From positions 453 to 64,452 of the forward strand of contig JBAQFO010000014.1 of assembly GCA_049287305.1 (NCBI GenBank): 64,000 bases of DNA, written 5' to 3'. Shown piece by piece: positions 1 through 64,000 of the stretch. How positions within the stretch are numbered: position 1 is the first letter of the stretch; the number at the start of each line of letters is the position of its first letter. Source of the stretch: Minisyncoccia bacterium (GTDB taxonomy: Bacteria > Patescibacteriota > Minisyncoccia > Phycocordibacterales > UBA9973). The position numbers and the translations under genes are program-made. Under the pieces are notes generated by a model that was given only the letters and a program-made list of their open reading frames with translations, was not told where the DNA came from and made no database searches.

Positions 1-117
1 AGTATATCTTTTTTAAATTACGGAGGATCATGGTTATGGTTTTTTATTACTGCCGTGACGGGGATATTGATATTCTTGTACGGAAGAAAAGGGTTTAGTC
101 GCCCTACCGAAGTGAAA

Positions 118-249
118 ATGGATGATACACCCAATGTGGTAAAAAAAGTAAGCAAAACTTTTACTAATGCGCTTTTATTATTTGGAGCTTTTTTCTTATT
201 TATTTTTGCAACTTTTTATTTTATATTAATTCTTGCCACATCACGTTAA
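118..249 (+). CDS. Small hydrophobic C-terminal-anchored protein (43 aa if started at Met118; the ORF is open from 55). Hypothetical.
   Basis: ORF-track 55..249. The C-terminal half is a single hydrophobic helix (LLLFGAFFLFIFATFYFILILA). A hairpin plus T-run terminator follows directly. No clear SD. Confidence 0.25.
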   Translation: MDDTPNVVKKVSKTFTNALLLFGAFFLFIFATFYFILILATSR

Positions 250-255
250 ACTCCA

Positions 256-290
256 AAAACACCTCGCGCAAGCGGGGTGTTTTTTGTTAT
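256..290 (+). terminator. Rho-independent terminator-like hairpin plus T-run (ACACCtCGC-GCAA-GCGgGGTGT TTTTTG).
   Basis: Seen in sequence. A diverged copy of the same motif occurs at 1615-1650, and the GGGTGTTTTTTGTTA core recurs at 2225-2245. Confidence 0.5.
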
Positions 291-310
291 AATCAAACCG
301 ATGATAACTT

Positions 311-1051
311 ATGAATATTTCTATTTTTAATTTAAATTGCTGGCTTTTTCCATCACCGTTATCAACTGACTGTCTTAAAAGACTGTCTACAATAGTAAGT
401 ATGATTGAGGCGCAAAATCCTGAGATTGTTACATTACAAGAAGTATGGTCTAACAAGTATATTTTTTATCTTAAAAAGAGATTACCTCAGTATTTTTTTA
501 TTTCTTCCGAAACACTATTTTATAATCAGTCAGGCTTAGTGACTTTACTAAAACAGAAACCATTGCATCATCGGATTAAATTTTTCAAACTTTCGTTTCG
601 TCATAACTTAACCGAGATATTTTTTCATAAGGGGTATATTACAGCTAATATAGAAATAAACGGTGAAAAATGGACAATAGTAAATACGCACTTATATGCT
701 GCCTTTTCAAAGAAAACAGAAATAATAACCAGAGAGCAGTTTGACAACATTATCCTCACAGCGCAAGAGACCAGTGTTATCTTGAGCGGTGATCTAAATT
801 TGACTGAAGAAAAATTCAACCAAATTAACCAGGAAAAATTTTCCAGACTATGTGATTCGCAAATTACTTTAGGCGACCCTAATAATCCTTACGCATATAA
901 AAGATTTAATAAGTTTATGGTAAAAAATAAAAAAATTGATTATATGCTTTATTATTACAATAAGGCTCTCAATTCTAAGTATGAGATAGTTAAAACACCC
1001 TTTGTCTCTGACCATTATCCTATGTTTTGTAAAATAAATAACCCTCTGTGA
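311..1051 (+). CDS. Endonuclease/exonuclease/phosphatase (EEP) family protein.
   Basis: 246 aa. EEP-like motifs: NLNCW, TLQEVW, NTHLYA, SGDLNLTEE and a C-terminal SDHYPM. Confidence 0.65.
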   Translation: MNISIFNLNCWLFPSPLSTDCLKRLSTIVSMIEAQNPEIVTLQEVWSNKYIFYLKKRLPQYFFISSETLFYNQSGLVTLLKQKPLHHRIKFFKLSFRHNLTEIFFHKGYITANIEINGEKWTIVNTHLYAAFSKKTEIITREQFDNIILTAQETSVILSGDLNLTEEKFNQINQEKFSRLCDSQITLGDPNNPYAYKRFNKFMVKNKKIDYMLYYYNKALNSKYEIVKTPFVSDHYPMFCKINNPL

Positions 1052-1608
1052 ATACAATGCCAAAATTTTATCCGTCAAAATATATTATTTCAGTAGTCCT
1101 AATTTACTTATTTGTTTCTATCTATCTTTTCTTTTTTACAACATTGCCAGGGGCTGCTTTTGTTTTTCAGGCAAAAGACTTTCTATTATTTCTCCCTCTA
1201 TCTGTTTGTGCTTTTATTAGCTTATTTATAGCTAATAAATTAGTCCGTTTTGGAAATATATCTTTTAATAAAAAAAGCCTATTTCAAGCTTTGTTGATTA
1301 TTTTTTGTTACGGTCTCTTTATCGCTCTGCCCGAAGAACTAATTTTTAGAGGCCTTATTCAAAATAACTTGCAGGCTGTCTTAAGTCCAAGTTCGGCAAT
1401 AATTCTGTCATCTTTGATTTTTGGAGCGGTGCACTTATTAAACGGCGCCCGTAGCCTTCATTTAAAAGATTGGAACTGGAAACTAGTAGTTATGTCCTTC
1501 GTTGCTGGTCTTTTTTTGGGACTTGCTTATTTTTTAACTGGCAGCCTAACTGTGCCAATAATATTACATATTTTATTTGGACTTGTTATGAAAATATTTA
1601 TTAAATAG
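1048..1608 (+). CDS. CPBP-family (CAAX/Abi) intramembrane metalloprotease.
   Basis: 186 aa, multi-TM. Carries the EExxxR motif (PEELIFRGLIQ) and FxxxH (FGAVHLLN). Overlaps the previous gene by 4 nt. Confidence 0.65.
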   Translation: MNTMPKFYPSKYIISVVLIYLFVSIYLFFFTTLPGAAFVFQAKDFLLFLPLSVCAFISLFIANKLVRFGNISFNKKSLFQALLIIFCYGLFIALPEELIFRGLIQNNLQAVLSPSSAIILSSLIFGAVHLLNGARSLHLKDWNWKLVVMSFVAGLFLGLAYFLTGSLTVPIILHILFGLVMKIFIK

Positions 1609-1643
1609 TGATGTATACCTCGCGCAAGCGTGGCGTTTTTTGT

Positions 1644-1671
1644 TTGACAAATTGGATTTATATTGTAATAT
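1644..1671 (+). promoter_or_regulatory. Near-consensus sigma70-type promoter (TTGACA, 16 nt spacer, TAATAT) driving the GC-rich small ORF.
   Basis: TTGACA at 1644-1649 and TAATAT at 1666-1671. GGAGG lies 4 nt before the ATG at 1688. Confidence 0.5.
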
Positions 1672-1687
1672 TCTTTCTGGAGGCTAT

Positions 1688-1966
1688 ATGACCGTAGATG
1701 AACTGCGAAAGAGCGACCCCGACATGTTCCAACATCCCGAATTGAAGCCGAATGAGGTGCGTATCGGTTTCGTCGGGCCGGAAATCATCGACAATCACCT
1801 CGAGTGGTGGCACCAGCACGGGGTGCCGAGTGCGCGTCAGAGTGAAGGCACGACCCCGATCGAGTTCGAAGTCGGAAGCGATCGAGGTAAGCAGAAGGGG
1901 ATGATTCCCGTTCCAGCAATTCTCGGGGACGCGGCCGAGTATTGCAAGACCATTCGCGAGAAGTAG
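1688..1966 (+). CDS. GC-rich small ORF (92 aa) of unknown function; compositionally foreign.
   Basis: Local GC is far above the genome background. It has a GGAGG RBS and a consensus promoter. It is followed by a 9-bp-stem hairpin (GGCTGCATC...GATGCAGCC, 1973-2015). The antisense ORF 1658..2005 was judged a GC artefact. Confidence 0.4.
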   Translation: MTVDELRKSDPDMFQHPELKPNEVRIGFVGPEIIDNHLEWWHQHGVPSARQSEGTTPIEFEVGSDRGKQKGMIPVPAILGDAAEYCKTIREK

Positions 1967-2056
1967 TTCGATTCCGGCTGCATCATTGAGATGGACTTCA
2001 TCCATCCGGATGCAGCCTTCTCATTTCTGTAATATTTTTTGTGTTATAATTTTGGT

Positions 2057-2140
2057 ATGCTAAAAAGAGTCGGAATACTTCGCGGAGGGACGGGAGAAAA
2101 TTACCACAGCTCTATACGAAAGGGCGGGGAGATTTTGTAA
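2057..2140 (+). pseudogene. Duplicated, diverged remnant of the ddl promoter and 5' end; encodes MLKRVGILRGGTGENYHSSIRKGGEIL then a stop.
   Basis: About 85% nucleotide identity to the true ddl start at 2925-3035, including the upstream TATAAT box. It translates to 27 aa matching the Ddl N-terminus and ends at TAA 2138-2140. Confidence 0.6.
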
Positions 2141-2221
2141 ACTTGGACATCGGATGTCCAAGTTATAATCTGGAAAGACAGAAAACCTGTCCGTCTCAGG
2201 CGGGCTCCTAAAAACATCTCG

Positions 2222-2920
2222 ATGGAACTCAGGGTGTTTTTTGTTATTTTATCGGTATATAATGAATGCATGAAAGAAATATGGCCTGATGGTTCAATTT
2301 ATTTAAGTAAAAGTAATGGCAAGGATGGCTGGACTTATCGTCCAGAATTTAAAAATTGGCTGAAAGAACATCCACAAGCAATGTCCAAAGTGGTAAAACT
2401 TATAGACAAAATTATTCAAATTCCGCGAGCCGAAAGGAAAGGTGGAGAACAAGAGGGAGATGTTCAAGTCATTCCGTTCAACAGTCCTTATTCGGACATA
2501 TTTAAGGTTGTGGTGGGCTCGGATAAATTTTTTGTTAAACGTGACCAAGAACGTATGAATATATCGGGGGTTCCACCCGTAGGAGGACAAGTGGAATATT
2601 ATGGATCAGCCATAGCTAAAGAAGACTTAGGGGAGGATCCTGATGTGGAGATTATTGATTTTCAGTTGGCCTATACAAATAGAAGAGATTACAATAACCG
2701 TTTTGGATATTTTGTATCGCGATGGGAAGACCTCGAAACTATAGATAAATATTTAACTAATCCTGATCTAAGTTCTGCAGAAAAATCAGAAATAGAAGCA
2801 AAAATTCTAAGAGTGAAACGATTATTTTCAGCTTATCATGATGTTAAGCCTGAAAATATGTTCTATAACCCAAAGAACAAGAAGATAGTAATGTTCGATC
2901 TTAATATCCTTCAGTATTAA
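2222..2920 (+). CDS. Small protein-kinase-like domain protein (ePK-like catalytic loop); the real start may be Met at 2270.
   Basis: YHDVKPENMFYN matches the HRDLKPEN catalytic loop. A DLN (DFG-like) motif follows 14 residues later, and the protein ends soon after, like the minimal Bud32 / Kdo-kinase-type kinases. No SD found. Confidence 0.45.
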   Translation: MELRVFFVILSVYNECMKEIWPDGSIYLSKSNGKDGWTYRPEFKNWLKEHPQAMSKVVKLIDKIIQIPRAERKGGEQEGDVQVIPFNSPYSDIFKVVVGSDKFFVKRDQERMNISGVPPVGGQVEYYGSAIAKEDLGEDPDVEIIDFQLAYTNRRDYNNRFGYFVSRWEDLETIDKYLTNPDLSSAEKSEIEAKILRVKRLFSAYHDVKPENMFYNPKNKKIVMFDLNILQY

Positions 2921-2940
2921 CCATATGCTATAATTTAATT

Positions 2941-3891
2941 GTGCAATCAGTTACTAAAAAACGAGTTGGAATACTGCGCGGAGGGGAAGGGGAAAATTAT
3001 CACAGCTCGCTTAGAAAGGGCGGCGAAATTTTATCTCACATAACGGAAAATTTGGCGGAAAAATGGAAAGCTTATGATGTTTTGGTGGATAAAGATGGAG
3101 TTTGGCATATGGGTGGAGTTCCTATCCAGCCCGCGGATTTGATGCATCGGGTGGAAGTTGTGTGGAACACGGCGAATCCCGGTCTTTCGGTGACTCTTAA
3201 AAATTTATCTATTCCATATGTGGGACAGGAGCATTTTCATGGTGTGCTGGAAGATAGCAAAGAAATGCTTCAAAGGCATATGCAAAAAATTGGGCTTGAT
3301 ATGCCGCGTTCTTTGGTAATTCCTCTATACCAAGAAGATTTCGACGCCCGCCCGACTGAACAGTCGTTCGGGCGGGGTCCCATCTATGAATATGCTATTA
3401 AAAAAGCGAAAGAAGTGCACGAAAAATTTCCCGCTCCCTGGATGGTCAAATCCTACACCTTGGACAGAAACATGGGCATCCATTTGGCGAAAACTTTTTC
3501 CGAACTAGTGGATGCGATACAAGACGGGGTTAAGCACCAAAAAAGCATTTTAGTGGAAGAATTTATATCCGGTAAAATAGCTTCGGTGCATTCAGTGCCA
3601 GCGTTCCGCGGTGAGGATGTTTACACTTTTCCGCTGGGCAATACTTTTGGTATTTTTTCTTTGGCCGAGAAGGAGAAACTTGCTCTTTTGGCGAAAAAAT
3701 TACATCAACACATTGGCGCCGGTCACTATTTAAAATCCGATTTTATTTTAAACAGCAGAGGAAAAGTATATTTGCTTCAAATAGAATCCACTCCCGACCT
3801 TAAACCCGACTCGCATTTATCCGAATCCTGCAAGCTTTCCGGTGCTAAGATGCGCGACCTAGTAGACCACATTCTCGGAAGCGCTAACTAG
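2941..3891 (+). CDS. ddl: D-alanine--D-alanine ligase (ATP-grasp).
   Basis: The N-terminus RVGILRGGEGENYHSSLRKGGEIL resembles the Ddl N-terminal domain (VAVLFGG..SxEHEVSL). Length 316 aa. GTG start. Confidence 0.65.
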   Translation: MQSVTKKRVGILRGGEGENYHSSLRKGGEILSHITENLAEKWKAYDVLVDKDGVWHMGGVPIQPADLMHRVEVVWNTANPGLSVTLKNLSIPYVGQEHFHGVLEDSKEMLQRHMQKIGLDMPRSLVIPLYQEDFDARPTEQSFGRGPIYEYAIKKAKEVHEKFPAPWMVKSYTLDRNMGIHLAKTFSELVDAIQDGVKHQKSILVEEFISGKIASVHSVPAFRGEDVYTFPLGNTFGIFSLAEKEKLALLAKKLHQHIGAGHYLKSDFILNSRGKVYLLQIESTPDLKPDSHLSESCKLSGAKMRDLVDHILGSAN

Positions 3892-3926
3892 AAATTTTTT
3901 ATATTTTGATATAACTTATTACACAA

Positions 3927-3999
3927 GGGCCGTTAGCTCATTTGGTAGAGCGCATCCATGGCATGGATGAGGCGACCGGTTCGATCCCGGTACGGTCCA
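3927..3999 (+). tRNA. tRNA-Ala (anticodon GGC).
   Basis: Cloverleaf folded by hand. G3:U70 Ala identity pair. Anticodon loop ATGGCAT. T-loop TTCGATC. Confidence 0.8.
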
Positions 4000-4028
4000 C
4001 CCAAAGAAAGCTATGAGTTTTGATAAGG

Positions 4029-4059
4029 TTGCCAAATCAGCCGTAGTGTGCTTTAATAT
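4029..4059 (+). promoter_or_regulatory. Sigma70-like promoter (TTGCCA, 17 nt spacer, TTTAAT) upstream of the small zinc-ribbon ORF.
   Basis: Seen in sequence. Confidence 0.4.
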
Positions 4060-4074
4060 TTTCAGGAGGCAGTC

Positions 4075-4248
4075 ATGCCAAAAACCTTGTGTGAGTCGTG
4101 TATCACACGAGGGAGTCCGAAGCCCAATCCTGGACCTACTCCGTGTTTGGAGTGCCAAATCCGGGCCCAACCACCGGCAGCTCCTTTTGAGCCCGATTTG
4201 CCACCGTCGCAGACAGAAGTAAAACGCATCGGACGGGTGAAGGGATGA
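4075..4248 (+). CDS. 57-aa Pro-rich CxxC...CxxC zinc-ribbon mini-protein (MPKTLCESCITRGSPKPNPGPTPCLECQIRAQPPAAPFEPDLPPSQTEVKRIGRVKG). Alternatively the region could be a structured ncRNA.
   Basis: AGGAGG lies 5 nt before the ATG. There is an upstream promoter and a downstream GC hairpin terminator. It falls below the 60-aa ORF-track cutoff. Local GC is above background. Confidence 0.4.
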   Translation: MPKTLCESCITRGSPKPNPGPTPCLECQIRAQPPAAPFEPDLPPSQTEVKRIGRVKG

Positions 4249-4273
4249 GGGATAAGACTCTATCGTGTTCCAA

Positions 4274-4301
4274 GCCGCTGGATGGTCCGGCGGCTTTTTT
4301 C
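4274..4301 (+). terminator. Rho-independent terminator (GCCGCtGG...CCgGCGGC plus a T6 run).
   Basis: Seen in sequence. Confidence 0.6.
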
Positions 4302-4440
4302 TTGCATAAATATGATTTTCGTATATAATATATCTAAGCTTAAGTATCTATTTTGTATTTTCCTCCACATTTCCTCTCTCCAAGCTCTGTGGTTTTTGCC
4401 TTTTTAAGGTAGGTATTATTATTTATAAACAATTTTAGAA

Positions 4441-5796
4441 ATGACTCATTTAAATTTATTTGAAGCTTTAGGCTGGAAAAAAGGAATAGGGGAAGAAAGT
4501 GGGGCCTTGGCCCGAAGTTTACCCGAAGTTCATAAATCTGTTGCCGTTCCAGCGCACTACTCATTCTGGAGGAAACTACTTGTTTTTGCCGGACCGGGTT
4601 TTTTGGTGGCGGTGGGGTATATGGACCCAGGGAACTGGGCGACGGATTTGGCCGGAGGTTCCAAGTTCGGGTATACCCTGCTATCGGTCATTCTGATATC
4701 TAACTTTTTCGCCATGTTGCTCCAGCACCTGGCACTCAAGCTTGGGGTTGTTACGGGGAGGGACTTGGCGCAAATATGCCGCGAAAGGTATTCAAAGAAA
4801 ACAGCTATATTTTTGTGGCTAATGGCGGAGATAATGATAATAGCCTGTGACTTGGCGGAAGTGTTGGGCTCTGCTATCGCGCTTAATCTGCTATTTGGAA
4901 TTCCAATTATTGCCGGCGTAATAATTACTGCCCTGGATGTTCTTCTTATTCTTCTTTTACAAAATAAAGGCTTTCGTTACCTGGAGGCGGTGGTGATAAC
5001 TTTGATTGGAACCATTACCATGGCTTTCTTCGCTGAAATATTTTTATCTTCGCCGGAAATAATCCCGCTTCTTAAAGGATTCATTCCAACAACCCAGCTG
5101 GTTTTCAATTCGGAAATGCTTTACATAGCTATAGGTATCTTGGGAGCGACCGTCATGCCGCACAATTTGTATCTTCACTCTGCCGTGGTGCAAACCAGGA
5201 ACTACGAAGAAACAGAAAAAGGTAAAAAAGAGGCGATAAAATTTGCCACAATAGATTCCACAGTGGCATTAACTTTAGCGCTTTTTGTTAACGCGGCCAT
5301 ATTAATTGTTTCTGCCGCAGTTTTTTATTATCAGGGATACAACGACGTAGCAGAGATAGAGGAAGCCTTCAAGCTTCTCGCGCCACTCTTGGGAACGGGG
5401 CTTGCAAGCATTTTCTTCGCCGTCGCCCTTCTTGCTTCCGGGCAGAATTCCACGATTACGGGCACCTTAGCGGGACAAATTATAATGGAGGGTTTTATAA
5501 ACTTCAAGATACAGCCCTGGCTTCGCAGAATAATAACCAGGATGATGGCCATAGTTCCCGCGGTTATATTTATAGCAATTTATGGTTCGGATGGAGTAAC
5601 AGATTTGCTCATATTAAGCCAGGTTGTCTTAAGTATCCAGCTTTCTTTTGCGGTGTTCCCTTTAATAATGTTTACGGGTAGCAAGAAAGTGATGGGCGTC
5701 TTCGCGAATTCCAGGAAATTAAGCATATTTTCATGGATTATTGCCTTGATAATAGCTTCTCTTAATATATGGCTTCTGATTAGCATATTCAAATAG
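4441..5796 (+). CDS. mntH: Nramp-family divalent metal (Mn2+/Fe2+) transporter.
   Basis: GPGFLVAVGYMDPGNWATDLAGGS (the Nramp DPGN signature), MPHNLYLHS, about 11 TM segments, 451 aa. Confidence 0.9.
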   Translation: MTHLNLFEALGWKKGIGEESGALARSLPEVHKSVAVPAHYSFWRKLLVFAGPGFLVAVGYMDPGNWATDLAGGSKFGYTLLSVILISNFFAMLLQHLALKLGVVTGRDLAQICRERYSKKTAIFLWLMAEIMIIACDLAEVLGSAIALNLLFGIPIIAGVIITALDVLLILLLQNKGFRYLEAVVITLIGTITMAFFAEIFLSSPEIIPLLKGFIPTTQLVFNSEMLYIAIGILGATVMPHNLYLHSAVVQTRNYEETEKGKKEAIKFATIDSTVALTLALFVNAAILIVSAAVFYYQGYNDVAEIEEAFKLLAPLLGTGLASIFFAVALLASGQNSTITGTLAGQIIMEGFINFKIQPWLRRIITRMMAIVPAVIFIAIYGSDGVTDLLILSQVVLSIQLSFAVFPLIMFTGSKKVMGVFANSRKLSIFSWIIALIIASLNIWLLISIFK

Positions 5797-5940
5797 GGCT
5801 ATTTTTGTGCTATTCTGTATAGTGTTAAAACTTAATAAGTTTTAATTCAAATTACTTTTATCTGTAGCGGGTGATCGCACTCACATAGGCACATATGTTG
5901 GAGTTTCGCCATCACCCGCTTCAAATGGAAGTAATTTTTT

Positions 5941-5979
5941 AAACCCCACCACGCAAGTGATGGGGTTTTCGGTTTTTTA
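5941..5979 (+). terminator. Hairpin plus T-run terminator after mntH (AAACCCCA...TGGGGTTTT CGGTTTTTT).
   Basis: Seen in sequence. Confidence 0.5.
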
Positions 5980-6255
5980 GGAAAGTATTTTTTGGATTTT
6001 TAAGAATGGATATTTTTTTGTTAAAAAATTCCTCTTGTTCGTGCCAGTCGCGCTTGCAAGTCTTAAAAATCCAAAAGACACTTTCCTGAGTTATCCACAG
6101 TTTTGCCAAAAAAGTATTGTATTATGTTTTGATATGCGGGATAATTAATATGTTAGCGCAATAATAATTTAAAATATTTTCTTTAATTTATTTTTGGGAA
6201 AATATTTTATGGTCGTTTTATTGCAAACTAAATTAATAATTTTAATTAAAACATT

Positions 6256-6333
6256 ATGGCAGCAAAAAAGAAGGCAAAGAAAGTAGCAAAGAAGAAGCCA
6301 GCAAAGAAGGCTTCAAAGAAGAAGAGAGCTTAG
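6256..6333 (+). CDS. 25-aa lysine-rich mini-ORF (MAAKKKAKKVAKKKPAKKASKKKRA); speculative.
   Basis: ATG-to-TAG frame. It is followed directly by a strong terminator hairpin (AATTCCTCtCCGGAGGAATT plus a T-run, 6350-6386). No clear SD. Confidence 0.2.
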   Translation: MAAKKKAKKVAKKKPAKKASKKKRA

Positions 6334-6399
6334 TTCTTTTCCCACTTCAAGAAAAAATTCCTCTCCGGAGGAATTTTTTCGTTTTTATGCTAATATGTA

Positions 6400-8931
6400 G
6401 TGATGTCATTATTCAGCACGATGTTCGGCGACGAAAGCGCCAAATTCATCAAAAAAATAAGCCCAATAGTGGCTAAAATCAACTCCCTGGAGCTGGATAT
6501 TTCCGCTTTAAAAGACGAGGATTTTCCAAAGAAAACAGAGGAGTTTAAAGACCGCTTGGCAAAAGAGGAAACCCTGGATTCTTTGTTGCCGGAGGCTTTT
6601 GCTTTGGTGCGGGAGGCGGCCAAAAGAAACCTAAAGGAAAGGCATTACGATGTCCAACTTGTCGGAGGTATCGCTCTCCACTCCGGGAAAATTGCGGAGA
6701 TGAGAACAGGGGAAGGAAAAACTTTGGTGGCTGTTCTTCCTGCCTACCTAAACGCTCTCTCGGGAGAAGGGGTGCATATAGTCACCGTTAACGATTATCT
6801 GTCCCGTATCGGCGCAGTGCTAATGGGGCAGGTTTATAACTTTCTTGGGCTATCTGTCGGCGTTATTAACTCTCAAAACGTATCTTATTTATATGACTCC
6901 AAGCACACCGAGGAAGACAGAATGCGCGACCAAGTGGGAGAATTTAAAATTCTCTATGACTTTTTAAAACCATGCACAAGAAAAGAAGCTTACCTTGCGG
7001 ATATAACTTACGGCACCAACCACGAATACGGATTCGATTATTTGAGAGATAATTTGGCCACATCTATAAACGACCTGGTGCAAAGAGGGCATAGCTATGC
7101 GGTGGTGGACGAAGTTGACTCAATCCTCATTGACGAGGCGAGAACTCCGCTCATTATTTCTTCCCAGTCGGGCGACTCCGGGGATTTCTACGTTAAGTTT
7201 TATCAGATTGCAAAACAATTGAAGAGAGACACCGATTTTGAAGTAGATGAAAAACTAAGGGCTGTAACTTTGACCGATGAAGGTATCACCAAAGCAGAAC
7301 AACTCCTGGGAATTTCCAATATTTATACCGAAAAAGGTATAAAATATGTGCATCACTTGGAAACTGCGGTAAAAGCGCAGGCTCTTTTTGAACGGGATAA
7401 AGATTACGTGGTGAAAGAAGGGGAGGTAGTGATAGTTGACCCTTTTACCGGGAGGTTGCAGCCAGGCAGGCGCTGGAGCGAAGGCATCCACCAGGCGATA
7501 GAAGCCAAAGAAGGGGTAAAAATTGAGAAAGAAACTCGTTCGTCAGGGTCTATTACTTTTCAGAACTACTTTAGATTTTATAAAAAGCTATCCGGTATGA
7601 CCGGAACAGCCGCGACTTCAGCTGAGGAATTTTTAAAAGTTTATGGGCTGGATGTTATCGTTATCCCCACCAACCGTCCTATTGTCAGGAAAGATCTCAA
7701 CGATTTAATATTCCAAACGGAAAAAGGAAAATTTCAGGCTATCGCCAAAAAAGTGAAAGAATTGAATGAGAAAGGAACTCCGGTTTTGATTGGAACAATC
7801 TCCATTGAGAAAAACGAACTCCTGTCTGTTTACTTGAGGCAAGAAGGTGTTCAGCATACGATATTGAACGCGAAGAATCACGAGAAGGAGGGAGAAATTA
7901 TTGCTCAGGCCGGTAAGCGTAATGCGGTAACTATCGCCACCAACATGGCAGGACGCGGAATAGACATAAAGCTCGGCGGTAACCCTCAGAACAAAGAAGA
8001 ATACGAATTTGTAAAAAACGTTGGCGGGCTTTTTGTGCTCGGAACGGAACGTCACGAGGCGCGAAGAATTGACAACCAGCTAAGAGGTCGCGCGGGCCGG
8101 CAAGGAGATCCGGGAGCAACCCAATTTTACGTGTCGCTGGAAGATGACTTGATGCGGGTTTTCGGATCGGAAAAAATTAAAACCATGATGGGCCGTTTCG
8201 GAATTCCAGAAGATCAGCCTATAGAAAACTCGTTTATCGGCAGAACGCTGGAAGGAGCGCAGGCTAAAATTGAAGGATTCCACTTTGATTCCAGAAAACA
8301 TACCTTGGAATATGATGATGTCATGAACCATCAGCGCAAAATTGTCTACGAAAGAAGACAGAAGATGCTCCGAGCTGATAAAGAGGGCATAGAAGCTTTA
8401 CTTAAAGACATTGCGGAAACCAGAGAAGGATTAGAAAAAGTGATTGAAGAAAAAAGAAGCAAGGTGGGTGACGGAGCGTTCTTGGAAACAGTTCGCCGCA
8501 TTGCGCTTTATACGACAGATACCTTATGGATGGAGCACCTGGAGGCAATGGATTACCTACGCTCCTCGGTTAACTTGAGAGCATACGGACAAAGAGAGCC
8601 CATAGTAGAATACAAAAAAGAAGGGCTCGCGATGTTTAAGGAAATGGAAACAAACTTTAAGGAGCAGGTATCTTCTCTGGTTAGCACCATAAACACCGAT
8701 GTCCGCCCGGAGGCGGAGACAGCTGGCCCCAAGCAAACACTAGTTACCAGCCAAGAGAATCCGGATGAAAGTCTGGTTGCAGAAGAGAGAATCGTTCCTG
8801 GGAAGGAAGAAGTAGGCCGGAATGACCCGTGTCCTTGCGGAGCTATAAACTCCGCGACGGGAGAAGTGTTCAAATATAAAAAATGCGGACTGATTGACGC
8901 GCCTCAGCACAGGAAATCCCTCATAAACTAA
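6400..8931 (+). CDS. secA: Preprotein translocase ATPase SecA.
   Basis: 843 aa. DEAD-motor motifs: MRTGEGKTLVA, DEVDSILIDEARTPLIIS, TGTA, NMAGRGIDIKLGG, RGRAGRQGDPG. C-terminal Cys-rich zinc-binding tail (CPCG...KKCG). Confidence 0.95.
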   Translation: MMSLFSTMFGDESAKFIKKISPIVAKINSLELDISALKDEDFPKKTEEFKDRLAKEETLDSLLPEAFALVREAAKRNLKERHYDVQLVGGIALHSGKIAEMRTGEGKTLVAVLPAYLNALSGEGVHIVTVNDYLSRIGAVLMGQVYNFLGLSVGVINSQNVSYLYDSKHTEEDRMRDQVGEFKILYDFLKPCTRKEAYLADITYGTNHEYGFDYLRDNLATSINDLVQRGHSYAVVDEVDSILIDEARTPLIISSQSGDSGDFYVKFYQIAKQLKRDTDFEVDEKLRAVTLTDEGITKAEQLLGISNIYTEKGIKYVHHLETAVKAQALFERDKDYVVKEGEVVIVDPFTGRLQPGRRWSEGIHQAIEAKEGVKIEKETRSSGSITFQNYFRFYKKLSGMTGTAATSAEEFLKVYGLDVIVIPTNRPIVRKDLNDLIFQTEKGKFQAIAKKVKELNEKGTPVLIGTISIEKNELLSVYLRQEGVQHTILNAKNHEKEGEIIAQAGKRNAVTIATNMAGRGIDIKLGGNPQNKEEYEFVKNVGGLFVLGTERHEARRIDNQLRGRAGRQGDPGATQFYVSLEDDLMRVFGSEKIKTMMGRFGIPEDQPIENSFIGRTLEGAQAKIEGFHFDSRKHTLEYDDVMNHQRKIVYERRQKMLRADKEGIEALLKDIAETREGLEKVIEEKRSKVGDGAFLETVRRIALYTTDTLWMEHLEAMDYLRSSVNLRAYGQREPIVEYKKEGLAMFKEMETNFKEQVSSLVSTINTDVRPEAETAGPKQTLVTSQENPDESLVAEERIVPGKEEVGRNDPCPCGAINSATGEVFKYKKCGLIDAPQHRKSLIN

Positions 8932-8937
8932 AAATTT

Positions 8938-9579
8938 ATGGCGAAAAAAACCAAAGGACAAAAGCAAAAAATATACGAGCAGATAGTAAACTTTTTTTAT
9001 GAGACCGGAATACACAGCAAGACTCCGCGCTCAGGTTTTTGGCCACTTGGAAGCGGAAGCCAATCCGTGGCTGACCACTTGTTCCACACGGCGATGATAG
9101 CTTACGCGCTGGCGTATCTCGAGCCTAAAGCGGATAAAAGCAAAATTGTATTAATGGCGCTCTTCCATGACATTGGTGAAGGAAGAACCTCGGACCTTAA
9201 TTATATTCACCAGAGATACGGCAGGTTGGCTGAAGTGGAAGCCGTGAAAGATATGTCCAAAAGTATCCCTTTCGGTCCAGAAATTTTAGGACTCTTTGAG
9301 GAAGAACAAGCCAAGGAAACCTTGGAAGCAAGGTTGGTAAAAGATGCGGATAATTTGGAGTGGATAGTGACTTTGCGAGGGGAAGAAGTAAAGGGTAACA
9401 TCAAGGCAACTAAATGGATAAAGCAGGCGGTTAAAAGACTAAAGACAGCTCCCGGAAAAGAACTGGGCAGGCTGGCGCTTCAAATAGACCCAGACTTTTG
9501 GTGGTTTAATGTAAACAACAAATGGTTTGTTAACCGTGAAGAAAAATATAAAAAATGGGACTCAAAGAAGCGTAAATAG
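8938..9579 (+). CDS. HD-domain phosphohydrolase.
   Basis: H...HD signature: HLFHTAMIAY ... LFHDIGEGRTSDL. 213 aa. Confidence 0.65.
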   Translation: MAKKTKGQKQKIYEQIVNFFYETGIHSKTPRSGFWPLGSGSQSVADHLFHTAMIAYALAYLEPKADKSKIVLMALFHDIGEGRTSDLNYIHQRYGRLAEVEAVKDMSKSIPFGPEILGLFEEEQAKETLEARLVKDADNLEWIVTLRGEEVKGNIKATKWIKQAVKRLKTAPGKELGRLALQIDPDFWWFNVNNKWFVNREEKYKKWDSKKRK

Positions 9580-9581
9580 TT

Positions 9582-10124
9582 ATGATGGAAATTACATATA
9601 TTACAGGTAATGAAAAGAAAGCCGAGCTCATCGCTAAATATTTAGGTCATCCGGTTTCGCACCACAAAGTTGACTTAGATGAAATACAGTCTATGGATCT
9701 AAAAAAAATTGTGGAGCATAAAGTAAGGCAGGCATACGATATAATAAAAGGGCCAGTAGTAGTAGAAGACACCAGTATTGAATTTCACGCCTTGGGTGGT
9801 TTACCTGGGCCCTTTGCAAAATATTTTCTTGAACAAATGTCTTTTGAAGCCATATGCTCCCTGCTTGATGGTAAAGACAGGACAGCAACTGCCAGATGCG
9901 TATTTGGATATTTTGATGGAAAAGATGATGCTTATTTCGAAGGCAGCCTGAAAGGAACTGTTGCGCAAAAGCCTTCAGGCAGGGGCGGTTTTGGATTTGA
10001 CCCGATATTTATCCCGGAAGGGTTTGATGTTACTAGAGCTGAATTAATTGAAAAAGACTACGAGACTACATACCTCAAATTAAAACCCATGAAAAAGTTA
10101 AAAAATTTTTTACTGCAATTATAA
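9582..10124 (+). CDS. rdgB: Non-canonical purine NTP pyrophosphatase (Ham1/RdgB/ITPase family).
   Basis: The N-terminus ITYITGNEKK and GFGFDPIFIPEG match Ham1-family motifs. 180 aa. Confidence 0.8.
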   Translation: MMEITYITGNEKKAELIAKYLGHPVSHHKVDLDEIQSMDLKKIVEHKVRQAYDIIKGPVVVEDTSIEFHALGGLPGPFAKYFLEQMSFEAICSLLDGKDRTATARCVFGYFDGKDDAYFEGSLKGTVAQKPSGRGGFGFDPIFIPEGFDVTRAELIEKDYETTYLKLKPMKKLKNFLLQL

Positions 10125-11359
10125 TGAAACAGCTAAACAAAAATTTTAAAAAAATATGGTGGGGGATTAAATCTCAAGGAGCGAGGTATTATTATGGCAA
10201 TCCCTCCAAAAAATTAAAAATTGTGGGAGTAACTGGAACTAACGGCAAGACAACAACAGCTACACTTCTTTATAAAACTGCGACAAGCTTGGGATATAAG
10301 GCTGGGCTTATCAGCACGGTAGAAAACATTGTAGGGAAGGAAGTCAGACCGGCGACCCACACTACTCCTGACTCCATTACTTTGACTAAAATCTTTAGCG
10401 ATATGGTAAAAGAAGGGTGCGAATACGCTTTTATGGAGGTAAGCTCGCATGCGCTTGACCAAAATCGCGTGGCTGGAGTGAATTTTGTCGGCGGGATTTT
10501 TACCAATTTGACTCACGACCACCTGGATTACCATAAGAATTTTGATAATTATTTCGGCGCAAAAAAGAAATTTTTTCAAATGCTTCCTCCGCGAGCCTTC
10601 GCGCTTACAAACGCCGACGATGAATATGGTTTAAAAATGCTTCATGATATCAAGGCCAATCAATTTTCATACGGATTCCAAAAGGGATATGAGGATGTTC
10701 AGTTTCATGGGGAAATAAAAAAAATCGGAGTTAACGGGCTTGAGGTTTCTTTCAACAAGATTAAAGTAAAATCAAAGCTCTTGGGCAAATTCAATGCTTA
10801 CAATCTGCTGGCCGTATGGAGCGCTTGCTCGCTTCTTGGTTTTGACATGCAGAAAGTAAATAAAATATTTGAACACATTGAACCGCCAAGCGGACGCTTC
10901 CAACACTTCCTAACGTCTTCCGGGGTTTTGGTTGTGGTGGATTATGCGCACACTCCCGATGCGCTAGAGAATATACTTTCATCGGTTGGAGAGATTAAAC
11001 AAAAAGAAGGACGCATAATTTCTGTATTTGGGTGTGGAGGAGACAGAGACCCGATGAAGCGTCCCATTATGGGCAGTATTGGAGCGAAGTTTTCGGATGT
11101 TGCGATTTTTACCTCCGACAATCCCCGTAGCGAAGACCCGGATAAAATAATAAGTGAAATGCTGGCAGGGCTTCACACTGACCAGTTAAAGAAGGTAATC
11201 ATAATGACTGACCGCCGGAAAGCAATAAAACATGCCGTCAAGATTGCAAAAGAAGGAGACATCATTCTTTGCGCAGGCAAGGGGCATGAGACCTACCAGG
11301 ACGCCAAAGGGGAGAAAAGCCATTTTGACGACATGGAGGAATTTAAAAAGGCTTTATAA
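10124..11359 (+). CDS. murE: UDP-N-acetylmuramoyl-tripeptide synthetase (MurE-type Mur ligase), lacking most of the N-terminal domain.
   Basis: IVGVTGTNGKTTT P-loop, DYAHTPDALENIL and GCGGDRDPMKRP are typical MurE motifs. 411 aa. Confidence 0.7.
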   Translation: MKQLNKNFKKIWWGIKSQGARYYYGNPSKKLKIVGVTGTNGKTTTATLLYKTATSLGYKAGLISTVENIVGKEVRPATHTTPDSITLTKIFSDMVKEGCEYAFMEVSSHALDQNRVAGVNFVGGIFTNLTHDHLDYHKNFDNYFGAKKKFFQMLPPRAFALTNADDEYGLKMLHDIKANQFSYGFQKGYEDVQFHGEIKKIGVNGLEVSFNKIKVKSKLLGKFNAYNLLAVWSACSLLGFDMQKVNKIFEHIEPPSGRFQHFLTSSGVLVVVDYAHTPDALENILSSVGEIKQKEGRIISVFGCGGDRDPMKRPIMGSIGAKFSDVAIFTSDNPRSEDPDKIISEMLAGLHTDQLKKVIIMTDRRKAIKHAVKIAKEGDIILCAGKGHETYQDAKGEKSHFDDMEEFKKAL

Positions 11360-11500
11360 TTAAAAACAAATTTTTGCCGGTACGAATTTTTTGGTCGCGT
11401 TAAAGGGACTTACGCGACATGATTCCGCAGAATCAAAAATTCTGAAGTTGGCTCGTCGCCACTCGCCAAACCCCTTAAAAATTTGTTTTTAATTTGAGAA

Positions 11501-11645
11501 TAACAGAAATTAGTTTTTAGAAAGCCTTGCGCAGGAGGTTAGAAAATAAAGGAAGTACCCTGACTACTATTTTCTTGACCGACGAGCAGTTCGCTGGTAA
11601 AGCTTTACCAGATAGATTGCTTTATGAAAACTAATTTCTGTTTTA
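11501..11645. repeat. MITE-like element or large RNA hairpin: 16-17 bp terminal inverted repeats (AACAGAAATTAGTTTTT / AAAACTAATTTCTGTT) flanking about 110 bp with an internal palindrome (CTGGTAAAGCTTTACCAG).
   Basis: Seen in sequence, inside an unusually long (about 310 bp) murE-murD intergenic spacer. Confidence 0.4.
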
Positions 11646-11669
11646 GGGCTTATATGTTAGTATCATTTT

Positions 11670-12974
11670 ATGACAGATTTTCACCAATTTTTCAAGAATA
11701 AAAAGGTAACGGTAGTTGGCTTGGGGCTTTTAGGTAAGCGCCTTGGCGATATCGCGTTTCTTGCCGAATGCGGAGCAAAACTTTTAGTGACCGATATTAA
11801 AACGACCAAAGAACTGGAGCCTTCTTTGCAAAAGCTTAGAAAATATAAAAATATAAAGTATGTTTTAGGAAAACATCGGCTTGAAGATTTTGAAAACAAG
11901 GATTTTATTTTAAAAGGACAGGGAGTCGCGCTTGATTCTCCTTACATAGCCCATGCCAGAAAAATGGGCATACCGATAGAAATGGATGAATCTCTTTTTG
12001 TAAAACTTGCCCCGGACGTAAGGATAGTCGGAGTTACGGGAACCCGTGGTAAAACTACAACCACGATGCTAATATATGAAATTTTGAAACAAGCAAAACT
12101 ACCAGTTCACTTGGGCGGAAACATTAAAGGGACTGCTGCACTCCCACTTTTGAAAAAGGTGAAAAAGGGGGACACGGTGGTTTTGGAACTTTCATCATGG
12201 CAACTGCAAGGTTTCGGCGAGGCAAAAATTTCTCCGAATATTTCAGTATTCACAAATTTTATGCCTGACCACATGAATTATTATAAAAACAGCATGCAGG
12301 ATTATTTTAAAGATAAATCTTTTTTATATAAATTTCAGAACAAAAATGGCTTACTTATTCTGGGCCCCGGAATGAAAAAAATGATAAAAGGCGCGATAGG
12401 CAAAATCATGGAGGTAAGCGTAAAAAATATTCCAAAATCATGGAAAATAAAACTAACCGGGAAGCACAACTTAGAAAATATAGCCTGCGCTCTTGCCACC
12501 GCCCGCGCCCTAAAAATCCCGGATAATATATCAAAAAAAGCCATTGAAAACTTTAAAGCTGTTTCCGGCAGACTAGAGTTGGTAAAAAATATTCATGGAG
12601 TGGAAATATACAATGACACAAACGCTACCACTCCGGACGCCACGATGGCGGCGCTCAACTCCTTTGATAAAAAAGTAGTCCTGATAATGGGGGGAATGAA
12701 TAAAGAGCTCAGCGCTAAAAAATTAGATGCGATTTTGCACCAAAAAACCAAGAAAGTGATTTTACTGCCCGGTTCCGGCGCTTTGCAGGTAAAGAACCCA
12801 AAGATAAACTTAAAAAAGTCCAAAGACCTGAAAGGAGCCCTCGAGATAGCTTTGGAAGACGCCCAAAAGGGAGACGTTGTATTGTTTAGCCCGGCGTTTG
12901 CTTCCTTTAACATGTTCAAGAACGAATATGACAGAGGAGAACAATTTATGAAAATAGTGAAGAAACTAAAATAA
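11670..12974 (+). CDS. murD: UDP-N-acetylmuramoylalanine--D-glutamate ligase.
   Basis: N-terminal Rossmann motif KVTVVGLGLLGKRLG, GVTGTRGKTTTT and the ATPDA-like TTPDATMAAL. 434 aa. Confidence 0.8.
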   Translation: MTDFHQFFKNKKVTVVGLGLLGKRLGDIAFLAECGAKLLVTDIKTTKELEPSLQKLRKYKNIKYVLGKHRLEDFENKDFILKGQGVALDSPYIAHARKMGIPIEMDESLFVKLAPDVRIVGVTGTRGKTTTTMLIYEILKQAKLPVHLGGNIKGTAALPLLKKVKKGDTVVLELSSWQLQGFGEAKISPNISVFTNFMPDHMNYYKNSMQDYFKDKSFLYKFQNKNGLLILGPGMKKMIKGAIGKIMEVSVKNIPKSWKIKLTGKHNLENIACALATARALKIPDNISKKAIENFKAVSGRLELVKNIHGVEIYNDTNATTPDATMAALNSFDKKVVLIMGGMNKELSAKKLDAILHQKTKKVILLPGSGALQVKNPKINLKKSKDLKGALEIALEDAQKGDVVLFSPAFASFNMFKNEYDRGEQFMKIVKKLK

Positions 12975-12975
12975 A

Positions 12976-14223
12976 ATGGATAAAGACTTGTCAAAAATAA
13001 AGAAAGTTTTCTTTATCGGCATAGGAGGCATAGGAATTTCTGCGCTCGCCAAGATGCTAATTGCGCGCGGTATTAGGATCTCCGGAGTTAACGACGAAGA
13101 AAGCCCTAAAACCTTGGACTCTCTCCGTGATGCCGGGGCGAAAATATTTTACGAAAAAGATTTTGACAACTTACCAGAAGCAGACATGTATGTGTATAGC
13201 GATGCTTGGATATATCGGGGACCGGAAATTTTAGAAAAAGCGAAAGCTACAGGGAAACCAGTCCTCAGTTATTTTGAAGCGCTGGGACAATTTGCCAAAG
13301 CATACAAAGTTATCGCCATTGCCGGAACTCATGGCAAGACCACCACCACGGCAATGGTGGCGGAAATGATGATTGAGGCGGGTTTGGACCCTACCGTTGT
13401 CATAGGGTCTTTTGTAAAAAAATGGAATAGTAATTTTCGCGAAGGTCAGAGTGAATACCTAGTAGTAGAAGCAGACGAATACAACCGGCATTTTTTAAAT
13501 TTTAATCCGTTTATTACGGTTGTGACAAACATAGAAGCAGACCATTTGGATTGCTATAAAGATTTGGCAGACATACAGAACGCTTTTAGGCAATTGGGAG
13601 AGAAAAGCGAAAATATGATATTGGATTATAATAAATATTTAAACAAAGTTCCCGTGCTTTCAGTGCCGGGAATTCACAACGAGCAAAACGCCGCAGCGGC
13701 GCTAGCGGTAGCTGATATTCTTAAAATTGATTCGGAAATTTCCAAAAAAGCCCTGGCAGCTTTCACCGGAACATGGCGTCGGCTTGAAAAAAGGGGAGTA
13801 ACGAAAGAAGGGGTTATTATTTATGACGATTACGCTCATCATCCCACCGAGATTCGGGCAAGCCTCCAAGCGCTGCGGAGCCTCTACCCTAAGAGAGAGA
13901 AAAGAATAGTAGTTTTATTTCAGCCTCACCTATACAGTCGGACGAAGGCTTTCTTTGATGAGTTTTCAAAAAGTTTCCAGGAGGCGGACCAAACTCTCTT
14001 TTTGCCCATATATTTTGCCCGAGAGGACAAAGACGAAAGCGTTTCCAGTCAAAAGCTAGCGGAAGTTATGACGGCAAACGGGGGGAATGCCCAAGCTTAT
14101 GAGAATTTTGAGCAAGCCGAGGAGGCGGTTCGAGAGTTACGGCTCCGCGAGGGGGATATTTTCGTGACCATGGGGGCGGGGGAAGCCTACAAAGTAGCCG
14201 ACGAGGTGTTCCCGCTCGAGTAG
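12976..14223 (+). CDS. murC: UDP-N-acetylmuramate--L-alanine ligase.
   Basis: VFFIGIGGIGISALAKML (the MurC N-terminus), IAIAGTHGKTTTTAMV and DDYAHHPTEI. 415 aa. Confidence 0.8.
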   Translation: MDKDLSKIKKVFFIGIGGIGISALAKMLIARGIRISGVNDEESPKTLDSLRDAGAKIFYEKDFDNLPEADMYVYSDAWIYRGPEILEKAKATGKPVLSYFEALGQFAKAYKVIAIAGTHGKTTTTAMVAEMMIEAGLDPTVVIGSFVKKWNSNFREGQSEYLVVEADEYNRHFLNFNPFITVVTNIEADHLDCYKDLADIQNAFRQLGEKSENMILDYNKYLNKVPVLSVPGIHNEQNAAAALAVADILKIDSEISKKALAAFTGTWRRLEKRGVTKEGVIIYDDYAHHPTEIRASLQALRSLYPKREKRIVVLFQPHLYSRTKAFFDEFSKSFQEADQTLFLPIYFAREDKDESVSSQKLAEVMTANGGNAQAYENFEQAEEAVRELRLREGDIFVTMGAGEAYKVADEVFPLE

Positions 14224-14499
14224 TTTCTCCACAGGTCATTAATTATTCAATTTTTACCTAAGTTTGTCAACTAGGACTCTTTAAAATATCCTTATTTTAC
14301 AAGGTTTTTTTAATTTGACATATCAAAAATATGTTGTTTAACTATTGACTTTTGAACTCAGATATGCTAGTATATCAATATATCCTTATTGTATAGGCAC
14401 TGATGTCATAGTTGCCTTATAACATAAGGGTTTTTTAGTTAGAGACACATTTGATAGAGTTTTCAGAAACGAAGTTGGCGGAGCAAATACCGCTCAAAT

Positions 14500-15138
14500 A
14501 TGAAAAAAAACAATCTAGTCCGTTTCGTGCAGTCTTTGGTTATGTTGCCCGTAATAACGACTTCGTTAGGAGGGGGTATACAGAACCTAGAGGCGCCACA
14601 TAGCGTATTGGTCCAAAAAATGAATATTGATGCTCGAGGTCCCCTTGCTCTTAACCAAGCACTGAAGGCCGAGGCAGACTTACTCAAAGCTAAGGCGGAA
14701 GCTATTGACGCATACTTTAGAGAACGAGGAATGCCCCTTGAAGGGCATGGTAAAGGGTTGGTTTTAGCCGCAGAAAAATACGGCTTGGATTACCGACTCT
14801 TGGCAGCAATAGCTACTCGTGAAACTACGGGCGGACTTGCTGCTTGTCCGGTTACTTACAGGCGAACCGGAGATATGGGATATAAATATAATGTTTTTGG
14901 TTGGGGTAGCTGTAAAATAAAGTTTAAGTCCTACGAGGATGGGTTTGAAGTTTTGGCAAGAAATTTGAGTGGTAACAATCCTAACACCGCTCATTATTAT
15001 GAGGACAAAACAACATCTCAGATTTTGCGTGCTTATAATCCGCCTTCAATCGTTCCTCATTATGCCGAGGAGGTTATATCTATAATGGATGAAATAGGGA
15101 AAAAAGATATCGCAATAACCCTAGCAGTAAATTCTTAA
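14500..15138 (+). CDS. Secreted peptidoglycan hydrolase-like protein (glucosaminidase/lysozyme-like domain).
   Basis: Signal peptide. LAAIATRETTGG ... YKYNVFGWG resembles the glucosaminidase (FlgJ-type) A..ESGWG / NNLFGIK motifs. A strong promoter (TTGACT-17-TAGTAT) lies at about 14345-14373. Confidence 0.4.
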   Translation: MKKNNLVRFVQSLVMLPVITTSLGGGIQNLEAPHSVLVQKMNIDARGPLALNQALKAEADLLKAKAEAIDAYFRERGMPLEGHGKGLVLAAEKYGLDYRLLAAIATRETTGGLAACPVTYRRTGDMGYKYNVFGWGSCKIKFKSYEDGFEVLARNLSGNNPNTAHYYEDKTTSQILRAYNPPSIVPHYAEEVISIMDEIGKKDIAITLAVNS

Positions 15139-15205
15139 AAATAAATATCAAAAAATCCCGCCAATTAAATTAATGTGCGGGATTTTTTGATTCTCTTTTT
15201 TGATA

Positions 15206-16303
15206 TTATTCTAGGTGAACCAATGTCATTTTCTGGTCCTTTGGTTCAAATAAGGTGATTTGGAAATTGTAGTTCTTTCCAAGTTCAAGCTTCTCGCGAA
15301 GTTTGGCCTCTGTTGGGAAAGTGGAATTGTGAACAAGTCCCGCCACTCCTTCTTTGATGGAAACAAGCGCGCCATGCTTGTTGTATTTTATTATTACACC
15401 CTTGATGATATCTCCTTTCTTAAGCTTGCCTTCAAATTCTTTCCAAGGATTTTCCTTGAGAGCTTTAAGGGAAAGAGAGATCTTGCCGTCTTTTATCTCT
15501 ATAACTTTTGCCTTAACCTTGTCGCCCACCTTAAATAACGCTCTCGGGTCTTCTACGAGCCCCCAGTCCAGTTCGGATATGTGCACAAGTCCCTCAAGTC
15601 CGTCTTCAAGCTTTAGGAATATTCCGAAATCCACTATACCCGCCACGGTGCAGTCTAAGGTGTCGCCGATAGTGTATTTACTTAATATTTCTTTCTTTTC
15701 TTCCGGATTGTTGTCTTTTTCGGAGAAGATCAGCTTGCCTTCTTTTGGAAGAGTGGAGATTATCATAACCGAAATTTTTTCTCCTACGAGCTTCTTCAAT
15801 TCTTTCAATATTTTATCTTTGTCCGAATCCAGAACTCTTGGATAATGGTCCGCTTTAAGCTGGGAAGCGGGCAAGAATCCTTGGATACCCTGCCATTCCA
15901 ATATCAGCCCCCCTTTATTTGCATCTTTGACTTCAAGGGAGAGAATAGTCTTAGCCTTGATTGATTTTTCAGCTTCGCTCCACGCTAGCGCCTGCTTTGC
16001 TTCTTTAAGGGATAGTTCAGTATAGCCGTCGTCGTTTTCTACTTCAACGATTTTTGCCTTTATTGTGTCGCCGACATTTAGCTTGTTGATGACATCTTTC
16101 GCGTTGATAAATTCTCGTCCATATATAATACCGGACCCCCAAGGAGATAAGTCCACGAAGACCGATGATTTCTCAACCAATATAACTGTTCCTTCTATAA
16201 GAGAGTCAACCTCAGGACGTGTTGCGCTCCGCTCCGTGATTGAGCTCAGAACTATATTTTCTTTTTCTTCTTCCTTTTCCATAATTATTGCAATCTTAAA
16301 CAA
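15206..16303 (-). CDS. rpsA: Ribosomal protein S1-like protein (four S1 RNA-binding domains).
   Basis: Repeated S1-domain pattern (G.V.G.V..I..FG.FV.L..G..GL.H.SE). 365 aa. TTG start at 16303, or an internal ATG at 16282. Confidence 0.75.
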   Translation of the reverse strand: MFKIAIIMEKEEEKENIVLSSITERSATRPEVDSLIEGTVILVEKSSVFVDLSPWGSGIIYGREFINAKDVINKLNVGDTIKAKIVEVENDDGYTELSLKEAKQALAWSEAEKSIKAKTILSLEVKDANKGGLILEWQGIQGFLPASQLKADHYPRVLDSDKDKILKELKKLVGEKISVMIISTLPKEGKLIFSEKDNNPEEKKEILSKYTIGDTLDCTVAGIVDFGIFLKLEDGLEGLVHISELDWGLVEDPRALFKVGDKVKAKVIEIKDGKISLSLKALKENPWKEFEGKLKKGDIIKGVIIKYNKHGALVSIKEGVAGLVHNSTFPTEAKLREKLELGKNYNFQITLFEPKDQKMTLVHLE

Positions 16304-16499
16304 AAAATCCGCTAAAATAAGCGGATATAAGGTCCAGGTTCTCTATAAGCTTTGCTTTCACTTGTAGAGGGTTACCCCAAATCCTGCTTTTAATATATAT
16401 TTAAGTTGTATTTTTATACTACTATAATATGGCAAAAATGCAAGCCGAACTTTGGTTTTTTTGTTTTCTTTTTCTTTAAAATTTGCTACAATATAAGTA

Positions 16500-17126
16500 A
16501 TGATAATCACATATTTCGGGAAGCAGTTTTTCAAGATTGGACAAGGGGACATGGTCCTTGCCTGTAATCCTGTAAGTAAAGCATCAAAAACCGGCATATC
16601 GGCTAAGTTTGGCGCGGATGTTGCGTTTGTGACCATCAACCATCCCGACTATAACGGCATAGAACAGCTGACCCACGGAGAACGAGAGCCTTTTGTTATG
16701 AGCGGACCCGGAGACTATGAGATAAAAGATATTTTTGTGAAAGGAGTTCTATCAGAGACCGAAATAGGCGGCAGGAAATACATCAACACCATTTACCTGT
16801 TTTCCGTGGATGGCACTAATATAGCTTTCCTGGGGCCCATTGGCAGCGAAGACCTTTCCAAAGAATCCCGCGAAGCGATAGGAAGTCCCGATGTCCTTTT
16901 CATTCCTGTGGGAGGGCATGGGATGCTAGACGCGAAATCTGCCGCCAAGCTTGCGTCTGCCCTTGAAGCCAAACTAGTCATCCCTATGGACTACGATGAC
17001 GCTTCGCTCAAAACATTCTTAAAAGAAATGGGAGAAGACAAAGCTGAGGTTGTGGAAAAATTAACCCTAAAGAAAAAAGACCTTGAAACCAAGGAAGGAG
17101 ATGTTATAGTCTTAAAGGCGGTTTAA
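16500..17126 (+). CDS. Metal-dependent hydrolase of the MBL fold (UPF0173-like).
   Basis: The N-terminus MIITYFGKQFFKIGQGD resembles UPF0173 MKITYLGHACF. 208 aa. Confidence 0.55.
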   Translation: MIITYFGKQFFKIGQGDMVLACNPVSKASKTGISAKFGADVAFVTINHPDYNGIEQLTHGEREPFVMSGPGDYEIKDIFVKGVLSETEIGGRKYINTIYLFSVDGTNIAFLGPIGSEDLSKESREAIGSPDVLFIPVGGHGMLDAKSAAKLASALEAKLVIPMDYDDASLKTFLKEMGEDKAEVVEKLTLKKKDLETKEGDVIVLKAV

Positions 17127-17138
17127 ATATATAATTTT

Positions 17139-17402
17139 ATGAAAAAAATAATTCATCACATTAAGCACATAAGAAAACAACCGGAGGAAGTAAGGAGGCA
17201 TATACTGCACGTTGTCACCGGAGTTTTCGGAGTTATCTTGCTTATGCTTTGGGTTTTCTCACTCGGCACGGCTTTTTCAAATAACGAGAACAAAACTACA
17301 TTAAGCAATGACTTGAAACCACTATCGGCGCTCAAGGCGAACTTCGTGGGAGGATATCAGAGCATAGTCAATCCGGTTTCCGATACGGGAGCATCCGAAT
17401 AA
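17139..17402 (+). CDS. Small single-TM hypothetical protein.
   Basis: 87 aa with a TM helix ([21 protein letters not shown]). Confidence 0.35.
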
Positions 17403-17409
17403 TAAATTT

Positions 17410-19884
17410 ATGGCAAAACAGTCCAAGGAATCAAATGAAAAATTGGTAGGGGGAGACATGATTCTGCCTGTAGATGTGGTGGCGGAAATGAAGGAATCCT
17501 ATCTTGCTTACGCGATGTCGGTTATTACTTCGCGTGCTCTTCCCGACGTCAGAGACGGATTAAAGCCCGTGCACAGAAGGATATTGTTTGCGATGAACGA
17601 GCTCGGACTTACTTCTACAGCACGCTTCAGGAAATCTGCCGCAGTAGTGGGAGATGTGCTTGGAAAATACCATCCGCATGGAGATACTGCCGTATATGAT
17701 TCTATGGTGGGCATGGCGCAGGAATTTTCTTATCGCTATCCGCTAATTTTAGGCCAGGGAAACTTCGGTTCTATTGACGGAGACAATGCGGCAGCGATGC
17801 GTTATACGGAAGCCAAGATGGCAAAAATTTCAGGCGAACTTTTGCGCGACCTGGAAAAAGAAACCGTGGATTTTCGCCCAAACTACGACCAAACCAAGAA
17901 AGAGCCGGTGGTGTTTCCGGCTAGCGTGCCCGCACTTCTTTTAAACGGGACGCTCGGTATCGCCGTCGGTATGGCGACAAACATTCCTCCGCACAACTTG
18001 GCGGAAGTTTTGGATGCCACCATGCACCTGATAGATAACGAAGATGCGGCCACGGAGGATTTGATGCAATTCATAAAAGGGCCGGACTTCCCGACGGGAG
18101 GCATAGCCTTCGGCTCTAAAGACATGCTGCACGCGTATTCTTCCGGAAGAGGAGGGGTGGTTTGCAGGGGAGAGGCTGAAATTGTGGAACAGAAAGACGG
18201 GAATTTTTCGATAATCATTACTTCCATTCCTTTTAGGGTTAATAAATCAAATTTGATTGTAAGTATTGCCGAGCTGGTGCAGGAGAAAAAACTCGAAGGC
18301 ATCAAAGCTCTTCGGGATGAGTCCACCAAAGATATACGAGTGGTCATAGATTTAAAGCCGAGCGCTCACCCTGAAAAAGTTTTAAACTATATTTATAAAA
18401 ATACCCAGCTGGAATCAAATTTTAATTTCAACATGGTGGCGCTCGTGGACGGGGTTCCGGAAACTCTTTCTCTTAAATCCATACTTACGGAATTCATTTC
18501 CCACAGGCAGGACGTGGTAAAAAGGCGTTCAATATACGATTTAAGGAGAGCTGAAGAAAGGGAGCACATTTTGCTTGGACTCAAAAAAGCGCTGGATAAG
18601 ATAGATAAAGTTATTAGTGTTATCCGGGCTTCCAAAAATTCCCAAATAGCGAAATTAAATTTGATTAAAGAGTTCAAATTTTCAGATTTACAGGCGGCGG
18701 CTATTTTGGAAATGAAGCTTGCCAAGCTCGCGGGGTTGGAGCGAAAAGCAGTTGAAGACGAGCTTGCGGAAAAGCAAAAGTTTATTGCCATGATGAAAGA
18801 CCTTCTTGCAAGCCCTAAAAAAATCCTTAAGACTATATCCGCTGAACTTCAGGAAATTCGCGACAAATACGCGGATGAAAGAAGGACAAAAATAGTAAAA
18901 GGCGGAGTAAAAGAAATTTCCGACGAAGACTTGGTGCCTGAGAAAGAAACGGTTTTGGTGCTGACGGCCGGAGGATACGTAAAATGCACCGACCCTTCCG
19001 AATATCGCTCTCAGAAAAGAGGAGGGGTGGGAGTTATTGACCTTGAAACCAAGGAAGAAGATTTCGTGACGATGCTAGTTTCAGGTTCCACTCACAGCAA
19101 TCTTCTTTTCTTTACAAACCTCGGCAAGGTATATCAGATGAAAATGTATGATATCCCGGAAGGCCGGCGCGCCACTCGCGGGAAATCAATTATGAATTTC
19201 TTACAGCTATCTGGAGAGGAAAAAGTAAATTCAATTCTAGCGATGCCGAAAGACTTAAGCAAAGTCCCGTCTTCGCTCATGCTTGTAACCAAGCATGGCA
19301 CGGTAAAGAAAATGGCGACTGAAAGTTTCAAAGATGTGAGAAGAAGTGGGATTATCGCTATCCGTTTGGACAAAGATGACCAGCTTATTTCCGCCTTGGT
19401 TACCGAAAAAGGAGAAGAAGTAATGATGGCTACGGCTCAGGGGCAATCCATAAGATTCAAAGAGTCCGATGTAAGGGAAATGGGCAGGACGGCAGGCGGA
19501 GTTACCGGCATGAGACTTGGCAAAGGGGATGAGGTTATTGGCGTTGATGTCATAAAAAATAATCAGCAAAAAGATCAAAAGCAAGGGTATTTCTTAACTA
19601 TGAGCGATAATGGTTTCGGCAAAAAAACAAGCCTAAAAGAATACAAGGTGCAAAAGCGCGGAGGCTCCGGAATAAAAACAGCTAAGGTTACATCCAAAAC
19701 CGGGAAACTGATAGTAGCCAAAGTTTTGACCGGTGAAGAAGAAGAGCTTATTGCCATGTCCAAGAAAGGACAAGTTATCAGAACGGCTCTAAATAATATT
19801 TCTTCTTTGGGACGTCAAACACAGGGTGTGACTATCATGCGCCTACGCACGGGAGATTCCATCGCTTCTCTCGCCTGCATCTAG
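17410..19884 (+). CDS. gyrA: DNA gyrase subunit A.
   Basis: [29 protein letters not shown], the active-site region, C-terminal beta-pinwheel repeats and a GyrA-box-like QKRGGVGV. 824 aa. Confidence 0.9.
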
Positions 19885-19922
19885 TTTCCTCTCTGTTTTT
19901 TGGGTATACTATATAAATACAT

Positions 19923-20441
19923 ATGTTCGCGGACCCTATAAAAAATTTAAATGCACTGGGCCTTCGGGAAGACGATGTTGTGGCCGACCTCGGAGCGGGG
20001 ACGGGATATTATTCTATTTTCGCCGGGGCGCTTGTGCCGAAAGGAAAAGTTTATGCCGTAGAGGTGGATAAGCATTTCTTAGATACTATTAAACACAAAG
20101 TAAAAGAGGCTCATTTAAATAACGTAGAAATAATTTGGGGAAACGTGGAGAAATTGGGCGGGACCAAAATAGGGGACAGTATTGTGAGCGCGGTCATTGC
20201 CTCAAATGTTCTTTTTCAGCTTGAAGACAAGGAGGCTTTCGTTGCGGAAATAAAAAGGATACTGAAGCCCGGAGGCAAGGTGCTTCTGGTTGACTGGAGA
20301 GAGGACTCGGTGATGGGAGGGAAAATAACTATCCCCAAAAATAAAACTTTGCAAATTTTTGAAAAAGCAGGCTTTGTTTTTGCGCGCGACATAGATGCCG
20401 GCAACCACCATTATGGTATTATATTAACCAAGAGACAATAA
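19923..20441 (+). CDS. Class I SAM-dependent methyltransferase.
   Basis: Motif I VADLGAGTGYYS and motif post-II LKPGGKVLLVDW. 172 aa. Confidence 0.7.
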   Translation: MFADPIKNLNALGLREDDVVADLGAGTGYYSIFAGALVPKGKVYAVEVDKHFLDTIKHKVKEAHLNNVEIIWGNVEKLGGTKIGDSIVSAVIASNVLFQLEDKEAFVAEIKRILKPGGKVLLVDWREDSVMGGKITIPKNKTLQIFEKAGFVFARDIDAGNHHYGIILTKRQ

Positions 20442-20449
20442 ACAGATAA

Positions 20450-21742
20450 ATGAAACCAAATTTCCAACTCATTATAATCATAATCTTTATTGCTGCCGCA
20501 TTGGTAGGGATTTTGGTTTTCTCGGGGGCTATCCCGATAGGTAAAGATGGTGACGGCAACCTGGGGAATGTTGTCCTGTGGGGAACCGTGCGTTCGGGTC
20601 TTCTGGCGGAGCCGCTGGAGTTATTCAACGAAGCCAATCCTTCTTTTGTGGTTAAATACGTGCAAAAATCTCCAACGACTTTTGACCGAGACTTGCTGGA
20701 AGCGCTGGCTACCGGCAAAGGACCCGACTTATTTTTCTTGCCTGATGATTTGGCTTTCCACTATGCTAATAAAATTTTCTCGATTCCATACGCCAGTTTT
20801 CCTTTATCTTCTTTTAAAAATACATTCTCGGGCGCCGGCGAAGTGTTTCTCACTTCCAAAGGCATAATGGCCTTGCCTGTGTCGGTAGACCCGCTTGTTA
20901 TGTTCTACAACCGAAGTATTCTAGATGCTAATGGCATTGTTTATCCTCCGGTGTATTGGGAAGATTTGGCGGGAATGATTCCTACTCTGACAAAAAAAGA
21001 TGATACCGGGAAAATTACCCAAAGCGCTGTGGCCCTGGGTCACTCTTCCAACGTAGCTCACGCCAAAGAAATACTTATCGCTCTTTTTATGCAGGCCGGA
21101 AACCCGATTACCACCGAGACAAGCAGTGGGAAATTTAGTTCAAGCTTGGATTCGGCGGTGGGAAGCTATAACCTCCCGTCTATTTTAAAATTTTACACGG
21201 ATTTTGCCGACCCCAATCATCCGGCATATTCTTGGAATAAATCTTTTGCCAATTCCGATGAAGTTTTTTCCAGCGAGAATGTAGCTTTTTACTTCGGTTA
21301 CGCGAGTGAACTGGAATCTTTTGTAAGACGAAATCCGAACCAGAATTTTTTCGTGGCGCCCTTGCCCCAGATTAAAGATGCCAAATTTAAGCTGACAGGA
21401 GCTCGAGTTACCGGGCTTGCCATATCTTCCGCTTCTCGGAATTTCAATACTGCCTTTACCGCGGCGAGCTTGATGGCCACCACTGATTTTGCCAATAAAT
21501 TCGCCAAGGCGCAAAATCTTCCGCCCGCCCGCAGAGACCTTCTTTCAGTAAAGCCCGCAGATGCGTTCTCTCCTGTTTTTTTCAGTTCGGCTTTGTTCGC
21601 CAAAGGCTGGCTTGACCCTTCACCTGCCGATACCGATAGTATTTGGGCGGGGATGGTAAACGCCGTGCTTTCAAATAGCCTTTCCGTAGATGACGCAATC
21701 AAGGATGCCAGTTCTAAGCTTAACCTTTTATTAATTAAGTAA
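20450..21742 (+). CDS. Membrane-anchored extracellular solute-binding protein (SBP_bac_1-like).
   Basis: N-terminal TM anchor. VVLWGT...PDLFF...MALPVSVDPLVMFYN is typical of sugar-type periplasmic binding proteins. No cognate permease is nearby. Confidence 0.5.
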   Translation: MKPNFQLIIIIIFIAAALVGILVFSGAIPIGKDGDGNLGNVVLWGTVRSGLLAEPLELFNEANPSFVVKYVQKSPTTFDRDLLEALATGKGPDLFFLPDDLAFHYANKIFSIPYASFPLSSFKNTFSGAGEVFLTSKGIMALPVSVDPLVMFYNRSILDANGIVYPPVYWEDLAGMIPTLTKKDDTGKITQSAVALGHSSNVAHAKEILIALFMQAGNPITTETSSGKFSSSLDSAVGSYNLPSILKFYTDFADPNHPAYSWNKSFANSDEVFSSENVAFYFGYASELESFVRRNPNQNFFVAPLPQIKDAKFKLTGARVTGLAISSASRNFNTAFTAASLMATTDFANKFAKAQNLPPARRDLLSVKPADAFSPVFFSSALFAKGWLDPSPADTDSIWAGMVNAVLSNSLSVDDAIKDASSKLNLLLIK

Positions 21743-21746
21743 AAAA

Positions 21747-22154
21747 TTGGGTTTTAATTCCGCTAAAGAAATGAAAAAAACAACAAAATATTTAACAGTA
21801 TTAATAGTTTTCATGGTATTAATTACACCCCTTGTTTCATTTGGAGCAGGATTGGTTCCTGACTGTAGTCCTAAGTGTGGATGGAAAGATCTTATGTTTC
21901 TTGTAAACGGAGTAATAAATTTTCTTCTTTTTAAGATGGCTGTGCCTATTGCTGCTATTATGTTTGCATTTGCCGGGTTTAAAATGCTTACGGCTGGAGG
22001 AGAAGCCGCTAGTGCGAGAACAAAAGCCAAGGAAATATTCATAAACACGCTTTTCGGACTTATTATAGCTATAGCCGCTTGGCTCATTATTAGCACGCTT
22101 CTGTTTATTTTAGGATACGATGGGTCTTGGATAGGACTTAAAATTAGTTTATAA
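21747..22154 (+). CDS. TrbC/VirB2-like (T4SS-type) pilin-family protein; probable start Met21771.
   Basis: Signal peptide, a Cys pair (CSPKCGW), two hydrophobic helices separated by a short basic loop (GGEAASARTKAKE), and a conserved AxW near the C-terminus. Confidence 0.55.
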   Translation: MGFNSAKEMKKTTKYLTVLIVFMVLITPLVSFGAGLVPDCSPKCGWKDLMFLVNGVINFLLFKMAVPIAAIMFAFAGFKMLTAGGEAASARTKAKEIFINTLFGLIIAIAAWLIISTLLFILGYDGSWIGLKISL

Positions 22155-22161
22155 TATTAAA

Positions 22162-22539
22162 ATGAATTTTATAAAAAAAAGTTGGGTGCAGATTACGCTT
22201 ATAGCTGTCTATTTTTTATTACCGCTAATGTCTGTCGTGGCAGAAGGAGAAGTTCCGGGACCTTGCGACAAGTCAGGTAAAATTTGTAATCCCATTCCGG
22301 ACATTACTTCAATTCCTGGGCTTATTCAGATAGTCTTGGAAGGTGCTATAAAAATAGGTCTTCCGATTGTTGCGCTGGCTATCATATATGCCGGGTTTCT
22401 GTTTGTGGCTGCCAGGGGCAATCCCGAGAAGCTAAGCACAGCCAAAGACACTCTTTTATATACATTAATAGGAGCGGCGATACTCCTAGGTTCATGGGCC
22501 ATAGCAAAAATGATAGAAAGCACCGTGCTTGCATTATAA
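22162..22539 (+). CDS. TrbC/VirB2-like pilin-family protein.
   Basis: Same architecture: signal peptide, CDKSGKIC, TM1, ARGNPEKLSTAKD loop, TM2 with GSWAI. Confidence 0.55.
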   Translation: MNFIKKSWVQITLIAVYFLLPLMSVVAEGEVPGPCDKSGKICNPIPDITSIPGLIQIVLEGAIKIGLPIVALAIIYAGFLFVAARGNPEKLSTAKDTLLYTLIGAAILLGSWAIAKMIESTVLAL

Positions 22540-22553
22540 ATTAACAATTAATT

Positions 22554-23231
22554 ATGAAAAAAAGATTATTAAAATTTGTTTCGGTGTTTTCCCTGACAGC
22601 GTTCTTTCCGCTTGTCGCCTCGGCTCAGGTTTTGGGAGATATAGTAGTTACCATCCAGGATTTTTTAAATTCAATCGTTCCAGTTCTGATTGCGCTCGGA
22701 GTGGTTTACTTCGTGTGGGGGGTGGTTCAGTTTGTCATTGGAGATAACGAAGAAGCCAAGACAAAAGGCAAGGATAGAATAATTTTTGGCCTAATCGGAT
22801 TTGCCGTCATTATCGGACTTTGGGGTTTGGTGAACATAGTGGTGAACTCTTTGGGATTTGAAGCGGGGTCGCTCTCCGCGCCCGAACTTGCGCCTATTGC
22901 AACAGCTCCGGCGGACGGAACTTGCACTATGGGAACAAATTTTCAGGGTCTTCTTGGTTTCTTTACCTGTATAATCAACAATTCTGTTATCCCTTTGATT
23001 TTCGCCATTGCAGTAGTTATGTTTATATGGGGGGCTGTTAAGTTCTTTATTATAAATTCTGACGAGGAAGCGCAGCGAGAGCAGGGAAAGCAGTTTATGA
23101 TTTGGGGGATTATAGCGCTGACTGTTATGACAGCGGTGTGGGGCCTGGTGGGGCTTCTAGGTGAAACTTTCAACATAGGGGGCAGGGTGCTTCCGCAGGT
23201 TTGCCCTCCTGGCTCAGAACAGTGTAATTAG
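22554..23231 (+). CDS. Tandem-fused double TrbC/VirB2-like pilin-family protein.
   Basis: Two consecutive pilin-like modules, each with LxSIVPVLIALGVVYFVWG ... EEAKTKGKDRIIFG ... WGLV. An internal CTMGTNF...FTC Cys pair starts the second module. 225 aa. Confidence 0.55.
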   Translation: MKKRLLKFVSVFSLTAFFPLVASAQVLGDIVVTIQDFLNSIVPVLIALGVVYFVWGVVQFVIGDNEEAKTKGKDRIIFGLIGFAVIIGLWGLVNIVVNSLGFEAGSLSAPELAPIATAPADGTCTMGTNFQGLLGFFTCIINNSVIPLIFAIAVVMFIWGAVKFFIINSDEEAQREQGKQFMIWGIIALTVMTAVWGLVGLLGETFNIGGRVLPQVCPPGSEQCN

Positions 23232-23323
23232 GTAGATGCCCTTTATTTTGTATGTGTTATAATTGAAGTATATTATTAGTCATTATTATTAGGTCGCTTA
23301 ATTATTAAGTTAATTTATAAATT

Positions 23324-23722
23324 ATGAAAAAGAAATTGGTTATCTTGGCGGGTTTGGCTATGATGAGTCCTCTTGCGGCTTTCGCCCAGGTGGATACAAG
23401 TGGAGCTACCTCTACTTCATGTAGGTATGGTTCAGACGGAACTTTGTTTGGAATATTGTGCCGGGTTGGAGAATTCCTAAACTCAATCGTTCCCGTGCTT
23501 ATTGCTCTCGGAGTGGTTTACTTCGTGTGGGGAGTCATCAGCTTCGTTATGGCAGGGGATGAGGAGGCAAAGACAGCCGGAAGAGACAGAATCATCTTCG
23601 GTATCATTGGTTTGGCTGTTATCATCGGTATGTGGGGTCTTGTAAATCTTCTAAGAAACACATTTGATTTGAACAACACCACCGACATTGAGCTTCCAAC
23701 CGTGCCTGTTATTATTGAATAA
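23324..23722 (+). CDS. TrbC/VirB2-like pilin-family protein.
   Basis: Signal peptide, SCRYG...LC Cys pair, and the same conserved core. The DNA at 23485-23545 is near-identical to 22672-22735 of the previous gene. Confidence 0.55.
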   Translation: MKKKLVILAGLAMMSPLAAFAQVDTSGATSTSCRYGSDGTLFGILCRVGEFLNSIVPVLIALGVVYFVWGVISFVMAGDEEAKTAGRDRIIFGIIGLAVIIGMWGLVNLLRNTFDLNNTTDIELPTVPVIIE

Positions 23723-23728
23723 TAAAAT

Positions 23729-24055
23729 ATGGATTTATTTTCCACTAAAATTGCTTACGCCACCCTAGACAGCTTCCTCCTGAATGTGAGCAATACCATA
23801 ATAAATCCTCTCATAATATTCCTGTTTGCTTTGGCGATGGTGTTTTTCCTCTATGGTGTTCTTGAATTTATTTTGAATCAAGAAAACGAAGAAGCGAAAA
23901 CCAATGGCAAGAGCCATATGTTATGGGGGATTATCGGACTTACTATTATGATGGGAGTCTGGACAATCCTAGGGATGATTATAAAGACCTTCAACATACA
24001 GGATGTTGATGTAAGAGGAGGAAATATTAAAGTGGGGGATCAGTTAACTCCATAA
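23729..24055 (+). CDS. TrbC/VirB2-like pilin-family protein (shorter, no clear signal peptide).
   Basis: Conserved core (INPLIIFLFALAMVFFLYGVLEFI..NEEAKTNGKSHMLWGIIGL..GVWTILG). Confidence 0.45.
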   Translation: MDLFSTKIAYATLDSFLLNVSNTIINPLIIFLFALAMVFFLYGVLEFILNQENEEAKTNGKSHMLWGIIGLTIMMGVWTILGMIIKTFNIQDVDVRGGNIKVGDQLTP

Positions 24056-24095
24056 AAAATTCTAAAACCGGTAAAAAATAGAAGGTAAAAAGAGA

Positions 24096-24130
24096 AAAAG
24101 GCGTCCCGAGAGCGGGACGCCTTTTTGTTT
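24096..24130. terminator. GC-rich bidirectional terminator (GGCGTCCCG-AGA-CGGGACGCC flanked by T-runs on both strands).
   Basis: Perfect 9-bp stem. It sits exactly at the boundary between the pilin array (plus strand) and the high-GC operon (minus strand). Confidence 0.7.
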
Positions 24131-24200
24131 TCTTTGCGTGGCCAGCGCGATGTTCTAGAAAGCATCCTCCTGGTGCTTCCTGGCCGTTTGAAGAACATGA

Positions 24201-25250
24201 CTAAGCGCAACGTCCCCCACCTGGATAAATCCGGAAGGAGACATGCCCATTTTCAGGGTCGTTCGGGTCCCAAAACTTCTTGGCACCAGACCGCTGAGGT
24301 TCGGGGAGCTGCGAGCAGTCGTCCCCGGGGGTGAACAGGAAGGGCTTCTGCCCGGGATACTGCACCATGATCGGGGCGTCAGCTTCGAGGCTGAACGCGT
24401 AATCGGCAGTGACTTCCGTGGGCGTCATCTTCCTGATCTTCGACGGGAGCGACTTGGCGTGCTCCTGTCTCGGTGCGTTCTCACGAGCCTGAGGGGCTTG
24501 AGAGGACGGCGCCGGTGCTGCCTGTGCGGTGGAAGAGGCCGAACCTCCACCACCGAACCAGTAACGGTAGAACCTCCGCCACCAAGTCGGGATGACCCCG
24601 GCTTCTTCCTGGTTAGCGGACTTACCGCCGACCAGGGTGGTGGCACCATCTACGACTACGGGGACGACACCGCGTTCCGAGAACGCGGTGTCGGTGCTGG
24701 CGTGAGTCAGTTTGCCGCTCGCATCGAGCGGCAGAACGTTCTTGGCCGTGTGCGGCATGTTGAGAAGCAAGAACGTTACAACCGCAGCCGTGCCGAAGAT
24801 CCAACCTGCGACCTTCTTGTTGCCGCGACCGAACTCAGTGGCGACCCATCCGGCAATGAATGCCGCACAGGTCCAAAGGATGAGGTCAATGGCGATATGA
24901 CTCTGCCAGAACCAAACCCTACGGCCGAGATCGTCAAAATGATAAAACGCGTAGGCGTTCGAGACGCCCGTCACGCGCACCGCGATCATCATGACGCCGA
25001 CCCACACCATCAACATCAGGAAGAAGTCCTTGATGGCTCCGAAGAAGCCCTTCCGGCTTCCGCCGCCTCCGCCTCCGGCAGTTGCACCACCGGTGGTGGT
25101 GAAGTGAGACAGAAAACCCTTCCCCTTGGTGGCCAGGAACCAGACTCCGAGGAGTCCGATTACTGCCATGGGGAAGGAGATGGCGGGAAACTTCGTTGAC
25201 ACCCAGTAGGCGAGAAGTGCGACGGCTCCAGCTTCAATCAGTAGAATCAT
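24201..25250 (-). CDS. High-GC integral membrane protein of unknown function (N-terminal TM helices, Gly-rich linker, Trp-rich C-terminal half).
   Basis: 349 aa. GC about 58-60% against about 39% background. RBS AAAGGAA upstream. Last gene of a three-gene minus-strand operon. The antisense 318-aa ORF was rejected. Confidence 0.5.
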   Translation of the reverse strand: MILLIEAGAVALLAYWVSTKFPAISFPMAVIGLLGVWFLATKGKGFLSHFTTTGGATAGGGGGGSRKGFFGAIKDFFLMLMVWVGVMMIAVRVTGVSNAYAFYHFDDLGRRVWFWQSHIAIDLILWTCAAFIAGWVATEFGRGNKKVAGWIFGTAAVVTFLLLNMPHTAKNVLPLDASGKLTHASTDTAFSERGVVPVVVDGATTLVGGKSANQEEAGVIPTWWRRFYRYWFGGGGSASSTAQAAPAPSSQAPQARENAPRQEHAKSLPSKIRKMTPTEVTADYAFSLEADAPIMVQYPGQKPFLFTPGDDCSQLPEPQRSGAKKFWDPNDPENGHVSFRIYPGGGRCA

Positions 25251-25322
25251 GGGATGTTTTTCCTTTCAAATCAGTTACGGAGCGGGAAGCTCAGGTGAAC
25301 CCCCGCTCCTTGGTTTGTTTAC

Positions 25323-25757
25323 TTACGGCCAGTCCTTCGACCCGCCGTCCTTCGTTGGGTCGATAGGGCCCTTGAATCTCGTGGCTTCCGGAGTGTCTTT
25401 TCCGACGAACTCCTTGGCCTTTTCCTTGTAGGGGATTGACTTGGCCCAGTCAATCGCCTCACCGAGGGCTCCGCTAACTCCGTCGAGGTTCAGCTTGAAC
25501 CTCTCCTTCGCTTCGCTCTTCCTCGTCTCAAGGAGGGTTTCCAGCTTAGTCAGCTGTTCCTCCGAGAGGTCTTCCACGTCCGCCTGCGCGTGCAGGCTGA
25601 TGAGGTCCTCGATGTCGCTGACGAGCTTCTTCGCGTCGTCGGCGGTGTTGACCGGCCTCTTTTCAAGGTCCTCGATCGCGTCATCCGGGCCGTATCCACA
25701 GCCCGACAGCGAAAGGAGAACCAGCATCATGAGAGTTGCGAACGTTTTCAGTTTCAT
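25323..25757 (-). CDS. High-GC lipoprotein (signal peptide plus LSGC lipobox), acidic and helical.
   Basis: MKLKTFATLMMLVLLSLSGCG is a type II signal peptide. RBS GGAAGGAG. 144 aa. Confidence 0.5.
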   Translation of the reverse strand: MKLKTFATLMMLVLLSLSGCGYGPDDAIEDLEKRPVNTADDAKKLVSDIEDLISLHAQADVEDLSEEQLTKLETLLETRKSEAKERFKLNLDGVSGALGEAIDWAKSIPYKEKAKEFVGKDTPEATRFKGPIDPTKDGGSKDWP

Positions 25758-25773
25758 GTCGTCGTCTCCTTCC

Positions 25774-26316
25774 TTACTTTGACTGTGCTTTCAAGAACGT
25801 CTTCAGCATCTTCATCGTCTTTCTGGCCTCCAGCCAGTTGTCGACGAAAGACACCGGTCCGGCGATGATGGTCCAGAAGAGGGAATTCCAAAAGACTTTC
25901 CCCCAACTACCGTCACACCCGAAGTAGAACCCACGAATCCCTCGGCACGCATACGGGTTGTAGCCCGTTTTCTTTGCCGATGACGATCCGAAGAGCCAAT
26001 CCAGAGGATTGATATCCACGACGGGCTTGCCATTGAGGCCGATGTACCACATGGCGCCCGACAGAACAGTGAGACCGAGCAGGGCCCAGAAGACCCAGTC
26101 GTTGTCGGAGATGAGCGGGAGAAATTGCTCCCGCAATTTCTCGTCGTCTTCCTTCAGAAACCAGGCGATGACGACGAGGATGAGCATCATGACGACGATG
26201 GCGGTAACCTGAAACGCGGCGTAGCCGTATTTCAGAGAAACCGCCAAGAAGATGATGGTGAGAACCCACTTAAGCATACCAGTGGGCTCAGGCTTCGCAA
26301 TGTTTGTCACACCCAT
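25774..26316 (-). CDS. High-GC membrane protein of unknown function.
   Basis: 180 aa with 3-4 TM segments. RBS AAGGAG 7 nt upstream. The 5' UTR contains a perfect hairpin CACCTCT-TTCGG-AGAGGTG (26337-26360). Confidence 0.5.
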   Translation of the reverse strand: MGVTNIAKPEPTGMLKWVLTIIFLAVSLKYGYAAFQVTAIVVMMLILVVIAWFLKEDDEKLREQFLPLISDNDWVFWALLGLTVLSGAMWYIGLNGKPVVDINPLDWLFGSSSAKKTGYNPYACRGIRGFYFGCDGSWGKVFWNSLFWTIIAGPVSFVDNWLEARKTMKMLKTFLKAQSK

Positions 26317-26428
26317 GGCGCAACTCCTTTTCGGTCACACCTCTTTCGGAGAGGTGGTAGGTCAGTTGAACTTCTCAAACTCTATACGAAACTCTTTACG
26401 TTCCAGCTACAAGCTGGAACGGGAATTC

Positions 26429-26496
26429 GGCTTAAGTAAACATTAGTAGTGGTTTGATTGCAGATCTGCAAATCAACACTAATGTTTACTTAAGCC
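26429..26496. repeat. 68-bp near-perfect palindrome centred on AGATCT (19-bp perfect outer arms, GGCTTAAGTAAACATTAGT / ACTAATGTTTACTTAAGCC). A second perfect palindrome TTCCAGCT-ACA-AGCTGGAA lies at 26401-26419.
   Basis: Seen in sequence. It lies in the promoter-proximal region of the high-GC operon, about 90 bp outside the GC transition. Confidence 0.7.
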
Positions 26497-26556
26497 TACT
26501 TTCTTTATTAAATTTTCAAATCAACAGGGTACCCATATAGTATATCACAAACAAAC

Positions 26557-26590
26557 AGAAAAGTCAAGCCCCGGAGGGCCTGACTTTTCC
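26557..26590 (-). terminator. Terminator hairpin for the TIG-domain gene (AAAAGTCAaGCCCCGGAGGGcCTGACTTTT).
   Basis: Seen in sequence. T-rich on the minus strand after the stem. Confidence 0.5.
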
Positions 26591-26613
26591 TAAAATACCC
26601 TTTATTTATAAGC

Positions 26614-27339
26614 TTAGTCGTGCTTTAGCGGAACCGCTAGATAGCGTTCCTCCCCGCCAAAGAACTTTCTAGCAAACATAACCAATAGAAGGATAATTAT
26701 AGCGAATAGCGTCCATTGAACCGCTCCGGAAGGAAGAAATGTGTTTCCTCCGTAAATGGCATTAGAAGTCAGGTCGCTGAAGGTTTCCGTTTCTGTTCTT
26801 GAGTTATAATTATTGTCTACGGTGTTGCTGTAAGAATTGGAGTTTTGACTTTGATTTTCTTGAGATTGCGTAGGAGCCACGCTTACGTTCTGAATGCTAA
26901 AGAACTTTGAATTGGAGAATCCTCCGCCGGGAGCGCCATTGGCAACCGTTATGTAGAAACCACCATCTCTGTTGAACATATCAGCGCCACGAGCTTCAAC
27001 CAAAAGGTGAGTGGAGTCTATGAAAGTTGTGGGTCTGTTTGATCCGTTTATTCTAACTACTGAGCTTGGAACAAAACCTCGTCCGGTTATTGTAATTGAT
27101 TTCGGATTAAGGCTTTGGTCGCCGGATTTCGGATTAAGGGAATAAATAACAGGTTTTGGATTGTTTGTCGGAGTTGGAGCTTCGTATGTGTAGCCGCTTT
27201 CAAAAACATGGGGTTCCCCAAAGGTAGTGTTCCTGCCTCCTTCTGCCGAAGCTGAAATAGGAGAAACAAGGACAATGAAGGCCAAAAAGAAGATAATTTT
27301 GACGCCCAAATTTATTGAATTTTTGATTAAATTACTCAT
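26614..27339 (-). CDS. Secreted IPT/TIG-like domain protein with a C-terminal sortase-like sorting signal (LPSGA, hydrophobic helix, basic tail).
   Basis: Signal peptide. ITITGRGFVPSSVVRINGSNRPTTFIDSTHLLVEA looks IPT/TIG-like. A Ser/Asn-rich low-complexity linker follows. C-terminus NTFLPSGAVQWTLFAIIILLLVMFARKF. Confidence 0.4.
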   Translation of the reverse strand: MSNLIKNSINLGVKIIFFLAFIVLVSPISASAEGGRNTTFGEPHVFESGYTYEAPTPTNNPKPVIYSLNPKSGDQSLNPKSITITGRGFVPSSVVRINGSNRPTTFIDSTHLLVEARGADMFNRDGGFYITVANGAPGGGFSNSKFFSIQNVSVAPTQSQENQSQNSNSYSNTVDNNYNSRTETETFSDLTSNAIYGGNTFLPSGAVQWTLFAIIILLLVMFARKFFGGEERYLAVPLKHD

Positions 27340-27438
27340 GAAGATAGTATAGCATATTGGTTCATAAATGTCAAGAGATAAGATAAGTCTAAAATGGCTT
27401 GTTATTTAATCATTTTTTACATATAATCTATTTTGTTT

Positions 27439-27520
27439 GCCCGAGTGGCGGAACTGGTATACGCGCACGACTTAAAATCGTGTCTCGCAAGGGATGTGGG
27501 TTCGATTCCCACCTCGGGCA
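27439..27520 (+). tRNA. tRNA-Leu (anticodon TAA).
   Basis: Hand-folded. Anticodon loop CTTAAAA, long variable arm, T-loop TTCGATT. Confidence 0.8.
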
Positions 27521-27548
27521 CCGGGAAGAAGTTTTTTAAAATTTATTT

Positions 27549-27621
27549 GCGCCCTTAGCTCAGCTGGTAGAGCAGATCCCTCTTAAGGATAAGGTCGAAG
27601 GTTCGATCCCTTCAGGGCGCA
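27549..27621 (+). tRNA. tRNA-Lys (anticodon CTT).
   Basis: Hand-folded. Anticodon loop CTCTTAA, T-loop TTCGATC. Confidence 0.75.
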
Positions 27622-27655
27622 CCCTGTGCGAGTAGCAATGCACATTTTAAATTTT

Positions 27656-27737
27656 GCCGGGATGGCGGAATTGGTATACGCGCTAGTCTTAGGAACTAGT
27701 GTCGCAAGACTTGAGGGTTCGAGTCCCTCTCCCGGCA
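27656..27737 (+). tRNA. tRNA-Leu (anticodon TAG).
   Basis: Hand-folded. Anticodon loop CTTAGGA, long variable arm. Confidence 0.8.
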
Positions 27738-27825
27738 CATTGGCCAAGTAGTATGAGCGTAGTGAAAGGAAGATATGACATTCCTCTGCGTGCAGGTTTA
27801 GAAAAAATTCGGTCAATATGTTTTT

Positions 27826-27897
27826 GGCCTGGTAGCCAAGTAGTAAGGCATTCCTCTGCAAAAGGAATATACGTGGGTGCGATTCCCACCCAGGCCT
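27826..27897 (+). tRNA. tRNA-Cys (anticodon GCA).
   Basis: Hand-folded. Anticodon loop CTGCAAA, discriminator T. Confidence 0.75.
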
Positions 27898-27900
27898 CTT

Positions 27901-28224
27901 TTACTTTTCTCTCAATAGTTCGTCAATTTTCTGGCGGTTCTTTTCTCCTTGGTCAATCGCAACATCTATAAAAGGAATTACTTTCACTGGCATATTTTTT
28001 TTCAAAAACTCCCTAAGGTCGCCCCGTTGGCGCTTCACGAAAGATAGTGCCGCGTTTTCTTTGGAAGTTGGTAGCACCGTAATGTAAACCGTTGCCCTCT
28101 TCATGTCCGGGGAGCAAGTGGCGGAGGTGACGGTAATAAGCGAAGTCCTGTTATTGGCACGGCCCAAAAACTGAGCTGACAGCTCCTTAATGGTATTGGT
28201 TACTTTTTCATTCCTGTCCGACAT
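27901..28224 (-). CDS. rbfA: Ribosome-binding factor A.
   Basis: 107 aa. The RbfA pattern (TSLITVTSATCSPDMKRATVYITVL) lies directly downstream of infB, as in most bacteria. Confidence 0.75.
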   Translation of the reverse strand: MSDRNEKVTNTIKELSAQFLGRANNRTSLITVTSATCSPDMKRATVYITVLPTSKENAALSFVKRQRGDLREFLKKNMPVKVIPFIDVAIDQGEKNRQKIDELLREK

Positions 28225-29738
28225 TATTTTTGAGTTATGGTGAAAGATTCTAATGCGTCTCCCGCCACTATTTCAGTTTTGGACTCAATCATCATTCCGA
28301 ACTCTACGCCCTCTTCCACGGTGCTAGTTTTTGCCTTCATCTTCTCAAGGTTAACCACTTTTCCGCGTCCAATTTCAAAATCTCGGCGCATTATCCGAAC
28401 TATGCTGTTTAAATTAATCTGACCTTCCATAACTTTTCCTCCCAATATTTGGCGCTCCTTGGTTCGGCTGAAAGCCCGGATAATTTTTGCCCGTCCGGTT
28501 GTTTCCAAAGTTTCAATCTTTGGTCTTTTCTCCTCCATTTGTGTTTCCAGCCACTCGGTCATTTTATATATGATGTCAAAATTTGAAATTATAACATTTC
28601 TGTTTTGGGCGATTTCAAAAGCACTCTTGTCAGCCTTGACGTTGAATCCGATTACGATGGCGTTTTCACCGGAGGTTATGCCCTTTATGTCGGATTCTGA
28701 GATAGGACCAATTCCGCTCGCTACAATCCGGAATTCGGCGCTATCGTTTTTTATTTTATAAATTTCTTTTTCAATTGCTTCCAGAGACCCGGAGACATCA
28801 GCCTTAAGCACTATTGGGATTATTTTTTTTGTTGTATCTTGGGTTTCGATTTTTTTACTTTTTGTCCTGTTGTTTTCTTCTTGCCAATCTTCAGCAAATT
28901 TTTCCGCGGCGGACTTTTTCTGGAAAGATTGAAATGGTGCGCCCACTCTAGGCATTTTATCAAAACCGACGATGCGGACAGGGGATGAAAAAGTTGCGCT
29001 GTCTATCTGCTCTCCTTTGAAGTTTTCAATAATGCGGGTGGAGCATAGACTCTGTTCTACAGCCACAGTCATTCCTTTTTTCAAGGAGCCTTCTTTTATT
29101 ATGAGCGTTGCCAGTATTCCTCGTCTGGAATCCAGGTTTACTTCAATAACAAAGCCTGAAGCGTCTGATTCGGGATTCCCCGTAAAATCTTCCATTTCGG
29201 CTAAAATCAAAATGAGAGAAAGGAGATTGTCTACGCCCGTGCCTTCTTTGGCGGATATCTCAGCGAACGGAATTTTGCCTCCATAGTTTTCCAAATAGAT
29301 TTCATTTTCGGCAAGTTCTGTTTTTGTTTTTTCCACGTTTGCTCCCGGTTTGTCTATCTTGTTTATGGCAACGATAGAAGGGATGCCGGATTCGGCAATC
29401 GTTTTCCAGGCTTCAATGGTCTGAGGCTTCACGCCGTCTTCGGCGGATACTACCAATATGGCAATGTCGGCAATTTCCGCTCCGCGTTCCCGCATCTTGG
29501 AAAAAGCCTCGTGTCCGGGGGTATCAAGGAAAGTGATTTTTCGGTCCACGCTTTTTTCGTCTTTGTGCAGGACTTCGTAAGCGGAGATGCACTGGGTGAT
29601 TCCTCCGGTTTCGCAATCCACAACGTTGGTTTTCCTAATATAGTCAAGTAGGGTGGATTTACCGTGGTCAATATGACCCATAACCGCAACCACGGGAGGG
29701 CGAGTTACTTTATTCTGTTTTTCATTTTTTGTTTCCAT
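28224..29738 (-). CDS. infB: Translation initiation factor IF-2 (short form lacking the long N-terminal region).
   Basis: G-domain: [30 protein letters not shown]-terminal beta-barrel domains. 504 aa. Confidence 0.9.
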
Positions 29739-29756
29739 AATCCAAAGTTCATTTTT

Positions 29757-30212
29757 CTACACCTTTGCTTTAGTCAGCGCCTCTTTTTCTTCGGTTGTCA
29801 ATTCGTAGTCGGATTTGCCGCTTTTTATCGGCTTAGCGAAAACGCTCATTCGCTCTCTGGAATACAAACTTGAAATTACCAAACCGTCACCTTCTTCATT
29901 CAGCATGCCGATTGCGAAACTTTGATTGCCACCTTGGTCGGGGAATGGATTAAATCGGACGGTTTCAAGTCCACGGATGGTTTTCTTGAGCTTCGCGTAA
30001 ATGGTCACAATGTCGCCTTCAATGCTGTCTTTGGATTTTTTTAATTTTTGTATGTCACTCTCAAGAGCTATAATGGTGTCTTCCAAATCTTTCGCTTTTT
30101 TTCCAAGAAAAAATCTTTTCAGACGCTTTTCGGTGACAATGGCCCAAATGGCTCCGATTAAAAAAATAACTCCAGCCAACGCAAAAAAAGCAATTTCGAG
30201 CTTTGTGTTCAT
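29757..30212 (-). CDS. Membrane-anchored coiled-coil hypothetical protein.
   Basis: N-terminal TM, then a coiled-coil region. 151 aa. Confidence 0.35.
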   Translation of the reverse strand: MNTKLEIAFFALAGVIFLIGAIWAIVTEKRLKRFFLGKKAKDLEDTIIALESDIQKLKKSKDSIEGDIVTIYAKLKKTIRGLETVRFNPFPDQGGNQSFAIGMLNEEGDGLVISSLYSRERMSVFAKPIKSGKSDYELTTEEKEALTKAKV

Positions 30213-30236
30213 ATCTTTTCAATATATACTATTTTA

Positions 30237-31496
30237 ATGGCCAAATCAAATAAAAAACGGGGCAAAATAAGGAAAAATATATACTTGGACTACGCTGCGG
30301 CGTCAACGCCGAACCCAAGTTCTGTCCATGAGCTCGGAATGGCTGTCAAAAAGAAACTTGAAAATGCCCGAAAAGAAGTAGCCGGAGAACTTGGCGCGCG
30401 TTCTTCGGAAATAATATTTACGAGCGGGGGAACAGAAAGCAATAACTTGGCAATACAAGGAGTTGTGTATGCGATCGCTCCGCAGTTTTTTTTCGGGTCC
30501 TCGGAAAAAATCAGGAGACCGCACATTATTACAACCAATATTGAACATCCTTCGGTGCTTGAGACTTTCAGGTTGCTTGAAAAAAGGATGGTGGCCGAAG
30601 TTTCCGTGGTAGAGGTTGAAGCAAATGGAGTAGTTGACCCTAAAAAAATCAAGAAAGCAATTAAGCCGAACACTATTTTAATTTCAGTTATGTATGCGAA
30701 CAATGAAATAGGCACTATTCAACCGATAAAAGAAATTGCCAAAGAAATAAGACATTATAGAAAACAGAAGGAGGCGGAAAAAGAAAAGGATTTTCTCGGG
30801 TCCTCGGAAAAAATCCCCAGACCACTCGAAAATCCTTTTCTTTTTCCTTTTTTCCATACAGATGCGGTGCAGGCAGTAAACTACTTGGATTTAAATGTTG
30901 AAAAATTAGGAGTGGATTTGCTAACTTTGTCAGGCTCCAAAATTCTGGGGGCGGGGAGAATAGGGGTTTTGTTTAAAAAAGCCTCCGTGCCTCTTGCCAA
31001 CATATCCGGAGGGGGAGACCAAGAAATGGGATTGCGTCCGGGGACGGAAAACTTGGCGGAAATTTTAAAATTTTCCAGCGCCTTAAAAACGGCGCAGAAA
31101 ATAGAAGAAAAAGAATCAAAACGCTTAATCCTGCTTCGCGATTATTTTTTAAACACGCTAGAACATTCCAATATTCTCAAGAATTTTGGAATGTTGATCA
31201 ATGGCGACTTGGGGGAAAGATTGCCAAACAATATTAATATCACATTTCCAAAAATCCCAAGCGATCTTCTGGTAATGGAATTATCAGCTAAGGGAATAAT
31301 GGCATCGTCTAAAAGCGCCTGCGAAAGTGGGAGCCAAGAAGGCTCCTACGTGATAAAAGCGCTTAGGCCGGACGCTAGTCCGGAAATTGGCGGACTTCGT
31401 TTTTCCATGGGACATGATACGAAAAAAGAAGACATAGATTGCGTTGTTAAATCTCTGAATGAAATTTTGACAAAGCTTAAAAAATGGTATAATTAA
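30237..31496 (+). CDS. Cysteine desulfurase (class V aminotransferase, IscS/NifS-like) carrying two in-frame copies of a 36-nt inserted module.
   Basis: GGTESNNLAIQG, HTDAVQA and LSGSKILG (PLP-Lys region). The module TTTTCGGGTCCTCGGAAAAAATC... occurs at about 30484-30520 and about 30791-30828, encoding FGSSEKIRRPH and LGSSEKIPRPL. Confidence 0.7.
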   Translation: MAKSNKKRGKIRKNIYLDYAAASTPNPSSVHELGMAVKKKLENARKEVAGELGARSSEIIFTSGGTESNNLAIQGVVYAIAPQFFFGSSEKIRRPHIITTNIEHPSVLETFRLLEKRMVAEVSVVEVEANGVVDPKKIKKAIKPNTILISVMYANNEIGTIQPIKEIAKEIRHYRKQKEAEKEKDFLGSSEKIPRPLENPFLFPFFHTDAVQAVNYLDLNVEKLGVDLLTLSGSKILGAGRIGVLFKKASVPLANISGGGDQEMGLRPGTENLAEILKFSSALKTAQKIEEKESKRLILLRDYFLNTLEHSNILKNFGMLINGDLGERLPNNINITFPKIPSDLLVMELSAKGIMASSKSACESGSQEGSYVIKALRPDASPEIGGLRFSMGHDTKKEDIDCVVKSLNEILTKLKKWYN

Positions 31497-31499
31497 AAA

Positions 31500-32261
31500 A
31501 TGGATATTAAGGATTTAAATAAATCACAACTTATATTGCTGGCGGTGCTTCTCTCTTTTATCACTTCAATTGCGACCGGGATAACCACTGTAACCTTGAT
31601 GCAGCAGGCGCCCGCATCCTTTACTGTTCCGGTAAACAGAGTAATCCAGCAAACCGTTGAAAAAATACAGCAAGTGGAAGGCAAAACAACTATCCAGACT
31701 GTTATTGTCAAAGAAGAGGATTTGGTGGTTGACGCGATATCAAAAAATAGTTCTTCGGTATTTTCAATAACCAAAGACGGAACGGACGCGGAATTCAACA
31801 AGGCCGAAGTTTCAGCAGGGAAAGGATTTGCGGTAACGAAAAGCGGAGTAATAGTTGTAGATGCTTCCCAAGTTCCTTCCAACGCCACAAATTATTATGC
31901 GAGCAACAGCAGCGGAAAATTTAAAGCTGATTTTATTTCTACAGACAAATCCGGATTTTCATTTCTAAAAATAGGAGCACCCGTTGATGGTGCCGCTAAG
32001 CTGGAATTTTCGGTTCCTTCTTTTGCCGATTTGGAAAAAATGAAAGCGGGGCAGAAAGTCATAATTTTTGGTAATAGTATTTCTTCAACTATCTATGAAG
32101 GTAATAAAACCCTAAGTACGAACGTCTCTAAGGTAAGCGCCGGTGGCGCGGTTCTGGACCTTGATGGTAATATTTTAGGAATTGCGTTATTTAACGAAAC
32201 AACCAATTTTGCTCCGATTAAAGTGATAAGTGAAGTGCTGGCAACTCTCTCGGTAAGTTAA
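31500..32261 (+). CDS. Membrane-anchored hypothetical protein, possibly a degenerate trypsin-like fold.
   Basis: N-terminal TM. Weak resemblance to DegP-type proteases (GAVLDLDGNILGIALFN), but without a GNSGG catalytic Ser. Confidence 0.3.
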   Translation: MDIKDLNKSQLILLAVLLSFITSIATGITTVTLMQQAPASFTVPVNRVIQQTVEKIQQVEGKTTIQTVIVKEEDLVVDAISKNSSSVFSITKDGTDAEFNKAEVSAGKGFAVTKSGVIVVDASQVPSNATNYYASNSSGKFKADFISTDKSGFSFLKIGAPVDGAAKLEFSVPSFADLEKMKAGQKVIIFGNSISSTIYEGNKTLSTNVSKVSAGGAVLDLDGNILGIALFNETTNFAPIKVISEVLATLSVS

Positions 32262-32325
32262 TAAACATAAAATCAAAAGAGTTGCCAGTTACAAGACTAT
32301 TGACACATAGTGTATACTTAAATAT

Positions 32326-35019
32326 ATGCCACCATTAAATAAATTTACAACTAAAGCTAAGGATGCCATAAAGAAAGCCCACGAACTGGCTATTGAACGC
32401 GGGGTAAACCACGTTTCTTCTATGCACTTATTGGCGGCGCTTCTTCTTCAGGAAGAATCTATGGTTAATTCTATCTTGGATAAGTTGGAAATTGACACTA
32501 TGCTTCTTATGGACTCTGTTCTTGAGATGATTGAGTTGCCGGAATCTCATAGCACTATTTCGCCTTCATACCAGATATATCTTAATCCCGACTTGGCGCA
32601 AGTAATTGAACAATCCGCCAAGCTTGCCGAATACATGAAAGACGATTTCGTTTCCACGGAACATTTGTTTATCGCCATCTTGGAAGTTACCAGCGAAGCT
32701 AGGGAAACTTTGGCGCGATTCAGAATTCACAAAGACCAGGTAATGAAAGTCTTGGAGGAGCTTCGCAGTCAGAATATAACCGACGTGTCGGAACCCAAAA
32801 AATTTAAGTTGCTAATAAAATACACCAGGAATCTTACCAAGCTTGCGAAAGAAGATAAGCTGGACCCTGTTATTGGACGAGATATGGAAATAACCCGGAT
32901 AATGCAGATTCTTTCTCGCAGGACAAAGAATAATCCCATTCTTATAGGTGAAGCTGGAACTGGTAAAACCGCCGTGGTGGAAGGGTTGGCTCAAATGATT
33001 ACCAAAGGGAATGTCCCGGAATCTTTGAAAGAGAAAGAACTGGTATCTCTTGATTTGGGTCTTTTGGTTGCGGGCACCAAATACCGCGGAGAATTTGAAG
33101 AGCGCTTGAAAGGAATAATGAAAGAAGTGGAACGCTCGGACGGGAAGGTCATTATGTTTATAGATGAAATTCATACTATTGTCGGCGCTGGTGGCGCGGA
33201 AGGAACAATGGACGCGTCCAACATGTTGAAACCAGCACTTTCAAGGGGAGAGCTCCGAGCGATTGGCGCCACGACCTTGCGTGAATATCAGAAGCATATT
33301 GAGAAAGACCCGGCGCTTGCTCGTCGTTTTCAGCCTGTTTATATTGACGAGCCTTCTGTTGAAGACGCCATTGCGATTTTGCGTGGACTGAAAGAAAGAT
33401 ACGAGCTTTTCCACGGGATTAGAATTACCGATGACGCTATTATTGCCGCGGTGAATCTTTCCGCGCGATACATTACCAACAGGTTTTTACCAGATAAAGC
33501 TGTAGACCTTATTGATGAGGCGTCTTCGTCTTTAAAAATTATGCTTGAAAACAAGCCTCCTGTCCTGGAAGAAGCGCATCGCAAAACCATGCGTCTGGAG
33601 ATTGAAAAAGAGGCCCTCAAGAAGGAAATATTATCTAATAATAGGGAGTCCAAAGATAAACAAAAAGAAATAAAAAATAGGATTAAAGAAATAGATAAAG
33701 AAATAGGAAATTTGTCCGAGAAAACAAAAGAGCTTGAGCTGAAGTGGCAGAATGAAAAAGCGATTGTAGTAGAAATCCGCGCCATAAAAAAAGAACTGGA
33801 AAGCATACGCCTTGAGGCGGAGGACGCGGAAATGAGGTCTGATTTGTCGCTGGCGGCGGAAATTCGTTATGGGAAAATCCCAACCTTGAAAAAGGAGCTG
33901 GATACTAAGCTTGCCCGGTTGAAAAAGTTGCAGAAATCCCGAAGAATCCTGAAAGAAGAAATCACCGCGGAAGACATAGCGGAAGTTGTGGCGCGATGGA
34001 CAGGGATTCCGCTTACCAAGATGCTTGAAGAGGAGAGGGAGAAATTAGAGAAGATGGAAGAAGAATTAAACAAAAGAGTGGTGGGACAAAACGAGGCTAT
34101 CAAGCGCGTGGCGGACGTGATTCGCAGAAGCCGCGCGGGCATCGGAGACCCCAACAGACCTATCGGGAGTTTTATTTTCCTTGGTCCAACGGGGGTAGGA
34201 AAGACAGAACTTACCAAAGCTTTGGGGCAATTCATGTTTAATGACGATAGCGCAATTATTCGCGTAGATATGTCGGAATACATGGAAAAGCACTCTATGT
34301 CTAAATTAATTGGTTCGCCGCCGGGGTATGTCGGTTATGATGAAGCTGGACAGCTGACTGAAGCGGTGCGTCATCGTCCTTACGCGGTAATTTTATTTGA
34401 CGAAATTGAAAAGGCGCATCCGGAAGTTTTCAACGTGCTTCTCCAAGTGATTGATGAAGGACGTTTGACTGATGGCAAAGGTAGAGTTGTAAATTTCAAA
34501 AACACAATCATTATTCTTACCTCCAACATCGGTTCGCAGTTCGTCGAAAGGATGGAGTCTATTGGATTCTCAAATAATTCCACTAAACAGGACTATAGCA
34601 ACATGAAAGAAAAAGTAATGGAAGCGCTCAAGGATAACTTTCGTCCGGAATTTTTGAATCGCCTGGATGAAATAATTGTCTTTGATGTTTTGTCCCCTGA
34701 AGCAATTAAAGAAATAGTAAATCTTAGAATCAAAGTTGTTATTGCCCGACTATTGGCCAAAGGAATTAACTTTGAAATTTCCGACGAAGCTCTGTCGTTT
34801 TTGGCAAAAGAGGGATATGACCCGCACTACGGCGCCCGTCCGCTTAACCGCTTGATTCAAAACAAGATTTTGAATCCTGTTGCCACCCACATCATTTCTA
34901 ACGGAGTCAAGAAAGGGGATAGTGTTATCGTATCTGTAAAAAACGGAGAGCTAGTGATTGATACGAAAAAGGGAAAAATCAAAAGTTCGGTGCGAGTCCG
35001 CCCCCGGTCTTCGGTGTAA
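32326..35019 (+). CDS. clpB: ATP-dependent chaperone ClpB (two AAA+ modules plus a coiled-coil M-domain).
   Basis: [17 protein letters not shown], the long coiled-coil, [14 protein letters not shown] and [10 protein letters not shown]. 897 aa. Confidence 0.9.
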
Positions 35020-35028
35020 ATTTTAATG

Positions 35029-35111
35029 TGCGTCGGGAAGGATTCGAACCTTCGTAGCCCTAAGGCGACAGATTTACAGTCTGTTGTAATTGACCACTCT
35101 ACCACCGACGC
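35029..35111 (-). tRNA. tRNA-Tyr (anticodon GTA).
   Basis: The reverse complement folds as a class II tRNA. Anticodon loop CTGTAAA, long variable arm, T-loop TTCGAAT. Confidence 0.8.
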
Positions 35112-35251
35112 GTGGGTATAAAATAGCACAAAATCATATTTTTTGCACCTTTTTTAGCTTTTAACTTGTTGTTTTGGAATAAGTATGTTATTATAAAACA
35201 GATTACAGGAAGGCCTTCGGGCTTTTTTGTTTCATCAACTAAATTTACATT

Positions 35252-37054
35252 ATGGAAATACGAAACATAGCAATTATAGCTCACGTGGACCATGGCAAGA
35301 CGACCTTGACCGATGCTTTAATGAAGCAAAATGGAGGACTTCAAGAAGAGGGAGTGTCTATGGATTCCAACGACTTGGAAAAAGAGCGTGGCATTACCAT
35401 TTATTCCAAAAATACATCCATCTACTATAAGGATACTAAAATAAATATAGTTGATACTCCCGGTCATGCCGATTTCGGGTCCGAAGTTGAGCGGGTTCTT
35501 CGCGCCATTGACTCCGTGCTTCTTCTTGTGGATGCCGTAGAAGGCCCAATGCCACAAACTAGATTCGTTTTGAAAAAATCTTTGGAACTTGGGCTCAAGC
35601 CGATAGTAGTGATAAACAAGATAGACAAGCCCGCGGCGGATGCCCACCGGGTGCACGAAGAAGTTTTGGAATTATTTTTTGAGCTTGGCGCTAACGAAGA
35701 CCAGGCAAATTTTGAAACAATTTACGCTATCGGGCGTGACGGCAAAGCGATGAAGAGTTTGACTGATGATTCTGCTGACCTTTCTCCGCTTCTGGATTTA
35801 ATTCTTGAAAAGGTTCCCGCCGCTTCGCTCAACAACGAAGGAAAAATGTCAGCCCAGGTATTTAATTTAGGATATGATAATTTCTTGGGCAGAATGGCTG
35901 TGGCCCGAATTTACTCCGGTAAAGTTGTATCGGGAGCGACGGTTTTTATTAAAGGAGAAAACGGAACACGAAAAGGAAAAATAACAAAACTATTTTCATT
36001 TGAAGGAATCACCAGAAAAGAAACAGATTCAGCCGTATCGGGAGACATTGTTTTGTTGGCGGGTATTCCGGATATTTATATCGGAGAAACTATTTGTGAA
36101 GATGAAAGCGTTGAACCACTTCCTCACATTGCCATTGACGAGCCCACACTATCCCTTAATTTCTTGGTCAACGATTCTCCGTTCGCGGGAAAGGAGGGAA
36201 AGTTCGTTACTTCCAGGCAGATAAAAGAAAGATTGGAAAAAGAATTGGAAATTAACGTGGGGCTTAAAGTTGATTTTTCTCCCGACCAGGGAGACAGCAA
36301 GGGCGGACCTTCCTTCTTTAAGGTCTATGGACGAGGGGAGCTGCATGTGGCCATATTACTTGAAAACATGAGAAGAGAAGGATTTGAAATGCAGGTTTCC
36401 CAGCCCGAAGTTATCGTTAAAGACGTAGAGGGGGTTAAGAGCGAACCTTACGAAGAGCTGGTTATAGACGTGCCAATGGAGTTTTCGGGCGCCGTTATTG
36501 AAAAGATTGGCAAGCGCCGAGGAATCATGAAAGATATGGTAGAAAAGCAAGGAATTGCAAGGGTTATTTTCGATATTCCAACCCGGGGATTGTTGGGTTA
36601 CAGAGGGGAATTTATAATAGATACTAAAGGAGAAGGGATAATGTCTTCTCGGGTAACCGGTTTCAAAGAATACGCGGGAGAGATTAAAAAAAGAGAATAC
36701 GGGTCTATGACATCCATGGTGGCGGGCAAGGCAGTAGCCTTTTCCCTTGCAAATTTACAAGAACGTGGTATATTGTATATAGGTCACGGAACAGAAGTGT
36801 ATGAGGGGATGGTTGTCGGTAATGTTTTGAAAGGAGAGGACATGGCGGTGAATCCCACAAAAGGAAAGCAACTTACCAACATGCGAGCTTCAGGAACCGA
36901 CGAAGCCATAACCCTGAATCCTGTTTTTATCTTAAGTATAGAGAGAGGGTTGGAGGTAATGAACGGAGACGAATACTTGGAAGTCACTCCGCTGTCCGTT
37001 AGGCTTCGCAAGAAATATCTTACCGAATTAGACAGAGTAAAATCAAAGAGATAG
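35252..37054 (+). CDS. typA: Translational GTPase TypA/BipA.
   Basis: IRNIAIIAHVDHGKTTLTDALM, DTPGHADF, NKIDKP. 600 aa. EF-G-like domain order. Confidence 0.9.
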   Translation: MEIRNIAIIAHVDHGKTTLTDALMKQNGGLQEEGVSMDSNDLEKERGITIYSKNTSIYYKDTKINIVDTPGHADFGSEVERVLRAIDSVLLLVDAVEGPMPQTRFVLKKSLELGLKPIVVINKIDKPAADAHRVHEEVLELFFELGANEDQANFETIYAIGRDGKAMKSLTDDSADLSPLLDLILEKVPAASLNNEGKMSAQVFNLGYDNFLGRMAVARIYSGKVVSGATVFIKGENGTRKGKITKLFSFEGITRKETDSAVSGDIVLLAGIPDIYIGETICEDESVEPLPHIAIDEPTLSLNFLVNDSPFAGKEGKFVTSRQIKERLEKELEINVGLKVDFSPDQGDSKGGPSFFKVYGRGELHVAILLENMRREGFEMQVSQPEVIVKDVEGVKSEPYEELVIDVPMEFSGAVIEKIGKRRGIMKDMVEKQGIARVIFDIPTRGLLGYRGEFIIDTKGEGIMSSRVTGFKEYAGEIKKREYGSMTSMVAGKAVAFSLANLQERGILYIGHGTEVYEGMVVGNVLKGEDMAVNPTKGKQLTNMRASGTDEAITLNPVFILSIERGLEVMNGDEYLEVTPLSVRLRKKYLTELDRVKSKR

Positions 37055-37094
37055 AACAAAAAAGTAGAAAAAATTAACAATAAAAAACATAATT

Positions 37095-38126
37095 ATGCCA
37101 ACAATATCTTTCAAGCCAAAAAAAATAACAAAGAAAATAACTTCTCATCTTCCTGAGAGGGCATCCGATGTAATAATGAATCGTTTTGGTTTGACGGAAG
37201 ACGGCAAGAAAAAAACCCTGGAAGAGATTGGTAAAAAATACAACATCACAAGAGAGCGTGTCCGCCAGGTTGAAGAAGCGGCGTTGGCGCTTATTAAGAA
37301 ATCAGGAGCCTATAAAGCCGAGCAAGCCGTTTTTGAAGAGCTTAGATTGTTAATCCACAAGCTGGGCGCAATTGTTGCCGAGCACGAATTACTTTCATAT
37401 ATATCAAAAGATAAAGATACTCAGAATCATGTGCAATTTTTACTGGAGCTTGGAGATTCTTTTAAGAAACACAGAGAGAACGAACATTTTCATGTTCGCT
37501 GGAGCGTGGATGATGAAATGACCGATAAGATTCATGACGCCCTAAGGAAACTTTATGGGTCTTTGAAAGATGAGGACCTTATTCCGGAAACAGAAATGAT
37601 TAAAAAGTTTTTTGACCACATGAAAGATGTCTCGGAAATATACAGAGACGACGAAATAATAAAAAGATGGCTGTCCATGTCCAAAACAGTCGCCAAGAAT
37701 CCTTTGGGGGAATGGGGCAAGGCAACTTCTCCGAACATTCGAACGCGCGGAGTAAAAGACTACGCCTTTTTGGTTATGAGACGCCATGGCTCGCCTATGC
37801 ATTTTAAGGAAGTTGCTGACGCGATTTCTAAAACTTTCGGCAAGAAGACCCACTACGCTACCTGCCATAACGAACTCATCAAAGATTCCCGCTTTATCTT
37901 GGTAGGCCGAGGCATGTATGCTCTTTCAGAGTGGGGTTACAAGGTAGGTATTGCAAGAGAAGTAATACAGGATATCCTGAAAAGAGAAGGAAAGCCTCTT
38001 CCGAAAGATGAGATTGTGAAAAGAGTTATGAAAGAAAGATATTTCAAGAAAAACACTATTCTTGTTAACTTGGCAAACCCTAAATATTTCAAGAAGAACA
38101 AAAACGGACTTTATTCCGTATCTTAG
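37095..38126 (+). CDS. Sigma-70 region-4-like HTH domain protein with a roughly 270-aa uncharacterised C-terminal extension.
   Basis: N-terminal TLEEIGKKYNITRERVRQVEEAALALIKK matches the sigma70 region 4.2 consensus. No region 2 is present. Confidence 0.45.
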   Translation: MPTISFKPKKITKKITSHLPERASDVIMNRFGLTEDGKKKTLEEIGKKYNITRERVRQVEEAALALIKKSGAYKAEQAVFEELRLLIHKLGAIVAEHELLSYISKDKDTQNHVQFLLELGDSFKKHRENEHFHVRWSVDDEMTDKIHDALRKLYGSLKDEDLIPETEMIKKFFDHMKDVSEIYRDDEIIKRWLSMSKTVAKNPLGEWGKATSPNIRTRGVKDYAFLVMRRHGSPMHFKEVADAISKTFGKKTHYATCHNELIKDSRFILVGRGMYALSEWGYKVGIAREVIQDILKREGKPLPKDEIVKRVMKERYFKKNTILVNLANPKYFKKNKNGLYSVS

Positions 38127-38193
38127 AATTAGTTCTTGTTAGTTAAAAGCCGAAAGGCTTTGTTTTTGAGTGTGTTTGTATTAAAATATAAGA

Positions 38194-39603
38194 ATGGCAG
38201 ACGCAGCACCTAAGAGTGGAATTGATACTTTTTTTGACACCCTAAAAGCTTACTGGCCATTTTTTGCCATACTAATTCTGGGATATTTAGCGCTCACGTA
38301 TAATCCCGTAGCTCTTTTGCTGTATAAAATATTTTTAGCAGTATTACCATTTGCTTTACTTATAGGTCTTGGGCGCATCGCCTGGATAGTCTGGGTGCAT
38401 TATGTCCAGCAGGATTTTATCTCGGGGATAGATTTTGTTCTGCTTGAGATAGTTCCACCCAGGGAAGTTTTGCGTAGTCCGAAAGCCATGGAATTGTTTT
38501 TTACCAACGCTCTTTATCATTTCAGCTATAAAGGAGGCAGGGAAGAATTCTGGCAAGGAGCAGTGTGGTTTTGGTTTTCTTTAGAGATAGCGTCCATAGA
38601 CGGACAAGTTCATTTTTATATACGAACGCCGACGCGTGTCAGAGAGCTGATTGAAACTCAAATGTATGCACAATATCCGCAAGCTCAGGTGAAGGCGGTG
38701 GAAGACTACACTTTGGCCGTGGATGAAATATCTCCCGAGAGCGACTGGAACGCGTGGGGGTGCGAATTGGATCTCTTGAAGCCCGAAGTATATCCTGTAA
38801 AAACTTACGTTGATTTCGGTCTTGATAAAGACCCGAAAGAAGAATATAAAGTTGACCCGATTTCTCCAATAATAGAATTTTTCGGGTCTTTAAAAAAAGG
38901 AGAGCAGGGCTGGATGCAGATTGTCATTACTCCTTCCAAGAAAGTGTATCGTGAAAAAGGAACTTGGTTTAAGAAACATGATTGGGTTGCCGAGGCAAGA
39001 ATCCAAATGGATAAATTTTTGGAGCCTTATACCAAATACAACGAAAACAAATTAAAGCCGGGAGAATACACCAAGGAAATTCGTTCTCCGGGTTTCTTGG
39101 ATAATGTTATTAAAGGTATGGCCTCAAAGACAGGGAAGCTCGGGTTTGATACCGGCATTAGGGTAATGTATGTGGCAAAGAAAGAAGTGTACGATATGAA
39201 TAACCGCAGAAATATTCGTCTTATTTGGCGTCAATACGACAAACCTGATTGTAATGGATTCACTCGTGTTAACGCAACACAAGGAGATGCCTTCAACTCT
39301 TCATGGTTTGGTCTATCCACTAAGGATGTGATGATCTTAGCGGAACGAATGCTTCACGAATACAGAGAGCGCGGATTTTTCCACTTACCGCTTCGGCATA
39401 TTATAAATAACCACTCTCTTCCTAAGCCCGTTTTACTTATTGTAAAAAGATTTTTCTTGCCGTATTTTCATCCGCCAACTTATGTTTTAAATGTTGAAGA
39501 GCTGGCGACACTATGGCATTTCCCTGGTCAGATATTGAAAGTTCCTACTTTGGAGCGAATAGAATCCAAAGAAGCTTCTCCTCCTACGAATTTACCTACA
39601 TAA
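38194..39603 (+). CDS. Membrane protein of unknown function.
   Basis: Two N-terminal TM helices then a large soluble domain. 469 aa. Confidence 0.3.
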   Translation: MADAAPKSGIDTFFDTLKAYWPFFAILILGYLALTYNPVALLLYKIFLAVLPFALLIGLGRIAWIVWVHYVQQDFISGIDFVLLEIVPPREVLRSPKAMELFFTNALYHFSYKGGREEFWQGAVWFWFSLEIASIDGQVHFYIRTPTRVRELIETQMYAQYPQAQVKAVEDYTLAVDEISPESDWNAWGCELDLLKPEVYPVKTYVDFGLDKDPKEEYKVDPISPIIEFFGSLKKGEQGWMQIVITPSKKVYREKGTWFKKHDWVAEARIQMDKFLEPYTKYNENKLKPGEYTKEIRSPGFLDNVIKGMASKTGKLGFDTGIRVMYVAKKEVYDMNNRRNIRLIWRQYDKPDCNGFTRVNATQGDAFNSSWFGLSTKDVMILAERMLHEYRERGFFHLPLRHIINNHSLPKPVLLIVKRFFLPYFHPPTYVLNVEELATLWHFPGQILKVPTLERIESKEASPPTNLPT

Positions 39604-39606
39604 TTT

Positions 39607-40533
39607 ATGGAAAATTTTCCTTCCCCAGCCGACTTTGGAGACTTAGAGCCTAAGGTTAAAAGAAAGAATGTGTTATATGCCCTTGGTGGAATAATCTTTA
39701 TCGTTGCATGTTATTTCTTTTTCTTAAGCGCGCCGATGGGGTTTCCGAGAGGAGTTACTTTCTCGGTAGAGAAAGGGGCGAGTCTGCAGAGCGTTTCCGG
39801 CAATCTAAAAAGAGAAAATATCATCCGTTCAAGAGTTGTCTTTGAATTTTTTGTGATAATGCTCGGTAAGGAAAAGAGTTTAGTGTCGGCCGATTATTTT
39901 TTTAATAGAAAATTGCCGGTTTTTGAAATAGCCAGGCGCATTGGCGCGGGAGTGCATAGCACGGCACCGGTTTCTGTGACAATTCCAGAAGGTTTTGACA
40001 CGAAACAAATAGGAGACACTTTCGCTTTGAAATTGGCGGATTTCAACAAAGAGGAATTTTTGATAAAAGCAAAAGATATGGAAGGCTACCTTTTCCCAGA
40101 CACTTATTTTTTTCTTACAAACGCTGACGAAGAAGTTGTGTTGAAGTCCATGCGCTCCAATTTCACCAAAAAGCTAGCAGAGCTTGTCTCTGAAATTTCT
40201 ACATCCGGCAAAACCGAAAAAGACATAATTATCATGGCTTCCATAGTTGAAAGAGAGGCAAAAGGGGATGACGACCGAGAAGTCATCTCTGGAATTTTGT
40301 GGAAAAGAATTTCTATCGGTATGCCTCTTCAGGCGGACGCTGCCCCCGATACTTATAAAACAAAAGGATTACCCGAAAGTCCCGTAGCTAATCCCGGGTT
40401 GGAATCAATTAAAGCGGCTATTTCTCCGGAAAGCTCTCCGTTTCTTTATTATCTGCATGATAAAAATGGCGACATTCATTACGCGAAGAATTTTATCGAA
40501 CATAAAGCCAATATAAATAAATATTTAAGATAA
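39607..40533 (+). CDS. mltG: Endolytic murein transglycosylase MltG (YceG family).
   Basis: N-terminal TM, then IPEGFDTKQIGD, EGYLFPDTYFF and ASIVEREA, the characteristic YceG motifs. 308 aa. Confidence 0.8.
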   Translation: MENFPSPADFGDLEPKVKRKNVLYALGGIIFIVACYFFFLSAPMGFPRGVTFSVEKGASLQSVSGNLKRENIIRSRVVFEFFVIMLGKEKSLVSADYFFNRKLPVFEIARRIGAGVHSTAPVSVTIPEGFDTKQIGDTFALKLADFNKEEFLIKAKDMEGYLFPDTYFFLTNADEEVVLKSMRSNFTKKLAELVSEISTSGKTEKDIIIMASIVEREAKGDDDREVISGILWKRISIGMPLQADAAPDTYKTKGLPESPVANPGLESIKAAISPESSPFLYYLHDKNGDIHYAKNFIEHKANINKYLR

Positions 40534-40537
40534 GAGC

Positions 40538-41065
40538 ATGAGAAAACACAATTTCGCATTTATTGACATAGAAGCTACGGGGTTAAACATGCTACAGCAT
40601 GAAATAATTGAAATTGGCTGTGTTCTAACCACACCCCTGCTTGAAGTTGTAGAAGAATTTGAATTGAAAATAAAACCCGAACACATAGAGACCGCGGATA
40701 AGGCAGCGCTTAAGGTAAATCATTACAAGCCGGAGGACTGGGAAGAAGCAATGAGTTTAACCACGGCTATTAAAATTTTTTCTAAAAAAGTAAAAAATAC
40801 CATAATGGTGGGACATAACGTGGCTTTTGACGCCGGGTTTTTGGAATATGCTTTTAATAAAACTGAGATACAAAATACCATGCATTATCATAAGCTTGAT
40901 ACTATTTCCGTGGCTTGGGCCAAACTTCATCGGGACCCGAATTTAGAACATTTTTCCTTGCGCGAACTTTGTGTGCGTTTTGGGATAAAAAATAAGCGCG
41001 CCCACTCAGCTCTTTCTGACGCGCAAGCCACTTTTGAACTTTACAAAAAACTTCTGGAACTATAA
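40538..41065 (+). CDS. DEDDh 3'-5' exonuclease (DnaQ/epsilon-like).
   Basis: Exo I FAFIDIEATGL, Exo II GHNVAFDAGFL, Exo III HSALSDAQAT. 175 aa. Confidence 0.8.
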   Translation: MRKHNFAFIDIEATGLNMLQHEIIEIGCVLTTPLLEVVEEFELKIKPEHIETADKAALKVNHYKPEDWEEAMSLTTAIKIFSKKVKNTIMVGHNVAFDAGFLEYAFNKTEIQNTMHYHKLDTISVAWAKLHRDPNLEHFSLRELCVRFGIKNKRAHSALSDAQATFELYKKLLEL

Positions 41066-41109
41066 CTTTCTTGTAGTAAAAAGGCTTATTTTGTTGTATT
41101 ATCTGGTTA

Positions 41110-41523
41110 ATGAAGCCAATTGAATTTATATTTATCTTGAACTTAATGTTGCTTGCCGCAGATCATCTTTTTACTGGAACGCTAGCATTATTCTTTCCTA
41201 AAATAGGAATTAGAATTTACAAAAAGCTATTTGGAGCAGATATTCCTGAAACAAGAGAGTATCTTGTTATACTCAAACCATGTGGCTCGCTCGGTATTTT
41301 TGCCGGGTTGGTAGGACTACTTCCAATTTTTGATCCCAAAAGATATATTTTTATACTTATGGCATTAGCTACGCTGCTTTTAACGAGACTCACGTATCGC
41401 TTAAAATTTCAAAAAGAAGCCACATTGTCTCTAAAACTTTCTCCAAAGAGAAACCTTTTTCATGTTGGTCTTATATTAGTTTGCGCTTCTATTATGATTG
41501 CACAAATCAGCCACCTTCTTTAG
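41110..41523 (+). CDS. Small multi-TM membrane protein, hypothetical.
   Basis: 137 aa, 4 predicted TM. Confidence 0.3.
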   Translation: MKPIEFIFILNLMLLAADHLFTGTLALFFPKIGIRIYKKLFGADIPETREYLVILKPCGSLGIFAGLVGLLPIFDPKRYIFILMALATLLLTRLTYRLKFQKEATLSLKLSPKRNLFHVGLILVCASIMIAQISHLL

Positions 41524-41957
41524 CTTGTCGCCGTAGAGTATTCACGAGGTCTAAAATATAAAAGAGCTACTAAAAGAACCGCGATAGGTATTATCACTTG
41601 TAGATTTCTTGCGGCGGTTGTTTGGAATGTTTCATTAATTAAGTCAAAAAATACAAGTCGCTGAATAATTCTAATTCCAAAAAGAGTTATTGGCAGCCAA
41701 ACCAAGTTGCGATACTGAACAGGTTTCCAAGCAAGTAAGGCCATAGCAATGGAAAACACTATCATGTATGCAGATATAAATTTTGCAAGATACAAGAACT
41801 GGTTATTGATTTCAGGAAATACGCCATAAACGCTATTTATCACTCTTGTAATCAAATTACTACTGCCGAAAATCCCGATCAAAGCTAGTATAAAATGATA
41901 TGCCGAAATAAATCCTGCTAAGAACTTAAAAACCTTAAGTGATGTTTGAGATTGCAT
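41520..41957 (-). CDS. Small multi-TM membrane protein, hypothetical.
   Basis: 145 aa, 4 predicted TM. Convergent with the previous gene. Confidence 0.3.
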   Translation of the reverse strand: MQSQTSLKVFKFLAGFISAYHFILALIGIFGSSNLITRVINSVYGVFPEINNQFLYLAKFISAYMIVFSIAMALLAWKPVQYRNLVWLPITLFGIRIIQRLVFFDLINETFQTTAARNLQVIIPIAVLLVALLYFRPREYSTATS

Positions 41958-42003
41958 ATGAATGTTATTTTACAAATAGGGATAATACAGCTATTATAAC
42001 ACA

Positions 42004-43137
42004 ATGAAAAAAAGAGGGGATCTACCTAAAAACCAAATAGTATTTGTAGGACTCTCGGGTGGAGTAGACAGCGCCGTATCGGCTGCCGTGCTTAAGAGGC
42101 AAGGCTTTGAAGTCGTGGGAGTCTTTATAAAAACATGGCATCCGGATTTTCTGGAATGCAACGAAGAAGACGAGCGCCGAGACGCAATGCGGGTGGCAGC
42201 TTTTTTAGATATTCCTTTTCTGACTTTTAATTTTGAAGATGTTTATAAAAAAGAGGTGGCGGATTACATGATTCGCGAATATAAGGCTGGCCGAACGCCA
42301 AACCCGGATGTTATGTGCAACAAAGAAGTAAAATTCGGCGCATTTCTAAAGAGGGCTCTTTCCATGGGAGCGGACTTTGTTGCGACCGGACACTACGCGA
42401 GAGTGAGCGAAGAAAGGATAAATTTTTCTCGGGAATATCCTGCTTCGCATCGTCACCACTCGAAAAGTTTATTCTTTCTTCGCCAAGGCAAAGATTCCTT
42501 AAAAGACCAAAGTTATTTTCTTTGGACCCTAAATCAGGAGCAGCTTTCAAAGATTATTTTTCCGGTAGGAAATTTAAAAAAGACAGAAGTCCGAAAGATG
42601 GCTAAAAAATTTAAATTACCTGTTGCGGAGAAAAAAGATAGCCAGGGGATATGTTTCCTGGGGGAAATAGATTTGAAAGAATTTTTGAAACACTACATTA
42701 AAGAAAAGAGAGGGAAGGTTGTAAATGAAGAAGGGGATGAAATAGGATTCCACGAGGGGGCAGTTTTTCATACCCTCGGGGAAAGGCGCGGATTTACAAT
42801 CACAAAAAAGAGCCCGCAAGATAAGCCACATTATATAGCTGGCAAAGATATAAAGAAGAATGTTTTGATAGTCTCACAAAATAAAGAGACAAATCATTCC
42901 GGTATTCTTAAAAATATCAGAATAGAAAACACGAATTGGGTCTCCGAAATTGCTGACCCGGCGAAAAAGTATACAGCCCAGGTAAGATATCATGGGGAAC
43001 AATTTCCGTGCTCGGTTAAAATTATTTCTAAAACAGAAGCCGAAGTTGTGTTCAACGCTCCTGTCGTCGTAGCTTCGGGGCAATCTGTGGTTGTGTATGA
43101 TGAGAATGTTTGTCTGGGGGGCGGAGTAGTTGCGTAG
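42004..43137 (+). CDS. mnmA: tRNA-specific 2-thiouridylase MnmA.
   Basis: PP-loop VFVGLSGGVDSAV, the catalytic Cys region PNPDVMCNKEVKF and the GHYAR motif. 377 aa. Confidence 0.85.
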   Translation: MKKRGDLPKNQIVFVGLSGGVDSAVSAAVLKRQGFEVVGVFIKTWHPDFLECNEEDERRDAMRVAAFLDIPFLTFNFEDVYKKEVADYMIREYKAGRTPNPDVMCNKEVKFGAFLKRALSMGADFVATGHYARVSEERINFSREYPASHRHHSKSLFFLRQGKDSLKDQSYFLWTLNQEQLSKIIFPVGNLKKTEVRKMAKKFKLPVAEKKDSQGICFLGEIDLKEFLKHYIKEKRGKVVNEEGDEIGFHEGAVFHTLGERRGFTITKKSPQDKPHYIAGKDIKKNVLIVSQNKETNHSGILKNIRIENTNWVSEIADPAKKYTAQVRYHGEQFPCSVKIISKTEAEVVFNAPVVVASGQSVVVYDENVCLGGGVVA

Positions 43138-43909
43138 AATTTGTTATAATTTAATTATGTATAAAGCTCTAATTTTAGACCTAGATGGAACGACAATCCC
43201 TAACAGAAGGGATGGAATGCCCTCACGGCGAGTAATGGAGATTATCTCAAAAATAAAAGACAGGGTGCATGTCTGTGCTGCAACTGGTCGGGGAATTAGT
43301 TTGGCTGGGCATATAATAAAAGAGCTTGGATTAACTGCCCCATGTATTGTAAATGGTGGAACTAGAATTATTGACCCTGTAACTGAAAAGATTTTATGGG
43401 AAAAAGATATGACTAAATCTCAAGTTGAAAAAATTCTCGAGATTGCCAAGGAATATCAATACAATGTTTTTGTTGGCGATGATACCGAGGGGTCGTTGGC
43501 TAAATATAAAATTACCAACAGGGATGAGAGGATAATATATATTGAACCCGTAAGTAAAGAAGATACTGAAGTTATTCTTTACAAACTTAGTAAGATACCG
43601 GGCATTATTGCACACAAAGTAATTTCTTGGACAGAGAATCATTTTGACATTCATGTTACCCACAAAGAAGCAACTAAACGTCACTCCATGGAAATGCTTC
43701 TTGACTTGCTGAAGGTTCACAAAGACGAGGTAATAGCAGCCGGGGATAGTAATAATGACTTGCCGCTATTTGAATTGGCTGGCTATAAGATTGCCATGGG
43801 GAATGGGTCAGATGAACTAAAAAGCAAAGCTGACATAATTGCACCCACGGTTGGAGAGGATGGACTGGCCGTTATATTGGAAAAATTACTGGAAGAAGGA
43901 AAAATCTAA
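43130..43909 (+). CDS. Cof-type HAD-family hydrolase; likely true start Met43157.
   Basis: Motif I ILDLDGT and motif IV GDSNNDLPLF. 259 aa. Confidence 0.75.
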   Translation: MRRICYNLIMYKALILDLDGTTIPNRRDGMPSRRVMEIISKIKDRVHVCAATGRGISLAGHIIKELGLTAPCIVNGGTRIIDPVTEKILWEKDMTKSQVEKILEIAKEYQYNVFVGDDTEGSLAKYKITNRDERIIYIEPVSKEDTEVILYKLSKIPGIIAHKVISWTENHFDIHVTHKEATKRHSMEMLLDLLKVHKDEVIAAGDSNNDLPLFELAGYKIAMGNGSDELKSKADIIAPTVGEDGLAVILEKLLEEGKI

Positions 43910-43948
43910 TATGTTGAATAAATAAAGCTCAACATATATAATGTAATT

Positions 43949-44422
43949 ATGGAACAATTTTTTACGCAAAATAGTGAAATTATTTTAAGACTAATGGTTG
44001 CTGTGGTGCTTGGACTTTTGGTGGGCATGGAAAGGTTTATTGTTCATAAAGATGCGGGGATGAAAACACACGCGCTGGTTTCTTTGGGGTCTGCTGTTTT
44101 TGTTTTGGTCTCTGAAGCGTTGGTGCAAAAATATATCAACCTTCCCGGACTTAATCCAAGCATGATTCCCGCCCAAATAGTTGTCGGTATCGGATTTTTG
44201 GGAGCTGGGTCAATAATGCTTTACGGTTCTCAGCTAAGAGGGCTTACCACTGCTGGGGGGCTTTGGGTTACGGCGGGAATTGGTATGGCAGCCGGTTTCG
44301 GGCTTTATAGCCTGGCGTCAATAGTAACAATATTAGTGCTCTTAATATTGATTTTGGTAAATATTATTGAAAAGCCAATTAGAAAAATCTCGGGAAACAT
44401 AGACCAGCCAGACAATAGCTAA
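43949..44422 (+). CDS. mgtC: MgtC/SapB-family membrane protein.
   Basis: VVLGLLVGMERFIVHKDAGMKTHALVSLGSA matches the MgtC N-terminal signature. 157 aa. Confidence 0.7.
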   Translation: MEQFFTQNSEIILRLMVAVVLGLLVGMERFIVHKDAGMKTHALVSLGSAVFVLVSEALVQKYINLPGLNPSMIPAQIVVGIGFLGAGSIMLYGSQLRGLTTAGGLWVTAGIGMAAGFGLYSLASIVTILVLLILILVNIIEKPIRKISGNIDQPDNS

Positions 44423-44430
44423 GTAAAAAT

Positions 44431-46278
44431 ATGCAATCAGATGAAATTAGGTCAAGATTTTTAAAATTTTTTGAAAAAAGGGGACATAAAATAATTCCCT
44501 CAGCTTCGCTCGTGCCTTTGAATGACCCGACCACTCTTTTTACTGGTTCGGGGATGCAACCAATGATTCCTTATTTGCTTGGTCAACCACATCCGCTGGG
44601 TAGACGCATTGCTGATTCACAAAAATCTTTCCGCACAGGAGACATAGATGAAGTGGGCGACAACCGACACACCACATTTTTTGAGATGTTGGGGAATTGG
44701 TCTCTTGGTGATTTTTTTAAAAACGAACAAATACCATGGATTTTCGAGTTTTTAATGGATGAAATTAAAATTGACCCGAATAAACTTTATATTACTGCTT
44801 TTATCGGTGATGAAAAAAACAATATCCCCAAAGATCCAGAATCAGCACAAATTTGGAAAAAACTTTTCTTAACTAAAGGAATTGAGGCGAAGGAAGTTGA
44901 TATTGGAAGTGAAGAGAATGGGTATAAGGTTGGCATGCAAGGAGGTAGAATTTTCTATTATGATGTGAAAAAAAATTGGTGGAGTCGTTCCGGAATCCCA
45001 GACAATATGCCGGCCGGAGAACCGGGCGGGCCTGATTCTGAAATGTTTTATGAATTTACAGGTGTAAAGCATGATGAAAAATTTGGTAAATATTGTCATC
45101 CGAATTGTGATTGCGGTAGATTCCTTGAAATTGGCAACAATGTTTTTATGGAATATAGAAAGAATGAAGATGGGACTTTTTCCTTATTACCACAAAAGAA
45201 TGTTGATTTTGGCGGCGGGCTAGAACGCTTGGTTATGGCCTCCAATAATTTGCCAGATATTATAAAAACAAACCACCAATCAATTATTGATTATATCGAA
45301 AAAGTTTCTAATAAAACTTACGGCACAAACAAAGAAGAAACAAAATCTTTTAGGATAATTGCTGACCATATAAAAGGTTCTGTTTTTTTAATTGGCGATG
45401 GGGTGAATCCTTCAAATACAGATAAGGGATATTTTGTAAGGAGATTGCTCAGGCGCGCTGTATTAAATTGGGATAAATTAGGGATTGAAGAAAAAGGATT
45501 ATCTGAGCTTGTTGACTCAGCCTTAGAATCTTACAAGGATGCTTATCCCGATACTTATGAAAAAAGGGAAGTTATAAAGAAAGAAGTAGACAAAGAAGAA
45601 AGTAAATTTAGAGAAACTTTAAAACACGGCTTAAAAGAATTTGAAAAAGGCGTAGACCCCTTTGTGCTCGCCACTACTTATGGTTTCCCTATAGAGCTTA
45701 CAATAGAGCTAGCACAAGAAAGAGGGCAAGAAATTAACCTTGAAGAATTTCACAAAAAGATGGCAGAGCATCAGAAGCTTTCACAGACTTCTTCTGCCGG
45801 TATGTTTAAGGGCGGACTTGCGAACCACAATGAAAAAACAATAAAACTGCACACCGCCCATCATTTGCTCCTAGCGGGTCTGCAGGCCGTCGTGAGCCCT
45901 GAAATCAAGCAAAGGGGGAGCAATATAACTGAAGAGCGCCTGCGTATAGACTTTCTCTGTGACCATAAATTATCTGACGACGAAAAGAAAAAAGTAGAAG
46001 ACTGGGTAAATGACAAGATAAAGCGAGGATTGAACGTGGTGCGGCGAGAGATGCCTTTTGCTGAGGCGGAAAAAATCGGGGCCGAAATGGAGTTTGGAGC
46101 CAAATACCCGGAAATAGTTTCTCTTTATTTTATAGAAGATGAAAACGGTAATGCTGTTTCCAAAGAATTTTGTGGCGGTCCGCATGTCACTAACACAAAA
46201 GAGCTAAGCCAGTTTAAAATCCAGAAAGAGGAAGCCGTAGCACAGGGGATAAGGCGCATAAAAGCCGTTCTTCTATAG
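44431..46278 (+). CDS. alaS: Alanine--tRNA ligase, short form lacking the C-terminal C-Ala/oligomerisation region.
   Basis: The N-terminus FLKFFEKRGHKIIPSASLVPLNDPTTLFTGSGMQP is the class II AlaRS core. Editing-domain HxxxH...CGGPH motifs. 615 aa. Confidence 0.85.
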   Translation: MQSDEIRSRFLKFFEKRGHKIIPSASLVPLNDPTTLFTGSGMQPMIPYLLGQPHPLGRRIADSQKSFRTGDIDEVGDNRHTTFFEMLGNWSLGDFFKNEQIPWIFEFLMDEIKIDPNKLYITAFIGDEKNNIPKDPESAQIWKKLFLTKGIEAKEVDIGSEENGYKVGMQGGRIFYYDVKKNWWSRSGIPDNMPAGEPGGPDSEMFYEFTGVKHDEKFGKYCHPNCDCGRFLEIGNNVFMEYRKNEDGTFSLLPQKNVDFGGGLERLVMASNNLPDIIKTNHQSIIDYIEKVSNKTYGTNKEETKSFRIIADHIKGSVFLIGDGVNPSNTDKGYFVRRLLRRAVLNWDKLGIEEKGLSELVDSALESYKDAYPDTYEKREVIKKEVDKEESKFRETLKHGLKEFEKGVDPFVLATTYGFPIELTIELAQERGQEINLEEFHKKMAEHQKLSQTSSAGMFKGGLANHNEKTIKLHTAHHLLLAGLQAVVSPEIKQRGSNITEERLRIDFLCDHKLSDDEKKKVEDWVNDKIKRGLNVVRREMPFAEAEKIGAEMEFGAKYPEIVSLYFIEDENGNAVSKEFCGGPHVTNTKELSQFKIQKEEAVAQGIRRIKAVLL

Positions 46279-46311
46279 TTTATATTTCTTGCTTTGTGAT
46301 ATAATTATCCT

Positions 46312-47493
46312 ATGAGGATTTTTCCTAAACCGCAAAAAGTAGATGAACTGATTGCCGTGTTTAATATTGGTTCTTCTTCCGTGGGCGGAGCTCTTTTTTT
46401 AGCTCAGAATTCTGGGGTTCCGAAAATTATTTTTTCCACAACCCAGCCATTGCTCGTGGAGGAAAAACTGAATGCGGATAAATTTCTGGCATTTACCATC
46501 TCCACGCTGGACTCGGTCGCGAAAGAGGTATTTGCTTCCGGGCTGGGCGCTCCAAAGCGTATTTTCTGCGTTTTATCTTCGCCTTGGTATGTGTCCCAGA
46601 CGCGCACTATTATTTTTAAGCAGAATACCTCGTTCTTGTTTACCGAAAAACTTGCGGACGAATTAATACAGAAAGAGATAAAAATTTTTGAAGAAGAAAA
46701 TGCCGTGAAATATCCGGGAGGCAGCAAGGATGTTCGGCCCATTGAATTAAAAAACGTGAAAACAATCTTAAACGGATACGAAGCGTCGAGCCCGCTGGGG
46801 CAGAAGGCCCAAGAACTTGAGATGGTAATGTTTGTTTCTATTGGGGGAGAACAAATGCTTTCTCGGGTAGAAGAAACTATTCGGAAGTATTTTCATTTTG
46901 AGGCAATAAAGTTTTCTTCTTTTGCTATGGCTTCTTTTACGGTTTTGCGCGACAAATATGTGAACCAGTCAAACTTTCTTTTGGTTGATATCGGAGGCGA
47001 GATGACAGATATTTTCTTGGCTAAAAAAAATGTCCTTCAGGAGTCTGTTTCTTATCCGCTTGGGGTAAACTTCTTAACGCGGAAGATTGCTACGGAATTG
47101 GGGTGCACCCTGGGAGAAGCCATTTCTCTGATATCTTTATTTAAAGACGGGCATGCGGAAAAATCAGTGGCGGAGAAGCTTGGGCTGGTATTGTCTACAA
47201 TCAAAAAAGAATGGCTTAAAAACTTCCAAGAATCTCTGGCCAATCTCTCCAAGGATATTTCTATTCCCGCTTCCATTTTTATAATTGTAGACAAAGATAT
47301 GGTTGATTTTTTTTCGGAAATTATAAAATCGGAGCAATTTAGCCAATACACTCTGACAGAATCCAAATTCGAAGTTACTTTCCTCGGCTTGCCGGCGCTT
47401 CACGACACCGCTACTTTCGAAGAAAACGTGATTCGGGAGCCGTTTCTTATAGTGGATGCTGTTTACATTAATCGCTTTTTGACTAAAATATAA
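46312..47493 (+). CDS. Actin-fold ATPase-like protein (FtsA/PilM/MreB superfamily), hypothetical.
   Basis: Phosphate-1-like FNIGSSSVGGALF and phosphate-2-like LLVDIGGEMTDIFLA. 393 aa. Confidence 0.4.
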   Translation: MRIFPKPQKVDELIAVFNIGSSSVGGALFLAQNSGVPKIIFSTTQPLLVEEKLNADKFLAFTISTLDSVAKEVFASGLGAPKRIFCVLSSPWYVSQTRTIIFKQNTSFLFTEKLADELIQKEIKIFEEENAVKYPGGSKDVRPIELKNVKTILNGYEASSPLGQKAQELEMVMFVSIGGEQMLSRVEETIRKYFHFEAIKFSSFAMASFTVLRDKYVNQSNFLLVDIGGEMTDIFLAKKNVLQESVSYPLGVNFLTRKIATELGCTLGEAISLISLFKDGHAEKSVAEKLGLVLSTIKKEWLKNFQESLANLSKDISIPASIFIIVDKDMVDFFSEIIKSEQFSQYTLTESKFEVTFLGLPALHDTATFEENVIREPFLIVDAVYINRFLTKI

Positions 47494-47495
47494 TT

Positions 47496-48833
47496 ATGGC
47501 TAAATTTTTAATGGAAGACATGGTAAAGACCAAGCGGGCCAGAAAAGAAGGCCGAGACACGAATCAAGAAATTTTACCCAAGGAAACCGTCCAAAAAAAG
47601 CCAATCATAAAGAAAGAAGTTGAATATAAAGAACCCGTCGAAAAGGTAGCATTAGTTGTCCCAAGGCATTCAAAAACAAAAAACGGCCCAAAGATTACAT
47701 TATGGCTGGTGGCCGGAATGTCTCTAGTGTTCTTTTTCTTTGCCGTGTCATTTCTTTTTTCTAGTGCCAAGATAAGTGTGAATCCGAAAACGGAGGATGT
47801 ATCCCTCAACAAGAATTTTGCCGCCAGCAAACAATCTTCTAATGGCGCTCTATTTTTTGACTTAGTTGTTATTTCCGGAGAGGAGCAATCCACAATAAAA
47901 GCTACGGGAGAAAAAGATGTTGCCGAAAAAGCAACAGGGGTGGTTGTGATATTCAACTCCTTCAGTTCATCTCCCCAGAGACTAGATGTTGATACTAGGC
48001 TGGAAGGTTCCAATGGGAAGCTATATAAAACCAAGTCGGCGGTAACTGTTCCGGGCAAAAAAACTGATGGCACAGCCGGGAAAGTGGAGGTAGGTATTTA
48101 TGGGGCTCAGGCGGGGGAGGAATATAACAGCGGACCCTTGGATTTTTACGTGGTAGGATTTAAAGGCACCCCCAAGTATGAAAAATTCAAAGTAAGAACC
48201 AAGGAGGGCACGGAAATTAAAGGTGGATTTGTCGGCAAAGCTCCAATTGTTTCCGAAACCGAAAAAGCAACGGCTTCCACGGCTCTTGAATCTGCCCTTA
48301 GGGGAAAGCTTTTGCAAAAAGCCACAGACCAGATTCCGGCCGGATTTATTTTGTTTAAAGACGCGGTTGTTCTTAACGCGGATGTGAATAACGTTAATTC
48401 TGTTTATAATAGCGACCAGAGCGTAAATTTGGTTCTAAAGGGGACCCTGTATGGAATTCTTTTTAGCGAAGAAAAATTAACCCAAAAGATAACCGAAAGT
48501 TCGGTAGAAAAATACAACGGAGAAGAAGTTTATATTCCCAACATCCGAGGTTTGAATTTTACTTTATCGGGAGGGTTGGGAGATGTGACCTTGGACACCG
48601 TTGATAATATCAGTTTTAATTTGTCAGGTGATGCTAAAATAGTATGGAAGGTGGATGAAGAGAAGTTTGCAGCGTCACTTCTCGGTAGTCAAAAGAAAGA
48701 ATTTGTTGAAATTGTTTCAAAATATGAAAACATAGATTCAGCCAATTTAAAGGTAAACCCTCCATGGAGAGATTCCATCCCGGAAAAAGAGAGCGATGTG
48801 AAGATTGAAGTGAATTATCCAAAACAGCCTTAA
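47496..48833 (+). CDS. Single-pass membrane protein with a large extracytoplasmic domain, hypothetical.
   Basis: Lys-rich cytoplasmic N-terminus, one TM (ITLWLVAGMSLVFFFFAVSFLF), 445 aa. The arrangement with the upstream actin-fold gene resembles pilM-pilN or ftsA-anchor pairs (inference only). Confidence 0.3.
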   Translation: MAKFLMEDMVKTKRARKEGRDTNQEILPKETVQKKPIIKKEVEYKEPVEKVALVVPRHSKTKNGPKITLWLVAGMSLVFFFFAVSFLFSSAKISVNPKTEDVSLNKNFAASKQSSNGALFFDLVVISGEEQSTIKATGEKDVAEKATGVVVIFNSFSSSPQRLDVDTRLEGSNGKLYKTKSAVTVPGKKTDGTAGKVEVGIYGAQAGEEYNSGPLDFYVVGFKGTPKYEKFKVRTKEGTEIKGGFVGKAPIVSETEKATASTALESALRGKLLQKATDQIPAGFILFKDAVVLNADVNNVNSVYNSDQSVNLVLKGTLYGILFSEEKLTQKITESSVEKYNGEEVYIPNIRGLNFTLSGGLGDVTLDTVDNISFNLSGDAKIVWKVDEEKFAASLLGSQKKEFVEIVSKYENIDSANLKVNPPWRDSIPEKESDVKIEVNYPKQP

Positions 48834-48892
48834 TTTGAAATAAACCAAAGTTTGACATAACTTCTATATTTTTCTATAATTAAGGCCAATAC

Positions 48893-49123
48893 ATGAGTGA
48901 TTCAAAGGAAAAAATAGCGACCACCAGAGGAGTTGTGACCGAAGCTCTTCCTAGCACTCTATTCAGAGTTAAAATACAAGATGCTAAAGAAGGGGAGAAA
49001 GAAATTCTTGCCTACTTGGGTGGCAAGATGCGGATGCACAGAATCAAGGTTTTGATAGGAGACGCGGTAGAGGTCGTGCTTGATACTTATGGAGGTAAGG
49101 GGAGAATAATCAAGAGATTGTAA
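48893..49123 (+). CDS. infA: Translation initiation factor IF-1.
   Basis: 76 aa S1-like fold: VVTEALPSTLFRVKIQ ... LGGKMRMHRIKVLIGDAVEV. Confidence 0.9.
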   Translation: MSDSKEKIATTRGVVTEALPSTLFRVKIQDAKEGEKEILAYLGGKMRMHRIKVLIGDAVEVVLDTYGGKGRIIKRL

Positions 49124-49257
49124 GGGGCTTGTAATTTTTAAACCAATAGTGTATTATAGTATTTACTGTTTAGTTGGGGTTTTAAAAAGTTAAAAGCATT
49201 GAAAAATAAGGGTTTTTTCCTTGTTTTTCTATTGTATTGTCTTCTATAAAATTTTTT

Positions 49258-49368
49258 ATGAAAATAAAATCAGCGGTGAAGAAAATTTGTGATAATTGTA
49301 AACTGGTCCGACGCGCCAGGCATTTAAGAATAATTTGCTCTAATCCAAAGCACAAACAAAAACAATAA
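49258..49368 (+). CDS. rpmJ: 50S ribosomal protein L36.
   Basis: 36 aa [36 protein letters not shown] matches the L36 C-x2-C...C...H zinc ribbon. Below the ORF-track size cutoff. Confidence 0.9.
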
Positions 49369-49371
49369 TTT

Positions 49372-49752
49372 ATGAGAATACTAGGAATCACCGTGCCAAA
49401 TGAGAAGAGATTAGAAATTGGGCTAACAGTCCTTTATGGGATTGGTATTTCTTCCGCTAGGAAGATTTTAGACCAGGTGGGAATTGACCGAGGTAAGAAA
49501 GCTCAAGATTTGACTGCTGAAGAAGAAAACAGCATCCGAGCCATTGTTGAAAAAATAATGATTGAGGGTAACCTAAAGAGAGAAGTAGCTGCTAACATCA
49601 AACGTCTTAAGGATATAAAGAGCCATAGGGGGGTTAGGCACATGAAGAGGCTTCCGGTCAGAGGACAGCGCACCAAGACGAACTCTCGAACAGTCAGAGG
49701 AAACGTGCGAAAGACTATGGCCTCCGGTAAAAGAAAAGAAAGCAAAACATAA
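49372..49752 (+). CDS. rpsM: 30S ribosomal protein S13.
   Basis: MRILGITVPNEKRLEIGLTVLYGIG is the canonical S13 N-terminus. 126 aa. Confidence 0.95.
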   Translation: MRILGITVPNEKRLEIGLTVLYGIGISSARKILDQVGIDRGKKAQDLTAEEENSIRAIVEKIMIEGNLKREVAANIKRLKDIKSHRGVRHMKRLPVRGQRTKTNSRTVRGNVRKTMASGKRKESKT

Positions 49753-49764
49753 TTAAATTTTAAA

Positions 49765-50208
49765 ATGCCAAAGACAAAAACAACAACAAAAGAAGTGAAA
49801 GAAGAAGTCGGAGCGGAAGCCGAGGCAGCCAAGGCGCCTGTAAGTAAAACCGCCAAGAAGAAAGTAACTTCCGGCGTGTTGCACATTGAAGCTACGTTCA
49901 ACAACACCAAAGTTCTTTTTTCCGATAAAATCGGTAACACGTTGTTTTGGTCAAGTTCAGGGAGTCTCGGATTCAGGGGAGCCAAGAAAGGAACTCCGTT
50001 CGCGGCTTCAAAAGTTGGAGACATTATCGGAGACAAGGCCGCTGTGCTTGGAGTAAAAGATGCGGATGTTGTTGTGCTTGGAGTGGGTTCCGGAAGAGAG
50101 CCTGCTATTCGGGCATTCATGGCTCATGGTATAGAAATTACTTCCATTTTGGATGCTACACCTGTGCCTCACAACGGACCAAAGGCCAAGAAGCCTAGAC
50201 GAGTATAA
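49765..50208 (+). CDS. rpsK: 30S ribosomal protein S11.
   Basis: GVLHIEATFNNTKVLFSD...GFRGAKKGTPFAA. 147 aa. Confidence 0.95.
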   Translation: MPKTKTTTKEVKEEVGAEAEAAKAPVSKTAKKKVTSGVLHIEATFNNTKVLFSDKIGNTLFWSSSGSLGFRGAKKGTPFAASKVGDIIGDKAAVLGVKDADVVVLGVGSGREPAIRAFMAHGIEITSILDATPVPHNGPKAKKPRRV

Positions 50209-50230
50209 ATAATTAGCATTAAACAAGATT

Positions 50231-50833
50231 ATGATATCAAAACCAAAGTTTAAAATTTGCAGAAGGTTGGGCCCAGGAGTTTATGACAAATGTCAGACTC
50301 CTAAATTTTCAGCCGCAACGGCAAAAACTTTGCCTGGGGGTAAACGTCCAAAGGCTCCTACCGAATATGGTGCTCAACTTTTGGAAAAACAAAAAATTCG
50401 TTTTTCATACGGAATTTCTGAACGCCAGCTTTCAAACTATGTGAAGAAAGCAGCTACTTTAAAGGGAGCGGGCACAGCCGAGAAGCTTTTTGAAAGTCTT
50501 GAGTCTCGCTTGGACAACGCTGTATACAGGATGGGACTTACTCCTAGCCGACGTGGAGCGAGGCAGATGGTTTCCCACGGGCATTTCATAGTAAACAATC
50601 ACCGAGTCACTATCCCTTCTTATGAATTAAAGACGGGCGATGTGGTGAAGATAAGAGAGGGGAGCAAGGCAAAGAAAATTTTTGAAAATCTTGGAGACAA
50701 ACTGAAAGATTACACCGCTCCAACTTGGGTTTCTTTTGACCAAGGAAGCATGGAAGGGAAAATTTTAGCAAAACCAAAAAATACCGAAACATTCTTGGAC
50801 ATTAACGCGGTCTTGGAATTTTATAGCCGTTAA
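50231..50833 (+). CDS. rpsD: 30S ribosomal protein S4.
   Basis: KICRRLG...LESRLDNAVYRMGLTPSRRGARQMVSHGHFIVNN. 200 aa. Confidence 0.95.
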   Translation: MISKPKFKICRRLGPGVYDKCQTPKFSAATAKTLPGGKRPKAPTEYGAQLLEKQKIRFSYGISERQLSNYVKKAATLKGAGTAEKLFESLESRLDNAVYRMGLTPSRRGARQMVSHGHFIVNNHRVTIPSYELKTGDVVKIREGSKAKKIFENLGDKLKDYTAPTWVSFDQGSMEGKILAKPKNTETFLDINAVLEFYSR

Positions 50834-50907
50834 TTTATTATTTTGTGTCTGCGCCCAAAGGGAGCGCGAAGTATTATAAAAATTAAGAAAAAATATTTTA
50901 AAAAATT

Positions 50908-51894
50908 ATGCCTGAATATAAAATAATTATGCCATCAAAGCCTCGTGTTGTTTTGGAAGAAGGCAACAAAGGAGTATTTGAAATAGACGGCTTATATCCC
51001 GGATACGGCCATACCTTGGGTAACAGCTTGAGGCGCATTATCCTTTCATCTTTGCCAGGCGCAAGCATAACCTCTATCAAAATAGACGGGGTTTCTCACG
51101 AATTCCAAACAATGGATGGTATCAAAGAAGATGTCATAGTTATGATTTTAAATCTGAAGAAAGCGCGATTCAAAATGCTTTCCGATGAGCCTCAGACCAT
51201 AAATCTTTCTATCAAGGGACCAAAAGAAATTTTGGCATCCGACATAAAGACCGGCGGACAGGTAGAGATTTTAAACCCGGAACTTCATATCGCCGAAGTT
51301 ACCGGAAAAATCAATTTGAATATAGAAATGAAAATTGAGAAAGGCTTAGGCTTTATCGCCAAAGAAGTTTTTCAAAAAGAAAAAGTAGACGTGGGTACCA
51401 TAGCCGTGGATGCTATCTTTACGCCTATTCGCCGAGTTGCCTATGAGGTGGAAAATATGCGCGTTGGCGATAAAACAAACCATAACCGCCTACGCATTTC
51501 AATAGAAACCGACGGCACACTTTCACCTCGCGAAGCCCTTTCAAATTCTATTGAAATAATGATAAACCAATTAAAGTCTATTATTGATTTCAAGGAACCT
51601 GAAGAGGAAGAAGTAAAAATTGAGAAAAAATCTTCCAAAGCGGAAGAAGAAAAAGACGGTGAAAAGGACGAAAAGAAAGGTGCTGACTTTGCCGACGTTC
51701 TAAAGACCCGCACAGACGGACTTGACCTGTCTACTCGAACCCTTAACGCTTTGACTTCCGCCAACATTAGGACTCTCGGAGGCCTTGCGAGAAAGAAGCG
51801 AGAAGACTTGTTGGAAGTAGAAGGCATCGGTGAAAAGGGAATTACTGAAATTAAAAAAGTTTTGAATAAATTCGGCCTTAATCTGAAAGAATAA
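50908..51894 (+). CDS. rpoA: DNA-directed RNA polymerase alpha subunit.
   Basis: GYGHTLGNSLRRILLSSLPG, and a C-terminal domain with LDLSTRTLNAL and EDLL. 328 aa. Confidence 0.95.
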   Translation: MPEYKIIMPSKPRVVLEEGNKGVFEIDGLYPGYGHTLGNSLRRIILSSLPGASITSIKIDGVSHEFQTMDGIKEDVIVMILNLKKARFKMLSDEPQTINLSIKGPKEILASDIKTGGQVEILNPELHIAEVTGKINLNIEMKIEKGLGFIAKEVFQKEKVDVGTIAVDAIFTPIRRVAYEVENMRVGDKTNHNRLRISIETDGTLSPREALSNSIEIMINQLKSIIDFKEPEEEEVKIEKKSSKAEEEKDGEKDEKKGADFADVLKTRTDGLDLSTRTLNALTSANIRTLGGLARKKREDLLEVEGIGEKGITEIKKVLNKFGLNLKE

Positions 51895-51897
51895 TTT

Positions 51898-52254
51898 ATG
51901 AGACACCATAACACAAAAAGAAAATTCGGAAGAGTAAAAAAGCAAAAAAACGCCCTCATGAACTCTTTGGCGCTCAATTTGATTGTGCGTGAAAAAATAA
52001 AGACAACAGAGCCGAAAGCAAAGGAACTCCGACCATTCATAGAAAAGCTTGTAACTCGCGCCAAGAAAGGTGATGTGGCTACTCGACGTCTAATAATTTC
52101 CAAGTTATCCAACCGCAGCCGAGAAGTGAAAAAACTTTTTGAAGTTATTGCGCCAAAGTACTCCGGAAAAAGCGGAGGATATACAAGAATTGTTAAATTA
52201 GGCGCCCGAAAGTCGGATGGGGCAAAGATGGCAATAATAGAATTCGTGGAATAA
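51898..52254 (+). CDS. rplQ: 50S ribosomal protein L17.
   Basis: MRHHNTKRKFGRVKKQKNALMNSLA. 118 aa. Confidence 0.95.
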   Translation: MRHHNTKRKFGRVKKQKNALMNSLALNLIVREKIKTTEPKAKELRPFIEKLVTRAKKGDVATRRLIISKLSNRSREVKKLFEVIAPKYSGKSGGYTRIVKLGARKSDGAKMAIIEFVE

Positions 52255-52299
52255 ACCTTCTGGAATCCTAACTTGTTTAAATTTCGAAAATAACATAGT

Positions 52300-52680
52300 A
52301 TGACAAAGCAAATGAATAAAATTACAAACACAAGAGAAGAGAAGACCATAGACGCCGAAGGAAGGACGCTAGGACGCGTGGCAAGCGAGGTTGCGATGTC
52401 ACTTATGGGCAAGACCAAAGCTACATTTGAACGAAATAAATATTCGGGTTTTCCCGTTAAAGTAGTGAATGCGTCCAAGCTTCGCATTACCGCCAAGAAA
52501 TTGGAAGAAATTTTCCACACTCGATATTCCGGAATCCCTGGAGGTTTGCGAATTTTAAAAGGAACCGAAACAGCCGAAAAGAGAGGCCTGAAGGAGCTTG
52601 TAAAGCTTGCAACTTACCAGATGCTTCCTGACAACAAATTGCGCAGAACAATGATGAAAAATTTAAAGATTGAAGATTAA
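52300..52680 (+). CDS. rplM: 50S ribosomal protein L13 (short).
   Basis: DAEGRTLGRVASEVAMSLMGK and the conserved rplM-rpsI pairing. 126 aa. Confidence 0.85.
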   Translation: MTKQMNKITNTREEKTIDAEGRTLGRVASEVAMSLMGKTKATFERNKYSGFPVKVVNASKLRITAKKLEEIFHTRYSGIPGGLRILKGTETAEKRGLKELVKLATYQMLPDNKLRRTMMKNLKIED

Positions 52681-53104
52681 TAATATGGATAAAGAAACTA
52701 CAAAAGGTAAATACATAGAAGCAGTAGGACGACGCAAGACTTCGACCGCGCGAGTAAGAATAACTCCGTCCGCGAAATCCCATTTCGTTATCAACGGAAA
52801 GGATGCCAAAGAATACTTAAAGACAGAAGTAGAGCGTCGCTTGATACTTGACCCTATTGCCAAAGGTCTGCCTACCGGAGCTACCGGCAAGTGGAGCGTT
52901 GAGGTGCTTGTTTCCGGAGGAGGCACACATTCTCAGGCGGAAGCAATACGCCACGGTTTATCTAGAGCCTTGGTTCTTTCTGATGGAACTTTACGCGGAG
53001 GATTGAAGACTTTAGGATATTTAAAAAGAGACCCAAGAGCAAAAGAACGAAGAAAATTCGGACTGAAGAAAGCCCGCAAAGCTCCTCAGTGGTCTAAACG
53101 ATAA
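52670..53104 (+). CDS. rpsI: 30S ribosomal protein S9; the start may be Met52685.
   Basis: GGGTHSQAEAIRHGLSRAL and the C-terminal KRDPRAKERRKFGLKKARKAPQWSKR. 144 aa. Confidence 0.95.
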   Translation: MKINNMDKETTKGKYIEAVGRRKTSTARVRITPSAKSHFVINGKDAKEYLKTEVERRLILDPIAKGLPTGATGKWSVEVLVSGGGTHSQAEAIRHGLSRALVLSDGTLRGGLKTLGYLKRDPRAKERRKFGLKKARKAPQWSKR

Positions 53105-53114
53105 TTTTAAAGAA

Positions 53115-53144
53115 AAAATCCCCCTTTCAAGGGGGATTTTTTTA
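53115..53144 (+). terminator. Rho-independent terminator (AAATCCCCCTT-TCA-AGGGGGATTT plus T7).
   Basis: Seen in sequence after rpsI. Confidence 0.75.
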
Positions 53145-53159
53145 TGCTAAAGTAAGGAG

Positions 53160-53750
53160 ATGAGCGACGAAGAAACCAAAAAAGACATTGAGAATACTGA
53201 GCCAGAAGACGACGTGGTGGAATTTGAATTTAACGAGGACGGGGAGGAAGATTTAAAGAAAACTCTAAAAAAGCTTAGGGCGGATTTGAAAGAGGTAAAA
53301 AAGGAAAAGGAAGAATATTTAACAGGCTGGCAGAAAGAGCGGGCGGAATTTGCTAATTATAGAAAACAAGAAGATGACCGCAAGGCCATGGTTTCCGAGA
53401 GCCTCAGAGAGCGTATTTTGACCAGATTTCTTACCGTGGTGGATAGCTTCAATATGGCTTTCGCCAACAAAGAAGCCTGGGAGAAAGTTGATGAGAATTG
53501 GAGGCGTGGGGTGGAATATATCTATGCCCAAATGAATACTATTTTTGAAGAATATGGAGTAAAGCCACTCGGAGTAGAAGGTGAGGACTTTGACCCTAAT
53601 GTCCATCAATCCGTAGATGTGGTAGAAACAGGCGATAAAGAACTAGAACACAAAGTGGCAACGGTCATTCAAAAAGGATACAAATTAGGAGAACGCGTTA
53701 TCCGCCCAGCAAGAGTGAATGTGTATGAATACAAAGAAACAGATAAATAA
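53160..53750 (+). CDS. grpE: Nucleotide exchange factor GrpE.
   Basis: Acidic N-terminus, a long coiled-coil helix (LKKLRADLKEVKKEKEEYL...RAEFANYRKQ) and a C-terminal beta domain. 196 aa. Confidence 0.85.
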   Translation: MSDEETKKDIENTEPEDDVVEFEFNEDGEEDLKKTLKKLRADLKEVKKEKEEYLTGWQKERAEFANYRKQEDDRKAMVSESLRERILTRFLTVVDSFNMAFANKEAWEKVDENWRRGVEYIYAQMNTIFEEYGVKPLGVEGEDFDPNVHQSVDVVETGDKELEHKVATVIQKGYKLGERVIRPARVNVYEYKETDK

Positions 53751-55512
53751 AGAAACACAAAATTTCTCTTGGTTAGATGTTCCAAAAAGTGTTTGGTATT
53801 TTCTGGACGATAGGAAAAAATTTCTGATTTCTTTTACTATTTTAATATTCGGTTTTCTTTATGAGCTTTTACCGGTATATGTAGTAGGGAAAATAGTGGA
53901 TTTTTTTACCACATATCAAAAAGGGGACTCATTGATGCGTTTTTATTTTTATATTTTATTTATTGGAGTTTCTTGGACTATAGTGTATTTGACTCGCATA
54001 CAAGTCAGGACGAATATAAACGTCATTGGACAACATGCCCGCATGAATGCTCGGGTTTGGGGGTTCCAAAGGTTAACCGAATTTTCTATTGGTTGGCATC
54101 AAAAAGAAAATACTGGAAACAAACTTCAAAGAATTTTTACAGGGTCAGACGCGATAAATGGCTGGATGAGAATCCTTAGAGCGGACCTTATAAAAATATT
54201 TGCTAACATACTGGGGGCCATGGTGTTTTTTATCTTTACTGACCTTAAATTTGCCGTAGTTGTTTTTCTGTATGCAACAATTTTTCTGTATACTGAATTC
54301 TATTTTGGAAATAAACTTTTGTTACTAAGCGATGAGTTTAATAAATTTAACCAAAAAGCTGGAGGCACCTATGTGGAATCTGCTAATAATATGTTAGCTA
54401 TAAAGGCGTTAGGAAATGAAAAGAATGCTGTGGAACGAGTGCTTGAAAAAGAAACTTATTCCAGGGATATTGCTATTCAAAAAGCTTATGTTCAAACTTC
54501 CAAATGGCGAATCTTGCATATTCTCGGGGGAATTACTTGGGTAATATTTTTGTATTTTGTCGGAAATTCTGTCATTTCCAATACAATGTCAATTGGAATG
54601 ATTGTGGTATTTTTCACTTATTTTTCTAAAGTAGGAGAAAATTTAGGGGCGACATCTTCTGCACACATGGATTTAATTGACCTCAAGTCGGACTTGGGGC
54701 AGATGATGCCGATATTTAACCAAACCGAGTTTGTGAAAACAGGAAAAGAGACTTTTCCAAAAAACTGGGATAAGATAGAGATAAAAAACGGAGTTATGGA
54801 TTACGGGTCCGGACAAAGCGGCTTAAATGATTTTAGTTTAACTTTGAGTAAAAATACGAAAACAGGAGTAGCAGGGCTGTCTGGTTCTGGCAAGTCCACT
54901 TTGGCAAAAATCATTTTAGGGTTATATGCTTTAAGGAAAGGAGAATTTAAGATAGGTAACAAGGACTATTATTCTATTTCTCACAATGAAACCCTAAGTA
55001 ATATAAGCGTGGTGCTTCAAGAAACTGAGCTGTTCAATCTTTCTTTGCGCGACAATATTACAATGATGCGAGAAGAAGACAGCAATCTTTTAGATATCGC
55101 GGTAAATATTTCTGAGTTAAAAGAAGTAATAGCTAAATTGCCTCAAGGCCTTGATTCCATGATAGGAGAGAAGGGTTATATGCTCTCCGGCGGAGAGCGC
55201 CAGCGCCTTGGCATCGCTCGGGCTATCTACAAGAGTGCGCCAATTATAATTCTGGACGAAGCTACTTCATCACTCGACTCGGAGACTGAAGGAAAAATAA
55301 TGGAAAAGCTTTTAGGAGAATATGGCAAAGATAAAACTTTCCTGATTATTGCCCATCGTTTGGGAACTCTGAAATATACCGATAATATTGTCGTAATGGG
55401 GCAAGGAAAAGTTTTGGAAGAGGGAAGTTATAATGCGCTTATGGACAACTTTGATTCTGTTTTTTATAGGATGAATAAAGAACAAAAAAATTCCAATGAA
55501 GGAGGAAACTAG
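53719..55512 (+). CDS. ABC exporter (fused TMD-NBD, type I exporter fold).
   Basis: Six N-terminal TM segments. Walker A GLSGSGKST, signature LSGGERQRLGIARA, Walker B IIILDEATSSLD. 597 aa. No C39 peptidase domain. Confidence 0.9.
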   Translation: MCMNTKKQINKETQNFSWLDVPKSVWYFLDDRKKFLISFTILIFGFLYELLPVYVVGKIVDFFTTYQKGDSLMRFYFYILFIGVSWTIVYLTRIQVRTNINVIGQHARMNARVWGFQRLTEFSIGWHQKENTGNKLQRIFTGSDAINGWMRILRADLIKIFANILGAMVFFIFTDLKFAVVVFLYATIFLYTEFYFGNKLLLLSDEFNKFNQKAGGTYVESANNMLAIKALGNEKNAVERVLEKETYSRDIAIQKAYVQTSKWRILHILGGITWVIFLYFVGNSVISNTMSIGMIVVFFTYFSKVGENLGATSSAHMDLIDLKSDLGQMMPIFNQTEFVKTGKETFPKNWDKIEIKNGVMDYGSGQSGLNDFSLTLSKNTKTGVAGLSGSGKSTLAKIILGLYALRKGEFKIGNKDYYSISHNETLSNISVVLQETELFNLSLRDNITMMREEDSNLLDIAVNISELKEVIAKLPQGLDSMIGEKGYMLSGGERQRLGIARAIYKSAPIIILDEATSSLDSETEGKIMEKLLGEYGKDKTFLIIAHRLGTLKYTDNIVVMGQGKVLEEGSYNALMDNFDSVFYRMNKEQKNSNEGGN

Positions 55513-57193
55513 ACAATGCAAAAATTGTAAAAAAGATTTCACAATAGAAAGTGATGATTTTAATTTTTACGAAAAAGTAAAGGTTCCACCCCCTACCTGG
55601 TGTCCGGAGTGCCGCCAGCTCAGGCGTTATGCCTGGCGCAACGAACGCAATTTATACAGGCGAGATTGCGACCTTTGCGGTAAAAGCACGGTAACTATTT
55701 ATTCTCCCAACAAGCCGCACAAGATGTATTGCCAGCCGTGCTGGTGGGGAGATGGCTGGGACCCCGCCTCATTTGGCCGGGATTTTGACTTTAATAGGCC
55801 ATTTTTTGAGCAATTTTCGGAGCTACAGCTGGAAGTGCCTAGGATGGCGCTTCTCAGTAAAAACAGCGTTAATTCCGAGTATACGAACCATTCCGGAGAT
55901 AATAAAAATGTCTACCTTTCGTTTGCTTGCTGGGGAGCTGAAAATATCCTTTACAGCACCTGGGTTATGAAATCTCGAGACTGCATGGACTGTAGCTTTG
56001 TTTACGAAAAAGGGGAACGACTATATGAATGTTTGGACACTAGGACTTCTTACGAATGCCAGTTCGGAACTTTCTTGAAAGACTGCTCTTCTTGTTTTTA
56101 TTGTTATGACTGCAGAGGATGTAATCACTGCTTCATGTCTTCTAATTTAAGAAACAAGAGCTATGTTTTTAAGAATGAGCAATATACCCGCGAAGAATAC
56201 CTGGAAAAGATAAAAGAATACGAATTGTCTTCCGCTATCATCCGAGAAGGATTATTGAAAGAATTTCAGGAATTGGTTCAGCATAACTCCGTTCATAGGT
56301 ATATCATCAGCGAAAGAAACGTGAACTCTGTCGGCTCCCTGATATTTGACTGCAAGAATGTAAAAGAATCTTTTGAGGTAAATAATGCCGAAGACTGCAA
56401 ATATATTTATGGAGCTTTGGATATTAAAGATTCCATGGATGTTTACCATGCCGGCTGGCCGACTACCGCCCTTAATTATGAATGCCATGGATGCACGCGA
56501 ATATATGATTGTAAATTTTGCCACCTCTGTTATGACAACAACAGCGTCTCGTATTCCGATAGCTGTCAAAACAGCCAGAACCTTTTTGGATGTGTCAGCA
56601 TTAAAAAAGGGGAGTTCATGATTTTTAACAAAAAATATTTGAAAGCAGACTATCTGGTGCTTAAGGAAAAAATAATTGAATACATGAAGAAAACCGCGGA
56701 ATATGGCGAGTTTTTTCCGCCGGAAATGGCTCCGATTTATTTCAACGAAACCCAGGGAAATTTGTATGCGCCAATGTCCAAAGAGGAAGTTCTGGCAAAA
56801 GGATGGCACTGGGAAGAAAATATTCCCGGAACTTTTGGAAAAGAAACGGTAAAAATTTCCGCCCTGCCTGATAAAATTGAAGATGTTTCGGATGCATATC
56901 TCAATGAAATCTTCGCCTGCTCGGCGTGTTCAAAAAATTACAACTTAACTTTAAACGAGTTTTTGTTTTACAAGAAGGAGAAAATACCCTTCCCGAGAAA
57001 GTGTCCCAATTGCCGATACAAAAGAAGATTTGATTTGAGGCCCCTCCGCAAGCTGTGGCATCGCTCCTGTATGTGTGATAGCAAGGACCATGGTCACGGA
57101 GAAGTTTGTTCAAACGAATTTAAAACTCCGTATGCGCCAAACCGAATAGAGAAGATATATTGTGAAAGCTGTTACAATAAAGAAGTATATTAA
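55496..57193 (+). CDS. Cys-rich multi-zinc-ribbon protein of an unrecognised family (paralog 1).
   Basis: 565 aa with about 38 Cys. N-terminal double ribbon CKNCKK...FYEK..VPPPTWCPECR...CDLCGK...YCQPCWWGDGWDP. Central CSSCFYCYDCRGCNHC cluster. A homologous C-terminal double ribbon CSACSKNY...FYKK..IPFPRKCPNCR...CMCD...YCESCYNKEVY. It overlaps the ABC gene end by 17 nt and has no SD, so it is translationally coupled. Confidence 0.6.
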   Translation: MKEETRQCKNCKKDFTIESDDFNFYEKVKVPPPTWCPECRQLRRYAWRNERNLYRRDCDLCGKSTVTIYSPNKPHKMYCQPCWWGDGWDPASFGRDFDFNRPFFEQFSELQLEVPRMALLSKNSVNSEYTNHSGDNKNVYLSFACWGAENILYSTWVMKSRDCMDCSFVYEKGERLYECLDTRTSYECQFGTFLKDCSSCFYCYDCRGCNHCFMSSNLRNKSYVFKNEQYTREEYLEKIKEYELSSAIIREGLLKEFQELVQHNSVHRYIISERNVNSVGSLIFDCKNVKESFEVNNAEDCKYIYGALDIKDSMDVYHAGWPTTALNYECHGCTRIYDCKFCHLCYDNNSVSYSDSCQNSQNLFGCVSIKKGEFMIFNKKYLKADYLVLKEKIIEYMKKTAEYGEFFPPEMAPIYFNETQGNLYAPMSKEEVLAKGWHWEENIPGTFGKETVKISALPDKIEDVSDAYLNEIFACSACSKNYNLTLNEFLFYKKEKIPFPRKCPNCRYKRRFDLRPLRKLWHRSCMCDSKDHGHGEVCSNEFKTPYAPNRIEKIYCESCYNKEVY

Positions 57194-57195
57194 CG

Positions 57196-58884
57196 ATGGA
57201 AACAAGAAATTGCCAAAACTGCAAAAAAGATTTCACCATAAAGAGTGAAGATTTTAATTTTTATGAAAAAATAAAAGTCCCGCCGCCGACTTGGTGTCCG
57301 GAATGCAGACTGCAGCGTAGGTATGCGTGGCGCAACGAACGCACCTTATATAGGCGAAATTGTGATTTGTGCGGAAAAAGCATGGTTACTTTCTATTCTC
57401 CCAATAAGCCGCATAAAGTATATTGCATACAATGTTGGTGGGGGGACGGCTGGGACCCTTCTTCTTTTGGCAGAGATTTTGATTTTTCCCGACCATTTTT
57501 TGAGCAGTTTAGAGAACTTCAGCTGAATGTTCCCAGAATTGCTGTTTTTAACAAAAATAATATTAATTCCGATTATACAAACCACTCAGGAGACAACAAA
57601 AATACCTACCTTTCTTCCTGTTGTTTTTACGACGAGGATGTTTTGTACTCGAATTGGATTATGAAATCACGGAATTGTGTTGATAATACCTATATTTCCG
57701 ATAGTGGCGAAAAGTTGTATCAATGTGTTGACTCGCGGAAGTCCTATCAATGTCAATATGGAGTTTTGCTGGAAAATTGCATGAATTGCTTTTATTGTTA
57801 TGATTGCCATAACTGCAGTGACTGTTTTTTGTCTTCAAATTTACGAAATAAAAGATATGTTTTTAAAAATCAGCAATATACTCGTGAACAGTATTTAGAA
57901 AAGGTAAAAGAATATAATCTAAGTTCATATCAAACCCGCGAAAAGTTAAATCAAGAATTCTTTGACCTGCGAATGAATGATTCTATCCACCGATATGTTA
58001 TAAGTGAACGCAATACAAACTGCACCGGTAGTATGATCCTTAGTAGTAAAAACGCAATAAATTGTTTTGACGTCGATTCTATTGAAGATTCGAAATATGT
58101 TTTTTCCGCCACAGGGTTAAAATCATCAATGGACCTATATCACATAGGCTGGAATTCGGAACTCGCATATGAGCTGCACGGAGGACAAGGCTATTATAAT
58201 TGTAAGTTTTGCCACCATGGCTGGGATAATACAAATATTACCTACTGCGATTCATGTCAAAATTGTCAGGAAATTTTTGGTTGCATCTCAGTAAAAAAAG
58301 GGGAGTATATGATTTTTAATAAAAAATATAGTAAAGAAGATTACTTTTCTTTAAAAGAAAAAATAATTGAACATATGAAAAAGACAGGAGAGTATGGTGA
58401 ATATTTTCCACCTTCTATCTCCCCAATTTGTTACAACGAAAGTATGGGGAATTACTATATGCCCGAAACCAAGGAAAGTATCGCTGATCGCGGCTGGCAG
58501 TGGGAGGAAAAAATTCCAGGAATATTTGGGAAAGAAACAATACAGCTTGAAGACGTCCCCGACTCAATTAAAGAAGTAGGAGATGATATTCTTGCGGCAG
58601 TATTTAGGTGTGTTAGCTGTAGTAAAAATTATAACATTGTTCCAAACGAACTTACTTTTTATAGAAAAGAAGAAATCCCTACACCGCGTAAATGTCCCGA
58701 ATGTAGATACAAAGATCGTTTTATTATTCGTTTGCCTCGCAGGGTTTGGCACAGAGACTGTATGTGTGAGAAGACACAACACGGTCATGAAAATAAATGT
58801 CCAAATGAATTTGAAACATCATATTCTTCTGATAGAAAGGAAAAGATTTATTGCGAAAGTTGTTACAATAAAGAAGTCTACTAA
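57196..58884 (+). CDS. Cys-rich multi-zinc-ribbon protein (paralog 2, about 55-60% aa identity to paralog 1).
   Basis: 562 aa. Same motif order, ending ...YCESCYNKEVY. Its ATG lies 3 nt after paralog 1's stop. Nucleotide identity to paralog 1 is about 75-80% over the N-terminus. Confidence 0.6.
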   Translation: METRNCQNCKKDFTIKSEDFNFYEKIKVPPPTWCPECRLQRRYAWRNERTLYRRNCDLCGKSMVTFYSPNKPHKVYCIQCWWGDGWDPSSFGRDFDFSRPFFEQFRELQLNVPRIAVFNKNNINSDYTNHSGDNKNTYLSSCCFYDEDVLYSNWIMKSRNCVDNTYISDSGEKLYQCVDSRKSYQCQYGVLLENCMNCFYCYDCHNCSDCFLSSNLRNKRYVFKNQQYTREQYLEKVKEYNLSSYQTREKLNQEFFDLRMNDSIHRYVISERNTNCTGSMILSSKNAINCFDVDSIEDSKYVFSATGLKSSMDLYHIGWNSELAYELHGGQGYYNCKFCHHGWDNTNITYCDSCQNCQEIFGCISVKKGEYMIFNKKYSKEDYFSLKEKIIEHMKKTGEYGEYFPPSISPICYNESMGNYYMPETKESIADRGWQWEEKIPGIFGKETIQLEDVPDSIKEVGDDILAAVFRCVSCSKNYNIVPNELTFYRKEEIPTPRKCPECRYKDRFIIRLPRRVWHRDCMCEKTQHGHENKCPNEFETSYSSDRKEKIYCESCYNKEVY

Positions 58885-58885
58885 A

Positions 58886-58930
58886 AACTATTCTGGTATT
58901 CTCAAGAATACCAGAATAGTTCTATTTTCC
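58886..58930. terminator. Bidirectional terminator: perfect 14-bp palindrome CTATTCTGGTATTC-TCAA-GAATACCAGAATAG.
   Basis: Seen in sequence between convergent genes. Confidence 0.75.
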
Positions 58931-59455
58931 GAAAGTTTCAAATAAAACTTTTTTACTTTCTTCGTCTATGTTTTCGGTGACGATTATCATCATCTCAGTC
59001 GTCAGGCTCAAGTCTTTTTTAATATTCTTAAAAAGATGTTCATAAGGAAAAGGGGATATCCAGGCGGAATTTTTTAAGCACACAAATCCCGCTTTTTTCA
59101 GAAGATAACGTAAAGATTCCCGTTCTTTTTTTCTGCTCTCGGGCAAATCAAGTAAAATTATTCTCCAAAGCCCGTCCCAGGAAGTATTGACCAAGGTGGT
59201 GCCGCTTTCCAGCTCCAAGGTATGCACCTTTTTTTTACCGAGATTTGTTAAGCGGGCATATTCATTCTGGGGGGAGGAAACTTGCTCCACTAAACCGGCT
59301 TCTTTTAGCCCTTTTAGAGAACGAGTAATAGCGTATTTATAACCAGGAGGGCAATCCCCATTTACTATTTTTGTCGTAATTTCAGGGACTGAGGTGGCTG
59401 TTTTTCCGCTTAAAATCTTCAATATTTTATTAGAATAGTCCGTTTTTCTTGACAT
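58922..59455 (-). CDS. Winged-helix regulator-like protein with a PaaX-like C-terminal region.
   Basis: N-terminal wHTH-like region (ITRSLKGLKEAGLVEQV). WDGLWRIILLDLPE...R..LRYLLKKAGFVCLKNSAWISPFP resembles the PaaX-family core. 177 aa. Confidence 0.35.
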   Translation of the reverse strand: MSRKTDYSNKILKILSGKTATSVPEITTKIVNGDCPPGYKYAITRSLKGLKEAGLVEQVSSPQNEYARLTNLGKKKVHTLELESGTTLVNTSWDGLWRIILLDLPESRKKERESLRYLLKKAGFVCLKNSAWISPFPYEHLFKNIKKDLSLTTEMMIIVTENIDEESKKVLFETFGK

Positions 59456-59603
59456 GTCTATATATTATAATATATATTGTCTTTTGACAAGCATTTCGTG
59501 ACCACGAAAAACTTGCAAAATAAAATAGGCTCGTATATAATGGTTTTATCAATTAATTATTAACCCCGATTATCGGTTCGGGATTTAAATTCAATAAAAC
59601 AAC

Positions 59604-61520
59604 ATGAGTAAAATAATAGGTATAGACTTAGGGACAACAAATTCAGCGGTAGCTATCATTGAAGGTGGCGTGCCAAAGATAATTGAGAACGCGGAGGGTA
59701 ATCGCACCACGCCTTCGGTTGTTTCTGTTGCTAAAAATGGAGACAGACTTGTAGGACTTTTAGCCAAAAGACAGGCGGTTACTAATCCCGAAAATACAAT
59801 TTACGGAATCAAGCGCTTCATGGGGCATAATTTTGAAGACCCGGAAGTTCAGAAAGATTTAAAGAACGCTTCTTTTAAAATCCAGAAATCCGCAAATGGC
59901 GGAGTAGAAGTAATGATTGGAGACAAGTGGATGCGACCCGAAGAAATTTCAGCGATGATTCTTTCCAAAATAAAGACGGACGTGGAAGCAAAGCTCGGAG
60001 AGAAGATTACCGAAGCGGTTATTACCGTGCCTGCTTACTTTAACGATGCCCAGAGAAAGGCTACCAAAGATGCCGGAATGATTGCCGGACTGGACGTAAA
60101 GCGCATAATTAACGAACCTACCGCTGCCGCTCTTGCCTATGGTTTCAATAAAAAGAAAAATGAAAAAATCGTGGTGTATGACTTTGGGGGAGGAACATTT
60201 GACGTATCGGTCCTTGAGATTGGGGACGATGTTATAGAGGTGAAGTCCACGGATGGCGATAGCCACTTGGGAGGACGAGACATTGACCATAAAATAATCG
60301 GATGGATTGCCGAAGAGTTTAAAAAGAATTCCGGAGTTGATGTGCGTAGCGATAAATTGGCGTTACAGCGCCTGGACGAAGCAGCCGAAAAAGCAAAAAT
60401 AGAGCTTTCTACCGCGATTGAAACTGAAATCAACATACCATTTATCACTTCTACCGCGGAAGGCCCTCAACATTTGCTTCTAAAAATGACTCGTGCCCAG
60501 CTTGAGTCAATTGCTGACGAATATATAGCCCGCTCCATAGAGATTACCAAGAGAGCTATGACAGCCTCCGGGTTCAAAATGGAAGATATGCACGAAATAG
60601 TAATGGTTGGAGGACAGACCAGAATGCCAAAGATTGTAGAAGAGGTTAAAAAAGTTTTTGGTAAAACCCCAAACCTTACAATCAACCCTGACGAAGTTGT
60701 GGCGTTGGGGGCGGCGGTTCAGGCCGGAGTGCTTCAGGGGGACGTCCGAGATGTGTTGCTTCTCGATGTTATTCCTCTTTCTCTTGGTATTGAAACTTTG
60801 GGAGGTGTGGCTACCAAATTGATTGAAAGAAACACTACGATTCCTTCAAATAAGTCTCAGGTATTTTCTACGGCAGCCGACAACCAAACTTCTGTGGAAA
60901 TACATATAGTCCAAGGAGAGCGTCCAATGGCTTCCGACAACAAATCTTTGGGTAGGTTTATCTTGGACGGAGTTCCGCCTGCGCCTAGGGGAATGCCTCA
61001 AATAGAAGTTGCTTTTGACGTGGATGCGAATGGAATACTGAACGTTACGGCAAAAGATAAAGCTTCAGGGAAAACTCAATCTATAAAAATTGAAGCAAGT
61101 TCAGGACTTAAAGAAGAAGATATAAAGAAGATGCAGGCTGACGCCGAGCTCCACGCGGAGGAGGACAAGAAGAAAAAAGAAGTGGTGGATATAAAGAATA
61201 CAGCCGAAATGATAATCTATACGGCCGAAAAAGCGCTGAAAGACAACGAGGCGAAAATCCCTGTGGAACTAAAGGATGAAGTAAATAAAAAAATTGCCGC
61301 TGTTCGAGAAGTTAAGGATGGCACCGACGGTGAGGCAATAAAGAAGACTACGGAAGAACTTTCCGCTGAAATGTCAAAGATTGGAGAAGCGGTAGCGAAA
61401 GCAGGAGGTGATGCCGGAACCAATCCGGGCACCACGGCTCCCGAAGAACAGCCGGCTGAAGTAAAGGATGCGGAGTTTAAAGAGAAAAAAGAAGAGGAAG
61501 ACAGTGAGCCAAAAGAGTAA
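59604..61520 (+). CDS. dnaK: Molecular chaperone DnaK (Hsp70).
   Basis: [23 protein letters not shown] and the EEVD-less acidic C-terminus. 638 aa. Confidence 0.97.
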
Positions 61521-61536
61521 TTAAATTAACCCAACT

Positions 61537-61561
61537 AAAAAGCCCCTTAAGGGGCTTTTTA
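61537..61561 (+). terminator. Rho-independent terminator (AAAAAGCCCCTTAAGGGGCTTTTT).
   Basis: Seen in sequence after dnaK. Confidence 0.8.
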
Positions 61562-61590
61562 GTTTCACCTATATTTGATATACTTTATGA

Positions 61591-63906
61591 ATGGAACTTC
61601 CGGAGATACCCGTAAATAAGGATATTACTTATTTGGGACTTACGACGTATCGGGACAAAAACCAACTTTTCGGCATAAAGCGCAAAGACAGGCGTCAGCA
61701 TGTTTATATTCTCGGTAAATCTGGAACGGGTAAATCCGTGCTGATGTTCAACATGATTATCCAGAACATCCAGAATGGCGAAGGAGTCTGTTTGGTTGAC
61801 CCGCACGGAGAAAACGTAGAAGCAATACTATCAGCTATACCAAGGCATCGCCTGAAAGATGTGATTTATTTTAATCCCGCAGATGCGGATTACCACATAG
61901 GCTTTAATGTCCTAGAGCTAATAGACCCACAATACAAGCATTTGGTGGCTTCAGGGCTTATGGGTATATTCACCAAAATTTGGGCGAACGCATGGAGCGC
62001 CCGAATGGAATATATTTTAAATAATACAATTTTAGCTCTACTCGACACGCCGGGAACGACCCTGCTTGGAATTCCAAGAATGCTCGTAGACAAAGATTAT
62101 CGACAAAAGATAATTTCTAATTTGAAAGACCCTGTTATTAAGGCTTTTTGGGTTCACGAATACGAAGCTTGGCAGGATAAGTTTAGAAACGAGGCAATCG
62201 CTCCGATTCAAAACAAAGTGGGGCAGTTTCTTTCAACGTCCATCATAAGAAATGTTGTGGGACAGGCGAAAAGCACTATCAATATTTTCGACATGATGAA
62301 CGAAGGAAAAATTTTCCTAGTAAACGTTTCCAAGGGACGCATCGGAGAAGACAACTCATCTCTTCTCGGAGGAATGATAATTACGAAGATTCAGCTGGCT
62401 GCCATGGAGCGCGTGCGTATTCCCGAAGAGCATCGTCGAGACTTCTATCTGTATGTGGACGAGTTCCAGAACTTCGTTACGGATGCTTTCGCGGGAATAC
62501 TTTCGGAAGCTAGAAAATACCGACTAAACTTAACTGTGGCCCACCAATACACGGCTCAGCTTGTTTCGGATAAAAGCACGGCTGTCCGTGACGCGGTGTT
62601 CGGCAACGTCGGAACTATAATTGTTTTTCGAGTGGGAGCCGACGATGCTGATTTTTTAGAAAAAGAATTTGAGCCGGAATTTACTCCTCAAGATATAGTC
62701 AACCTGCCAAACTACAAGGTTTACATGAAGTTGATGATAGACGGAGTTACCTCGCGCGGTTTTTCCGCTAAAACTCTTCCTCAGATGGTCAAAGGAGGGG
62801 ATAGGGAAATAGAGGAAGAAGTAATTAAATCCTCCCGTGAGCTTTATTGCAGGTCCAAAGAAGAAGTGGAGAGGGAAATAAATAATTGGAGCGGAATGTC
62901 CTTGGGGGAAAACGATTCTGGTGGAGGAAGCCAAGGGATGAGCATGGGAAGCTCAGGAGGGAGTAGTGGATATGGTGGCAGTGGCAACAGCGGAAGCGGA
63001 GGAAGCTTGGAAAAATTTGTAATAAATTGTTCTCTCTGTAAGCAGGAGAAAACCGTTCCTTTCAAACCTGAACCAGGACGGCCGGTCTACTGCAAAGAGT
63101 GTATTGCTAAAATAAAATCCGGGGAAGTAAAAGTAGAGAAGGGCTCTGAAAATCAAATAAAATACGATGACTCTAAATTTTTCAAACCACTAGCAGACCT
63201 GGGTATAGAATTTTATCCAAAAGAAGGCAAGGTCAAAGAGCAAGACCGGCACCCTGAAAGAGTAGATCCTCCACATACTTTAACAGGCAAGCCTGCTGTA
63301 GCTAGACCAGTTGACACTACGCCTCCTCCACCAAAACATAGAATCGTGGATGCGGTCAAAAAAGTATTTTCTCCCAATCCGCAAATGCCTGGCAAAGATA
63401 AAATAAAATCGCCCTATCCTCCTCAACCGCCGACACAAACTTCCATCCCGAGAAGCGAAAATCGAGCCCTAAAAGAAGTTTTAAATAAGGTCTTAGAAGA
63501 GACTCCTTCTCCGCAAGCTCCTGCTCCTGTAGCAGCACCCATGCCTACCCCGGAGCCAATTTCTCTGGATTCTTTAAAGGATAAAATAAAAGCTACGTCT
63601 ATGAGTGGGCAAACTAGGGAAGTAAAAAATGACCGAGCGGCAACGCAGGAAGAAATGGATAAGCTAAAAAATTTGATTACCGCAACCTCTACGGCTCCCA
63701 AGGAAACCGTGCCTACGCAAGAAGTTCCTCCTGCTCCGACTCCTCAACCCATCATAGCCCAAGCGTCTGTAGCTGAAACACCTGTTCCTCAAGCACCTGC
63801 ATCATCATCTGCTCCGATACCACAAAAACCTGCAAAAGCTTCGCCCGTGGATGGGCTACAGCCGAGGGAGGTGCCGGAGGACGTGCTTAGGAAAATTTTA
63901 GAGTAA
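61591..63906 (+). CDS. VirD4/TraG/TraD-like type IV coupling-protein ATPase, with a long Gly/Ser then Pro/Ala/Gln-rich low-complexity tail and an embedded C-terminal zinc ribbon.
   Basis: Walker A ILGKSGTGKS, Walker B FYLYVDEFQNF, and a TraG-D_C-like VVFRVGADDADFLEKEF. Ribbon CSLCKQEKTVPFKPEPGRPVYCKECIAKIK. 771 aa. Confidence 0.65.
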   Translation: MELPEIPVNKDITYLGLTTYRDKNQLFGIKRKDRRQHVYILGKSGTGKSVLMFNMIIQNIQNGEGVCLVDPHGENVEAILSAIPRHRLKDVIYFNPADADYHIGFNVLELIDPQYKHLVASGLMGIFTKIWANAWSARMEYILNNTILALLDTPGTTLLGIPRMLVDKDYRQKIISNLKDPVIKAFWVHEYEAWQDKFRNEAIAPIQNKVGQFLSTSIIRNVVGQAKSTINIFDMMNEGKIFLVNVSKGRIGEDNSSLLGGMIITKIQLAAMERVRIPEEHRRDFYLYVDEFQNFVTDAFAGILSEARKYRLNLTVAHQYTAQLVSDKSTAVRDAVFGNVGTIIVFRVGADDADFLEKEFEPEFTPQDIVNLPNYKVYMKLMIDGVTSRGFSAKTLPQMVKGGDREIEEEVIKSSRELYCRSKEEVEREINNWSGMSLGENDSGGGSQGMSMGSSGGSSGYGGSGNSGSGGSLEKFVINCSLCKQEKTVPFKPEPGRPVYCKECIAKIKSGEVKVEKGSENQIKYDDSKFFKPLADLGIEFYPKEGKVKEQDRHPERVDPPHTLTGKPAVARPVDTTPPPPKHRIVDAVKKVFSPNPQMPGKDKIKSPYPPQPPTQTSIPRSENRALKEVLNKVLEETPSPQAPAPVAAPMPTPEPISLDSLKDKIKATSMSGQTREVKNDRAATQEEMDKLKNLITATSTAPKETVPTQEVPPAPTPQPIIAQASVAETPVPQAPASSSAPIPQKPAKASPVDGLQPREVPEDVLRKILE

Positions 63907-63930
63907 TATTAGTTACTTTACTTAACCAAA

Positions 63931-64000
63931 GTGGAATATAAAGCAGAAAAACAGACATGTCAGAATTGCAAAAAAGATTTCGTAATAGAACCGGAAGATT
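63931..64000 (+). CDS. 5' end of a third Cys-rich multi-zinc-ribbon paralog (partial; runs off the window).
   Basis: GTG start at 63931. It translates (V)EYKAEKQTCQNCKKDFVIEPED, matching the N-termini of the paralogs at 55496 and 57196. Confidence 0.5.
   Translation, partial: MEYKAEKQTCQNCKKDFVIEPED

Follow-up and report, generated by a model that had tools for sequence, protein, structure and literature searches.

How did a string of miscellaneous genes come to lie in front of ddl in a bacterium of the CPR/Patescibacteria, a group with tiny genomes and few recognisable mobile elements in which gene gain is poorly understood? We addressed this question in a 64-kb window of a Minisyncoccia metagenome-assembled genome (MAG), the whole stretch analysed here, whose contig starts inside the 3' end of the 16S rRNA gene. 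The original prediction had read the region as one insertion at the 5' end of ddl, comprising a GC-rich gene for 92 aa, a duplicated ddl start, and a kinase-like gene. DNA has indeed been inserted in front of ddl, as related lineages have either the 92-aa gene next to an intact ddl (L005, L006, and L008) or only a terminator element, T, before ddl (L017). The idea of one cassette is not supported, however: the 92-aa gene lies outside the kinase-gene insertion, and the two genes belong to separate modules. The interval between the terminator of the 16S rRNA gene and ddl is a gene-insertion hotspot.

Repeated copies of the 16S rRNA terminator

The locus reads 16S rRNA gene, trailer, T0, a 105-aa gene, T1, EEP, CPBP, T2 (partial), the 92-aa gene, a hairpin, a 27-codon ddl fragment (ddl'), a trailer remnant, T3 (decayed), the kinase-like gene, and ddl (Table 1). 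Five genes lie between T and ddl, and T is present in four copies, one of them just upstream of the window. The motif GGGTGTTTTTTGTT is the terminator downstream of the 16S rRNA gene; it does not mark the border of a cassette that an element has created. Its positions 275-288, 1631-1644, and 2232-2245 are three of only four matches in the window (1.3 expected by chance), and T is restricted to the first 2.3 kb. T0, the fourth copy of T and likewise intact, is found outside the window, 89-129 nt before its first position and after the 16S trailer (L012, 366-406), and the distance from the 16S 3' end to T is about 250 nt in L012, L009, and L017.

Table 1. Features between the 16S rRNA gene and ddl (window positions)
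Feature	Position	Strand	Details
T1, intact copy of the 16S rRNA terminator	248..288	+	AAACTCCAAAAACACCTCGCGCAAGCGGGGTGTTTTTTGTT; 41/41 nt identical to T0; tail continues into GTTATAAT
Module 1 cargo as a whole, EEP and CPBP	311..1608	+	Pfam and GC values in the next two lines
EEP, endonuclease/exonuclease/phosphatase-family gene	311-1051	+	Pfam PF03372; GC 0.30
CPBP/Rce1-like protease gene	1048-1608	+	Pfam PF02517; GC 0.32
T2, partial decayed T	1617..1644	+	left arm missing; right arm with 2 substitutions
92-aa gene promoter	1644-1649 and 1666-1671	+	TTGACA, 16 nt, TAATAT; best promoter match in region, 10/12; conserved in L004
92-aa gene ribosome-binding site	1679-1683	+	GGAGG; within promoter/RBS part 1644..1683
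92-aa gene	1688..1966	+	GC 0.57; composition foreign to the window genome
92-aa gene hairpin terminator	1976..2017	+	-24.6 kcal/mol, z = -4.0; then TTCTCATTTCTG
ddl' stub	2042..2140	+	extended -10 TGTTATAAT (2042-2050), 6 nt, ATG at 2057, 27 codons, stop 2138-2140
16S rRNA trailer remnant	2138..2203	+	aligns with the same genome's native trailer (L012, 283-365) and the L009 trailer
T3, most decayed T	2204..2246	+	CTCCTAAAAACATCTCG...AGGGTGTTTTTTGTTAT; right arm 16 nt identical to 275-290; left arm recognisable
Kinase-like gene	2258..2920	+	TATAAT 2258-2263, 6 nt, ATG at 2270, 216 codons, stop 2918-2920
ddl-like ATP-grasp ligase gene, functional	2926..3891	+	extended -10 TGCTATAAT (2926-2934), 6 nt, GTG at 2941; 316 aa

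The original prediction had placed the motif correctly at three positions, but of its terminator-like folds only the first is intact. T1, like T0, has a 13-bp stem, a GCAA loop, and a TTTTTT tract (-19.6 kcal/mol, z = -5.85), and with hairpin, U-tract, and a position at the end of a transcription unit it is a predicted intrinsic (factor-independent) terminator. T2 starts 8 nt after the CPBP stop codon, is 93% identical to 261-288, and no longer forms a stable hairpin (-7.4 kcal/mol, z = 0.63); it is homologous to the T that precedes the 92-aa gene in L004. The fold of T3 is no better than that of shuffled sequences (z = -0.02), and neither T2 nor T3 still has the features of an intrinsic terminator. 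The copies thus form a gradient of decay, from the identical T0 and T1 through the truncated T2 with its two substitutions to T3, the most altered. Directly before T3, the trailer remnant holds ATAATCTGGAAAGACAGAAAA and a palindrome with an 11-bp stem (2140-2164; -13.9 kcal/mol, z = -4.1), and remnant and T3 together (2138-2246) are 62% identical to the native copy (L012, 283-406). The junction between ddl' and the remnant lies at the microhomology GGAG(A)TTT(T)GT, or GGAG/TTTGT.

Two ddl 5' ends

The resident ddl product matches Pfam PF07478 at 50.5 bits (cut-off 24), falls far below the NCBIfam Ddl models (66 bits versus a 246-bit cut-off), and has 635 homologues at E<=1e-30, the closest at 73%; judged from these matches, it is best called a putative Ddl-like ATP-grasp ligase. 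The synteny ddl ... SecA ... Mur ligase is conserved in relatives. A copy of the ddl start had been predicted at 2040-2140 versus 2925-3035, with about 85% identity over about 100 nt; the repeat exists, but its gapless extent is 75 nt (2062-2136 versus 2958-3032) at 81% identity (80% when codon aligned), and upstream of it the two copies share only the extended -10 and the same TATAAT-N6-start spacing. As foreseen, the stub includes a TATAAT box, and its ORF (2057-2140) encodes MLKRVGILRGGTGENYHSSIRKGGEIL and then a stop, a codon (2138-2140) that arises from the junction.

Stub and resident ddl differ by 12 synonymous and 3 nonsynonymous changes (pS 0.65, pN 0.053, pN/pS 0.08; Fisher p = 2e-7), and a model in which one copy decays neutrally is rejected (p = 0.0016). 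The stub is 88% identical to the ddl of L011, versus 80% to the resident gene. The ddl of L017 naturally begins with M(L/Q)KRVGILRGG, as the stub does, and the promoter and start of the stub align with the T tail and ddl start of that lineage. Because the differences are nearly all synonymous and the stub is closer to the L011 ddl, the two 5' ends are probably alleles of different lineages and not an in situ duplication of the target, as had been proposed. A sliding-window test for a mosaic ddl detected no breakpoint.

A GC-rich gene found only in front of ddl

The modules differ in composition: GC is 0.30 to 0.32 for EEP and CPBP, 0.57 for the 92-aa gene, and 0.36 for the kinase-like gene, versus 0.44 for the core ddl and Nramp genes and a window mean of 0.417. 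The predicted GC-rich ORF with its TTGACA-16-TAATAT promoter, GGAGG site, and hairpin was confirmed in all its parts. Its GC by codon position is 0.62/0.39/0.70, and substitutions concentrate at third positions (13/8/25 and 16/11/34); the region gave no Rfam match and no covariation. The gene is protein coding. It occurs in only three lineages, always directly upstream of a ddl start. In one of these, the second genome L004, the 92-aa module is followed by a truncated ddl of 32 codons and then by different cargo, a Gp49/HigB-like toxin gene. The hairpin behind the gene is 100% identical in L004; in L005 a different hairpin and a T-run take its place.

A kinase-like family with a reduced C-lobe

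The ORF at 2222-2920 (232 aa) described in the original prediction exists, but its first 16 codons are a translation of T3 and the promoter and both close homologues begin at its Met17, so the gene is 2270-2920 and encodes 216 aa. The protein contains the YHDVKPEN and FDLN motifs that had suggested a kinase. It is a member of an undescribed, unannotated family of 200 to 250 aa, with about 280 cluster representatives at E<=1e-3, and a predicted protein-kinase-like fold. The AF2 model (pLDDT 93.2, pTM 0.89) gave 286 Foldseek matches in the PDB at E<=1e-3; the best 50 of these 286 are all protein kinases or COQ8A, with a probability of 1.00 but TMq of only 0.35 to 0.50, and the great majority of the best 50 matches in BFVD are kinases. 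In the model, a bilobal kinase fold can be recognised: the N-lobe has a five-stranded sheet with helix C, a hinge and helix E come next, and the catalytic loop leads into a beta-hairpin.

Among 73 family members, K90 is conserved in 72 and E109 in 71; D191 is found in 61 (with Glu in 10 more), N196 in 69, and D210 in all 73. The model places K90 on strand 85-92, E109 on helix 107-120, D191...N196 in the catalytic loop before strand 197-200, and D210 after strand 205-208. By secondary-structure position and alignments that are not significant, these residues would correspond to the beta3 Lys, the helix C Glu, the catalytic-loop Asp...Asn, and the Mg-binding Asp of the DFG motif. At the sequence level, the 216-aa protein had no match in Pfam (E<=1) or NCBIfam, a PDB profile search aligned COQ8A over the catalytic loop and DFG at a nonsignificant E = 0.76-1.2, and hhalign comparison with kinases stayed below 3% probability, which is not significant. 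The suggested Bud32/Kdo-kinase type could not be upheld, as no model of these families matches and the KPE of HDVKPEN is not conserved; with 73 members scanned, none of the Bud32, RIO, KdkA, or ABC1 families was among the 25 Pfam families listed (46 matched in all).

The family resembles UbiB/ABC1/COQ8, Bud32, RIO, and KdkA in its architecture of N-lobe, helix C, and catalytic loop, in lacking an activation segment, and in the conserved Lys, Glu, Asp...Asn, and Mg-binding Asp. The best TM-scores (0.50, Foldseek against PDB and BFVD) belong to COQ8A and a viral ABC1 protein, and COQ8A/ABC1 are the only sequence matches, all below threshold. In contrast to these atypical kinases, the family matches no Pfam or NCBIfam model of any of them, starts with about 55 additional residues that include a conserved Tyr and Phe of their own, and has a median of 9 residues left beyond the DFG-equivalent Asp (6 residues past D210 in the window protein), so that helices F to I of the C-lobe are absent. 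The protein may be an ATP-dependent phosphotransferase without the substrate-binding C-lobe, and because this lobe is missing, it would either have a small molecule or a nucleotide as its substrate or depend on a partner. The family would then represent a kinase fold reduced to its nucleotide-binding half and, if active, would be among the smallest kinase-like enzymes known and useful for defining the minimal requirements of the fold. We found nothing that links the kinase-like protein functionally to ddl. Its homologues lie in unrelated, accessory contexts: after recA, beside beta-lactamase and NUDIX genes, or beside TraG-like, Phd/ParE, NDK, and CYTH genes.

Proposed growth of the array from the 16S rRNA side

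In about seven related lineages, mostly on short contigs, we found a shared frame of 16S rRNA gene, trailer, T, ddl, ..., SecA, ..., Mur ligase. T follows the 16S trailer in L009/L010, L004, L016, and L017, whereas L011 begins with T, and relatives carry one T only. The number of genes between T and ddl varies, from none in L017 through one in L011 and L016 to three in L009/L010. In the minimal form, T directly adjoins ddl, and the T tail plus GTTATAAT is the ddl promoter. The EEP and CPBP genes were found between T and ddl in none of the relatives examined. The two flanks differ in their suitability as anchors. Between the window genome and L009, the 16S end is 100% and the trailer 94% identical, with exact runs of up to 123 nt, versus 69.5% identity and a longest exact run of 18 nt for ddl. 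Between lineages with 70% identity in their ddl genes, the 16S/trailer side reaches 96-100%.

We consider it reasonably likely that the array grew stepwise, as DNA taken up from related lineages recombined repeatedly with the locus. The nearly invariant 16S, trailer, and T side would have been the homologous anchor each time, and the opposite end would have been joined illegitimately, in what is called homology-facilitated illegitimate recombination. Competence is known in Patescibacteria. Each event would place a new module of T plus one or more genes beside the 16S rRNA gene and push older modules toward ddl, where their T copies, now useless, would decay. The 27-codon stub would be the right end of an incoming fragment that bore the 92-aa gene, joined at GGAG/TTTGT to the 16S trailer of the recipient, with the joint about 65 nt before the present T3. 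As older modules lie closer to ddl, the kinase-like gene would be the oldest module and not the newest; the order and direction of events are read only from the decay gradient and the anchor quality. The locus appears to combine the hallmarks of homology-facilitated illegitimate recombination, namely, microhomology at the joint, a diverged donor, and a highly similar anchor. The same final arrangement would result if a circular intermediate integrated in the Campbell manner or if unequal exchange took place. Among the lineages inspected, we found no donor genome with T, the kinase-like gene, and ddl or with T, EEP, and CPBP.

Could the repeats have arisen within this genome? A tandem duplication from the 16S trailer to ddl codon 27, with later divergence of the copies and replacement of cargo, would account for the occurrence of trailer, T, and ddl 5' end twice in the same order, and the GGAG/TTTGT microhomology could equally serve unequal sister-strand exchange. 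We regard it as unlikely, since synonymous differences at a saturation level are unexpected for a pseudogene decaying since the duplication, the stub is nearer to another lineage's ddl, the cargo of the two copies is entirely different (GC 0.57 versus 0.36), and T0/T1 and the EEP-CPBP module are left unexplained. An assembly chimera, in which alternative alleles of a hypervariable locus from coexisting strains were concatenated at the T and ddl repeats, might be suspected in a MAG with repeats next to a contig end in the 16S gene. This is scarcely credible here: the critical joints have about 5 to 10 nt of similarity, far below any assembly k-mer, and the repeat copies are 62-93% identical, except for T0/T1. 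The array is not an assembly artefact, because an independent Logan assembly made with a different assembler is identical over 464-5885, which covers T2, the stub, T3, and ddl.

The possible phage origin put forward in the original prediction fared no better. Own promoters on accessory genes and direct repeats on both sides might suit a phage moron or another self-mobile element that duplicated its ddl target, but the repeat of 75 nt or more is not a copy of local sequence, and such an element would be less than 900 nt long with a single nonmobility gene. Neither protein resembles phage, plasmid, or defence-system proteins: PHROGs yielded one weak N-terminal match only (E = 0.006, residues 1-52), GenBank phages and IMG/VR none, PADLOC none, and the 92-aa protein was not found in plasmids. 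No integrase, transposase, or other recombinase is among the genes called in 11.5 kb. We therefore hold an element of this kind to be extremely improbable, and the sequence of the locus does not suggest a prophage or moron.

Very doubtful, too, is a site-specific capture of cassettes downstream of the 16S rRNA gene, with the T hairpin as the recombination site, integron-like or otherwise hairpin directed. The array contains one hairpin element four times, and behind every copy comes a gene or a pair of genes that has a promoter of its own. In L004, a nested palindromic insertion with a GCAAGC repeat at its flanks interrupts T, and in L001 the kinase-like homologue sits between two copies of an unrelated 43-nt hairpin repeat, an arrangement that leaves room for a hairpin-directed mechanism. 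Yet the genes called in 11.5 kb include no integrase or other recombinase, and each joint is imprecise and unlike the others: one falls inside the T2 left arm, one about 65 nt before T3, and one 7 nt before T1. Site-specific exchange would not be expected to leave a ddl stub and a trailer remnant, and T is single in relatives and found nowhere else in the 64 kb. There is only a slim chance that terminator-type hairpins such as T and the L001 repeat are recombination sites of a so far unknown CPR cassette-capture mechanism. If they were, foreign genes would be stacked in a dedicated landing pad behind the 16S rRNA gene, and each would come with a portable leaderless promoter made up of the T tail, TATAAT, N6, and the start codon.

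Under successive anchored recombination, the reading we prefer, the locus offers a concrete, testable example of gene gain in the CPR at a hotspot directly behind the 16S rRNA gene, and this gene may itself supply the homology for recombining with DNA of quite distant relatives. The hotspot is easily missed because it sits exactly where metagenomic contigs break.

Comparison with known arrays

Gene arrays built by anchored illegitimate recombination have a precedent in the orphan immunity-gene arrays of the Vibrio cholerae type VI secretion system (T6SS) and in orphan Rhs/CDI toxin ends (PMC5361080). These share with the present locus a conserved anchor on one side, new modules beside the anchor with older ones displaced downstream, and truncated leftovers of the conserved flank between modules, without a dedicated recombinase (PMC5361080). 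Here, however, the anchor would be the 16S rRNA gene with its trailer and terminator instead of a protein-coding gene, the cargo is miscellaneous rather than effector-immunity pairs, and the mechanism is read from scars in one genome.

Integrons have an IntI tyrosine recombinase beside the array and attC sites with R''/R' cores. As in integron arrays, tandem genes here each come with a copy of an imperfect palindrome, and the newest module apparently lies at the fixed end. Unlike integrons, the array has no integrase beside it, lacks precise joints, and takes in pieces of flanking genes; every module comes with a promoter, and the hairpin copies share sequence rather than structure alone. By eye, the T tail GTTATAA does not fit GTTRRRY, and the locus does not qualify as an integron.

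Some integrative elements, such as those that insert into the ends of tRNA or protein genes, bring along a substitute for the gene end that they displace. The likeness is that the displaced gene end is left as a stub, the gene stays intact by way of the end from the other DNA, and the two ends differ. The present locus departs from such elements in having no integrase, att core, or element genes, and under anchored recombination the stub would be the incoming piece and not the displaced one.

Gene gain between the 16S rRNA terminator and ddl

The window belongs to a metagenome-assembled genome of the Minisyncoccia (Patescibacteria/CPR), for which NCBI lists the 92-aa protein and Ddl discussed here as WAV15_03480 and WAV15_03490. 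From its position 496 on, contig JBAQNI010000002.1 (GCA_049303715.1) is identical to the window, and it starts within the 3'-terminal part of the 16S rRNA gene. All joints of the gene array described below have the identical sequence in a second, independent assembly; therefore, an assembly artefact is ruled out.

A hairpin motif recurs three times within the first 2.3 kb of the window. Its full sequence occurs nowhere else in the 64 kb, and a generic genome-wide terminator was rejected on this confinement; only the first of the three copies keeps a terminator-like fold. In relatives found via their Ddl proteins (contigs L009/L010, L004, L016, and L017), the element (AAAAACACCTCGCGCAAGCGGGGTGTTTTTT) follows the 16S rRNA trailer; L009/L010 carry a 16S rRNA gene with a LAGLIDADG intron, the trailer, and then the element, and the short contig L011 opens with it. 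We therefore identify the element, hereafter T, as the terminator that lies behind the 16S rRNA gene; position and fold were observed, and termination is its presumed activity.

The number of genes between T and ddl differs among relatives. In L017 there are none: GTTATAAT, 6 nt, and the ddl ATG come immediately after T; L011 and L016 have one small gene, L009/L010 have three, and the window genome has five together with four copies of T (T0 to T3), the largest array seen. The downstream order of ddl, SecA, and Mur ligase is kept in all of these genomes. Thus, the interval is a gene-gain hotspot in this clade.

Two further features concern the rRNA end of the locus. The approximately 1-kb insertion near the 3' end of the L009 16S rRNA gene encodes the LAGLIDADG endonuclease and contains an Rfam match to group II intron D1-D4. 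In L004, the T hairpin loop holds a nested 32-nt insertion that contains the palindrome GCACTTATGTATAAGTGC and has a GCAAGC repeat on its flanks; the resulting compound hairpin has a folding energy of -42 kcal/mol (z = -7.5).

Features of the 16S-ddl region and of comparison contigs
Feature	Contig	Coordinates	Remark
16S rRNA 3' end	JBAQNI010000002.1		contig start; Rfam SSU model positions 1401-1533
Trailer	JBAQNI010000002.1		~250 nt, follows 16S end
T0	JBAQNI010000002.1		hairpin, follows trailer
105-aa membrane-protein gene	JBAQNI010000002.1		follows T0; window starts inside it
T1	window	248-288	41/41 nt same as T0
EEP gene	window	311-1051	module 1
CPBP gene	window	1048-1608	module 1
T2	window	1617-1644	left arm absent, two substitutions
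Antisense 115-aa ORF	window	1658-2005	rejected
92-aa gene	window	1688-1966	GC-rich
Strong hairpin	window	1976-2017	follows 92-aa gene
TATAAT-N6-start, ddl stub	window	2045-2059
ddl stub	window	2057-2140	27 codons
ddl 5' repeat	window	2062-2136, 2958-3032	stub and resident copy
Trailer remnant	window	2138-2203
T3	window	2204-2246	most altered T copy
TATAAT-N6-start, kinase-like gene	window	2258-2272
Kinase-like gene	window	2270-2920	216 aa
TATAAT-N6-start, ddl	window	2929-2943
Resident ddl	window	2941-3891	intact
ddl-SecA interval	window	3892-6400
tRNA-Ala(GGC)	window	3927-4001
Second GC-rich islet	window	4013-4300	GC up to 0.565
57-aa ORF	window	4075-4248	Pro/Cys-rich
Strong terminator	window	4272-4296
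GC peak	window	17900-18150	smaller
Largest GC-rich island	window	24100-26300	GC at least 0.54 over ~2 kb
GC peak	window	55600-55800	smaller
Hairpin repeats, direct	L001	3910-3952, 4617-4659	43 nt, 86%
Hairpin repeat, inverted	L001	5043-5068	third copy
T with nested insertion	L004	217-275
Truncated ddl, promoter, and toxin gene	L004	684-1185	ddl part 32 codons
16S rRNA insertion	L009	1488-2540
Group II intron D1-D4 match	L009	1762-1875
Tandem repeats	L013	4898-4945	8-nt period
TATAAT-N6-start, ddl	L017	385-397

Two ddl ends of different ancestry

The original prediction described a duplicated ddl promoter and 5' end. The repeat is real, spanning 75 nt at 81% identity, and upstream of it the two copies have in common only an extended -10 box and the spacing of TATAAT, 6 nt, and start codon. 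Behind the truncated copy, the ddl stub, lies sequence that can be aligned with the 16S trailers of this genome and of L009, with one block, ATAATCTGGAAAGACAGAAAA, identical. Comparison of the stub end (...GGGGAGATTTTGT) with the native trailer (...GGTGGAGTTTGTTTAAACTT) places the joint in a GGAG/TTTGT microhomology, and the stop codon of the stub is made by this joint. The stub is followed in turn by the trailer remnant, T3, the kinase-like gene, and ddl, a layout in which a complete "trailer, T, gene, ddl" unit is attached to a second "T, gene, ddl" unit at its truncated end.

Across 25 shared codons, the stub and the resident ddl differ by 12 synonymous and 3 nonsynonymous changes (pS 0.65, pN 0.053, pN/pS 0.08). 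Neutral divergence of both copies was rejected (Fisher p = 2e-7), as was neutral decay of one copy alone (p = 0.0016). The pS value is on par with the third-position divergence seen when ddl orthologues are compared across lineages (0.51 to 0.55); the stub is 88% identical to the ddl of L011 and 80% identical to the resident ddl, and its short N-terminus (MLKRVG...), which also begins the L004 stub, is how ddl naturally starts in L017. Taken together, the near-synonymous divergence, the closeness to L011, and the natural start indicate that both ends evolved within working ddl genes of different lineages. The simple version of a target duplication by the insert is thereby ruled out, and the two distinct alleles point to recombination between lineages.

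The reading of the resident ddl as the foreign allele was rejected, as this gene is no outlier: in every pair, its identity to relatives (0.69 to 0.73) resembles that of Mur ligase (0.71 to 0.78) and is below that of SecA (0.84 to 0.89). A sliding-identity test for a mosaic ddl against L011 and L009 gave no clear breakpoint.

In the window, a TATAAT box lies exactly 6 nt ahead of the start codons of the stub, the kinase-like gene, and ddl, a spacing also present in L017. None of the three has a Shine-Dalgarno sequence, and this geometry is that of leaderless transcripts. The 92-aa gene, foreign in composition, differs in having a classical -35/-10 promoter and a GGAGG site.

A 92-aa gene that moved between lineages

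The GC-rich 92-aa ORF stood as predicted (GC 0.57; mean of the window, 0.417), with the best sigma-70-like promoter of the region, the GGAGG site, and the strong hairpin behind it. It is protein coding: differences gather at third codon positions of the plus-strand ORF, and GC3 is 0.70. A noncoding RNA was rejected on this bias together with the lack of any Rfam match and of covariation in RNAalifold, where the covariation term was positive (penalizing) with many broken pairs. An antisense 115-aa ORF is open in all three lineages, but its first codon position is the most variable, and it was rejected as an artefact of GC-rich sequence.

Only three lineages are known to carry the gene, each directly upstream of a ddl start; that ddl is intact in L005/L006/L008, contigs from Hainich groundwater, and truncated in both the window and L004. 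A Bacteroidota match (L007) is spurious, lying out of frame within a glycosyltransferase gene. The window and L004 are approximately 90% identical over a stretch that begins at the right arm of T and runs past the 92-aa gene and its hairpin (100%) across the ddl promoter, and identity falls to 63% within the ddl stub. Between the window and L005, third-position divergence is 0.28 in the 92-aa gene and 0.54 in the adjacent ddl, which indicates that the module moved between these lineages after they had split. The protein has no match in Pfam, NCBIfam, PHROGs, PADLOC, phages, or plasmids, and its one match in the PDB is nonsignificant (E = 0.07).

An unannotated family of small kinase-like proteins

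The predicted 232-aa ORF exists but was over-extended: both close homologues begin at Met17, and the first 16 codons are translated T3 and TATAAT box. A word-index search returned only two homologues; a profile search of 1.84 billion representatives gave 280 proteins at E<=1e-3 (146 at E<=1e-10), nearly all of 200 to 250 aa among the best 150. No Pfam or NCBIfam model covers them, and the acquired gene defines an unannotated mini kinase-like family.

An AlphaFold2 model from an alignment of 73 family members reached a pLDDT of 93.2; an earlier three-sequence model (pLDDT 61) was set aside as poor. In Foldseek, the 73-member model matched 286 PDB chains at E<=1e-3, the top 50 all being protein kinases or COQ8A, and the first match in a viral library was an ABC1 atypical kinase; TM-scores were modest (0.35 to 0.50). 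Conserved residues occupy the expected sites: the beta3 Lys (K90, 72/73), the helix C Glu (E109, 71/73), the catalytic-loop Asp (D191, 61/73, otherwise mostly Glu) and Asn (N196, 69/73), and the DFG Asp (D210, 73/73). We assign a kinase-like fold with high confidence. In the family, neither the His nor the KPE of YHDVKPEN in the window protein is conserved, so the striking resemblance to HRDLKPEN is in part chance. The chain ends a median of 9 residues past D210, so the entire helical C-lobe is absent as a family trait. Alignment of the family with hhalign to PknB and PKA put the HRDxKPxN and DFG motifs in the right register at a probability below 3% and was not counted as evidence.

Homologues sit in unrelated accessory neighborhoods, and no functional tie to ddl was seen. 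One family member, from Candidatus Spechtbacteria (P0025/P0277, OGZ62512.1), is fused C-terminally to a cREC_REC domain (PF20274, E = 9e-19), for which a role in processing cyclic phosphates or ADP-ribose-derived nucleotides has been proposed (PMC7824862); the fusion hints at a nucleotide or cyclic-phosphate context. With low to moderate confidence, the protein is a putative ATP-dependent phosphotransferase for a small molecule or nucleotide, or a partner-dependent one.

Near family members in L002 and L013 lie NUDIX, NDK, and CYTH genes. No repeats surround the homologues in these two contigs, and a hairpin repeat is present around the one in L001. There, P0002 lies between recA and efp, bracketed by two direct repeats (CCTCACCCC..CCCCTCTCC...GGAGAGGGG); in the downstream copy even CTATGA.AG around the start codon is repeated, and the inverted copy follows a neighboring DUF559 gene. 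In L013, tandem TTTAAATMTT repeats directly precede P0008, which lies between a 23S_rRNA_IVP-family gene, a TraG-like gene, and a Phd/ParE pair.

Proposed anchored recombination at the rRNA gene

RecA-dependent recombination requires identity over tens of bases and drops off sharply as sequences diverge. Identity between the window genome and L009 is 100% at the 16S end and 94% in the trailer, with exact runs of up to 123 nt, versus 69.5% in ddl, with a longest exact run of 18 nt. Between such lineages, then, only the 16S side can be the homologous anchor, which favors homology-facilitated illegitimate recombination, described for transformable bacteria, as the process that probably built the array. 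A fragment entering as "16S, trailer, T, X, ..." would pair on the 16S side, and its other end would be joined by illegitimate recombination within the recipient's T or a short way upstream of it. All four predictions of this anchored model were seen: new modules adjoin the 16S rRNA gene; each is preceded by a copy of T; decay of T grows with distance from 16S (T0 = T1, then T2, then T3); and the right-hand joints are imprecise, falling 7 nt upstream of T1, in the left arm of T2, and approximately 65 nt upstream of T3. The kinase-like gene would be the oldest resident, and the ddl stub the right end of the fragment that brought the 92-aa gene. L004 is a second, independent case, with the 92-aa gene, a 32-codon ddl stub, and a Gp49/HigB-like toxin gene preceded by TTGACA-N18-TATACT, a promoter region that overlaps a perfect 22-nt palindrome; the contig ends too early to show whether there is an intact ddl behind these genes.

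Campbell-type integration of a circular intermediate would result in the same structure. A phage-type cassette that duplicated its target, as originally proposed, does not account for the region, which is a multilayer recombination scar in the 16S-terminator/ddl hotspot; the earlier observations were largely right and their interpretation only in part. A phage, plasmid, or defense origin was rejected because PHROGs, PADLOC, GenBank phages, and IMG/VR were negative for both the 92-aa and kinase-like proteins and PLSDB plasmids for the former. Anchored illegitimate recombination is a known kind of mechanism, proposed for Vibrio cholerae T6SS arrays (PMC5361080), here with an unusual rRNA-gene anchor.

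Other variable intervals

The ddl-SecA interval is also variable in comparison with L009, L016, L017, and the P0159 contig: relatives have SodC, glyoxalase and SodC, or nothing, and the window genome has tRNA-Ala, the 57-aa ORF, and Nramp. The interval resembles another hotspot, this one behind ddl. The second GC-rich islet lies immediately behind the tRNA gene and holds the 57-aa ORF and the strong terminator. GC by codon position in this ORF (0.57/0.60/0.50) is atypical for coding; it has no family match, is missing from the NCBI gene list (L012), and is present in the Logan list (L003). Within the window's largest GC-rich island lie three genes on the minus strand, whose hypothetical products (349, 144, and 180 aa) would be membrane or secreted proteins, and a smaller GC peak lies on each side of the island.

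What the first reader, a model, noticed from the sequence alone, without database searches (positions are those of the whole stretch)
21747..24055. Tandem array of five TrbC/VirB2-like pilin genes, including an internally duplicated fused gene and signs of gene conversion
Five consecutive small genes share one architecture: a signal peptide, a Cys pair, two hydrophobic helices separated by a short Lys/Glu-rich loop, and a conserved AxW/GxWG motif. This matches the T4SS-type pilin family that is widespread in CPR genomes. The 225-aa member is a head-to-tail fusion of two modules. The DNA at 22672-22735 is almost identical to 23485-23545 in a different gene, which implies recent duplication or gene conversion. 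No VirB4 or VirB6 gene is in the window, but a VirD4-like ATPase lies at 61.6 kb. The array may encode antigenically variable pilus subunits for host attachment or DNA uptake.
Basis: partly seen in the sequence, partly recalled or inferred. Interest (0 to 1): 0.55.

Follow-up and report, generated by a model that had tools for sequence, protein, structure and literature searches.

The report
Conserved VirB2-like pilin gene array
Five adjacent small genes in this ultra-small (Patescibacteria/CPR) bacterium encode six copies of a type IV secretion pilin-like membrane hairpin; such arrays are already described in this phylum, and this one is an old, stable gene set kept in about 80 related species, not a recently shuffled, antigenically variable one.

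Summary
Five + strand genes at 21771-24055 encode six modules of Pfam PF18895 (T4SS_pilin); one gene (g3, 225 aa) carries two modules. Relatives also hit TrbC/VirB2 (17 of 42 sequences, best E 1e-8).

- g5 has no signal peptide and no cysteines. The N-module of g3 has no Cys pair.
- The "almost identical" DNA is 52/64 nt (81%), with one 26-nt exact run.
- The two-module gene is not a recent fusion. Full-length homologs at 55-75% identity are common.

The block S1-MBL-GyrA-methyltransferase-SBP-g1-g2-g3-g4-g5-...-TIG-IF2 is collinear in about 80 species-level Nomurabacteria/Paceibacteria genomes. Each module's nearest relative is the same module type in another genome (249 of 260). That argues against concerted evolution or antigenic-variation cassettes. 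The gene-conversion signal is weak (p about 0.04 for a region picked after the fact).

The window has no VirB4 or VirB6. The "VirD4-like" ATPase is soluble and sits in the dnaK-dnaJ operon. Eight related genomes with this array are listed as VirB4-positive in a 2025 survey.

Patescibacterial VirB2-like pilin arrays were published in 2023-2025, so this is a new member of a known kind. Multi-module pilins (up to 17 modules elsewhere) are the one feature I could not find described.

The parts
21771..22154 (+). g1: single-module VirB2-like pilin, 127 aa (135 aa if the start is TTG 21747). It has a signal-peptide-like N-terminus, a Cys pair (C32, C36) and two hydrophobic helices.
   Evidence: PF18895 33.3 bits, TrbC 16 bits. 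Hydropathy and Cys positions. ATG start called on Logan contig L001. Orthologs found in 76 loci. Some orthologs carry fn3/Ig-like N-terminal domains.
22162..22539 (+). g2: single-module pilin, 125 aa, with a signal peptide and a Cys pair (C35, C42). It is the window gene closest to TrbC/VirB2.
   Evidence: PF18895 25.3 bits (just under the gathering score of 26.6) and TrbC 21 bits, E 3.8e-4. Weak tblastn hits to haloarchaeal plasmid genes annotated 'pilin'. Hydropathy.
22554..23231 (+). g3: two-module (tandem-fused) pilin, 225 aa. Layout: signal peptide about residues 1-24, hairpin 1 about 30-103, Pro/Ala/Thr linker about 100-129, hairpin 2 about 130-205, and a Cys-containing C-terminal tail. 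The N-module (22554-22898) has no Cys. The C-module (22899-23231) has C124/C139 and C217/C224.
   Evidence: PF18895 69.3 bits in 2 stretches. NF045849 44.9 bits. AF2 model. Full-length homologs at 55-75% identity, and 3-module versions.
23324..23722 (+). g4: single-module pilin, 132 aa, with a signal peptide and a Cys pair (C33, C46) that is invariant in 46 orthologs. It is a paralog of the g3 N-module.
   Evidence: PF18895 31.6 bits. A5 alignment invariants. g4 scores 135 bits against the g3N HMM and 90 against g3C, with g3N higher in 61 of 65 genomes.
23729..24055 (+). g5: single-module pilin, 108 aa, with no signal peptide and no Cys. It has a conserved N-terminus, MDLFSTKIAYA. It starts 6 nt after the g4 stop.
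   Evidence: PF18895 33.9 bits. Hydropathy shows only the two hairpin helices. Ortholog N-termini. It scores slightly but consistently higher against the g3C HMM than the g3N HMM (60 of 65 genomes).
22659..22834 (+). The stretch of the g3 N-module that is homologous to g4 at 23471-23646: 71% identical overall, with a 26-nt exact run at 22695-22720 = 23507-23532 inside helix 1.
24095..24126 (.). Strong bidirectional intrinsic-terminator-like hairpin (14-bp stem, 8 G-C pairs, T-runs on both strands). It closes the array and the convergent downstream gene.
   Evidence: (I2). No comparable hairpin lies between the gyrA/methyltransferase/SBP genes and g1.
20450..21742 (+). Context: a membrane-anchored solute-binding-protein gene (SBP_bac_1) immediately upstream. 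It is always adjacent to g1 in relatives and may be co-transcribed.
   Evidence: Pfam 59.2 bits. Synteny in 77 loci.
61591..63906 (+). It is soluble, carries a CxxC-x17-CxxC zinc finger, and belongs to the dnaK-dnaJ neighbourhood. It is probably not part of the pilin system.

Best explanation
This is a chromosomal, probably co-transcribed cluster of five genes. It encodes six VirB2/TrbC-like pilin modules of Pfam family PF18895, in a Nomurabacteria-type Paceibacteria (Patescibacteria/CPR) genome.

Proposed working:
- Each module is a helix-loop-helix membrane hairpin.
- g1-g4 are exported by Sec through cleavable signal peptides, so the N- and C-termini and the conserved Cys pairs lie outside the cell and the short Glu/Lys loop lies inside.
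- In g3, two hairpins are joined by an extracellular Pro/Ala-rich linker.
- g5 is a leaderless hairpin, translated 6 nt after g4.
- A VirB4-type T4SS encoded elsewhere in the genome would extract these hairpins from the membrane and assemble them into a pilus-like surface structure. In Saccharibacteria such a structure is essential for growth on a host cell.

The six module types are each conserved as separate ortholog groups across about 80 species. I therefore read them as non-redundant parts, such as major and minor subunits or a hetero-oligomer, and not as interchangeable antigenic variants.

Shown here: family membership, hairpin architecture, fusion, synteny, orthology. Inferred: Sec export and topology, dependence on a T4SS, pilus formation, hetero-assembly.
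For: Family:
- PF18895 is above the gathering score for g1, g3, g4 and g5, and just under it for g2.
- 42 of 42 related single-module proteins hit PF18895, and 17 of 42 hit PF04956 TrbC/VirB2, best E 9.8e-9.
- NF045849, a pilin-like conjugal transfer protein model, scores above its cutoff for g3.
- NCBI names many homologs 'pilin'.

Architecture and topology:
- Hydropathy and the AF2 model show the hairpins.
- The Cys pair ahead of helix 1 is invariant in g4 orthologs.
- g1 orthologs in relatives carry fn3/Ig-like domains N-terminal to the hairpin, which fits an N-terminus outside the cell.

Operon: gaps are 6-92 nt, a single strong terminator lies at 24095-24126, and none lies upstream.

Conservation:
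- The block is collinear in about 80 genomes.
- The nearest neighbour of a module is the same type in another genome in 249 of 260 cases.
- Median identity is 51-60%, against 64-66% for neighbouring non-essential-looking genes.

T4SS link:
- Eight genomes that carry this array are listed as VirB4-positive (PMC12102498 Table S1).
- The same paper reports 441 VirB2-like arrays of 2-11 genes in Patescibacteria.
- Wang et al. 2023 (PMC10633639) and PMC12857230 report an essential array of six pilins inside the T4SS locus of S. epibionticum.
- A weakly similar 'pilin' gene heads a T4SS-like cluster on a haloarchaeal plasmid.
Against: - No T4SS machinery gene is in the 64-kb window. The array sits among housekeeping genes.
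- PF04956 is below threshold for the window's own proteins, at 16-21 bits against 27.9.
- A profile of 42 modules finds no solved T4SS pilin in PDB sequences, only spurious GPCR hits.
- Foldseek of the g3 model finds nothing with E < 1.
- The AF2 model has only moderate confidence (pLDDT 66).
- No pilus has been seen in any Patescibacterium for this family.
- Covalently fused modules (2 here, up to 17 elsewhere) are not known in any characterised T4SS pilus.
Confidence: 0.6

Rival explanations
1. The array is an antigenic or host-range variation system. The paralogs are interchangeable pilus subunits, diversified and homogenised by recent duplication and gene conversion. This is the first reader's reading, and PMC12102498 suggests it for Patescibacteria in general.
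For: - A 26-nt exact run and 81% identity over 64 nt link the g3 N-module and g4.
- In helix 1, 11 of 20 aa-identical codons are identical, against 3 of 17 in helix 2 (Fisher p = 0.04).
- The best nucleotide match of the window's g3N helix-1 core is its own g4 (0.86), above any ortholog (0.81).
- Two genomes have g3N and g4 as mutual nearest neighbours.
- An extra g3N-like gene is present in about 20 loci.
Against: - Gene number, order and type are fixed across about 80 species.
- 249 of 260 modules are closest to the same type in another genome.
- Within-genome paralog codon identity (0.41-0.46) is only slightly above the cross-genome baseline (0.35-0.41).
- The helix-1 motif is nearly invariant at the protein level in all orthologs, so purifying selection explains most of the DNA similarity.
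- The p-value comes from a region chosen after seeing it.
- The pilins diverge more slowly than the nearby TIG surface protein.
Confidence: 0.1
2. The proteins are VirB2-family hairpins but do not form an extended pilus. They stay in the membrane as a hetero-oligomeric ring or channel, either as part of the monoderm-type T4SS or as an independent small-membrane-protein complex.
For: - Gram-positive-type T4SSs generally lack pili (PMC12102498; PMC10633639).
- Fused versions with 2-17 hairpins exist. They are easier to picture as polytopic membrane proteins than as filament subunits.
- g5 has no leader.
- The array is unlinked to T4SS genes.
- No similarity to solved pilus subunits was detected.
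Against: - Homology to TrbC/VirB2, whose known role is pilus formation.
- Conserved extracellular Cys pairs and N-terminal fn3/Ig domains on g1 orthologs suggest exposed, interaction-competent surfaces.
- In VirB2-type pili both termini face outward (established knowledge), so an outside linker between modules is compatible with a filament.
Confidence: 0.25
3. The hairpin proteins work with the adjacent solute-binding protein as an unconventional uptake system. They are unrelated to type IV secretion in this lineage.
For: - The SBP_bac_1 gene directly precedes g1 in 77 loci with short gaps.
- No terminator lies between them.
- No ABC permease or ATPase partner for the SBP is nearby.
Against: - The whole 15-kb neighbourhood, from S1 to DUF4446, is collinear in these genomes, so adjacency carries little functional information.
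- The proteins match pilin families, not permease families.
- In other Patescibacteria the same family clusters with virB4 (PMC12102498).
Confidence: 0.05

Closest known systems
VirB2-like pilin arrays of Patescibacteria: the S. epibionticum ML1 essential array of six pilins, the TM7x array, and the 441 arrays surveyed in PMC12102498
   Same: - Same Pfam family (PF18895/PF04956) and the same phylum.
- Tandem arrays of divergent paralogs. Here within-array identity is about 17-27% for distant pairs and up to 57% for g3N/g4. The paper reports a mean of 25% and a maximum of 54%.
- Six hairpin modules, as in S. epibionticum.
- No relaxase or typical coupling protein nearby.
   Different: - This array is not in a T4SS locus. 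It sits between gyrA-methyltransferase-SBP and an IF-2 region.
- One gene is a conserved two-module fusion.
- One gene lacks a leader.
- The array is shown here to be an orthologous, collinear set across about 80 species.
- I found none of these points described in the papers I could search.
TrbC/VirB2 conjugative pilins of diderm T4SSs (A. tumefaciens VirB2, RP4 TrbC; Pfam PF04956)
   Same: - A small pre-protein with a leader.
- Two hydrophobic helices separated by a short charged loop.
- Weak to significant profile similarity (window g1/g2 16-21 bits; relatives up to E 1e-8).
   Different: - The window proteins score below the PF04956 threshold.
- Leaders are short and ordinary rather than long.
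- No adjacent virB3/virB4.
- Multiple paralogs and fused modules.
- The host is a monoderm.
- Cyclisation and phospholipid binding are unknown.
Mbov_0395-family pilin-like conjugal transfer proteins of Mycoplasma ICEs (NCBIfam NF045849)
   Same: - A two-helix hairpin protein of a wall-less or monoderm organism.
- g3 scores 44.9 bits against a cutoff of 40; the other four score 26-28.
   Different: - g3 passes only because two modules add up. No single module reaches the cutoff.
- The window has no ICE context.
Multi-copy VirB2 paralogs of Bartonella and Anaplasma T4SSs
   Same: Tandem amplification of pilin genes. PMC12102498 cites these as the model for antigenic or host-range variation.
   Different: Here the paralogs are ancient, ordered and individually conserved, with no sign of ongoing diversification or homogenisation.

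Membership tests
Pfam PF18895 T4SS_pilin | Whole-protein score at or above the gathering score (26.6 bits) | tested here: met
   g1 33.3, g3 69.3 (two stretches), g4 31.6 and g5 33.9 bits. g2 scores 25.3, just below the cutoff, but its orthologs pass: 42 of 42 related proteins hit at E <= 0.01.
Pfam PF04956 TrbC/VirB2 pilin | Whole-protein score at or above the gathering score (27.9 bits) | tested here: not met
   Window proteins: g1 16.1 bits, g2 21.0 bits, others no hit. Homology is still supported at family level: 17 of 42 relatives hit at E <= 0.01, best 9.8e-9, and g1 orthologs score 18.6-24 bits.
VirB2/TrbC-type T4SS pilin (functional class) | Leader peptide followed by two hydrophobic helices separated by a short hydrophilic loop | tested here: met
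   Hydropathy, AF2 helices and the alignment. Exceptions: g5 has no leader, and the second module of g3 has a linker instead of a leader.
VirB2/TrbC-type T4SS pilin (functional class) | Encoded with T4SS machinery genes (virB3/virB4/virB6) in one locus | tested here: not met
   No such Pfam hit in any ORF of 500 aa or more, nor in the flanking genes. The relatives' loci show the same housekeeping context.
VirB2/TrbC-type T4SS pilin (functional class) | A VirB4 ATPase is present somewhere in the same genome | not testable with these tools
   Only 64 kb of the 210-kb contig was available. Indirect support: eight related genomes with the same array are listed as VirB4-positive in PMC12102498 Table S1.
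VirB2/TrbC-type T4SS pilin (functional class) | Structural similarity to solved conjugative pilins (TraA, VirB2 and others) | tested here: inconclusive
VirB2/TrbC-type T4SS pilin (functional class) | Polymerises into an extracellular pilus | not testable with these tools
   Needs microscopy or biochemistry.
Type IV pilus (T4P) pilins | Class III signal peptide (G/FTLxE) with an N-terminal hydrophobic helix and a globular head | tested here: not met
   The sequences have no such motif. There is no T4P pilin Pfam hit; the only trace is ComGG at E 0.18 for g5 in NCBIfam.
Sortase-dependent Gram-positive pilins | C-terminal LPXTG sorting signal | tested here: not met
   Only non-significant matches (E 5-7) to the anchor models.

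The most novel reading that the evidence does not exclude
The conserved two-module gene g3, the 3-module versions in relatives, and proteins with up to 17 tandem hairpins in other uncultured bacteria and Altiarchaeales may represent a 'concatenated pilin' design. In that design, neighbouring subunits of a T4SS pilus or pilus-like assembly are covalently linked through an extracellular linker. g3 (N+C fused) and g4+g5 (split, 6 nt apart) would be two alternative forms of the same heterodimeric building block. No characterised T4SS pilus is built this way, and I found no description of it in the searchable literature.
Probability: 0.25. Interest if true: 0.6.

Novelty: new member of a known kind. 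Interest (0 to 1): 0.35.

Why it matters
The T4SS and its pilin array are among the few envelope systems shown to be essential for the epibiotic life of a Patescibacterium. What the pilins build and transport is unknown.

In this large environmental lineage (Nomurabacteria/Paceibacteria), the array is a fixed set of six distinct modules rather than a variable cassette. That points to a defined hetero-assembly.

The natural two-module fusion, with its split counterpart g4+g5, gives a testable hint about which modules sit next to each other.

For genome annotation, the case shows three things:
- These arrays can lie far from virB4.
- A nearby 'VirD4-like' hit can be a chaperone-operon ATPase and not a coupling protein.
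- DNA similarity between paralogous transmembrane helices is not by itself evidence of gene conversion.

Tried and rejected
- Fold search of the AF2 model of g3 against the PDB (Foldseek): no meaningful hits.
- Profile of 42 modules against PDB sequences: only spurious GPCR matches.
- tblastn of g3 against plasmids: no match.
- tblastn of g2 against plasmids: only weak haloarchaeal hits.
- Exact look-up of the VirD4-like protein: not on record. The 210-kb source contig could not be fetched, so VirB4/VirB6 could not be sought in the same genome.
- Idea that g4-g5 could be joined by stop-codon read-through, because they share a frame in the window: rejected. Same-frame arrangement occurs in 27 of 68 genomes, about chance.
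- Idea of wholesale concerted evolution: rejected by nearest-neighbour analysis.
- Idea that the array is part of a mobile element: no integrase, transposase or relaxase, and the flanks are collinear housekeeping genes in all relatives.
- Rfam and tRNA scans: nothing inside the array.
Full report
**What is in the sequence**

Five + strand ORFs lie head to tail:
- g1: 21771-22154 (ATG; the ORF opens at TTG 21747)
- g2: 22162-22539
- g3: 22554-23231
- g4: 23324-23722
- g5: 23729-24055

The gaps between them are 7, 14, 92 and 6 nt. The antisense ORFs over the same ground have no support. An independent short-read assembly calls the same five genes and puts the g1 start at ATG 21771.

A strong bidirectional terminator-like hairpin (14-bp stem) lies at 24095-24126, just after g5. 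Nothing comparable separates the upstream gyrA, methyltransferase and solute-binding-protein (SBP) genes from g1. No Rfam family or tRNA falls inside the array.

**Family assignment**

- Pfam PF18895 (T4SS_pilin, gathering score 26.6) scores 33.3 (g1), 25.3 (g2), 69.3 in two stretches (g3), 31.6 (g4) and 33.9 bits (g5).
- PF04956 (TrbC/VirB2) gives only sub-threshold hits for g1 (16 bits) and g2 (21 bits, E 3.8e-4).
- NCBIfam NF045849, the Mycoplasma ICE pilin-like conjugal transfer protein, is above its cutoff only for the two-module g3.
- I then scanned 42 single-module orthologs and paralogs from ten genomes. All 42 hit PF18895, and 17 also hit TrbC/VirB2, best E 9.8e-9.

So the family is homologous to VirB2/TrbC at profile level, even though the window's own proteins do not pass that model.

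**Architecture**

- Hydropathy shows a signal-peptide-like segment plus two hydrophobic helices in g1, g2 and g4.
- g3 has a signal peptide plus four helices.
- g5 has two helices and no leader.
- An AlphaFold2 model of g3 (23-sequence alignment, pLDDT 66) gives an N-terminal helix, two helical hairpins (24-62/66-99 and 130-167/172-205) and a disordered linker at 100-129.
- One Trp in helix 2 is invariant across the six modules, and the inter-helix loops are Glu/Lys-rich.
- Cys pairs ahead of helix 1 occur in g1, g2, g4 and the C-module of g3. They are absent from g5 and from the N-module of g3.
- In 46 g4 orthologs both cysteines are invariant. Most g3 orthologs do have a Cys pair in the N-module, so the window has lost it.

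**The "near-identical" DNA**

At offset 812, the stretch 22672-22735 matches 23484-23547 at 52 of 64 positions (81%). The only exact run is 26 nt, 22695-22720 = 23507-23532. The whole homologous stretch, 22659-22834 vs 23471-23646, is 71% identical.

The run lies in helix 1, where g3N and g4 share 21 consecutive identical residues. Among aa-identical codons, 11 of 20 are identical in helix 1 and 3 of 17 in helix 2 (Fisher p = 0.04). That region was chosen after seeing it.

The baseline codon identity between orthologs, or between paralogs from different genomes, is 0.35-0.41. Within-genome g3N/g4 pairs average 0.41-0.46. A short conversion tract is possible but not demonstrated. Strong purifying selection on a nearly invariant helix-1 motif explains most of the similarity.

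**Relatives and synteny**

- g3 is identical to an NCBI protein of a 'Minisyncoccia bacterium' MAG on a contig of 210,755 bp. It has hundreds of full-length homologs at 55-75% identity, many named 'pilin'. The two-module fusion is therefore old.
- Some homologs have three modules.
- A scan of species-representative genomes returned 80 loci, all Nomurabacteria/Paceibacteria-type MAGs.
- tblastn with the window's proteins shows one collinear block in nearly all of them: S1(-), MBL-fold, GyrA, methyltransferase, SBP, g1, g2, g3, g4, g5, a variable stretch, TIG(-), IF-2(-), DUF4446(-).
- An HMM of the module finds 5-6 pilin genes with 6-7 modules per locus. About 20 loci have an extra ~100-aa gene before g3. 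That extra module is fused into g3 in three loci. In the most divergent loci the g3 position is occupied by separate single-module genes.
- In a joint alignment of 260 modules from 65 genomes, the nearest neighbour is the same module type in another genome in 249 cases.
- Type-specific HMMs show that g4 and the extra gene are close paralogs of the g3 N-module. g5 scores slightly but consistently higher against the g3 C-module (60 of 65 genomes). g1 and g2 are distant.
- Median identity to the window across loci: g1 51%, g2 58%, g3 55%, g4 54%, g5 60%. For comparison: SBP 64%, methyltransferase 66%, GyrA 87%, TIG surface protein 42%.

This is the pattern of an ancient, non-redundant gene set. 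It is not the pattern of a variation cassette.

**Link to a T4SS**

- Every ORF of 500 aa or more in the window was scanned: SecA, GyrA, IF-2, ClpB, TypA, AlaRS, an ABC exporter, DnaK, two unknown zinc-finger proteins, and the VirD4-like ATPase. None is VirB4 or VirB6.
- The VirD4-like protein (TrwB_AAD_bind 40.6 bits, T4SS-DNA_transf 32, TraG-D_C 25) starts directly with its P-loop domain and has no membrane anchor.
- It carries a CxxC-x17-CxxC zinc finger. In two relatives it lies between dnaK and dnaJ, next to a second DUF87-type ATPase, with no T4SS genes nearby. I would not count it as the coupling protein of this system.
- I could not fetch the rest of the source contig.
- Indirectly, eight of the related genomes that carry this array are listed as VirB4-positive in Table S1 of Quiñonero-Coronel et al. 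2025.
- A weakly similar gene (E 0.03) annotated 'pilin' heads a T4SS-like cluster on a Natrinema megaplasmid.

**Comparison with what is known**

- PMC12102498 searched 3,035 Patescibacteria genomes with PF04956 and PF18895. It reports 441 arrays of 2-11 VirB2-like genes (mean identity 25%, maximum 54%), with pilins near virB4 in 1,135 of 1,948 assemblies. It also suggests antigenic or host-range variation.
- Wang et al. 2023 found the pilin series in the S. epibionticum T4SS cluster to be essential.
- A 2025 review counts six VirB2-like pilins there and raises the possibility of a pilus in a monoderm.

The window's array is thus a new member of a published class. What I did not find described (subscription journals were not searched):
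- the conserved synteny away from virB4 in this family;
- the leaderless g5 type, with its conserved MDLFSTKIAYA start;
- fn3/Ig-like N-terminal domains on some g1 orthologs;
- multi-module fusions.

A profile of the six window modules, run against 1.84 billion representative proteins, finds 46,471 family members at E <= 0.001. Among the top hits are proteins with 3-17 tandem modules, including a 1,775-aa protein with 17 hairpins and Altiarchaeales proteins with about 10.

**Most likely mechanism**

- Shown: these are PF18895 hairpin proteins, six modules in five genes, probably one transcription unit, and each module type is conserved.
- Inferred from the VirB2 family and from S. epibionticum: g1-g4 are exported through Sec and inserted with both termini outside. 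The conserved Cys pairs and the extracellular-type domains fused N-terminally in relatives fit this topology. A VirB4-type machine encoded elsewhere then extracts and assembles them.
- Inferred from conservation: the modules have distinct roles, such as major and minor subunits or a hetero-oligomer.
- Because both termini of a VirB2-type hairpin face outward, a linker between two modules is topologically allowed. g3 (fused) and g4+g5 (split, 6 nt apart) may be two forms of one heterodimeric unit. The g4/g3N relation is clear. The g5/g3C relation is weak but consistent.
- Rivals: a membrane-resident ring or channel rather than a pilus (0.25), a variation cassette (0.1), and an SBP-linked uptake function (0.05).

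**Verdict**

The claims of recent duplication or gene conversion and of antigenic variability are not supported, and the VirD4 link is doubtful. It is a new member of a known kind, with moderate interest that rests mainly on the conserved fused pilin.

Noticed in passing
window 24201-26316 (- strand ORFs 24201-25250, 25323-25757, 25774-26316): A GC-rich island (55-64% GC against 41.7% for the window) lies directly after the pilin array. It encodes a 349-aa polytopic, Gly-rich membrane protein with no Pfam hit, a 144-aa protein with a lipobox-like LSGC, and a 180-aa protein. The same position is GC-enriched by 4-14 points in all 17 related loci checked, although the proteins there are poorly conserved (24-53% identity). 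Unexplained.
   Followed up: partly
window 61591-63906; L084 10001-13482; L086 10001-17573: The VirD4/TrwB-like ATPase has no membrane anchor and carries a CxxC-x17-CxxC zinc finger and a long Pro-rich tail. In relatives it sits between dnaK and dnaJ with a second DUF87/TraG-D_C ATPase. It looks like a chaperone-operon-associated ATPase rather than a T4SS coupling protein.
   Followed up: partly
window 55496-57193 and 57196-58884: Two adjacent paralogous proteins of about 565 aa have no family assignment apart from a weak N-terminal treble-clef zinc finger (zf_Tbcl_2). The same finger type occurs in the VirD4-like ATPase 3 kb downstream. Homologs are present at the same place in L086.
   Followed up: no
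P0257 (1775 aa), P0258, P0253, P0279, P0316, P0366: Proteins made of 6-17 tandem PF18895-like hairpin modules exist in public metagenomes. Each repeat has a Cys pair in its linker. Two of the clusters come from Candidatus Altiarchaeales MAGs. I found no description of such 'poly-pilin' proteins.
   Followed up: partly
L076 7280-9133, L068 8294-9436, L067 8203-9567, L083 1470-2522, L042 8004-8969: In several relatives the g1 ortholog is a 250-617-aa protein with the pilin hairpin at its C-terminus. The N-terminal extension is fn3-like or DUF5018/Ig-like in two cases, which suggests a pilin that displays an extracellular domain.
   Followed up: partly
L001 and L002 (Logan contigs of SRR28062879 / SRR28062869): Two independent short-read contigs identical to the window both end at or near g3. 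L001 stops about 100 nt after g3, and L002 begins 71 nt before it. The assembly breaks are possibly caused by the g3/g4 similarity.
   Followed up: no
L088 (Natrinema versiforme plasmid pNVE500, 447376-459124): A haloarchaeal megaplasmid gene annotated 'pilin', weakly similar to g2, is the first gene of a cluster. The cluster includes a 1102-aa 'type IV secretory system conjugative DNA transfer' protein and a 1030-aa 'TraM recognition domain' protein. The plasmid is typed MPF_T.
   Followed up: partly
window 27439-27898: A cluster of four tRNA genes (Leu-TAA, Lys-CTT, Leu-TAG, Cys-GCA) lies just beyond the TIG-domain gene that bounds the variable GC-rich stretch.
   Followed up: no
window 22554-22898 (g3 N-module): The window's g3 N-module lacks the Cys pair (C...GIGxLIC) that most g3 orthologs have before helix 1. 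This is a lineage-specific loss, also seen in a few homologs such as P0020, P0027 and P0090.
   Followed up: no

Follow-up and report, generated by a model that had tools for sequence, protein, structure and literature searches.

Zinc ribbons of the zf_Tbcl (PF13451) and zf_Tbcl_2 (PF23477; NCBIfam TIGR04272, CxxC-x17-CxxC) classes are known as a tandem from stand-alone 'putative zinc-ribbon domain' proteins of ~90 aa, and the CxxC-x17-CxxC domain of M. mazei small proteins binds Zn, as measured by ICP-MS (PMC12704099). Narrow beta-solenoids are known from the Tenebrio molitor antifreeze protein (TmAFP; PDB 1EZG), the spruce budworm AFP, the ryegrass IBP and curli CsgA. In crystal structures of another solenoid family, core Cys residues are stacked without disulfides (PMC13123833). 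Here we describe a locus that brings ribbons of this kind together with predicted solenoids. It lies in the window, by which we mean the whole 64,000-nt stretch of DNA analyzed, and encodes two tandem Cys-rich proteins, Cys1 and Cys2.

The Cys1/Cys2 family is very large and undescribed, and has so far been seen only in Patescibacteria, mostly Parcubacteria/Paceibacteria lineages; we found no description of it in the literature. An earlier, sequence-only reading of the window had called the family unrecognised. This is true of its ~400-aa core, which no Pfam, NCBIfam, PADLOC or PHROG model matches, and not of its ribbons, which are divergent zf_Tbcl + zf_Tbcl_2 pairs. No solved structural homologue of the Cys-rich proteins was found.

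Gene organization of the locus

The genes and boundaries of the locus are as follows.

53121..53135, + strand: hairpin terminator-like site after rpsI and just 5' of grpE, a perfect 14-nt inverted repeat; 5' boundary of the unit
53160..53750, + strand: grpE, first gene of the apparent operon, overlapping the ABC start (PF01025 in orthologous loci)
53719..55512, + strand: ABC exporter, MsbA/HlyB-like, half-size, with a 6-TM domain and NBD; alternative start at 53725
55496..57193, + strand: Cys1, orthogroup C0 subtype a, 565 aa with 37 Cys; four zinc ribbons and two modeled beta-solenoid modules
57196..58884, + strand: Cys2, orthogroup C0 subtype b, 562 aa with 37 Cys
58886..58921, + strand: strong 16-bp hairpin terminator directly 3' of Cys2, serving both it and the convergent paaX-like gene
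58922..59455, - strand: PaaX_M (Cas2-like)/winged-helix putative regulator, kept between arrays and dnaK in 29 loci
59604..61520, + strand: dnaK, preceded by promoter-like sites of its own
61591..63906, + strand: VirD4/TraD/HerA-like P-loop ATPase, soluble, with a Gly/Ser linker and Pro-rich tail and without a TM anchor
63016-63111 (aa 476-507), + strand: bona fide, single zf_Tbcl_2 ribbon of the VirD4-like ATPase
63931..64000, + strand: third family paralog, start only, in the conserved post-VirD4 position; the window end cuts the gene

The ABC, Cys1 and Cys2 genes had been proposed to form an operon. Their tight packing is as claimed: at the coordinates first given, Cys1 and the ABC gene share 17 nt, no purine-rich SD sequence precedes Cys1 within 15 nt, and the Cys2 start lies 3 nt beyond the end of the Cys1 stop codon. 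The proposed extent of three genes needs correction, as grpE also belongs to the unit. Hairpin terminators at both ends bracket grpE-ABC-Cys1-Cys2, which we therefore read as a four-gene unit. The third paralog does begin right after the VirD4-like gene, with a GTG start at 63931 and the N-terminal sequence VEYKAEKQTCQNCKKDFVIEPED...

Cys1 and Cys2 had been credited with about 38 Cys in ~565 aa, and the exact count is 37 in each. By comparison, GrpE, DnaK, the ABC exporter and the PaaX-like protein have 0-2 Cys and the 771-aa VirD4-like protein has 6; the median Cys content is 6.1% in the family and 0.68% in neighboring proteins. The two proteins are 63% identical. Because Cys2 resembles the lone C0 gene of another sub-clade more closely (73% identity, loci L051 and L058), we reject the idea that it is a fresh tandem duplicate of Cys1.

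Domain architecture of the Cys-rich proteins

Family architecture is constant, at ~550-600 aa, and is laid out in Cys1 as follows.

55496..55750 (aa 1-85), + strand: N-terminal ribbon pair, a divergent zf_Tbcl and then a zf_Tbcl_2-like ribbon
55835..56182 (aa 114-229), + strand: solenoid module A, 12-residue coils with a Cys/Ser core ladder; holds the sixfold CxxC run (C197-C212)
56288..56638 (aa 265-381), + strand: solenoid module B, homologue of module A (hhalign E=2e-37)
56891..57190 (aa 466-565), + strand: C-terminal ribbon pair, homologue of the N-terminal pair with an extra C527/H532/H534 insert

No signal peptide was found, as the sequence-only reading had stated, and TM segments are also absent; family proteins are predicted to be soluble and cytoplasmic. 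WWGDGWDP and GEFFP...YNET mark conserved regions in these proteins.

In the N-terminal pair of Cys1, the zf_Tbcl cysteines are C8, C11, C36 and C39, accompanied by a basic helix, and those of the zf_Tbcl_2-like ribbon are C58, C61, C79 and C82. The suspected homology of the two terminal double ribbons was borne out (hhalign E=9e-29), and both pairs are basic, with a pI of about 9. The ribbons of the window proteins fall below Pfam gathering thresholds (16-20 bits vs 24-27). A stand-alone canonical zf_Tbcl+zf_Tbcl_2 protein reaches 88.7 and 72 bits to those domains, and the N- and C-terminal ribbon profiles of the family align with it end to end (E=7e-20 and 9e-17). Ribbon Cys are kept or lost in sets of four, as zinc sites are, giving four all-or-none Cys4 sites. 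In ZnR2, for instance, four Cys are present in 223 sequences, 0-1 in 127, 2 in 2 and 3 in none, so that all four occur together at a frequency of 0.63 vs 0.22 expected if they were independent. Whole Cys sets are lost from ribbon 2 in ~37% and from ribbon 3 in ~23% of members. We infer four structural Zn ions per protein, held by about 16 of the 37 Cys.

Between the ribbon pairs, modeling places two very narrow beta-solenoids with a core of interchangeable Cys, Ser, Val and Leu (AF2 pLDDT 92, pTM 0.92; DSSP period 12). Spacings between core Cys are nearly all multiples of 3, with 6 the least favored among those up to 12. Core Cys give way to Ser, Val or Leu, chiefly Ser (39%), and their joint frequencies stay close to the expectation for independence (0.57 vs 0.51; 0.68 vs 0.66; 0.07 vs 0.06); they are not pairwise coupled, and Cys counts show no preference for even numbers. 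The central run of six CxxC-spaced Cys pointed out earlier is present in Cys1 and Cys2, but it is not a conserved motif, as Cys occupies its positions in only about 30-90% of the family. Every-third-residue spacing, Ser/Val/Leu replacement and independent occurrence together identify this run as part of the core ladder. We considered it as a metal cluster and rejected this, since ladder residues vary independently, unlike ribbon sites. The remaining ~20 Cys, which face inward, probably serve as reduced core packing. Packing alone does not explain the sustained choice of Cys, ~nine-fold above background, over cheaper small residues.

Paralog arrays and their neighborhoods

Across 80 family loci, with ABC genes counted within 10 kb, the paralog expansion suspected in the window was confirmed: family genes form arrays of 1 to 11 copies per locus, all co-oriented (244/244) and with a median gap of 44 nt. 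The paralogs are ancient, positionally conserved orthogroups, with a median within-locus identity of 38% and the conserved order GrpE-C2-C0-(C5/C1/C3/C6)-PaaX-DnaK-VirD4-(C4/C1). C0 orthologues are 51-83% identical across lineages, the same degree of conservation as GrpE, and within C0 the outward solenoid residues are conserved equally to the inward ones. Roughly one third of family loci are without ABC, VirD4-like, grpE or dnaK genes.

The family is indeed linked to the ABC exporter (ABC_membrane 74 bits, ABC_tran 96.8 bits), though only in part. Of ~17 loci informative for the ABC orthogroup, 13 have it immediately next to a family gene; its place among the genes differs, with at least five slots used. 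Other lineages (L047, L057, L079) have more distant ABCs beside their family genes. Adjacency is non-random (8 of 10 loci vs a background of 0.19), which upholds the coupling, but not as a dedicated three-part system of exporter, VirD4-like protein and family: ABC is present in only 10/80 loci and the VirD4-like gene in 29/80.

The 771-aa VirD4-like protein matches the TrwB_AAD_bind/T4SS-DNA_transf P-loop domain above threshold; among PHROGs, a family of unknown function matches it best. It had been said to end in a ribbon related to those of the family. What it shares is the generic CxxC-x17-CxxC class only (zf_Tbcl_2, 41.6 bits), not a family-specific ribbon; the family ribbon HMM does not detect the VirD4-like protein of the window and matches three others at iE 0.01-0.02.

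Possible functions of the family

From architecture and conservation only, we tentatively favor, with somewhat less than even confidence, a cytoplasmic, zinc-stapled rigid binding scaffold. All paralogs would dock through their ribbon pairs and caps, either on a polyanion (nucleic acid, for example) or on a partner that they have in common. Each would take its specificity from its solenoid faces, which are kept within an orthogroup and divergent between paralogs, and co-transcribed paralogs may form hetero-complexes. The ABC exporter would be a frequent yet dispensable operon partner rather than an obligatory component.

It is possible, though unlikely, that the ABC exporter instead secretes the Cys-rich proteins by a type-I-like, signal-peptide-free route, and that they are variable surface or adhesion proteins of an episymbiont, with solenoid Cys disulfide-bonded outside the cell as in TmAFP. 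This would account for the adjacency of ABC orthologues and of more distant ABCs to family genes, for a closest fold that is a secreted, disulfide-stapled 12-residue beta-helix, and for a Trx-DsbB pair that one clade has close to its family genes in about 8 loci. It is at odds with the scarcity of ABC among family loci, with an exporter in which no C39 peptidase or CLD domain was found, and with a C-terminus unlike a loose secretion signal, being a structured, basic zinc ribbon that is highly conserved. Disulfide bonding fares no better: the total Cys is odd in Cys1 and Cys2 and even in only 45% of members, core Cys are uncoupled, and the TmAFP disulfide spacing is the disfavored 6. The same ribbon class also occurs in the cytoplasmic VirD4-like ATPase.

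A role in proteostasis, as zinc-dependent co-chaperones, holdases or clients of GrpE-DnaK comparable to the Cys/Zn modules of DnaJ or Hsp33, also strikes us as improbable. The grpE gene lies directly 5' of a family gene in 32/80 loci, overlapping in 19, and shares one terminator-bounded unit with the family in the window; dnaK lies downstream in 27 loci. This linkage may, however, reflect lineage-level synteny near a ribosomal-protein cluster, and distant lineages (e.g., L069-L086) keep arrays without nearby grpE or dnaK. Family proteins lack a J domain, the CxxCxGxG repeat and Hsp33 similarity, DnaJ is encoded separately in some loci, and no CIRCE operator was found.

The inward-facing Cys and their best conserved set, C197-x8-C206-x2-C209-x2-C212, could also suggest cores that store or buffer metal (metallothionein-/Csp-like) or hold Fe-S, with the ABC as an Atm1/CydDC-type metal-thiol exporter. 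We give this little credence, because core Cys are individually dispensable and co-occur only as independence predicts, unlike those of the ribbons. CydC and CydD are among the NCBIfam matches of the ABC, but these matches are unspecific and score well short of every equivalog cut-off; CutA1 adjoins family genes in several loci, but the Trx-DsbB-CutA1 block is confined to one clade.

That the paralogs are effectors or adaptors bound by a T4SS-type coupling ATPase through a common ribbon is very doubtful. In its favor, 17 loci have a VirD4-like gene immediately 5' of a family gene (among them the grpE/dnaK-free L069, L073 and L076-L079), arrays often end in a second VirD4-like paralog, the ATPase has its true zf_Tbcl_2 domain and a T4SS-pilin-domain gene lies in the window (22554-23231). 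Against it, that gene is about 38 kb away with no other T4SS gene near the ATPase, which has no TM anchor (max KD 1.13), has a ribbon barely detected by the family HMM and is missing from 51/80 loci. C0 is conserved like GrpE, unlike typical effectors, and zinc-stapled rigid proteins would be poor translocation substrates.

The scaffold reading has its own difficulties. The ABC adjacency and the Trx-DsbB-CutA1 block would be easier to explain by export or by thiol/metal handling than by a scaffold confined to the cytoplasm, and the variation in copy number is awkward for a fixed hetero-complex.

Comparison with known systems

Left-handed beta-helix acyltransferases (LpxD, LpxA, GlmU, gamma-carbonic anhydrase) differ from the modeled core in their 18-residue triangular coils, trimeric active sites and hexapeptide motifs. 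An identity as a hexapeptide-repeat acyltransferase was rejected, with TM-scores of about 0.1 and no Pfam Hexapep match; the resemblance is that of solenoids in general. Like VirD4/TraD coupling proteins, the neighboring ATPase has a TrwB_AAD_bind/T4SS-DNA_transf domain; unlike them, it is soluble and lacks N-terminal TM helices, has a zinc ribbon as well as a long Pro-rich tail, and keeps a conserved place beside dnaK without other T4SS genes. As in type I secretion (HlyB/HlyA) and in bacteriocin/NHLP export, a half-size, exporter-fold ABC gene is tightly packed, sometimes overlapping, with a gene for putative cargo that lacks a Sec signal. Those pairs differ in having C39/CLD domains, a membrane-fusion partner, RTX repeats or a leader peptide, whereas the putative cargo here ends in a conserved Zn ribbon and most family genes have no ABC neighbor. 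A further likeness is to the zf_Tbcl+zf_Tbcl_2 tandem, as family ribbons likewise consist of CxxC...CxxCR with a basic helix and then CxxC-x17-CxxC; unlike the stand-alone proteins, the family carries this tandem twice, at either end of a ~400-aa predicted solenoid core.

Locus and transcription unit

The ORF map confirms the spacing first read from sequence: the ABC exporter gene and Cys1, the first of two adjacent Cys-rich genes, overlap by 17 nt, Cys2 starts 3 nt past the last base of the Cys1 stop codon, and a third copy begins at 63931. The sequence-only reading had taken ABC, Cys1 and Cys2 for a three-gene operon. Their tight packing stands, but grpE overlaps the ABC start and hairpin terminators bound the group on both sides, so that the apparent transcription unit is grpE-ABC-Cys1-Cys2.

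Features of the transcription unit and the third copy
53121-53135, hairpin terminator
53160-53750, grpE, overlapping the ABC start
53719-55512, ABC gene
55496-57193, Cys1 (565 aa, 37 Cys)
57196-58884, Cys2 (562 aa, 37 Cys)
58886-58921, hairpin terminator with a 16-bp stem, immediately 3' of Cys2
63931 (GTG start), third family ORF, which reads VEYKAEKQTCQNCKKDFVIEPED and runs past the window end

Cys1 and Cys2 are 63% identical, and in BLAST the N-terminal ribbon region also aligns with the C-terminal ribbon region. Both are as Cys-rich as first described, with 37 cysteines each rather than about 38. Cysteine content is 6.1% in the family versus 0.68% in neighboring proteins, a roughly nine-fold difference; GrpE and DnaK contain none, ABC one, the PaaX-like putative regulator two and the VirD4-like ATPase (771 aa) six. 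As expected from the sequence-only reading, no signal peptide was found in family proteins, nor any transmembrane (TM) segment.

The dnaK gene has promoter-like sites of its own, and no CIRCE/HrcA operator was found in the window. An 18-nt imperfect palindrome (TTTGACAAGCATTTCGTG / CACGAAAAACTTGCAAAA; 59483-59520) lies over promoter-like hexamers in the divergent paaX-like/dnaK intergenic region, and in this CIRCE-free setting the PaaX_M/winged-helix regulator may use it as an operator.

Extent of the family

A search of 5.8 billion proteins returned 4,816 relatives. The best 120 of these are 68-100% identical, and the named ones among them are all annotated 'hypothetical protein' and come from Patescibacteria, among them Nomurabacteria and Minisyncoccia. 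With clustering at 50% identity, the representatives of 4,327 clusters match at E<=1e-3 and those of 1,850 at E<=1e-30, and among the matches listed nearly all are full length (540-600 aa). The central ~400 residues of Cys1 and Cys2 have no Pfam or NCBIfam match, PDB sequence searches with single sequence and profile gave nothing significant, and we found no description of the family in the literature, including CPR protein-family surveys. The initial view of the family as unrecognized thus holds for its core but not for its ribbons, which proved to be divergent zf_Tbcl and zf_Tbcl_2 domains.

Plasmids were not matched, IMG/VR scanned with the close alignment yielded no relatives, and deposited phages were matched through the ribbon part only, in a single hit. 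Anti-phage defense and phage readings were dropped because PADLOC and PHROGs returned 0 families for Cys1 and Cys2.

Terminal zinc ribbons

Both termini have only sub-threshold Pfam and NCBIfam matches, to zf_Tbcl and zf_Tbcl_2 (CxxC-x17-CxxC). Cys1 and Cys2 score 16.4 and 15.4 bits against zf_Tbcl (PF13451; gathering cut-off 24) and 19.7 and 17.6 bits against zf_Tbcl_2 (PF23477; cut-off 27), while NCBIfam TIGR04272 gives 16.1 and 12.9 bits (cut-off 36). A few family members do exceed a Pfam cut-off in precomputed hits (P0041, P0065, P0099, P0114 and P0118). Profile-profile comparison bears out the claimed homology of the two terminal double ribbons (E=9e-29). The single phage-collection hit is a stand-alone 93-aa protein, a canonical zf_Tbcl (88.7 bits) and zf_Tbcl_2 (72 bits) tandem in locus L113, from an unverified human-faecal phage contig (MT837064.1). 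The family's N- and C-terminal ribbon HMMs align with this tandem end to end (57.8 and 47.7 bits, E=7e-20 and 9e-17), which identifies the terminal modules as divergent members of the recognized pair. Directly upstream of the 93-aa protein (region 1817-2776) is an ORF that by eye looks sigma-70-like, which may place the ribbon pair in a transcription-related setting. Small CxxC-x17-CxxC proteins of M. mazei bind zinc by ICP-MS (PMC12704099).

We scored the joint retention of cysteines in a 352-sequence family alignment. All four are present in 0.95 of members in the first ribbon (ZnR1) and in 0.97 in the last (ZnR4). In ZnR2, 223 sequences have four cysteines, 127 have none or one, two have two and none has three; the all-four frequency is 0.63, versus 0.22 expected if the positions were independent, and in ZnR3 it is 0.77 versus 0.50. 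By this alignment ribbon cysteines are kept all or none, and the four of each ribbon behave as one metal site. The last ribbon of ~59% of members has an insert in which C527, H532 and H534 co-occur (CMCDSKDHGHGEVC in Cys1, aa 525-534, window 57068-57097), and which could be an additional Cys/His metal site. In locus L003, the GrpE-adjacent paralog (orthogroup C2, 6300-7961) has lost its ribbon 2 cysteines (..SDLSGESLITVLPQNSRYPIYKSHEWWGDGWDP) and retains the WWGDGWDP cap motif.

A cysteine-ladder core

Residues ~113-243 are homologous to ~264-393 by profile-profile comparison (E=2e-37), so that the family has two internal duplications, the terminal double ribbons and the core halves. An AlphaFold model from 34 close orthologues (pLDDT 56, core unfolded) was set aside; with 150 diverse cluster representatives pLDDT was 92 and pTM 0.92. 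The latter model predicts, in order, a ribbon pair, short helices, solenoid A, a long helix, solenoid B, a helical cap and a ribbon pair, and in it the DSSP pattern EEEE--E--E-- recurs every 12 residues, at 198, 210 and 222. Within residues 100-400 of 150 diverse members, nearly all Cys-Cys spacings are multiples of three, at 3 (1154), 6 (767), 9 (1133) and 12 (1051), with 39 at spacing 1 and 25 at 2. Such multiples of three are what a 12-residue coil with every third residue facing inward predicts.

The core cysteines behave differently from those of the ribbons. In the 352-sequence alignment each core ladder position holds Cys in 13-86% of members, and the replacements are Ser (39%), Val (13%) and Leu (12%), as well as Thr, Ile and Ala. 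Joint presence is 0.57 for C197/206/209/212 versus 0.51 expected if independent, 0.68 versus 0.66 for the core CxxCxxC and 0.07 versus 0.06 for the mid-core set, and the maximum column phi is 0.59. Cysteine number is even in the core of 53% of members and in total in 45%, showing no even preference. From all-or-none ribbon cysteines, independent core cysteines and the lack of an even preference, we infer that ~16 cysteines would form four Zn-type sites and ~20 would pack the core. These joint-retention statistics cleanly separate true zinc-site from packing cysteines.

The CxxC x6 run in the window proteins, initially described as a central cluster, is an extreme case of the core ladder. Conservation and independence statistics led us to reject a metal cluster, as cysteines at these positions are independent and swapped for Ser, Val or Leu. 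Core packing alone does not explain the roughly nine-fold preference for cysteine. Solenoid cores with stacked, non-bonded cysteines have crystallographic precedent (PMC13123833); the 'Knotted Solenoid' fold of the same work belongs to Brevundimonas pentapeptide-like proteins and is unrelated.

Arrays of ancient paralogs

The 80 species-representative loci contain 244 family genes, from 1 to 11 in each; all are co-oriented, and the gap between them has a median of 44 nt. Clustering at 50% identity gave 36 orthogroups (C0, C1 and so on), and gene order in the Nomurabacteria-like clade is GrpE-C2-C0-(C5/C1/C3/C6)-PaaX(-)-DnaK-VirD4-(C4/C1). The paralog expansion first proposed is real in extent, but same-locus paralogs have a median identity of 38% and are, judged by their divergence, ancient rather than recent. 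Between Nomura-, Staskawicz-, Jorgensen-, Harrison- and Liptonbacteria, C0 orthologues keep 51-83% identity, comparable to GrpE, and on their solenoids the outward positions are no less conserved than the inward positions. Over the family as a whole, divergence is greatest in the solenoids and the helix between them and least in the ribbons and caps.

Cys1 and Cys2 both belong to C0, and among the loci compared only the window has two C0 genes; its ABC gene takes the slot normally held by C2. Cys1 is 81% identical to L007 and L008. Cys2 as a recent tandem duplicate of Cys1 was rejected because the lone C0 gene of L051 and L058, in another sub-clade, resembles it more (73% identity) than Cys1 does. 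In L074 (JANBVK010000001.1, 621 kb), eleven family genes of eleven orthogroups fill 22 kb (1-22057), and the array may extend past the fetched flanks.

A family of cytoplasmic, zinc-stapled, rigid scaffolds fits the facts best, a real possibility that we favor tentatively. Under the mechanism we infer, the ribbons and caps that the paralogs have in common would serve for docking to a common partner or polyanion, each paralog would owe its specificity to its own solenoid faces, and co-transcribed paralogs might form hetero-complexes.

Gene neighborhoods and alternative readings

Unbiased clustering of 1,266 flanking ORFs from the 80 family loci gave the following census. MgtC was dismissed as a recurrent neighbor, being ~11 genes away.

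Recurrent neighbors of family genes
rpoA/ribosomal cluster, ~35 loci
GrpE, 33 loci
PaaX-like, 29 loci
VirD4-like, 29 loci
DnaK, 27 loci
ABC, 10 loci

Of the 10 loci with ABC, 8 have it next to a family gene, where the background rate is 0.19 (binomial P=5e-5, for loci that are not phylogenetically independent). From ABC orthologues in metagenomes, a family gene is directly adjacent in 13 of ~17 informative loci and in at least 5 different slots; one further locus has a family gene 1.5 kb off and three have none. In the converse direction, ABC occurs in only 10 of the 80 family loci. The ABC orthogroup is thus usually found inside family arrays, whereas most arrays lack ABC, and the exporter coupling seen in the window is partial. 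This adjacency favors a reading in which ABC exports the Cys proteins, which are then disulfide-bonded, but the many arrays without ABC and the lack of an even cysteine preference make it unlikely.

A proteostasis role linked to GrpE-DnaK would fit the recurrence of both genes, and in 19 of 32 cases grpE and the family gene after it overlap. Family genes also occur in lineages without grpE/dnaK, and we give this role a similarly low probability.

Metal or thiol handling is more doubtful still. In one clade (~8 loci: L026, L030, L040, L049, L054, L056, L064 and L067) we observed a conserved order of membrane-anchored thioredoxin, DsbB, (family gene), CutA1 and family gene, and nothing else hints at a setting of extracytoplasmic thiols or metals for these proteins; against metal handling, joint presence of the core cysteines is near independence in all three sets.

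Coupling to the VirD4-like ATPase is just as improbable. Its gene lies directly 5' of a family gene in 17 loci, including the lineages without grpE/dnaK, but the ATPase lacks a membrane anchor, the family ribbon HMM barely detects its ribbon, and the sole T4SS_pilin-domain gene in the window is ~38 kb away. The domain sharing with a T4SS-type ATPase that had been read from sequence goes no further than a generic ribbon class. VirD4-like and ABC genes recur in part of the 80 loci, and other T4SS genes appear in none of their flanks. A second, shorter VirD4-like paralog (ATPase domain only), ~45% identical to residues 4-430 of the window protein, occurs just 3' of arrays in L088-L093, L099, L107, L112, L023, L025 and L037 (e.g. 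L090 9715-11007), so that many arrays are flanked by two VirD4-like ATPase genes.

Other features of the window

3927-3999 (+), single tRNA
22554-23231 (+), protein with two T4SS_pilin (PF18895) domains
24201-25250 (-), 349-aa Gly/Ala-rich membrane protein of no further annotation, in a block of anomalously high GC (0.567 versus ~0.41) that follows the pilin-domain gene
27439-27897 (+), four tRNA genes within 460 bp
35029-35111 (-), single tRNA
46312-47493 (+), conserved 393-aa protein
47496-48833 (+), conserved 445-aa protein, with one hydrophobic N-terminal segment by eye

The T4SS_pilin gene and the high-GC block may be an acquired or conjugation-like surface module. The genes for the 393- and 445-aa proteins lie 5' of the infA/rpsM cluster, and 23-27 related loci have them too; Pfam has no family for the former, nor for the L061 orthologue of the latter.

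Significance

Beyond the scaffold reading that we favor, the co-transcribed ancient paralogs might form a Patescibacteria-specific hetero-oligomeric machine, a zinc-ribbon/solenoid scaffold acting with soluble VirD4/HerA-like ring ATPases and, in some lineages, a dedicated ABC, as part of a new multi-component system. We regard this as a long shot; if true, ultra-small symbiotic bacteria would have a new kind of system that handles or exports nucleic acid or protein from cytoplasm to envelope. The non-random but partial linkage to one ABC orthogroup and to soluble VirD4-like ATPases provides testable leads. Patescibacteria genomes are tiny, and some spend ~20 kb on this family, with up to 11 ancient paralogs per array. 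A large, conserved, Cys-rich family without model, structural homologue or literature is a target for the biology of uncultivated episymbionts.

Comparison with known systems

The building blocks, treble-clef/zinc-ribbon domains and a narrow beta-solenoid, are already known; what is undescribed is the domain combination, the scale and antiquity of the paralogs, and a Cys-ladder core in a protein that lacks a signal peptide. Like T1SS/bacteriocin exporters, the window ABC has an exporter-fold TMD and NBD (ABC_membrane 74 bits, ABC_tran 96.8 bits), with 32 hydrophobic windows and a TMD from ~aa 36; no C39 peptidase or C39-like Pfam domain was found at its N-terminus. Cargo of those exporters has a leader or a C-terminal RTX-type signal, whereas family proteins start and end in conserved zinc ribbons. 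The VirD4-like protein shares the P-loop of VirD4/TraD coupling proteins and matches PF10412 (40.6 bits, cut-off 20.5) and PF02534 (32 bits, cut-off 20.1), but they have an N-terminal membrane anchor and it has no TM window (maximum Kyte-Doolittle 1.13, 19-residue window). Metallothioneins, Csp and Fe-S proteins would be expected to co-retain core ligand sets, unlike the family core. DnaJ and Hsp33 are marked by a J domain, CxxCxGxG repeats or the Hsp33 fold, none of which was found in the family by Pfam/NCBIfam (E<=1) or structural search.

TmAFP-type beta-solenoids are secreted and have obligate intra-coil disulfides between cysteines paired at a spacing of 6, whereas the family has neither an even cysteine preference nor a signal peptide or TM segment. 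What the family core shares with them is the 12-residue coil in which every third residue is small and faces inward, a natural example of a Cys-ladder fold otherwise known from insect antifreeze proteins, here in an apparently cytoplasmic bacterial setting.
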